This document shows positions 1-26,769 of a stretch of 26,769 bases of DNA, piece by piece. The translations under genes were made by a program, and so were the position numbers. Numbering within the stretch: position 1 is the first letter of the stretch; each line of letters begins with the position of its first letter. This DNA comes from a virus (taxonomy: Duplodnaviria; Caudoviricetes): the IMG/VR virus record IMGVR_UViG_3300020042_007005, positions 1 to 26,769 of that record; one strand, given 5' to 3'. Under the pieces are notes generated by a model, which was given only the letters and a program-made list of their open reading frames with translations, ran no database searches and was not told the origin of the DNA.

Positions 1-400
1 GTGCTTGAATCTTGCTGGCAATTCCCACAAAAGCATTGTTGGTGCTGACAGCCACGGCTGTTGAATTGTCAGACTGGCGCATGCCCAAGGAGGTCTGTTT
101 GTTGATGGTGTACACCTGACCGAATGTCGGCAGCAACAGGCCAGTCCACTGCAGGGCATAGTCAGCCCAGCTCTTGGGTGCATTGATCTGCGTGTTCTGT
201 TGTGCGCTGCCCATTTGCAGGGACATCACCGCTGCGACCTTGGCAGTGGTGTCACCCATCTTTGCAATGTCAGCAAGGGCTTGGTAACGGGCTGTCTGAG
301 CCGCTGCTTGGGCTTTGTGAGCGTCAGCATAGGCTTGGTACTGTCCAGTGGCGCAGCCTGTCAGGGACAGCACTGCAATGATGGGTGCGATCAGTTTCAT
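1..400 (-). CDS. Predicted lipoprotein (3' end outside window); absent from the ORF track
   Basis: ATG at 400 with AGGA RBS; reads MKLIAPIIAVLSLTGC-ATGQYQAYADAHKAQAAAQ..., open to the window edge; basic-hydrophobic signal peptide with lipobox LTG|C. Confidence 0.8.
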   Translation of the reverse strand, partial: MKLIAPIIAVLSLTGCATGQYQAYADAHKAQAAAQTARYQALADIAKMGDTTAKVAAVMSLQMGSAQQNTQINAPKSWADYALQWTGLLLPTFGQVYTINKQTSLGMRQSDNSTAVAVSTNNAFVGIASKIQA

Positions 401-414
401 GGTTCGTCCTAAAG

Positions 415-750
415 TTACGGTGTTGTTGATGCCCAAGGCAGTGGTGGTTGAATTACAGGAGGGTTAACTTGATTGGCAATCTGCTGGTCAATGTTGGCCT
501 CGGTTGCGTCTTTGTCCACACCAGAAGACCAGCACCAGCCAAGCACTTGCTCTTGCGTCAGATCAGCGTAGGGAGTAAATGGGTCACCGGGTTGGCTGAA
601 TGAGCAAGTGTTGTAAACAGTACCATCAAAGATACCGTCTTGACCGTTTGTGCCATTGCAGCGCCAGTACGCCGTAATAACAACATCGGTCAAGCTGCCC
701 TCTTGTGGCTTGCAATCCATTGCTTCAATAATCCAAGTGTATGTATTCAT
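415..750 (-). CDS. Tail-fibre-associated small protein (DUF7936-like)
   Basis: Start moved to ATG 750 (AAAGGA RBS); MNTYTWIIEAMDCKP...VVITAYWRC...FTPYADLTQEQVLGW...PPLPW pattern typical of genes following phage tail fibres. Confidence 0.7.
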   Translation of the reverse strand: MNTYTWIIEAMDCKPQEGSLTDVVITAYWRCNGTNGQDGIFDGTVYNTCSFSQPGDPFTPYADLTQEQVLGWCWSSGVDKDATEANIDQQIANQVNPPVIQPPLPWASTTP

Positions 751-760
751 AATGTTTCCT

Positions 761-3700
761 TTATGCTGTTGGAGGTGTTGCACCGCTGGTGATTGTCATG
801 TTGTTGTCGTAGAAGACGTATTTGGTTCCTGTCATCCTAAACCACTGTTTAGTAAAGCCGCCAGCGCCAGCGGAACCCATATTTGAATACGATCCTCCGG
901 TATTCCCTGAACCAAGGTTTGTCATTGGGAATGTGGCATGTCTTGCGACATCATTGGTATAGGAACTAATGACGTTAACAATTGAACCAATTGCTTCCCC
1001 TGCGTTATTTGGAAACCGTATGTCAATATGTGATGGGCCATTTGTTCCACCATCACTCAACCGCCAATCAAATGGAGTGTAATTGCTGTAAACATACGCT
1101 CCTAGGAGTTCAACGTCTAAAATGCCGCCACCTCCAAAACCTCCAGCGGTAGTTTTGGAAAATTTGACGCGAAACAGAATGTGCTGGCCCGGTATGCTAA
1201 ATGTAAAATCAACCATCTGGCCTTGGTTTGTTGCAGATAGCGTACACAAGCGAATCCAGTTAGTACTGTTTGGCGTAAAACTGTTGCTCTGGTTATAAGC
1301 TGTAAGGTACTGACCACCTGCGGTAGACAGCCTGCCTAAATAATCAATACGGAGGCGTTCGCTAAGAGTGTTTTCCCCTGTGCTGAAAATTAGGTTACCG
1401 TGGAATGGGCTACCCGAGTCAACAACACTGTGAATTTGCGCTCTGACAGTGGTGTTGCTAAAGAACCTCAAATACCCACAGGTGTTGCCGCCGGATGGGT
1501 TGCTGTTCCACAGCGTAAGGACTGGCCCATCTGTAGTTGCGCTAGCCTTTTGGATTGTCAGATTGCCGTTTGTGGTTGTAGGTGTCCCAATCCCCACGTC
1601 ACCAGCGTTACTAATCCGCATTCGCTCGGAGCCACCAACCTGACTAAAGACCATATCAGGAGTAGCGGAGTTGGTTGCGCCAATGTAATACAAACCACCC
1701 GATGAGTTATATCTAATTCCCAAAGCAAAAGTTTCGCTATTTGCCGTTAAATCAGTTCTTCCACCTGAGACATGAAGTTTTGATGTTGGCGAACTTGTAC
1801 CAATACCTACGTTGCCAGCCGTATCAATGAGAAGTCGAACAGCAGTCGCAGTTCCGTCATAGAAGTACAAACTGTTTCCCACGCCACCTACAGTGTTACC
1901 TGCAACAGCAATTTCATATGACTTGCCTGATGCGCCAGTATTACGAAGTCGCAATACGGAATATGAAGCGGCGCTTGTTGCAGTAATAATAGACGTTGTG
2001 CCAGTACCAGAAATTTCTAATGGAGCTGCTGGAAAACTTGTCCCAATCCCTACGTTGCCAGCATTGGTAAGGGTCATTTTGACAGAGCCAACCGTGTAAG
2101 CATCATTGACGGCTTCAAATGACAATGATCCGTCACCTTGCCCACCAAGTCGCCATGTTTTTAGGTCAGTGCCAGAATTGCCGTTGTACAGTTGCAAATA
2201 TGGGGTTATGGCTGAAGCAGCAGCAGTCCTTGCAGTTACACCAGCATTTGCGGCAAATGTAGAGTTGGGAAGTGTTGCTATAGGCCCGACTGTCACATTA
2301 CCCGAGTTATCAATCCTGACTCGCTCACTGCCTCCTGTGTAGAAGGCCATAGGCAGGTATGCGGCTGTGCCAACTGCATTGCTGGAAATGCGGAAGTCGG
2401 TGTTTTTGATTAGCGCTACGTTTCCAGAAACATAGTTTGTCCCTGTTGTGTAAGCACTGTCCGCAACAACAAGTTGAGCCGCGCCGTTTCCAGTTAGTGT
2501 TGTCCCGTTTTCAACAGCAACAATGTTAGTTTGCGTATTGCTTGAACTGGACTGAAAGAATATGCGTGTATCAACTGTGCCAGAGCCAAAGTTGCCAGTG
2601 ATGCGGCGGGATGATCCGGTAATTGCCAAGTTGCCGTTGACATCAAGTAATTCCGTAGGCGAAATCGTCCCAATTCCCACGTTACCAGACGTTTGAATCC
2701 TGACTCGCTCACTGCCTCCTGTGTAGAAGATCATGGGCAGATATGCGCCTGTGCCACCTTTATTGCCAGAAAAAGCATACTGCGTATCGCTACAAAAAAT
2801 ATCTAAAAACGAATTATTTACCGTATCAGATGAGTTGTATAAAATTAAGTCAGAACGAACTTCTGTTCCGTTTGGCAGCAGCCCAATGCTTGTCCTTCCA
2901 TTTACTGTACTTGTCTGAAAAGCCACCCGATTGGCAACAGTCGCATTGCTGAAGTCGCCAGTGATGCGGTTGCCAGTGCCTGTGAACTGCAAATTGTTTG
3001 GAAGCTGCAAATTGTTTGTAAGCTGCAAAACACCACTTGCTGTAAGCGTCATTCGTGTGGCAAATCCAATTCCAGCACCAGCCGATCCAGAATTTGCACC
3101 TTGCCATAAGTGATCCCCGTTGGTACGGTCAAGGTAATATCTAGTTGCAAAACCTGTTCCTTGGTATTTCCAGCCACTTTGGTAATACGCATTACATGCG
3201 AAAATAAATTCCCTTTGCCCAAAAAGAGCAGCCGATTCCATTTCAATAGATGGAATATCGGACGGACTTGGTGCTACTACATTACCAACAAGAAAATTGC
3301 CGTTAAGAAAAGCCAGCGTTGACCCCGTGGTCAAGACTTTGCTACCGTTCAGGAAGGCCACACCATTAGCTGTGCCGCCGTTTAATGTGACCGTGCTAGA
3401 GGTGGTCAGCGTAGTGAACGCGCCTGTGGTGGCTGTTGTAGCGCCCACAGTGCCGTTGATGTTGATGGAAGCTGTGCCAGTAAGGTTTGTCACTGTGCCG
3501 CTTGATGGCGTACCGAGAGCAGGAGTAACAAAAGTGGGGCTGGTAGCAAACACCAGCGCACCAGAGCCTGTCTTGTCAGACACCGCAGTAGCCATTTGAG
3601 CTGAAGTCGCTACAAACGTGTTGCTGCTTAGGTTGATGGTTTTGTTGGTCAGCGTTGCCGTCGTACCGGCCTCCAGCTTATCTGTGTTCAGATTGCTGAA

Positions 3701-3766
3701 GTTATCATCCAACTCCGCGTTGGTGAGGGGTACGCCTTTTACAAGACGAAGAACAATGGTCGACAT
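761..3766 (-). CDS. Tail fibre / receptor-binding protein, modular
   Basis: N-terminal KGVPLTNAELDDNFSNLN anchor motif; G/T/S/N-rich; repeated (E)RxxIxxxGNVGIGTxxP modules. Confidence 0.9.
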   Translation of the reverse strand: MSTIVLRLVKGVPLTNAELDDNFSNLNTDKLEAGTTATLTNKTINLSSNTFVATSAQMATAVSDKTGSGALVFATSPTFVTPALGTPSSGTVTNLTGTASININGTVGATTATTGAFTTLTTSSTVTLNGGTANGVAFLNGSKVLTTGSTLAFLNGNFLVGNVVAPSPSDIPSIEMESAALFGQREFIFACNAYYQSGWKYQGTGFATRYYLDRTNGDHLWQGANSGSAGAGIGFATRMTLTASGVLQLTNNLQLPNNLQFTGTGNRITGDFSNATVANRVAFQTSTVNGRTSIGLLPNGTEVRSDLILYNSSDTVNNSFLDIFCSDTQYAFSGNKGGTGAYLPMIFYTGGSERVRIQTSGNVGIGTISPTELLDVNGNLAITGSSRRITGNFGSGTVDTRIFFQSSSSNTQTNIVAVENGTTLTGNGAAQLVVADSAYTTGTNYVSGNVALIKNTDFRISSNAVGTAAYLPMAFYTGGSERVRIDNSGNVTVGPIATLPNSTFAANAGVTARTAAASAITPYLQLYNGNSGTDLKTWRLGGQGDGSLSFEAVNDAYTVGSVKMTLTNAGNVGIGTSFPAAPLEISGTGTTSIITATSAASYSVLRLRNTGASGKSYEIAVAGNTVGGVGNSLYFYDGTATAVRLLIDTAGNVGIGTSSPTSKLHVSGGRTDLTANSETFALGIRYNSSGGLYYIGATNSATPDMVFSQVGGSERMRISNAGDVGIGTPTTTNGNLTIQKASATTDGPVLTLWNSNPSGGNTCGYLRFFSNTTVRAQIHSVVDSGSPFHGNLIFSTGENTLSERLRIDYLGRLSTAGGQYLTAYNQSNSFTPNSTNWIRLCTLSATNQGQMVDFTFSIPGQHILFRVKFSKTTAGGFGGGGILDVELLGAYVYSNYTPFDWRLSDGGTNGPSHIDIRFPNNAGEAIGSIVNVISSYTNDVARHATFPMTNLGSGNTGGSYSNMGSAGAGGFTKQWFRMTGTKYVFYDNNMTITSGATPPTA
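2312..2756. repeat. Direct repeat within tail fibre gene (2312-2372 and 2696-2756)
   Basis: 34 bp identical (AATCCTGACTCGCTCACTGCCTCCTGTGTAGAAG) extending to ~61 bp near-identical; offset 384 bp = 128 codons; encodes AYLPMxFYTGGSERVRI. Confidence 0.9.
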
Positions 3767-3809
3767 AAATCAAGCTCCAACAAGAACACAGGGCCGCAAA
3801 GCGGTAGAT

Positions 3810-4250
3810 TTACGCCACCGTAATGGTCCAAGTGATAACCATAGAATCTCCAACGTCTTTAGTCACGACGCCGAACACAGTGCGGCACAGCAACGTACCA
3901 CCAGAGCTGTTGTTTAGGATACCGGCTTCCGTCACTGCTCCAGTGCCTGTACCAGCCCCAAAGGTGGCCACATATTGGACTGTGTTTGTAGACACTGTAG
4001 TAGAGGTCAGCGAAACCCGACCAAGCTCACTACCCAACGTGGTGTTACCCGCAGCCGCAGCCGTAGTCCCCGAGCCGATGGCCATGTGGCTCATAGCGCC
4101 GAGTGTGGTGTCTTTCATTCGGCTGACAATGTAGTTCAAGCCGGTGGTGACCACCAAGTTTTTGATTTCTGTGTGCTCCACACTACCGTCGGCCCGTGCG
4201 ATGCTGATGTTTACGTTGCCAGTGGCTTTGAGAGATTCAATAGTTTGCAC
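3810..4250 (-). CDS. Virion structural/tail protein
   Basis: GTG start with AAGGAG RBS; NLVVTTG...MAIGSG...ELGR...TEAGI...ITWTIT pattern of tail-associated proteins; position in the tail module. Confidence 0.75.
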   Translation of the reverse strand: MQTIESLKATGNVNISIARADGSVEHTEIKNLVVTTGLNYIVSRMKDTTLGAMSHMAIGSGTTAAAAGNTTLGSELGRVSLTSTTVSTNTVQYVATFGAGTGTGAVTEAGILNNSSGGTLLCRTVFGVVTKDVGDSMVITWTITVA

Positions 4251-4261
4251 GGTGCTGCTCC

Positions 4262-5212
4262 TTAAAAGCTGAGTGAGGTGCCCACATAGTCTTGGGCAAA
4301 ATAACTGATGTCTGCGTAGTCTGTCATCCGCAGCGATCCAGCATCAGCAGCATCGGCGGCGTCCAAAATGTTTTTGCCTGCCAGAACCACGACTGAATCA
4401 GCGTTGACGGCACCTGACGCAAGCGCTTTGCTTGCGGTCAATAATACTACATCCGACGGTGAAAAGCTATCTGCACGGCTTGTCGTGAAAAAGCGGGAAA
4501 AAACTTCGTCGACGGTAGCATGGCTGATAAGACTCTTTGTAAAAAATATGGTCTGGTCGTCTGTGGAGTCCAACAGTTCGGACAGGTTCTTGCCAAAATC
4601 CTTGGCTGGGCTGCCGTCCCACGCGTAATCCTGCGCAAAGTAGGTAGGGTCCACGTAAGTCTGTCCAAACGCTGGTCCTTCAAGTGAATACGCGACGTCA
4701 AATAGCCCCTTTTGCGGCGTCACAATAGTCACATCCGTGCTTGTCAACAGCTCGGTAGCAGGGGCACGCACAAAAGTCTTAGCCGCCGCGTCCGCCGTGC
4801 TGGGTGCGTCGCTTAAAGATTTTAAAGAGCTCAACGCTGCAGCATCGACAGCACTCGCCGCGTCCGACACGGGTTTTGCAACCTCTTTGTTGGCTACGTC
4901 AAGGGTAGTAGCCAAGTCGCCAAACACCTTGCTGATGGCCCGGATAAGCGCTTCGCTAGTCACGGCCTGATCGGTCAGGTAAATGTACCGCACAAACTCG
5001 CCGACGATGGTGTCTGCCTTCAACAAGATCGCCGCTACAGAAGCGTCAAAAACTGACGCGTAGGTTTGCGTCTGTAGCTCAACATACGAGGCTATAGCTT
5101 GTAAGAGATCGGCCTGAGTAGCCGCATCTAGTTTTACTGCAGCTGTGTCAGCTTTTAGCCTGATCTCACTTGCCAGAGCCTGTAGTTCTACGACTGAGGC
5201 ACGGATCGGCAT
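4262..5212 (-). CDS. Virion structural protein with ~18-aa repeats
   Basis: Stop/start overlap with upstream gene; periodic Kxx(S/G)DxxxxxD units; YxDxxYFAQDY twice. Confidence 0.7.
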   Translation of the reverse strand: MPIRASVVELQALASEIRLKADTAAVKLDAATQADLLQAIASYVELQTQTYASVFDASVAAILLKADTIVGEFVRYIYLTDQAVTSEALIRAISKVFGDLATTLDVANKEVAKPVSDAASAVDAAALSSLKSLSDAPSTADAAAKTFVRAPATELLTSTDVTIVTPQKGLFDVAYSLEGPAFGQTYVDPTYFAQDYAWDGSPAKDFGKNLSELLDSTDDQTIFFTKSLISHATVDEVFSRFFTTSRADSFSPSDVVLLTASKALASGAVNADSVVVLAGKNILDAADAADAGSLRMTDYADISYFAQDYVGTSLSF

Positions 5213-5541
5213 TAGAAGTCCTCACGCAGCTTGAACTTCAGCAAGTCGTACACAGTCTGAATGCCGCCGCCAGATGGGAACGTGACCTCAATCTCACCCT
5301 CGTAGTCCCCGGCTGGAACGCTAAGGGTGGTTGCATTCCACTGAAACACCACAATGCCAGCAGCGCCGCTGGTGACGGTTCCACTCAAAGTATCCAGCAG
5401 CGTAGTAGCACCGGAAGCCCTGAACTTCAGCACGCAGGTTGCTCCAGTGATGTCAATTACCGCGCCAGTGATTTCGTCAGTCAGGGTGCATTGCAATTGC
5501 GGGCGTGTGTCGCCTTGTACCAGTTTGATTTTTTCAGTCAT
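5212..5541 (-). CDS. BppU N-terminal-like beta-domain virion protein
   Basis: IKLVQGDTRP...IDITGAT...G.YEGEIEVTF pattern; TAAGGA RBS. Confidence 0.65.
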   Translation of the reverse strand: MTEKIKLVQGDTRPQLQCTLTDEITGAVIDITGATCVLKFRASGATTLLDTLSGTVTSGAAGIVVFQWNATTLSVPAGDYEGEIEVTFPSGGGIQTVYDLLKFKLREDF

Positions 5542-5550
5542 GGCTATTCC

Positions 5551-6237
5551 TTATGCAGCGCGACGCGGGTTGCCAAGCGGAGATGGGCTGACTCCACCAG
5601 TGGTGGTGAGTTCAACACCCAGCGCAGCGCCAAATGCGGCAAAGTGAGCTTGAGCGCGGGCTGCGTTGCCCTGCTGCTCAGTGTCCTTGGCATACGCACG
5701 GTACATGACGTAGTCACAGAGCGAGTTTGCAAACGTATCAGGCAGGCTGATGTTCCCAGACACCGATGTGTATGTAGTACCCCCAGCAGGCTCAGTAATG
5801 TCTGTAGGCAGCGCGGCGTACACCATGTTGAGCTGCGCTAACACGGTGGCTGGTGGGTATACGTAGAACACCGTGCGGTCAAGCGGGTCATACATGTAGT
5901 GCTTAATGTTTACTGCGGTTGACTCGTTTTGCCAGTTGGGCACCTGATGGTCCAGCAAGTTGCGGTTGACCAGTCGTATTGCCTGTTTAGAGCTGGTAGC
6001 AGCCAAGTTTCGGTTGATCTCGATTAGCCTAGCAGCTGCTGTAGGTAGCGTCTGCTTAGCCCCCGCAACACATGTAAACGTGACGTTGGTAGCCGTTGCA
6101 TCGGGGCGGTACACGACTGTTTCGCGCTGGCCGTCGTTCAGGTACCTGACAAGTTCAGCGGTGCTCCAGCGCACAGCGCTCAAGTCTTGAAGCGTCTCCG
6201 CAGCGCGGCGGATCACGGATTGTGCTGGTGTAGTCAT
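5551..6237 (-). CDS. Head-tail adaptor-like protein (DUF6682-like)
   Basis: LQD...RWSTAELVRYLNDGQR...FYVYPP...DYVMYRAYAKD motifs; GAGGT RBS. Confidence 0.75.
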   Translation of the reverse strand: MTTPAQSVIRRAAETLQDLSAVRWSTAELVRYLNDGQRETVVYRPDATATNVTFTCVAGAKQTLPTAAARLIEINRNLAATSSKQAIRLVNRNLLDHQVPNWQNESTAVNIKHYMYDPLDRTVFYVYPPATVLAQLNMVYAALPTDITEPAGGTTYTSVSGNISLPDTFANSLCDYVMYRAYAKDTEQQGNAARAQAHFAAFGAALGVELTTTGGVSPSPLGNPRRAA

Positions 6238-6245
6238 GGCTTACC

Positions 6246-6872
6246 TCAAGCGATGGGACGCTGTTTTACGCGCATAGACCCACGCACTCGGCCATAGTTG
6301 CCCTCAATGCGAGCGTTGTGCGTGGCGCGTGCGGCGGAGGCACGCATCATCATTGCTTTGTTGGGGTCTGAAAATGGCTGGTCTGGGATGGCCAGAATGC
6401 GAGCCATGGCACCATCAACGATGGGGTCAGTCCAGTAGTCAACCAGATCGTTTTCGACCTGCGTCGCAGCTTTGGTGGGGCGCAGCGCCACGCGCACGCG
6501 CACTGCGTAGACTTTGTCTGGAACCGGGTAAAGCTGGAACAGCAGCTCAGCGTCATTGCGTGTCGTAAAGAACGCTGTGGGAATGGCGTTAGCGTCAGGC
6601 GGGTACCCGCGAGACTCAGCCAGCTCGGCGTAAATTTCTTGGTCGCCCACTTTGACGAGAAGGATTCGGGTCAGCTCTTGCTGAGTTGGCATATCAAGCT
6701 CGTAAGAGGCTCGGCCAATAATGGTGTTAAACACGTCAAGGTCGTGCCTGATTACCTGAGACGCTTCGCAAAAAGCGATAGCGGAGTCCAGCAGCGCCTG
6801 CTGAGCCAATGGCTCAGAGCATCCCGGCACGTAGGGGATTAGGCGTGAGAAGAATTCGCTGATCGCTTTCAT
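6246..6872 (-). CDS. Head-tail connector/adaptor-like protein
   Basis: PYVPGC.EP...AIAFC...LYPVPD...GAMARILAIPDQPFSDP motifs; position downstream of capsid genes. Confidence 0.65.
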   Translation of the reverse strand: MKAISEFFSRLIPYVPGCSEPLAQQALLDSAIAFCEASQVIRHDLDVFNTIIGRASYELDMPTQQELTRILLVKVGDQEIYAELAESRGYPPDANAIPTAFFTTRNDAELLFQLYPVPDKVYAVRVRVALRPTKAATQVENDLVDYWTDPIVDGAMARILAIPDQPFSDPNKAMMMRASAARATHNARIEGNYGRVRGSMRVKQRPIA

Positions 6873-6880
6873 GGACGTCC

Positions 6881-7165
6881 TTACTCGACATCAAGCTGGA
6901 TGTCAGCCAATTCTACAGCAGCAGGGGCTTCTTGGGTAGGCGCTTCTTCCGCCACCGGCTCTGCTGCCTTCTTGGCACGTTTGGGCTTGGCTTCCTCAGC
7001 GGCGGCGTTGGAGTGCGCGTTAGCCAGCTCTTGGCCTTCTGGGGTGTATTCCCATTCGGTGCCAATCATACGGGCCAAAACAACGATTTTGCCGTCGATG
7101 CTGGCGCGAATCTTGTTGTTCAGGGTTTCGCCGCCAAGGCGGGACATAAGCTCAAGTACGTTCAT
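6881..7165 (-). CDS. Hypothetical protein with Ala/Glu/Lys-rich tail
   Basis: GGAG RBS; fills the gap between terminator and adaptor gene. Confidence 0.7.
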   Translation of the reverse strand: MNVLELMSRLGGETLNNKIRASIDGKIVVLARMIGTEWEYTPEGQELANAHSNAAAEEAKPKRAKKAAEPVAEEAPTQEAPAAVELADIQLDVE

Positions 7166-7182
7166 TCAATTCTCCGTAAAGT

Positions 7183-7203
7183 AAAAAGGGCTCCGAAGAG
7201 CCC
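7183..7203 (-). terminator. Intrinsic terminator
   Basis: Minus strand GGGCUC-UUCG-GAGCCC-UUUUU. Confidence 0.85.
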
Positions 7204-7220
7204 CTTTATTGTGCCACCGA

Positions 7221-7553
7221 TTAGGCGCTGAGAACAGCGCCCCAGTTTTCACTGCCCAAGCTGATATAAGCCCCGGACATGTTAGCGGCCAAAGCCTTAG
7301 CAGCATTTGCAGAACCGTTGTTGATCTTGCCACCAGTGGCAGGATACACGTTAAGCGATGCGGCAGAACTATTAACGATGTAGACCACATCGCCGACAGG
7401 ACGCTCAGTAGGCAACAAAACGCCATCGGCAGCAGTGCCGGTCGTGACAAAATTAACAGCACCAGTCAGTGCAGTAGCACCGGCCTGAGTCTGAGTTGTA
7501 CCAGCGGTAGCCGTAGCGTACCCGCCAATGCTACGAGAAAATTGAGTAGACAT
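7221..7553 (-). CDS. Capsid decoration / head-associated protein
   Basis: ATG 7553 with GGAG RBS; A/G/T-rich, TAGTTQTQAGATAL...GVLLP...NVYP; directly after major capsid. Confidence 0.6.
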   Translation of the reverse strand: MSTQFSRSIGGYATATAGTTQTQAGATALTGAVNFVTTGTAADGVLLPTERPVGDVVYIVNSSAASLNVYPATGGKINNGSANAAKALAANMSGAYISLGSENWGAVLSA

Positions 7554-7576
7554 AAAAATCTCCAAAGAATGAGGGA

Positions 7577-7601
7577 ATAGAAAGGGCCCCCGGAGGGGCC
7601 C
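7577..7601 (-). terminator. Intrinsic terminator after major capsid gene
   Basis: Minus strand GGGCCCC-UCCG-GGGGCCC-UUUCUAU. Confidence 0.8.
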
Positions 7602-7607
7602 AGTTCA

Positions 7608-8609
7608 TCAGCTGGCGGAGCCGACGATAGCAGTCACCAAGGCTTCTGGCTTGACAGTCTTGCGACCATACACAGCCAAACCACGGACGATATCGCCGAA
7701 GTCAGTCTGGTTACGCAGAGGCTCAGTCTTGTTCACGGTCATGGCGAAAGACATTGCTGCCTTGGTACCAGCGACCATCAAACGACGGGCCTTAGCACTA
7801 GCTACAGCACCACCAGTGGCGGGGTCTGTCAAACCAGCAACCAATGCCTTGCCAGCAGCGCCGCGAGGCAGCAAGTTGGACACGTACACAGTGAAGCGGT
7901 CCAGCATACCGATCTTGCCGCTACGAATGGTCGACTGAGCGTCGCCAGTGAAGTAGGCTTGAGCGATGTTGGATTGCATCAGCAGATGACGGTCGAAGGG
8001 GCTGATAATTAACCAGCGACCGTCTTCAGGCACGTTCTGCTCGTCCAGCACTGTAGACATGCGCAGGATACCCTTCAGCACGTTCTCGGGAGTGGCTTGG
8101 TCGATAGGAGTTACGTCTGTGCCCAAGTTGTAGGCAGCAGAGATAGCACCAGCAGTAGCGCCTTCGTTGGCAGCGGCAGGGCCTTCAGTGACCATGTTGT
8201 TGAAGAACACTTCGTTTTCAATCGAAATCTTCAACTGCTTGGCAGCGTCTTCGGTGAACATGTTCATCAGGTTCATGTCGGACTGATAAGACAGCACATC
8301 GTTGACTTGCACGCCGAAGTACTTGCCCTTGTTCACTTGCATATCTTGGAAGATAGGAGTGGGGACTTCGTACGACAAGTTCTGGCCAACAGTGTAGTCA
8401 GAGATGCTGATCGAAGGGGCCAGACGAATACGGATGGTATCGCCTTGGTTCTTCAACTCGCCTTCGTAATCGGTGTTAGCGATTTCAGACAACATGGTGT
8501 TCTGGTAGAACTTGGCCAGCAATTTGCCGGACCACAGGGTGGGGATGAACGCGCCGGAGTACGAGGGGTTCGTGTTAAACGGCGATTGGACGGGATAAAT
8601 TGCAGCCAT
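7608..8609 (-). CDS. Major capsid protein (HK97 fold, P22-coat-like family)
   Basis: FIPTLWSGKLL...NTDYEGELKNQGDTIRI...LDEQNVPEDGRW...FGDIVRGLAVYG motifs; AGGAGG RBS; follows scaffold, precedes terminator. Confidence 0.92.
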   Translation of the reverse strand: MAAIYPVQSPFNTNPSYSGAFIPTLWSGKLLAKFYQNTMLSEIANTDYEGELKNQGDTIRIRLAPSISISDYTVGQNLSYEVPTPIFQDMQVNKGKYFGVQVNDVLSYQSDMNLMNMFTEDAAKQLKISIENEVFFNNMVTEGPAAANEGATAGAISAAYNLGTDVTPIDQATPENVLKGILRMSTVLDEQNVPEDGRWLIISPFDRHLLMQSNIAQAYFTGDAQSTIRSGKIGMLDRFTVYVSNLLPRGAAGKALVAGLTDPATGGAVASAKARRLMVAGTKAAMSFAMTVNKTEPLRNQTDFGDIVRGLAVYGRKTVKPEALVTAIVGSAS

Positions 8610-8656
8610 GATGGCCTCCTAAAAATAACAGGTTGGGTTCAACGCTGTGTCACTGG

Positions 8657-9616
8657 TCACGCGGTTACGCGACCTTCCATGAACGCAGCATCAATTTCAG
8701 CTTCAAGTTTCTTTGCCGCGTCGAGTTGCCCTTTGGTCCCCAAGTCTGCTGCCTTACGGAACATTTTTTCGATGTCCGAGTTGGTGTAGACCTTACCCTT
8801 TTGAGAGGTAGGTGGGGCGCTTGTGGCACCACGATTCGGCTGAAGTTGACGCTCAAGCTCATCGGTCTTGTCGGCTTTTTGCTCTGCGGGTGCGACGGTC
8901 TGTTTGAACATCGCCACGTAGTGTGCAACACCTTCAGCATCGCCTCGGTTGAACGCTTGTTGTGCAACAGAAGATCGGGGGGCTCGGAGCAGCGGGTCCA
9001 CTTCGTTGAGCCAAGCAATCCACTTGGGATTAGCATTGACTGCTTCAAAGTCCGGCACCATACGGTACAGGCGCTGCTCAAAACTTGCTTCAGACACTTG
9101 GGTGCCGGTACTGGTCAGCTGCTCGCGCAACTTCTCATTCTCGACTCTCATGGCGTCTAGCTCGCCTCGAAACTCTGATGCCACTTCGCGGGCAACTTTG
9201 CGTTGGACTTCAATCAAGTCCTGACCAAATGCTTCAACATCAGCATCAGTCACCAACTTCGTAGCAGCTGCGGGCTTAGCGGGCTCAACTGGCTTGGTCT
9301 CAGAGGCTTTGCGGAGGCTATCCACTTGGCCCTTGAGCTCTCGCAAGTCTGCGTGCAAGCGAGGCACTTCAGCGTCGTACATGCCCTTGAGGGTTTTGTA
9401 CTTCTGCTGCCATGTCTCTTCCGCGACTACTGGCTCGGTTGGCGTCGGCGTTGGCTCAACAGGTTTGGGCTCAGCTTGCTGAGGCTGTGGGTCTTGGGGA
9501 GGCTCTGCTTGCGTTGGTTCAGGGTCTGCGGGTGCAGGATTCTGGCCCTCTGCTAGCTGCTTTTCCAGTGCTTCCAGTTCTCGTAACTGCGCTTCTACTT
9601 GTTTTGGCAATGCCAT
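8657..9616 (-). CDS. Capsid scaffolding protein
   Basis: Pro/Glu-rich N-terminus, WQQKYKTLKGMY motif, helical coiled-coil, C-terminal EIDAAFMEGRV; directly upstream of capsid. Confidence 0.8.
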   Translation of the reverse strand: MALPKQVEAQLRELEALEKQLAEGQNPAPADPEPTQAEPPQDPQPQQAEPKPVEPTPTPTEPVVAEETWQQKYKTLKGMYDAEVPRLHADLRELKGQVDSLRKASETKPVEPAKPAAATKLVTDADVEAFGQDLIEVQRKVAREVASEFRGELDAMRVENEKLREQLTSTGTQVSEASFEQRLYRMVPDFEAVNANPKWIAWLNEVDPLLRAPRSSVAQQAFNRGDAEGVAHYVAMFKQTVAPAEQKADKTDELERQLQPNRGATSAPPTSQKGKVYTNSDIEKMFRKAADLGTKGQLDAAKKLEAEIDAAFMEGRVTA

Positions 9617-9705
9617 TTCAATTTCCTTTTAGCTCCAACTCTGCTTCAGGCTCCTACTGCGGTCTGCCGTTCACATAATGGTTTGCTCGGGCTACAAAAA
9701 TCGGA

Positions 9706-9948
9706 TCATTTGATCCGGTCGAAGACCTCTGACGATTTTTCAACCGCTTCGAGGAAATCTGTTAAGACCTGAGCCTGACCTTGGAGGCGGTACAGTCGGT
9801 GCGGTTCTTCTGCCTGCATCAAGGAGACCTTGGTCTCCTCTAGCTTGGTCCGGAACAGCGCCAGTAGCGCCTCGTTTTCTTGCAGCTTGCAGCGGATTAG
9901 TGCTTGCATGTGCTGCCGATCAGGCTTTTGGCCTATAAAAATCTTCAT
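9706..9948 (-). CDS. Small helical protein between portal and scaffold
   Basis: LYRLQGQAQVLTDFL motif typical of genes at this position. Confidence 0.7.
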   Translation of the reverse strand: MKIFIGQKPDRQHMQALIRCKLQENEALLALFRTKLEETKVSLMQAEEPHRLYRLQGQAQVLTDFLEAVEKSSEVFDRIK

Positions 9949-9954
9949 GTGTGG

Positions 9955-9984
9955 ATTCTATACAACAAATTCACAAAAAGTCAA
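9955..9984 (-). promoter_or_regulatory. Sigma70-like promoter, probably giving a leaderless mRNA
   Basis: TTGACT-N18-TAGAAT, then 6 nt to the ATG at 9948; no RBS. Confidence 0.55.
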
Positions 9985-10046
9985 ACAACAAAAACAACTA
10001 GACGGAAGTTAAGTTGGTGTTGTACACTACAAATTTAGGAGCTTGT

Positions 10047-10691
10047 ATGAAACACGAACGTAAAGACATGGTTGGGCTGGTGTTTGGTCGATTGACGGTA
10101 AACGCATTCTCTCACACCCACGACAGTAGAGCTATGTGGAGCTGCACCTGCGTTTGCGGGAAAAATACGGTCGTATCCGGAAAACTGTTGCGGTCTGGGC
10201 ATACACAATCGTGCGGGTGTTTAGGGTTAGAGGTAAGAGTAGCTGCCACGAAAAAACACGGCGTTAGCCACGCTAATGACAGGACATATAACTGCTGGAA
10301 AGACATGCGAAAGCGCTGCAACAACCCTGCAAGTGCTTACTACTACCGTTATGGTGGAAGAGGTATTAGAGTCTGCGCAGCGTGGGACGACTACAGCGCA
10401 TTTTTGGCAGACATGGGTCCATGCCCGGAAGGTTACTCTATTGAACGTATCGACATTAACAGGGGGTACGAACCTGAAAACTGCAAGTGGATTCCACTAA
10501 ATAGGCAGCAAAGAAACACATCAAAGTCACGCTATATAACCGCGTTTGGTAAAACCCAGCTACTGGTAGAGTGGGCTGAGGAGTACAAACTGGCGGCAAA
10601 AAACATAGCCGCACGGATTAAACTGGGGTGGACTCCTGAAAAAGCCATTACCACCCCAGTCCGCGCTACTAAACTCCGTTCGGGCGACTAA
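10047..10691 (+). CDS. HNH-type homing endonuclease, free-standing, antisense to the operon
   Basis: FGRLTV...WSCTCVCG...SCGC...YGGRGIRVC...SIERIDINRGYEPENCKW...QQRN; AGGAG RBS before ATG 10047. Confidence 0.85.
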   Translation: MKHERKDMVGLVFGRLTVNAFSHTHDSRAMWSCTCVCGKNTVVSGKLLRSGHTQSCGCLGLEVRVAATKKHGVSHANDRTYNCWKDMRKRCNNPASAYYYRYGGRGIRVCAAWDDYSAFLADMGPCPEGYSIERIDINRGYEPENCKWIPLNRQQRNTSKSRYITAFGKTQLLVEWAEEYKLAAKNIAARIKLGWTPEKAITTPVRATKLRSGD

Positions 10692-12759
10692 CCATTATCG
10701 AATTTTCCCTGCCCCCTACCTGAGACCCGTCAGGCAGCATATTCTTTGGCGCTGGGCCCTGAGTCATGCCCGGTGCGCCCGGTGCGCCGCCCTGCATTTC
10801 GCCCATGATCATGGCCAGTTGCTCTTGGAGCTGAGCGTTTTGCTGCTGCAGATTCTGCATGGCTGTCAGTGTCGGACGGTCTGGGACGATCCGGTTGACG
10901 TTGCCGCTCAGGTTGCGAGCCTGCTCGCGCAGGAGCTCCGCCGCGCCATCCATGCCAACAATTTGCTGAGCCACCGGGCTGTTGAGCACCAGAGTCAGGA
11001 ACTCGTTGCGACGGATCGCTTCGGCTTCTTTGACCACCAAGCTGGTAGCGCCCTTGGCCACGGTCTTGACGTCGCCGATCAGGTCTGGGTCTTTGCTGTA
11101 GCGCAGGTTGTCTTGGTACAGGCGCTCGATTGACGGCACGATGACATTGCGGTCAATGTTGCTGATTACCTGCTTGATGCCCTTGCCAGCGTTGCTGATG
11201 AGCATGGACAAGCCAGACGACGTACGGCCAGCTCCGGGGGAGCTTTCGCCAGTCATGTAACGCGGGATCATGGTGTCTTCGTCAGCGCGGGCGCTGAACT
11301 TCTCGAACACGGACATAAGCTCGTTAGCGTTGCTGTTTGGCTGGAAGAACTGCAGCGGCTGAGAACCGTCGTTGAACTCAGAGCTCTGGAACTGCCAGAT
11401 TTTCCAAGGGTACATCTCTGTGATGTCCTCGCCCGGGGGCAGGCGAGACACGTTCACAGCCACCTGTGGGCCAGAGCTGATGCCCATGTTGTTGGCCAAG
11501 CTGCGAGCAGCGGCGTTCACCATGTTCTGCGAGTCGCGGCACAAGTCGGCCACACCCTTACCAGCCACAGCGCCCGGTATGCGCTCGTAGGACGTCACGT
11601 AGTACGGCTTGCGGCCCAGCGGGTCGTAGTTCAACACAGCGCGAATCACTGTGGAGCCAACCAACCACACCTCGCAGGGGTAGTTCAAGTCTGGATCAGG
11701 AATCTCTTTTGCAGACAGACCCCAAGTCAGCAAGTCCTTACCTTGCACGCTGTCCCACATCTGGAGTGCGTCGATCAGGTCGGTCGTGAAGATGGTCTGG
11801 GTGGTGTCTTTGCCTTCGGCAGTTGCCTGAGCGCTGTCTGTCCAGAGCCACTCGTTGAGGTTGCCAGACTCGAAGGAGTTGAGCACCGATCGGATGGCGT
11901 CGTCGTTGTACCCGGGCACGCCGATCAAGGCCTGCAGGTCTTCACGAGTCATGCGGTGGCGCTCGATGTTAAATCCGTCTTGGATGTCCGAGCACCATGG
12001 AGCCCAGTAGAACATGAACGGGTCAACCCGCTCCCACTCGTTGCGAATCTCCTCAGACGGCACCAGTTCGCCATTCTGCCAAACCATGGTCTTGCGCTTG
12101 CGCTTGACGGGGCCCTTCATCACAGCGTAGGGGAACGTCACCACGTCGTCCAAGAACGCGTTCAGCGCGTCGGTCCAGCCACCTTCAATAAGCTGGTCTT
12201 CCATCTTGAGTTCCATGCGGTCAACGCGCTCGTTGGCCTCTTCGCGCAGTTTGCGCATCGCTGCGTCTTTCATCAAGCTGGCGGTCTCACGCAACTGTGT
12301 GGGGTCTGGCATGGCCATACCCTGCTCCATCATGACCTGCAACTGCTGCTGCATGCTGGCCATCAGCTCTTGGATGATCTCTGGCGGCATGGTGGGCTCA
12401 GGTGTCGCTTCAATGCTCCACGGCTTGTCAGAGCCAACGCCCAGCAAGGTATCACGCAACCAGCTTGTGGCAGCACGGCACTTCACCGACGTCAGCTGGA
12501 TGTAAATCTCCGAGCCGCCTTGCTTCTTGATATCTGCTATTTTGTCAGGGTCGTACTCACCGTTGCGCTGGCGCAGACACTGCAGCATGCGCTCTTCGAT
12601 GGTTCGCTTGGCTTCACGAGCAGACTCCCAGCGCTTGCGTGCGTGAGCGGCCAGCCCTTGGATCACAGGCTGAGCCTGCATGTCCGTGTTGCGTTTTTGC
12701 GACTCCCGCTCCAGATCGGAGCTACGAGCTACGGGGATGAGTGCGATGCCTGTGGCCAT
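10669..12759 (-). CDS. Portal protein
   Basis: 696 aa between terminase and scaffold; KCRAATSWLRD, ERVDPF, GVADLCRDSQ, SSGPQV, RTSSGLSML motifs. Confidence 0.9.
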   Translation of the reverse strand: MATGIALIPVARSSDLERESQKRNTDMQAQPVIQGLAAHARKRWESAREAKRTIEERMLQCLRQRNGEYDPDKIADIKKQGGSEIYIQLTSVKCRAATSWLRDTLLGVGSDKPWSIEATPEPTMPPEIIQELMASMQQQLQVMMEQGMAMPDPTQLRETASLMKDAAMRKLREEANERVDRMELKMEDQLIEGGWTDALNAFLDDVVTFPYAVMKGPVKRKRKTMVWQNGELVPSEEIRNEWERVDPFMFYWAPWCSDIQDGFNIERHRMTREDLQALIGVPGYNDDAIRSVLNSFESGNLNEWLWTDSAQATAEGKDTTQTIFTTDLIDALQMWDSVQGKDLLTWGLSAKEIPDPDLNYPCEVWLVGSTVIRAVLNYDPLGRKPYYVTSYERIPGAVAGKGVADLCRDSQNMVNAAARSLANNMGISSGPQVAVNVSRLPPGEDITEMYPWKIWQFQSSEFNDGSQPLQFFQPNSNANELMSVFEKFSARADEDTMIPRYMTGESSPGAGRTSSGLSMLISNAGKGIKQVISNIDRNVIVPSIERLYQDNLRYSKDPDLIGDVKTVAKGATSLVVKEAEAIRRNEFLTLVLNSPVAQQIVGMDGAAELLREQARNLSGNVNRIVPDRPTLTAMQNLQQQNAQLQEQLAMIMGEMQGGAPGAPGMTQGPAPKNMLPDGSQVGGRENSIMVSRPNGV

Positions 12760-12762
12760 ATC

Positions 12763-13014
12763 TTAAATCCTTGGGGTTCCGGGAGCCGCAGCAGCATCAC
12801 TTGCACTGGTGCTTGACACCTTCATTACAGTGGCGACCGTGGGGTATACGTACGGCGTACTGTGGCTCCAAACTGTTTCAATCGAACCGTTAATATCTGG
12901 GTTAAGGCCGAACTTAAACAGCGGCTTATGGCCAGCAACCATACCCCGGGCTACCTGAAGCTCGAAGGGTTCTGTCCTATCTTGAGAGGTAATTGACGGG
13001 TAGAAAAAAGACAT
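12763..13014 (-). pseudogene. Apparently truncated member of a longer phage structural-protein family
   Basis: EPFELQVARG...HKPLFKFG.N...ETVW...YVYP...MKVSSTSASDAAA matches the N-terminus of a family I recall as much longer; stops after 83 aa. Confidence 0.5.
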
Positions 13015-13036
13015 GGCTGTCTCCAAGAGTTACCAG

Positions 13037-13064
13037 ATTGTACGCTGAGCTGTCAAGGGGTCAA
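13037..13064 (-). promoter_or_regulatory. Putative promoter for the portal unit
   Basis: TTGACC-N16-TACAAT, with an additional TTGACA 8 nt before the -10. Confidence 0.45.
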
Positions 13065-14536
13065 GTGTAGGTGTACGAGGACTTCTTCACCTCGCGCCTG
13101 CCGGTGTTGAGCGTGCCGCCCCGGATGTTCATGTCAATCACGGAGTCGGCGTACTGGTTGGCGTCGTGAACGTGAGAGAAGCTGTTTTTGTCTGGCTTGT
13201 CCTCCATCTCCCCTGACTTCTTGATTTTGTACCGGTAACCATACCGGAACCCCTTGACCAGCGTGGTGCATCCCGGGTCGATCAGGTACAGCGCTTTACC
13301 TTCCAACTGTTGCACAAGCAAGCGCTCGACAGCCTGAATCCGCTTCTCTGGGTCGTTTGTCGGTGGCCGCTGGCATTTGAACCCGGCCTGCTTAACTATA
13401 TCCACCAACGACACTTCGCCCATTTGCTGCTTGGCGTACCCTGCTGGGTCCGGGGCCACGACGAACGAGCACCCCTGCATGTTGTTCGCGATGAACGGGT
13501 TCAGCTTTGTCCGCAGGAACGTCTCGATACCCATGTTCTCCGACGTCAGCTCAGCCAACGTCACTACGCGCCCGCGTGGGTCGCGCTGCTTGAACACTGC
13601 TGCCGGTGTGCGCCCGAAGTCCAGCCCGATAATGACCGGGTAGTCCTCGCTGCGGATCGGCTTGATTTTTTCTTTGCCCACATGGAAATCGTATGTGAAC
13701 GTCTTCTCGTACACCGGCGTCCCAGACAGGCTACGGCCATACTCTGAGCGCAGGTACACACGCAACCAGTCATCGGTCTTGCCCGGGATGATGTTGGGGT
13801 AGTACTGCTTGGGCAGGTTGTTGTAATTGTCGCACTCAGTGTTCACGGCCCACTCAACGCCGTCCTTATCCAGCAGCACCTCTTCGGCCTCTTCACCGAA
13901 CTTCTCAAGGTACGCGTCTGGCTTGATGATCGCGGCAGGCTGCTTGTATATCGCCCAGTTTGACGGCGGCTCTTCCATCTTGTTATGCCACCATGTGTCC
14001 TCGTCGGGCATGTTGGTGTCAAACAACGCACACGACCGTGTGGGCCCACCGTCCTTCATCGACGGGTATCGGTTCAGACGACCTAGCAGGCCATCCACAA
14101 CCTCGCTGTGCAGCTCCCGGCTCTCGTTACCCCACAGGAACGTGGTCTCCAGTGACAGCGCCTTACGCACGTCGTCCGGCGTATCCAACGCGATGAACAG
14201 CCACTCCGACTCCACCTTGGTGCCGTCCGGCAAGTTCGCCATGAGGATAAACGTTTTCTCCACGGCCTTCCAGATACCAGCCTCGCCCGGGGGCAGCCAG
14301 TCGAACACCGTCTTTCGCGTCGTCAGGGCCAGCTGGTCTGCCGTGTTACGCACGATAACCGCCCGCGTCTTGCGGATTTTCTTGGCGTTCGGTGCCTGCC
14401 CACAGGCCATACGAACCAGCTCATGCACGCATGTGACCGACTTGCCCCCACCGACCGGCCCGGCCAGCACGCGGACGTACGCCTCGTCAAGCATAAAGTT
14501 GCGCTGTGTCTCGGTCGGTTTGTATGTGCTGCTCAC
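13061..14536 (-). CDS. terL: Terminase large subunit
   Basis: Walker A GPVGGGKS, VIVRNT, Walker B-like FLWGNE, DTN motif; RNase H-like nuclease GLDFG...DPAG...HVHDANQY. Confidence 0.95.
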   Translation of the reverse strand: MSSTYKPTETQRNFMLDEAYVRVLAGPVGGGKSVTCVHELVRMACGQAPNAKKIRKTRAVIVRNTADQLALTTRKTVFDWLPPGEAGIWKAVEKTFILMANLPDGTKVESEWLFIALDTPDDVRKALSLETTFLWGNESRELHSEVVDGLLGRLNRYPSMKDGGPTRSCALFDTNMPDEDTWWHNKMEEPPSNWAIYKQPAAIIKPDAYLEKFGEEAEEVLLDKDGVEWAVNTECDNYNNLPKQYYPNIIPGKTDDWLRVYLRSEYGRSLSGTPVYEKTFTYDFHVGKEKIKPIRSEDYPVIIGLDFGRTPAAVFKQRDPRGRVVTLAELTSENMGIETFLRTKLNPFIANNMQGCSFVVAPDPAGYAKQQMGEVSLVDIVKQAGFKCQRPPTNDPEKRIQAVERLLVQQLEGKALYLIDPGCTTLVKGFRYGYRYKIKKSGEMEDKPDKNSFSHVHDANQYADSVIDMNIRGGTLNTGRREVKKSSYTYT

Positions 14537-15045
14537 TTGATCTCCTTGACCTCAGCGTCCAGTGTAACGGGTGTGATGGTCTGCTGGTTGCTCAAGTTAA
14601 TACTCTGCCCACCGCCCAAGTCGATAGAAATGCTGAACCCCGGGCCAACATCTTTGACTTTTTCCTCTCTGGGCTCTAACCCTGCGGCCTTGATGAGCGT
14701 TTTGAGGACTTCATGCTTCTGGCTGAGGCTGGCATCGGTCGACGCCGCACTGAGGTACACCTGATCGAGCAAGTCCCCGGCCATCCACGCGGCCTTGGCC
14801 TTGAACGTGACGCCGTTTTTCTCATACTCGGACCGTTTCATCTGAACTTGCAGTTGAAACCACGGCTGCGCGGCCAATTCGTTGTAATCCTCGACGGATA
14901 CCCCATGACGAGCGGCCACGATCAGCTCATCCTCTAGGCCAAGGGCTATCGAAGCGACCATTTCGTCGCTGATTTGTGGGAATGACACCGTTTTTGGCTT
15001 GTATTCCAGCGGAAAGTCATCCATGGGGGTGTTTTCAGACAGCAT
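14533..15045 (-). CDS. terS: Terminase small subunit (putative)
   Basis: 4-bp overlap with terL; start reassigned to ATG 15045 (GGAGG RBS); helical core with C-terminal GFSISIDLG strand. Confidence 0.65.
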   Translation of the reverse strand: MLSENTPMDDFPLEYKPKTVSFPQISDEMVASIALGLEDELIVAARHGVSVEDYNELAAQPWFQLQVQMKRSEYEKNGVTFKAKAAWMAGDLLDQVYLSAASTDASLSQKHEVLKTLIKAAGLEPREEKVKDVGPGFSISIDLGGGQSINLSNQQTITPVTLDAEVKEIK

Positions 15046-15205
15046 TTGCAGCCTCCGCAGCCTGCTTTTTGGCTTTCTCAAGGGCTTGGTAGTACTTTTC
15101 CATGGCAATTCTGGCCATTTCAGCCGAGGAAACGCCCTTTTGGGTGGCCAAAACACGGTATTTTTCAATCAATTCTTCGGGCAAATACAGGTTCCATCGC
15201 TTCAT
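15035..15205 (-). CDS. Ribbon-helix-helix (CopG/Arc-like) DNA-binding protein
   Basis: MKRWNLYLPEELIEKYRVLATQKGVSSAEMARIAMEKY: alternating beta strand, helix, GxS turn, helix; GGAG RBS before ATG 15205. Confidence 0.8.
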   Translation of the reverse strand: MKRWNLYLPEELIEKYRVLATQKGVSSAEMARIAMEKYYQALEKAKKQAAEAANAV

Positions 15206-15217
15206 TTTGAGCTCCAA

Positions 15218-15314
15218 ATGTATGTATACACACGTATTGTACATACGTTTTTCAATTTTTTGGGGCTTTTTTGCAAGGGGGCGGGGTGTTTTTATGGGTG
15301 TATGTATACATACA
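15218..15314. promoter_or_regulatory. Operator-like palindromes upstream of the RHH gene
   Basis: ATGTATGTATACACACGT (15218-15235) beside a minus-strand TACAAT (15236-15241); perfect 16-bp palindrome TGTATGTATACATACA (15299-15314). Confidence 0.6.
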
Positions 15315-15356
15315 TGTCGTAGGTTTGATGTGCTAAGAGACTGCGTCGTAAGCAGA

Positions 15357-15398
15357 GGGCGGGGCGGGTGGGGCCTTGGGGGGCCTGTGGGGGGTGGG
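15357..15398 (+). other. G-rich tract with seven G runs (G-quadruplex-capable); candidate packaging/terminus region
   Basis: GGG C GGGG C GGG T GGGG CCTT GGGGGG CCTGT GGGGGG T GGG. Confidence 0.6.
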
Positions 15399-15461
15399 TA
15401 GCGGCCAGACCATTAGTGGAAGGGTTGACTACAGGGTAGCGGCCAGACCAGTAGTGGAAGG
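15396..15461 (+). repeat. 28-bp direct repeat, two copies
   Basis: GGGTAGCGGCCAGACCA(T/G)TAGTGGAAGG at 15396-15423 and 15434-15461, one mismatch, 10-bp spacer. Confidence 0.95.
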
Positions 15462-15462
15462 A

Positions 15463-15855
15463 CTAGCATCCTGTGTGAAATAACGCTAACAGCTAGGTGT
15501 CGAGTAGGGTAACTCCCCGAAGCCCAGTGCGGGTAGAGGTGCGAAGCCAGAGGACACGTGGATAGTCACACGCCAACGGGTCAAGCCGGGCCGGGTGTCA
15601 AGCCGCTACCTGCCTTGCAGGATTGGACTCATCGCGTTGCCATAAGTGGACGTGTCCTGAGAACCCAAGTAGTTGCCGATCATTGCGAGTATGCAAGATG
15701 ACTCAAAATGCGTAGGGGCTATAAATTTATATCGCAGGCTTTTTGAGGTTGCCTGACCAACAAACTAACCGAGCGCCAACAGCCGGGGGCGCTAATACCC
15801 GGAAGCCCTCTCAAGGGGCTTGAGTGTATATCCGTTTTGGGTATACATCAAAGCT
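15463..15855 (+). ncRNA. Candidate large structured RNA / 5' leader of the early operon
   Basis: No convincing ORF; helices 15468-75/15616-23, 15529-36/15606-13, 15551-59/15650-58; repeated GGU-GNNAA-GCC hairpins; H-type pseudoknots 15735-15770 and 15772-15802; non-Watson-Crick pairs are G-U on the + strand. Confidence 0.6.
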
Positions 15856-15878
15856 CAATCAACCACCTAGGAAAAATC

Positions 15879-16403
15879 ATGGAAAAAGCTCAAATCCTCA
15901 AGAATATCGGTTCAATCGGTCGTGCATCCAAAAAGCTGACCTCTGATATTCAATCAACCGCAGTCGGTTGCGCTCTCCACGCTGTCAAGCATGGTGACGT
16001 AACTCTTGCAGACCAACTCGTGGACGCCTTGGGTAAGGGTATGCGCAAAGCATCGTTGCGTGCATGGTTCGAGACCAACACGCCAATGTTCATTGCCAAG
16101 GGCAAGGACAAGTTTAGCTTCGATACTGAGCGTGCCAAGACTATGCGTGGCATGGATGCCAAGGTCTTGGAAGAAGGTCTTATGGCCCTTGCATGGGAAG
16201 AAGCTAAGCCAGAAGAAAAGGTAGTGTCGGTATTCGACGTGTCCGAAGCGTTCGACAAGTTTATCAAGCGTGTCGAGTCTATGACCAAGGATGCCGAGGT
16301 CACAACCCGCAATCGTGAAATGCTGGATTACTTGCAGTCCGCCAGCGCTCAGTATCACGAAGCCAAGGCTCTCAACAGCCGAGTGTCTTTGTCCGCCGAG
16401 TAA
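15879..16403 (+). CDS. Conserved early phage protein (HGDVT motif), function unknown
   Basis: ATG 15879 with AGGA RBS; IQ...LHAVKHGDVTLADQLVDALGKGMRKASLRAWF resembles first-early genes of podoviruses. Confidence 0.8.
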   Translation: MEKAQILKNIGSIGRASKKLTSDIQSTAVGCALHAVKHGDVTLADQLVDALGKGMRKASLRAWFETNTPMFIAKGKDKFSFDTERAKTMRGMDAKVLEEGLMALAWEEAKPEEKVVSVFDVSEAFDKFIKRVESMTKDAEVTTRNREMLDYLQSASAQYHEAKALNSRVSLSAE

Positions 16404-16420
16404 TCACAGGTCTCAGCCTG

Positions 16421-16440
16421 AAGCCCACAAGGTGGGCTTT
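16421..16440 (+). terminator. Stem-loop (weak terminator or RNA processing site)
   Basis: AAGCCCAC-AAG-GTGGGCTT followed by only a short U run. Confidence 0.45.
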
Positions 16441-16466
16441 GGAGTGTCACTTGTAAAGGAGTAACC

Positions 16467-16715
16467 ATGTCTCGCGTTCACTTAGTTCATTCTGGTGCTA
16501 TGTCTAAGCACCACACTAGCACAGCCGCACCCAAGTCTGTGCCGCTTTACACACCATCGCGTGTAGGGTATTCAAGCCGCCGAGCCAAGTCCAGTGGCGG
16601 GCAGTCGTTCGTCTACACAGCCGCGTCTACCAACGGATTCAGGTATCCAAAGCTGTCGCCAAGCGAGTCAGGCACTGGCTTTTGGCATCAGCGCAACTCC
16701 AAGCCGCAGGCTTGA
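16467..16715 (+). CDS. Small basic hypothetical protein
   Basis: AAGGAG RBS; 82 aa, Ser/Lys/Arg-rich. Confidence 0.65.
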   Translation: MSRVHLVHSGAMSKHHTSTAAPKSVPLYTPSRVGYSSRRAKSSGGQSFVYTAASTNGFRYPKLSPSESGTGFWHQRNSKPQA

Positions 16716-17112
16716 TGTATACACACGTCTAATTATCCAAGTATCCAAGGGGCTTTTGCCCTTGGATAATTACCTTTCCCTTTAAAATCAAGGGGTTAGA
16801 GGTGTAATTAGACAATTAGACAATTATCCAACAATTTAGGTACACACAGATGATGCGTGTGTGTTCTCGTGCGAAAGTGCGCCAAGCGCACACAATTCAT
16901 ACGACCCTAAAATCCTCTCGCATCCTCCAGCTTTTCTGGCTAATTGGATAATTAGCCTAGGGTATACCCGCATACCCTCGCACAAGCCAGTATCTATGCG
17001 CCTTCCAGCATCAGTACTCGCTAACATCGACTATCCAAGCCCCTCAAATCTTGGATACCACCTTGCCTAATTACCCCTTCAACGTACGTATACACAACGT
17101 GTGTATACATCA
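16713..17112. other. Putative replication origin: iteron cluster bounded by a 16-bp inverted repeat
   Basis: Non-coding; seven TATCCAA copies in both orientations; ends TGATGTATACACACGT / ACGTGTGTATACATCA. Confidence 0.6.
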
Positions 17113-17121
17113 GGAGTCACC

Positions 17122-17280
17122 ATGTCCCAACGTCAACAGCTAATGTATGTATACATCAAAGATGACATGGAAGATGAGGAACCCTTCATCTTCGAGGCAA
17201 GCACCGACCGCAACCCCTTGGACATGGACGACCCAGAGGTGGCATATCACGAGTACTTGGCTGAGCGATTCAGCCGATAA
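17122..17280 (+). CDS. Small acidic protein (52 aa), absent from the ORF track
   Basis: CAGGAG RBS; MSQRQQLMYVYIKDDMEDEEPFIFEASTDRNPLDMDDPEVAYHEYLAERFSR. Confidence 0.7.
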   Translation: MSQRQQLMYVYIKDDMEDEEPFIFEASTDRNPLDMDDPEVAYHEYLAERFSR

Positions 17281-17320
17281 CATACGTACAGACGTACGTA
17301 TACATCAAATGGAGAACATC

Positions 17321-17533
17321 ATGAATGCAAAAGAACTGAACCATGCTCGTGGACTTGAGCAGGCCTTGCGCCGCAAGTTGACGATTTTGAGAGATCAGGC
17401 GGCGCAAGCCGATGCTGACAAGGACGGGCGCTCGCGCATGGCCCTCCGTTTGAGAGCGGAGGCAGACGCCGCTGAGTTGGCGGCTAACGATCTGAGGGTA
17501 GCAGTAGATGCCGCCGTGTACTTTAAGGATTAA
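17321..17533 (+). CDS. Small helical hypothetical protein
   Basis: GGAG RBS before ATG 17321; MNAKELNHARGLEQALRRKL... Confidence 0.7.
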   Translation: MNAKELNHARGLEQALRRKLTILRDQAAQADADKDGRSRMALRLRAEADAAELAANDLRVAVDAAVYFKD

Positions 17534-17535
17534 TC

Positions 17536-17745
17536 ATGGACACCATCACACCCGGACAACACCTCGAGCGAACCATCACGGTGGCCCTCAAGGACGTGTA
17601 TGGCAAGCAAACCATATATCCAGTGTGCGACATGGCACACACGTTTGCAGCACTCACCGGGCAGAAAACCCTGAGCGACCGACACATCGAGATCATCAAA
17701 GGTCTTGGGTACACAATCGTTATCGAGCAAAGGACACTGCCATGA
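17536..17745 (+). CDS. Conserved small phage protein
   Basis: VYGKQTIYPVC...FAALTGQKTL...IKGLGY motif; AAGGA RBS. Confidence 0.75.
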   Translation: MDTITPGQHLERTITVALKDVYGKQTIYPVCDMAHTFAALTGQKTLSDRHIEIIKGLGYTIVIEQRTLP

Positions 17746-17999
17746 AACAACGTAAACGCATAGACGACCCGCCATGGGAATACTTCATAGAACCGGCAAT
17801 GTCATGTTGCAGTGCGCTGCCCCAATACGTCGTTGAACGGTTGGGGCTTTTTTACAGCACAGAGAAAATTAAAAAGTACAAGGGTTGGTGCAGTAACTGC
17901 AACGCCAACCTTTTCCACGACCTAAATGGGAGATTTCCATACACAACCGAAGAGTTCGACCGCTTTGAGAACACGCAACAAGAGGAGATAACCAAATGA
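17742..17999 (+). CDS. Hypothetical CxxC protein, paralogue A
   Basis: ATGA overlap, AAGGA RBS; WEYFIE...WCSNCNANLF...GRFPYTTEEFDRFE. Confidence 0.75.
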   Translation: MKQRKRIDDPPWEYFIEPAMSCCSALPQYVVERLGLFYSTEKIKKYKGWCSNCNANLFHDLNGRFPYTTEEFDRFENTQQEEITK

Positions 18000-18208
18000 A
18001 ACCTATAGTATTCTACAAAACCTACTCTGACCCAATGATGTGCTTGCTGTACGACAGTATGGACAAACCCTTTTGGTGTGCAAAGCTAGAGGTGGTCGAC
18101 CACTCGAACCTTGGCAGTGGCGTGATACGCACAAGTGCCATCGTAAGTTTCAACCCTCAAGGTGGAATCATTGAGACTAAGAACACGATATACGTGCCTG
18201 AATCATGA
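17996..18208 (+). CDS. Small hypothetical protein
   Basis: ATGA overlaps at both ends; VDHSNLG...IRTSAIV...IETKNTIY motif of a common small phage family. Confidence 0.75.
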   Translation: MKPIVFYKTYSDPMMCLLYDSMDKPFWCAKLEVVDHSNLGSGVIRTSAIVSFNPQGGIIETKNTIYVPES

Positions 18209-18468
18209 ACCAACGTAAACGCAAGAAACTCATCCTTATAAAGATGGACAATCCGTCATGGGAGTACTTCATAGAGCGCACGGCCATGTACAAGACGCGG
18301 GATATAAAGCCATGCAAATCCTACTCGCACTGGTGCAGTGACTGTAACGCAGTCCTGTTCAGAGAACTGCATGGGCGATTCCCTCACACCATCGAGGAGT
18401 TCGACCGCTTCGAGAACATACAGCAGTTGGCCGGATACAAACTTGAAGAAGCACAGGAGACACCATGA
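18205..18468 (+). CDS. Hypothetical CxxC protein, paralogue B
   Basis: WEYFIE...WCSDCNAVLF...GRFPHTIEEFDRFE. Confidence 0.75.
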   Translation: MNQRKRKKLILIKMDNPSWEYFIERTAMYKTRDIKPCKSYSHWCSDCNAVLFRELHGRFPHTIEEFDRFENIQQLAGYKLEEAQETP

Positions 18469-18632
18469 CCAAAGAAGACTGGATTATTCTGCGCCTACTG
18501 AAGGCATCAAGCCGAACCCAAGCCTGTGCCCATCCTGACTACGTACGTTCAATTCTGCGCCTACTGGACAAGTACGGCTACAAGAGCTTGGACAAACACA
18601 TCGCCCAGTTACACGAGGAGGATAGACGGTGA
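18465..18632 (+). CDS. Small hypothetical protein (55 aa), absent from the ORF track
   Basis: AGGAG RBS, ATGA/GTGA overlaps; MTKEDWIILRLLKASSRTQACAHPDYVRSILRLLDKYGYKSLDKHIAQLHEEDRR. Confidence 0.7.
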   Translation: MTKEDWIILRLLKASSRTQACAHPDYVRSILRLLDKYGYKSLDKHIAQLHEEDRR

Positions 18633-18877
18633 ACGGCGGCAAGACAGGCGCACCACCGGGGCTATTGCAAGACGACAGTCGCAAGCTACACAAATGGTTT
18701 GCCAGTCGCTTGGATGCACGACAAGTAATACGCAACAACTTTGGAGACCCCATGACCAGACACACCCCCCATGGCAGCGTCCCGTCCGTATGGCAGGACG
18801 ATGGGTTCGGGACACTGCACCGCATCACATTTCAGCAACTGATTGCCCGTATCGAATCGGGCTGGAGGGAACTATGA
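18629..18877 (+). CDS. Hypothetical protein
   Basis: GTG start, GAGGAGG RBS; TGAPPGLLQDDSRKLHKWFAS motif. Confidence 0.7.
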   Translation: MNGGKTGAPPGLLQDDSRKLHKWFASRLDARQVIRNNFGDPMTRHTPHGSVPSVWQDDGFGTLHRITFQQLIARIESGWREL

Positions 18878-18963
18878 TTACACATCGAGCCGCAAGAATT
18901 GCCGTACTGCTATTCCTCATTGCAGTCCTAGTCCTTGACCTGTTTTATTGGAGGCCGGGTTGA
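18874..18963 (+). CDS. Small membrane peptide (29 aa)
   Basis: GGAGG RBS; MITHRAARIAVLLFLIAVLVLDLFYWRPG, one TM helix ending DLFxWRP. Confidence 0.7.
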   Translation: MITHRAARIAVLLFLIAVLVLDLFYWRPG

Positions 18964-19238
18964 ACTTCATATGGGAGGACGGCGAGGTGTACTGTCGCTG
19001 CACCATACGCCCCAAGGTACGCATCAAGACAAGAGAGTGGGATGGCAATCTCGTACCACTGTGGGTCGACTCTGTTGGATTCGTAAGAGTACGCATGGAC
19101 GGGTACGAAGGGCACATCTACGGCACGGTGTCGCCTGCACACCCGAAGTCATTCGACACCATCGAGCAAGCCAAGGCATACGTCGAGGAGCAGTCCCTCG
19201 TTGGCCTTACTGTAAATAAGCTACACGTTGACGTGTGA
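18960..19238 (+). CDS. Hypothetical protein
   Basis: TTG start overlapping the previous stop, GGAGG RBS; C-terminal FDTIEQAKAYV. Confidence 0.65.
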   Translation: MNFIWEDGEVYCRCTIRPKVRIKTREWDGNLVPLWVDSVGFVRVRMDGYEGHIYGTVSPAHPKSFDTIEQAKAYVEEQSLVGLTVNKLHVDV

Positions 19239-19373
19239 CTGTGTAAGTTTCGCGTAAGACGACATACATACACTTAATCAAACAAATTCAGGCTACCCCA
19301 TCGTTCAAGCGTCACGCATGGGGGCAGGCATCCAGACGCTACATAAACATATCTCAACACACAAGGAATCATC

Positions 19374-20372
19374 ATGCGTTACAGCAATATCAAAACATCT
19401 GTTCTCGAACAGTTCAAGGTCGATGGCGGCAATGCCGTCGTACCCTTCATCCTCGGTGCGCCGGGTGGTGGTAAGTCCGCCTGTGCTCGTGAGGTCATCT
19501 CTGAGCTTGGCATCGAGAACGTGGTCGAGTTCACTGCGTCACTGCGTGACCCGGTCGACGTGCTCGGCGTACCTAACACCCAAGGCGAGTACACACGCTG
19601 GGTTCCACCCCAAGAGTTCTACCAACTGCGACGTGGTGTAGGACGTGCAGCACTCATTCTGGAGGAGCTGTCTGATGCGCCTGTGCCCATGCAGAACGCA
19701 CTGTGCGGTGTTATCTACGATCGTCGTGCTGGCAACCTCATGCTGTCTGACGAGCTGTTTATCATAGCCACTGGCAACCGTACCGAGGACAAGTCTGGTG
19801 CCAATCGCATCACATCCAAGCTGGCCAACCGTACACGGCGCTTCGACTTCCAAGAGACCATCGAGGACTGGACAGCATGGGCGCTCGACAAGGGCATCGA
19901 CCCTGTGCTCATTCAGTTCCTGCGCTTCCGTCCCGGTCTGCTGTCTGACTTCGATGCCAACCGCTTCGCCAATCCTACGCCTCGTTCATGGGAGCGTGTC
20001 AACCTTATCCCTGACAGCCTCGACAAGGGTCTGTTCTTCGACAACTGCGCTGGTGAGGTGGGCGAGGGCGCTGCTGCTGAGTACACTGGGTTCAAGCGTG
20101 TCTACGAGTCACTGCCTGATATCGACTCCATCTTGCTCGACCCTGCTGGCTCAGACGTACCCCAAGACCCTGCGACTCTGTACGCCTTGACTGGTGCGCT
20201 GGCTCGTAAGTCAACGAAAGATAACTTCGACCGTGTGTCCCGGTACCTGTCCCGCCTGTCTCCTGAGTTCAACGTCATGTGTACCAAGGACGCGATCAAG
20301 CTGCAGCCTACCATCAAGCACACACGTAGCTTCGTCGAGTGGGCATCAAAGAACGCCGAGGTGCTGATGTGA
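19374..20372 (+). CDS. MoxR/CbbQ-like AAA+ ATPase
   Basis: Walker A GAPGGGKS, Walker B LILEE, sensor-1 IIATGNR, arginine finger LANR, PTPRSWE. Confidence 0.92.
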   Translation: MRYSNIKTSVLEQFKVDGGNAVVPFILGAPGGGKSACAREVISELGIENVVEFTASLRDPVDVLGVPNTQGEYTRWVPPQEFYQLRRGVGRAALILEELSDAPVPMQNALCGVIYDRRAGNLMLSDELFIIATGNRTEDKSGANRITSKLANRTRRFDFQETIEDWTAWALDKGIDPVLIQFLRFRPGLLSDFDANRFANPTPRSWERVNLIPDSLDKGLFFDNCAGEVGEGAAAEYTGFKRVYESLPDIDSILLDPAGSDVPQDPATLYALTGALARKSTKDNFDRVSRYLSRLSPEFNVMCTKDAIKLQPTIKHTRSFVEWASKNAEVLM

Positions 20373-20617
20373 GATGGACGTATCCACACTACGAACGCGA
20401 CGAGTTCAGAAAAATCAAGCCAATCGCTGAGTTGTGGGACGAAAGGTCAGGTATGCGTGTGGCGCTAGTGTGTCGTGCGGATAACTGGCCTGAATCGTCT
20501 TACAAGATTGTCACTCCCGTCGCGTACCACAGGTTCAACGACGTCGACACGGTCGAGATGCAGGGCGACTTCCTCGAAGCCCAAGAACTCGCGGTGGCAA
20601 TGGCGAGGCTTGCATGA
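20369..20617 (+). CDS. Hypothetical protein
   Basis: GTG 20369 overlapping the ATPase stop, GAGGT RBS; C-terminal DFLEAQELAVAMARL. Confidence 0.65.
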   Translation: MRWTYPHYERDEFRKIKPIAELWDERSGMRVALVCRADNWPESSYKIVTPVAYHRFNDVDTVEMQGDFLEAQELAVAMARLA

Positions 20618-20889
20618 CAGTCAGTGACCTTAAATGGCATACCCGAGACGACGGCGCAACATGGGTGTTGCTCGGGGATTACAAAGGCGAAGCTGGGTTT
20701 TGCATCAATCGCAGGATGTTTGAACTCCAGTACCTTGGCCGCACTAAAGGGGCTAGTCGGGGAGAAAGAAAGATGCGATGGAAAGCCCACGACCGCCGCT
20801 ACTGGGTCGACGACCCGCAAGACATACCTGAGTTCCTTGACCTCGATGAGGCCAAGGCTTGGGTTTTAACAATCATCACACTGGAGTAA
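20614..20889 (+). CDS. Hypothetical protein
   Basis: ATGA overlap; C-terminal FLDLDEAKAWVLT. Confidence 0.7.
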   Translation: MTVSDLKWHTRDDGATWVLLGDYKGEAGFCINRRMFELQYLGRTKGASRGERKMRWKAHDRRYWVDDPQDIPEFLDLDEAKAWVLTIITLE

Positions 20890-20891
20890 AC

Positions 20892-21764
20892 ATGACACCT
20901 ACAAAACTTTCGGACAAGGTAGTTCTTGTCAAGCTGACTATTCGTCGCGCAGCACTCACCAAGCGCGATGCGTATCTATCGGACAAGATTCAGCGTCAAG
21001 AGGGCGACACCTCGCTGACTGTGCTGACCAAGCTGTTCAGGAACAAGGACTCTGCGATTAACCAGATCATGTCGTCATACGGCGAGTTCTATCAGTACCA
21101 CAAGAAGAACACGCTACCTTACATGGATGCTGGCCCACGCATCTTGCCCAATGACTTGTACATGGAGTACACGCAAGAGATGAAGCACCGCATCGCTAAG
21201 GTGGACAACCTGCTCGACACTTACATGCCCATGTATGACCAGCTAGTGCAGGACGATGTGATGTACCGCAACAGTGGACACGCAGCTGGCCGTGCCAATG
21301 CTTCCGAGTACCCCACTGCCGAAGACTTCAGGCAGTCCATGTCAGCCGAGTTGCGCTTCCAGCCCATGCCAGATGCGTCGCACTTCCTGTTCGACCTCAG
21401 TGACGAAGACGTTGCGTCGTTCAAACGTGCCGAGGAAGAAGCCGCGCAAGCTGCCAACGCTGACACCATACAGCGCATGCTCAAGCCCATACAAGCACTG
21501 GTGACTAAGCTGGGCGAGTACCAAGGTCTCAAGGGTGAACGCTTCCACAACAGCCTTGTCGAGAACGTCATCGACGGATGCACACTGGCTCGCAAGCTGG
21601 CAATCAGCCCGACACCTGAGTTGCTTGCGGATATCGCTGAGCTGGAGGATGCAGTGCAGGGCTACCTCAAGGACGTGGAGATGATCAAAGGCTCAGCCCA
21701 CAAGCGCGACGAGGCCAAGAAGAAGCTGCAAGACGTGGCGTCAAAGATGGCGATGTTCTCATGA
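20892..21764 (+). CDS. DUF3150-like helical protein
   Basis: GGAG RBS before ATG 20892; VLVKLTI...TLPYMDAGPRILP...EYPT pattern; lies between the AAA and VWA genes. Confidence 0.55.
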   Translation: MTPTKLSDKVVLVKLTIRRAALTKRDAYLSDKIQRQEGDTSLTVLTKLFRNKDSAINQIMSSYGEFYQYHKKNTLPYMDAGPRILPNDLYMEYTQEMKHRIAKVDNLLDTYMPMYDQLVQDDVMYRNSGHAAGRANASEYPTAEDFRQSMSAELRFQPMPDASHFLFDLSDEDVASFKRAEEEAAQAANADTIQRMLKPIQALVTKLGEYQGLKGERFHNSLVENVIDGCTLARKLAISPTPELLADIAELEDAVQGYLKDVEMIKGSAHKRDEAKKKLQDVASKMAMFS

Positions 21765-21958
21765 ACTTCACTGACCTTGAGTACATCCTGATGGTCGCAG
21801 TAGCTGTGCTGCTGTGGCGTAACCAGTCCATGAAGATGTGGGCCATGTCCGAGGCGTATCGGGCGAACAAGTATGCCAATTGGCTGGTTGGTGTGTATGA
21901 AAAGAAAGGAAAGATTGTGCAGAAAAACGATGGATACTTTTTTGAGGAGATGAAATGA
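21761..21958 (+). CDS. Small protein with N-terminal membrane anchor
   Basis: ATGA overlaps; YILMVAVAVLLW hydrophobic segment. Confidence 0.7.
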   Translation: MNFTDLEYILMVAVAVLLWRNQSMKMWAMSEAYRANKYANWLVGVYEKKGKIVQKNDGYFFEEMK

Positions 21959-22497
21959 GCACTATGAGTAGCTTTCAACGAGGGCGTATCACTGGTATGT
22001 CCGGTACAGAGACAACAGTGAAGCTGTACCCACATCGACTAGGTGTGAGGATGCGCAACAGCGTCATCCGCATGCTTGAGAACCGCATTGTCGAGGGTGG
22101 CTGGTCATCACAGTCAGCTCGAATAACAAGAGCACTGGCTGCCAAGTACAACTTGCAAGTCAGCAACCAACACTGGAACGGCTTACATATCCTAGGTCTA
22201 TCAGCACACGCAGCACCACTGATAAAGGAGGTCATCCATACAGACTGGATTGCGCGGCTAGTGGAGGAACCTTCATACCGTAATGGGTACTACAAAGATC
22301 GGCACATCGAGGCAATGACCTTTATCGACGCGGTCAATCCAGACTTCTACGTCAACATGCACGACAAGGGGCTAATGCGTAAGGTTGTAGAAATCTTGGC
22401 AGAACATACTACACAGGAGCTCAAAGACAAATCAAAGCAAGTAGCCGACATGCTCAGAGGCACTGAGCCAATCGAAATCATAACTTTTCAGGAGTAA
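21955..22497 (+). CDS. Hypothetical protein
   Basis: GAGGAG RBS, coupled to neighbours; 180 aa. Confidence 0.7.
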   Translation: MSTMSSFQRGRITGMSGTETTVKLYPHRLGVRMRNSVIRMLENRIVEGGWSSQSARITRALAAKYNLQVSNQHWNGLHILGLSAHAAPLIKEVIHTDWIARLVEEPSYRNGYYKDRHIEAMTFIDAVNPDFYVNMHDKGLMRKVVEILAEHTTQELKDKSKQVADMLRGTEPIEIITFQE

Positions 22498-22499
22498 TC

Positions 22500-23609
22500 A
22501 TGGCAGTCACCACACTCGACCGTGCTAAGGTATCTATCGTTACCCAGCATCCGTTCTTTGCATCCATCCTCATGAAGCGCAAGCTCATCGAGGACAACAC
22601 CATCCCCACTGCTGCTGTCGATCAGCGCGGTCAGATTTACTACAACAAGTCCTTCGTTGAGAAGCTGTCTGTTGACGAGCTTGTGTTCCTGCTGTGTCAT
22701 GAGGTAGGCCATGTCATCGGCCAGCATGCACGGCGCCGTGGCGCACGTCACGCCAAGAAATGGAACATCGCAGGTGACGCATGGATTAACGACATGCTCA
22801 AGGACGCAGGCATCGGCCAGCAGATCGAGGGCTGTGTCAATATGCCCGGCTCCAAGGACGAGACAGTCGACGCTATCTACAACAAGCTGCCCGACCAGCC
22901 TGATGGCAACGGCCCCGGTGGTACTGGTGACGACTTGATCGAGCGTGGCACACCACTCACTCAGGACGAGGCTGACCGCATCGACGCTGAGACTCGCGTA
23001 GAGATCGCCCAAGCTGCCCAAGCAGCCAAGGCTCAGGGCAAGATGCCCGGTGGTCTGGCCAAGATCGTCGCCGACCTCATCGACGTGCAGACACCATGGC
23101 ACGATATCCTCGAGCGTTACATGACCTCGTTCACTCGCGGTGACTACACATGGGCACGACCCAACCGCCGCTTCGCCAACTGCTACTTGCCAAGCACAGG
23201 CAAGACCGCCGAGATGGGCGAGGTTGTCATCCAAGTCGATGTGTCTGGCTCCATCAGCAAGACCGAGCTCGACCACTACAACGGCCACTTGCAGCGCATC
23301 GTGTCGCAGTGCAACCCATCCCGTGTCCATGTCTTGTATGTCGACACCAGCGTAGCCAAGCACGAGGTGTTCGAGCAGGGCGAGGAGGTGGCGCTGACGT
23401 TCTACTGTGGCGGCGGCACTGACATGGAGGAGGGCTTCAACTACATCGCCAAGGAGGGTATCAAGCCCGAGGTGTTCGTGTGTTTGACCGACGGTTACAC
23501 AGACTTCAACGCAGCCAATGCGCCTGACTACCCAGTAGTCTGGTGTATCTCTAGTGACATTCGGGCTCCATACGGCGACAATATCCCCTTTACCTTGGAG
23601 CAACCATGA
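22500..23609 (+). CDS. DUF2201-family protein: HExxH metallopeptidase-like domain plus VWA domain
   Basis: PFF...PTAAVD...HEVGH...WNIAGD; MIDAS DVSGS...GGGT...LTDG. Confidence 0.9.
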   Translation: MAVTTLDRAKVSIVTQHPFFASILMKRKLIEDNTIPTAAVDQRGQIYYNKSFVEKLSVDELVFLLCHEVGHVIGQHARRRGARHAKKWNIAGDAWINDMLKDAGIGQQIEGCVNMPGSKDETVDAIYNKLPDQPDGNGPGGTGDDLIERGTPLTQDEADRIDAETRVEIAQAAQAAKAQGKMPGGLAKIVADLIDVQTPWHDILERYMTSFTRGDYTWARPNRRFANCYLPSTGKTAEMGEVVIQVDVSGSISKTELDHYNGHLQRIVSQCNPSRVHVLYVDTSVAKHEVFEQGEEVALTFYCGGGTDMEEGFNYIAKEGIKPEVFVCLTDGYTDFNAANAPDYPVVWCISSDIRAPYGDNIPFTLEQP

Positions 23610-23758
23610 ACGCCAAAGACCAACTCGACTCTCTCATCGAAGCATACAACGGCATCTTCAAGCAGTGCTACGACGCACTAGCAGAGGACGCACCACAAGA
23701 AACACGCGACAAGCTCAGAGAAGCAATTGCAGAGTTTGTTCAGGAAGCTGCTAAATAA
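23606..23758 (+). CDS. Small helical protein (50 aa), absent from the ORF track
   Basis: GGAG RBS, ATGA overlap; MNAKDQLDSLIEAYNGIFKQCYDALAEDAPQETRDKLREAIAEFVQEAAK. Confidence 0.7.
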   Translation: MNAKDQLDSLIEAYNGIFKQCYDALAEDAPQETRDKLREAIAEFVQEAAK

Positions 23759-23768
23759 GTTCGACTAA

Positions 23769-23792
23769 GCCACCCACAGAGGTGGCCTCTTT
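23769..23792 (+). terminator. Stem-loop, possible weak terminator
   Basis: GCCACC-CACAGA-GGTGGC followed by CTCTTT. Confidence 0.45.
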
Positions 23793-23818
23793 AAATCTCA
23801 ACACAAAGGAATCCAATC

Positions 23819-24487
23819 ATGGCTACAGTAGGTATCACCAAAGATCTTCGCAATCGCGTTAAGACGAAGATCAACGGCATGCGCAAAGCAGAGCGCAACA
23901 GTGATGTGCCCAACATCGACAAGAACATTACCCTTAACGCCAGTCAGCTGTACAACATCGGATGCTGGACTGAGAAGTATGTACATCTCATTGATCAGAT
24001 TCCTAAAGACTGGCTAACCAAAACGGAGGAGGCCACCGTGTCCATCAGCGGCACACTCGACGATGGCCGTACACTGTCCACTAGCGTTAGGTTCAACGGT
24101 ATGAAGAGCGCGTATGCTCGCCCAAGAGATTCCTACTACAACAGGGTAGAGTCTGAGTTGACTATCGACTACGTACGTTCCCTGCCTGAGGATACTCCGG
24201 GCCGCGCCGAGCTGCTGCAACGCTGGGAAGAGTCCACAATCGCACTGGACATTGATGCGCGATGGGCCAAGGTAGAGACAGACATTGACGAATTCCTTGA
24301 CAAGTGCAAGTCTCTCAACGAGGCAGTCAAGCTGTTCCCCGGTGTGCGCATGTACATCCACATCGAGGATACCGAGCGCCTTGATCGTAAGTTAGAACGC
24401 CCTGCACAGCGTGCCAAAATCGTTGAAGATGTAGACACCGAGGGACTTACAGCTGCAGCTATTGCAGCTAAACTTTCAGCAGCATGA
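23819..24487 (+). CDS. Nmad5-like protein (nucleotide modification associated domain 5)
   Basis: N-terminal MATVGITKDL and C-terminal FLDKCKSLNEAVKLFP resemble the family; AAGGA RBS. Confidence 0.55.
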   Translation: MATVGITKDLRNRVKTKINGMRKAERNSDVPNIDKNITLNASQLYNIGCWTEKYVHLIDQIPKDWLTKTEEATVSISGTLDDGRTLSTSVRFNGMKSAYARPRDSYYNRVESELTIDYVRSLPEDTPGRAELLQRWEESTIALDIDARWAKVETDIDEFLDKCKSLNEAVKLFPGVRMYIHIEDTERLDRKLERPAQRAKIVEDVDTEGLTAAAIAAKLSAA

Positions 24488-24496
24488 GGAGACACC

Positions 24497-24682
24497 ATGA
24501 AGAAGATATACCCAACCGTACCAGTGGGGCACCCCGAATACAAGTGGACGAGTGGCGCTGACGTGCAGGCCACATGGAGACGCTTCGGCTGGACGCCGCC
24601 GTTCGGTAACAAGTTCGAGCCCATCCCGCCAAAAGTCGAAGAAGTTCTGCAAGTTACACGTAAGTATTGGAGAGTCAAATGA
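24497..24682 (+). CDS. Small hypothetical protein
   Basis: GAGGAG RBS; DVQATWRRFGWTPP motif. Confidence 0.7.
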   Translation: MKKIYPTVPVGHPEYKWTSGADVQATWRRFGWTPPFGNKFEPIPPKVEEVLQVTRKYWRVK

Positions 24683-25326
24683 CACCCATGGAAAGATTCA
24701 ACGCGCTTACTAAGAGACAGCAAGACGAGATACTCGACAAGCATCGCCACCACAACACAGAAGAGCTCGAATGGTGGGGCGCTGTGTACGACGACTTCAA
24801 AGCTGACATGGACAAGGTCGGCATCTACGTTCATCGCATGTATTTCAGCGGCTTCTCATCGCAGGGTGACGGTGCATGCTTTGAGGGTAACGTCGACGAC
24901 TGGCCCAAGTTCTTAGAGTCTCTCGGGCACACGAGCCCAGCACTCATAACGCTGGCCAACACTGGCTGGAAATTTGCTGCCGAGCACAAAGGTCATTACT
25001 ACCACGAGAACTGCGCTCGGTTCGACGCATGTCTCAACACGCTTGACTGCCATGATGCCTACGACGAAGAAGACTTTGCCAATGTATTCTCACCATACAA
25101 GTCAGAGATTCAGACTGCTGCATGGATGGCGCTGATCGCTGACTACAAGCGTCTTGACATAGAGGAAGAACTAGAGGGTGCGTTCAAGAGCCACATGCGT
25201 GACCTGTACAACAGACTAAAAGTCGAGTACGACGCGCTGACCTCAGACGAGTCCGTACTAGAAGCGTTGCATGCTAACGACATGCTTGATGAAATCATTG
25301 ACGAACTGGAGAATGAATATGCCTGA
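24679..25326 (+). CDS. Acidic protein of the FSGFxSQGDGA family, function unverified
   Basis: YFSGFSSQGDGACFEG, HYYHEN, LYNRLKVEYDALTSDE motifs. Confidence 0.75.
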   Translation: MTPMERFNALTKRQQDEILDKHRHHNTEELEWWGAVYDDFKADMDKVGIYVHRMYFSGFSSQGDGACFEGNVDDWPKFLESLGHTSPALITLANTGWKFAAEHKGHYYHENCARFDACLNTLDCHDAYDEEDFANVFSPYKSEIQTAAWMALIADYKRLDIEEELEGAFKSHMRDLYNRLKVEYDALTSDESVLEALHANDMLDEIIDELENEYA

Positions 25327-25816
25327 CTTAAGATCAGAATTGCAGAAGCTTGCAGACCTTAAATTTGACGACGATGGAGACACTACAAACGTGATTACAT
25401 TACCAACAACAAGCGCACCAGATTTCTTGGGCGTGTCCGAGAAACTTTTTAACATCATCAGAGACAACCCCGGCCTTACAAGATCAGAGTTGGTTGAGCT
25501 TTCGCGCAAAGCCAGCATCAAAGACGCGTCGTCGTCATCGCTGCTTGTGCAGTTTACCAAACGCAACCTCATCAAAGCCACAAAGAATGGCAGCGTGTCA
25601 ACATACACAACCGTAGGCAACCACTACGTAAGAGGATACGTAGCCAGAGAAAAAGCTAAAAAAGCTAAGCCTGTTGTCGAGGTGACACCCAAGCCAACAC
25701 CAGCGCCCGATAATCCTGTCAGGTTCATAGGGACTGCGCCGCAGCTGTTGGACACACTGTCTATCGTGCAAGCCCGTGAGTTGTACGACGCACTCAAGAA
25801 AATCTTCGGAGCTTGA
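25319..25816 (+). CDS. Putative winged-helix DNA-binding protein
   Basis: GGAG RBS; LFNIIRDNPGLTRSEL...SSLLVQFTKRNLI; C-terminal SIVQARELYDALKKIFG. Confidence 0.6.
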   Translation: MPDLRSELQKLADLKFDDDGDTTNVITLPTTSAPDFLGVSEKLFNIIRDNPGLTRSELVELSRKASIKDASSSSLLVQFTKRNLIKATKNGSVSTYTTVGNHYVRGYVAREKAKKAKPVVEVTPKPTPAPDNPVRFIGTAPQLLDTLSIVQARELYDALKKIFGA

Positions 25817-25828
25817 ACAGGAAGTGAC

Positions 25829-26299
25829 ATGCGCAAACGCAGTAAATACAAGCCCAAGCCTGTGCTGCTTAATCCCATGGGATTTGTAAAAGAGAGCCTG
25901 TCTCCTGTGCGTTCGCATACATCGTTTCTAGTTGACCTCAAGATCAGGAATCATGCTGCGATGGACTCACTGACCAAGGGCATGGCAACACGCGCTGACA
26001 TCGACACACTGATTGCCATGGGCAACATCACAGAAGCCTTTTTGCGCATGGGCTTTGGCAAAGACTACAGCGGTGTAGTCAAAGAAGGACTGCTGGCTTT
26101 GCGTTCGGTTGGTAAACGCGGCGTTGAGCTTGATCGGTTCATCTTGAAGGCTGTTGAAATGACTGCGCTCAACGAGTTCATGGAGCTGCATGACGCACAG
26201 ATGGAGGTGGTGACTCTGAGAGATATGGACAAGGCCATTGCGCTTGTCCGCGAGGAGTTCCGCTTGAAGAAGATGACACCTATTGTGGAGAAGACATGA
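25829..26299 (+). CDS. Conserved hypothetical phage protein
   Basis: MRKRSKYKPK N-terminus, LHDAQM motif; AGGA RBS. Confidence 0.75.
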   Translation: MRKRSKYKPKPVLLNPMGFVKESLSPVRSHTSFLVDLKIRNHAAMDSLTKGMATRADIDTLIAMGNITEAFLRMGFGKDYSGVVKEGLLALRSVGKRGVELDRFILKAVEMTALNEFMELHDAQMEVVTLRDMDKAIALVREEFRLKKMTPIVEKT

Positions 26300-26391
26300 A
26301 CGATTGCAAGCAACATATGTGGGAGCCTGTTGAGGGTTCTCCAATTTACAAATGTGCCCGGTGTGGCGCTTTTCTGAGGATCATCAAATGA
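26296..26391 (+). CDS. Tiny zinc-ribbon-like peptide (31 aa)
   Basis: GGAG RBS, ATGA overlaps; MNDCKQHMWEPVEGSPIYKCARCGAFLRIIK. Confidence 0.6.
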   Translation: MNDCKQHMWEPVEGSPIYKCARCGAFLRIIK

Positions 26392-26498
26392 GCGACAAGC
26401 TGATCCTGATCGGCGGGGTAATTGCCTCTGCCATCGTGTCCGTCACCCTTATGTGGGGTGTGTGGACGGGTATCTTTTACCTAATGGGGGTTTTATGA
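26388..26498 (+). CDS. Small membrane peptide (36 aa)
   Basis: GAGGA RBS, ATGA overlaps; MSDKLILIGGVIASAIVSVTLMWGVWTGIFYLMGVL. Confidence 0.6.
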   Translation: MSDKLILIGGVIASAIVSVTLMWGVWTGIFYLMGVL

Positions 26499-26769
26499 AA
26501 GACGAAGCATTGAAGCTGGCGCTGGATGCGTTGGAGGGCGTTTTAGATGATTCTCCCAAGGTGTTGGATGCGTCTATCTCAGGCGGCTTGTACGAGGTTG
26601 TTCAATGCCGAGATGCCATTACCGCGATCAAAGCAGCCTTGGCAGCACAGCCAGCACCTGTGCAGGAGCCTGTGGTGTGGATGTGGCAGCAAGCCCCAAT
26701 TAAAACTCAGTGGGGGGATGAGATGGTTGTGGCTGCTCTTGCCATCGACAGAGATCACACGGTGTCTAT
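26495..26769 (+). CDS. Hypothetical protein, runs off the window
   Basis: MKDEALKLALDALE...AITAIKAALAAQPAPVQEPVVW, a modular family common in proteobacterial phages. Confidence 0.7.
   Translation, partial: MKDEALKLALDALEGVLDDSPKVLDASISGGLYEVVQCRDAITAIKAALAAQPAPVQEPVVWMWQQAPIKTQWGDEMVVAALAIDRDHTVS

Follow-up and report, generated by a model that had tools for sequence, protein, structure and literature searches.

Layout of the locus

The window (the whole stretch analysed, 26,769 nt) is a 26.8 kb piece of a tailed-phage genome. Capsid, connector and terminase genes point left and the early genes point right, starting at position 15879; the early and replication genes all share one strand. The packaging arm, with terL at 13061-14536, is headed by a divergent ribbon-helix-helix gene (15035..15244, minus strand). 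The large terminase belongs to phrog_2 and the connector is of the portal type. Complete relatives are genomes of 57-60 kb, one of them classed as a provirus, and one complete relative encodes DNA polymerase A, a helicase, a primase-like protein and virion proteins. Two related loci sit in Pseudomonadota assemblies, one labelled Fluviibacter. An HNH endonuclease gene (10014-10691, plus strand) opposes the direction of the head genes in the window, and the close relative G001 has no ORF of similar size there. A palindromic TGTATACA-core motif occurs four times (15219-15321, 16712-16734 and 17083-17110), and these sites are likely operators of the ribbon-helix-helix protein. AT-rich direct and inverted repeats cluster at 16717-17110 and form a candidate replication origin.

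The first early gene (gene 1, 15879..16403, plus strand) encodes a conserved early protein of phrog_1448. Distant homologues occur in Autographiviridae and Bruynoghevirus, as the second gene and close to the left genome end. Fold and language-model searches with gene 1 gave no match, and a resemblance to lambda N appeared in none of the profile, fold and language-model searches made. Gene 1 is followed in the window by a long interrupted hairpin (16406..16456, plus strand) with only three T after it. A terminator-like GC hairpin with a T-tract, judged by eye, lies at this place in 14 of 47 aligned rows, and the remaining rows, the window among them, mostly have the long interrupted hairpin. 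A conserved 35-nt motif, either a promoter or an RNA element, is found between the gene 1 terminator and gene 2 in the L012, L041 and L102 clades.

No T7-type RNA polymerase was found in any of the five complete relatives (in a search run without a positive control) or among the ORFs scanned. The sigma-70-like sites in 14400-26769 of the window number one on the plus strand and four in total, against 8.2 ± 3.0 expected by chance. With so few sites and no T7-type polymerase found, the early and replication genes likely rely on the host polymerase and on few promoters; the host may use promoters outside the reach of the sigma-70 scan.

Directly ahead of gene 1 lies an ORF-free leader of ~400 nt, the subject of this analysis. 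Upstream of it a G-rich tract (15357..15398, assigned to neither strand) is conserved in the homologues, taking the form of a G tract followed by a C tract in other clades. It likely either marks the packaging end or breaks assemblies; of 39 metagenome loci, 12 start 390-540 nt upstream of gene 1 and 8 start at 540-2500. In two related loci, the terminase-side flank of the G/C tract (L083:1883-1988 and L045:1881-1987, both minus strand) matches the Rfam family Atu_At1 above the gathering score; the Rfam search gave no such match in the window.

Two direct repeats on the plus strand (15396..15423 and 15434..15461) separate the tract from the leader. The copies are 96% identical and spaced 38 nt apart, and their exact core occurs only twice per genome; they are similar within a genome and differ between clades. 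The conserved structure begins at the purine that follows the conserved T of the repeats, from which we infer that the repeats are promoters, and they likely represent an early promoter or a protein-binding site. They fit neither sigma-70, sigma-54 nor T7-type promoters, by scan or by eye. The giant virion protein of the relatives (2,000-2,700 aa) contains a helix-turn-helix (minus strand, L226:5516-5815, L241:1408-1656 and L229:11252-11536) that resembles sigma-70 region 4 (Sigma70_r4) and the antiterminator Q weakly, below threshold. Its second helix is alike where the repeats are alike (G001/G002 and G004/G159) and different in G003, a comparison of five genomes that is confounded by kinship. 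Judged from these sequences, the helix-turn-helix possibly recognises the leader repeats.

Covariation and modules of the leader

Searches with gene 1 gave 25, 35, 39 and 2 loci and, from these, 56 distinct leaders, the window included. The main alignment comprises 47 rows (46 homologues and the window). Nine leaders were left aside, two of them (L021 and L081) on account of unrelated DNA 5' of module E and seven (L025, L022, L057, L059, L094, L095 and L100) as too divergent. Every module alignment beat 500 of 500 shuffles, in both cells paired and covariation score, and the slid controls as well. Shuffles ignore relatedness, and therefore all column pairs were scanned against a tree-based null, which gave 10 pairs at E <= 0.10, of which 8 reached E <= 0.03; every one of the ten is local. 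Nine of these ten fall in module helices, while 15577-15585 is attributed to the alignment of a variant class. The leader is thus a conserved structured element, a chain of local modules with compensatory changes in their helices. In the 5' to 3' direction these are modules B, C and D, hairpin H, two variable slots, modules E and F back to back, and the tail hairpins.

Module B is a pseudoknot (15456..15496, plus strand) with stems 15456-58/15469-71 and 15463-67/15492-96 and a hairpin inserted, the loop of which by eye resembles a T-loop. The earlier note, which described the element from the letters of the window, had placed its start at 15463, about 7 nt too late; its crossing CTAGC/GCTAG helix, the second stem of module B, is 94% paired with 68 double-change cells. 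Double changes occur in all five pairs of this stem, three of which reach E <= 0.03 in the tree-based scan. Module C is a long irregular hairpin (15497..15557, plus strand) closed by 15497-501/15553-57, a helix that is 86% paired with 68 double-change cells (46 rows), the pair 15500-15554 having an E value of 0.00. Its inner helices were assigned by eye, and one internal loop looks, again by eye, loop-E-like.

Module D (15558..15606, plus strand) is an irregular hairpin whose internal loops are conserved and whose terminal loop reads GUNANG, and hairpin H (15609..15621, plus strand) has 5 bp, a 3-nt loop and the top two pairs of the tree-based scan. The joint alignment of D and H is 97.8% paired, with double changes in 12 of 18 pairs and none of 500 shuffles as good. 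The two slots that follow are variable. Slot 5 holds in the window a predicted pseudoknot (15625..15661, plus strand; 15625-27/15655-57, 15628-31/15658-61 and 15633-37/15650-54), a version found in five distinct leaders with one double change (in L002). Slot 6 (15670..15721, plus strand) consists of a stem, an internal loop and a second stem with a predicted terminal pseudoknot; this version is shared by five leaders together with slot 5 and shows double changes in both stems in L001, and most relatives are without it.

Modules E and F are both H-type pseudoknots on the plus strand, and the covariation of the two bears out a pair of 3' pseudoknots proposed earlier. In module E (15728..15770; 15735-39/15751-55 and 15747-50/15767-70) double changes are found in 3 of 4 pairs of stem 1 and 4 of 5 pairs of stem 2, and the unpaired 5' bases and A-rich linker bases are conserved. 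The pairing score over 31 versions is 10.6, compared with 7.8 ± 0.3 for swapped partners. Pairing of the E loop with the CAA of the E linker was considered and dropped, as the covarying partner lies next to F. Module F (15772..15802; 15772-77/15788-93 and 15783-87/15798-802) is the most conserved of all: it is 97.6% paired, all five pairs of stem 2 covary, and none of 500 shuffles is as good. Stem 1 is uninformative for covariation because its core is invariant.

The leader ends in two tail hairpins that share 15818-23 (15803..15854, plus strand). The AAGCCCT/GGGGCTT segments are conserved among the aligned leaders. The long tail hairpin, the last hairpin of the earlier description, occurs in 30 of 56 leaders, and all 20 of its distinct versions fold; the L012, L041 and L049 clades have no tail hairpins. 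It could serve as an RNase III site.

The arrangement differs from the single nested domain drawn before. The stretch is indeed ORF-free, with every complementary segment quoted in the earlier note in its place, but the whole folds at chance level (minimum free energy against shuffles, z -0.23 for the plus and +0.92 for the minus strand). Among the 46 homologues the helix ATCCTGTG/TGCAGGAT is paired in 57% of cells and kept in 2 of 32 gap-free rows, and GCGGGTAG/CTACCTGC in 58% of cells and 5 of 24 gap-free rows. Only 6 rows allow the nine-base crossing helix AGGACACGT/ACGTGTCCT to be read, and none of them has a double change. Every arm of these three rejected long-range helices has another, local covarying partner, and none of the three is among the pairs supported by the tree-based scan. 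Compensatory changes, the proposed check on homologous leaders, are thus present, in the local modules.

With Rfam 15 the window gave no match at E <= 5, and the leader alone gave one 16.6-bit snoRNA match on the minus strand, judged to be chance; none lay within the leaders of 20 related loci. The tRNA/tmRNA search found none in the window, and a blastn search of 50,697 annotated phages with the leader gave no match. Novelty, as far as Rfam can tell, therefore stands for the window, the leader and the 20 related loci. Together with the covariation, this supports the view that the early arm is headed by a structured phage RNA not described before; what falls away from the original proposal is the nested fold with its long-range pseudoknot.

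Imperfect pairs had been read as G-U on the plus strand and so as selection on RNA. The counts for this are weak (23 G-U against 20 A-C cells in three alignments), but the plus strand outfolds the minus strand in 11 of 14 leaders. The counts alone do not prove RNA, and the leader is located at a likely genome end, both of which leave some room for a packaging RNA or a single-stranded DNA structure at that end. This is the least probable of the readings and we give it next to no weight: the large terminase and portal-type connector are standard, pseudoknots in series and purine-rich loops lie on the early-sense strand, and the origin candidate at 16717-17110 is separate. A phi29-type pRNA was rejected on the phrog_2 large terminase and the lack of an Rfam match.

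Two further readings concern single modules. Compact pseudoknots with conserved unpaired bases, as in E, might suggest that at least one module is a self-cleaving ribozyme or a metabolite sensor, and the strand order of module B is HDV-like, with a GCGAA-like linker. Module B, however, has no P3 or P1.1, and the would-be catalytic C is a base of a covarying helix that changes to T. No Rfam family or known aptamer was matched, and after E and F there is neither a terminator nor a ribosome-site overlap that would make a switch. A ribozyme or sensor is thus highly improbable, and the ribozyme and packaging functions offered in the earlier note both failed the tests.

The E-F pair might also be a translational operator, as in T4 gene 32, bound by the gene 1 protein or a host protein that controls gene 1 translation. 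The high conservation of F speaks for this, as does its closeness to the start codon (~30-40 nt) in the L012 and L041 clades. In the window, though, 76 nt and two hairpins separate F from the start codon, no module overlaps the ribosome-binding site, and the upstream 300 nt would be left unexplained, so that we regard an operator as improbable.

Combinations of blocks, possible transcription and an analogous leader

Module order is constant in all leaders, while their content varies by whole blocks. (Automatic slot labels came from a rough regex, and module content was taken by reading the leader sequences.) The window and L001 combine B-C-D with slots 5-6, L002 has a different 5' block (K) with the same slots, L062 and L063 join block K to a two-hairpin block, and L005 and its clade join B-C-D to the two-hairpin block. 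All four combinations of two 5' and two middle blocks therefore exist. The first three of these types occur together in a single supported clade whose copies of gene 1 are 94-98% identical, and block K is found again in a distant clade. The 5' and 3' blocks appear to have been exchanged at hairpin H.

Several variants were noted by eye. L001 and L078 have an extra hairpin inserted where the structure begins after repeat copy 2. L078, L017, L051, L085 and L088 fill slot 5 with a third module, in which a U-rich internal loop precedes an A-tract and which looks like a small triple helix. Block K (L002, L062, L063, L016 and L020) has two complementary hairpin loops, a possible kissing interaction. 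At most an F-like pseudoknot is common to L022, L057, L059, L094 and L100, which carry other apparent structures instead.

Pattern searches returned the same family of loci. All 18 F-pattern matches fell in known contigs. Of the 64 matches to the D pattern, 41 do not have the outer helix and were put down to chance. Known contigs account for 21 of the other 23, and the two in new contigs are placed between the terminase genes and a gene 1 homologue. The E pattern also matched L204 and L211, which do not belong to the family; both matches fall within a long ORF and were discarded. With models that passed a positive control and ~32 candidates scored per genome, the D-H model matched none of 151 sampled bacterial genomes and the E-F model one, which proved to be a phage contig.

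That the leader is transcribed is weakly supported by metatranscriptomes. Run X1, from a lake, contains an identical contig over 15561-15805 and a second, deeper contig over the capsid region (depth 3.1 for the leader contig and 18.5 for the capsid region, contig depth being a poor measure), and RNA contigs of relatives extend from the leader into gene 1. These runs were read as unstranded contigs with small word shares and carry no strand, ends or level; run X3, which spans the same leader stretch, is probably DNA.

In cultured phages an analogous leader is found; Bruynoghevirus phages have a covarying one of their own (L231:572-1005, L243:657-998). LUZ24 gp2 is a distant gene 1 homologue (26% over 117 aa), and a 450-nt stretch ahead of gene 1 is kept in 66 Bruynoghevirus records. 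Double changes affect 16 of 117 predicted pairs in nine genomes, and a single sequence folds at z -0.57. The LUZ24 leader itself has no blastn match among the leaders of its own genus. The module models gave no match on the Bruynoghevirus and LUZ24-like leaders, so the likeness is one of analogy; the Bruynoghevirus leader is an analogue of that of the window and no homologue. Transcript mapping in LUZ24 (PMC10914365) gives five early starts, gene-free leader transcripts that share a 3' end at 998, 3' ends directly after gp2 at 1872 and 1941, and the next mapped promoter at 4869; the LUZ24 ncRNA candidates under 250 nt of that paper do not include the leader. As a separate observation, the untranslated stretch that separates the last early promoter-like site of an Acinetobacter autographivirus from its first gene (L232:1095-1428) is, by eye, rich in hairpins.

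Possible functions and known systems

The reading that we tentatively place first is that the leader acts in cis as a read-through (antitermination) element for the host RNA polymerase, although we hold it with less than even confidence. It is favoured by the fixed position, fixed order and single copy of the modules, the terminator after gene 1 and the few promoters, in a layout of repeats, leader, gene 1 and terminator. The LUZ24 map speaks for it as well, with 3' ends directly after the gene 1 homologue and the next promoter at 4869. Transcription would start at the tandem repeats, possibly recognised by the helix-turn-helix of the giant virion protein, and the leader would be the 5' end of the first early RNA. 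Folding behind the host polymerase, it would let the enzyme pass the terminator behind gene 1 and go on into the long early arm. The E-F pair, perhaps with the gene 1 protein or host Nus factors, might contact the polymerase in the manner of put or nut, stable pseudoknots might deny Rho a loading site and resist backtracking, and the alternative 5' blocks might be versions adapted to host or clade. Against this, whole blocks are replaced by unrelated folds, which is odd for a polymerase-binding RNA, and the clade of the window has only three T after the post-gene-1 hairpin. The length of ~400 nt also contrasts with the two stems of put, and no boxA-like motif was recognised by eye.

The gene-free LUZ24 transcripts ending at 998 fit a released RNA equally well. 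The leader may be cut or terminated at the 3' hairpin to give a stable RNA, the modules of which would serve as trans-acting decoys of host defence proteins or RNA-binding proteins and be exchanged as cassettes of an arms race. We consider this possible but doubtful. Exchangeable blocks, recombined amid nearly identical copies of gene 1, and discrete LUZ24 leader RNAs favour such a trans-acting RNA, as do the long tail hairpin of 30 leaders, the LUZ24 early promoters that feed those RNAs with a leader unmatched within its genus, and the precedent of phage pseudoknots that mimic ToxI (PMC3475682). The points on the other side are the lack of a look-alike in the sampled bacterial genomes other than the phage contig, the lack of an Rfam antitoxin match and of tandem copies, the fixed order, the several clades without a tail hairpin, the RNA contigs that continue into gene 1 and the low X1 depth over the leader, poor measure as contig depth is. 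The cis read-through element and the released decoy RNA are compatible with each other.

Alternatively, the modules could be generic stabilisers, compact folds without a specific partner that protect the first mRNA against decay at its 5' end and shield untranslated RNA from Rho. Unrelated folds do occupy the same slots, pseudoknot B starts at the putative transcription start, and conserved loop bases could serve tertiary folding alone. Stabilisation nevertheless leaves 300-450 untranslated nt, the invariant unpaired bases of D and E and the invariant F stem unexplained, and we rate it as unlikely. Equally unlikely, as a whole, is a broader picture that joins several of these elements: many podophages would begin infection with an exchangeable rack of RNA modules, the 3' pair serving polymerase read-through and the variable slots serving as decoys, with a sigma-4/Q-like domain of the injected giant protein reading the clade-specific repeat promoters, and with an unrelated rack in LUZ24-like phages. 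Left-end leaders of phages are usually annotated as empty, and that of the window is under clear structural selection. If the read-through reading is true, the leader would be a new RNA route to antitermination; if the modules act in trans, they would be a new format of phage counter-defence.

In respect to known systems, no RNA family or description of a leader with exchangeable modules appeared in the freely accessible literature searched. For the 10,006 candidate viral RNAs of Fremin 2023 (PMC10690425) the supplement files searched gave no match, and some module may be among the models in the alignment archives.

GOLLD, ROOL and other large ornate RNAs are large phage RNAs with pseudoknots and unsettled function. 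The leader, unlike GOLLD and ROOL, has no Rfam match and no long-range covarying helices, its blocks recombine, and it is a 5' mRNA leader. The layout of the window resembles the pL-nut-N-tL1 region of lambda, which includes an RNase III hairpin, in its order of (putative) promoter, leader, long hairpin, first gene and terminator. No boxA and no boxB with a GNRRA loop were recognised in the leader by eye. The literature search found no papers on T7 boxA antitermination.

The pseudo-ToxI of PhiTE consists of non-coding phage pseudoknots, a single 36-nt unit that resembles host ToxI and is repeated in tandem (PMC3475682). The modules of the leader, in contrast, are all different and single, with no tandem unit and no host look-alike found; as to mimicry of a type III antitoxin, it shows no tandem unit, no Rfam match and no match in the sampled bacterial genomes beyond the phage contig. 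The put RNA is two adjacent stems of ~70 nt that bind the beta' zinc-binding domain (PMC9378689), and the word pseudoknot is absent from that paper. The leader is like that of HK022 in being a structured RNA that probably heads an early transcript, with terminator-like hairpins downstream, in a phage apparently reliant on the host polymerase. It departs from put in its length of ~400 nt, in having exchangeable blocks and three or more covarying pseudoknots, and in matching no Rfam family or motif: a two-stem anatomy was not found, the covarying structure being a chain with several pseudoknots.

The ncRNA arrays of UG27 reverse transcriptases gain and lose units of one common fold beside the reverse transcriptase (bioRxiv 10.64898/2026.09.22.753630). 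The leader is likewise a phage RNA built as an array whose units come and go, but these units differ in fold and no reverse transcriptase was found among the ORFs scanned. As regards LUZ24 and PaP3, they differ from the window in their sigma-70 promoters, and share with it tandem early promoters (putative in the window), an untranslated leader (340-435 nt in these phages) and a gene 1 homologue, there as gene 2, with 3' ends after that homologue. The analogous leader in such cultured phages makes the question testable in Pseudomonas.
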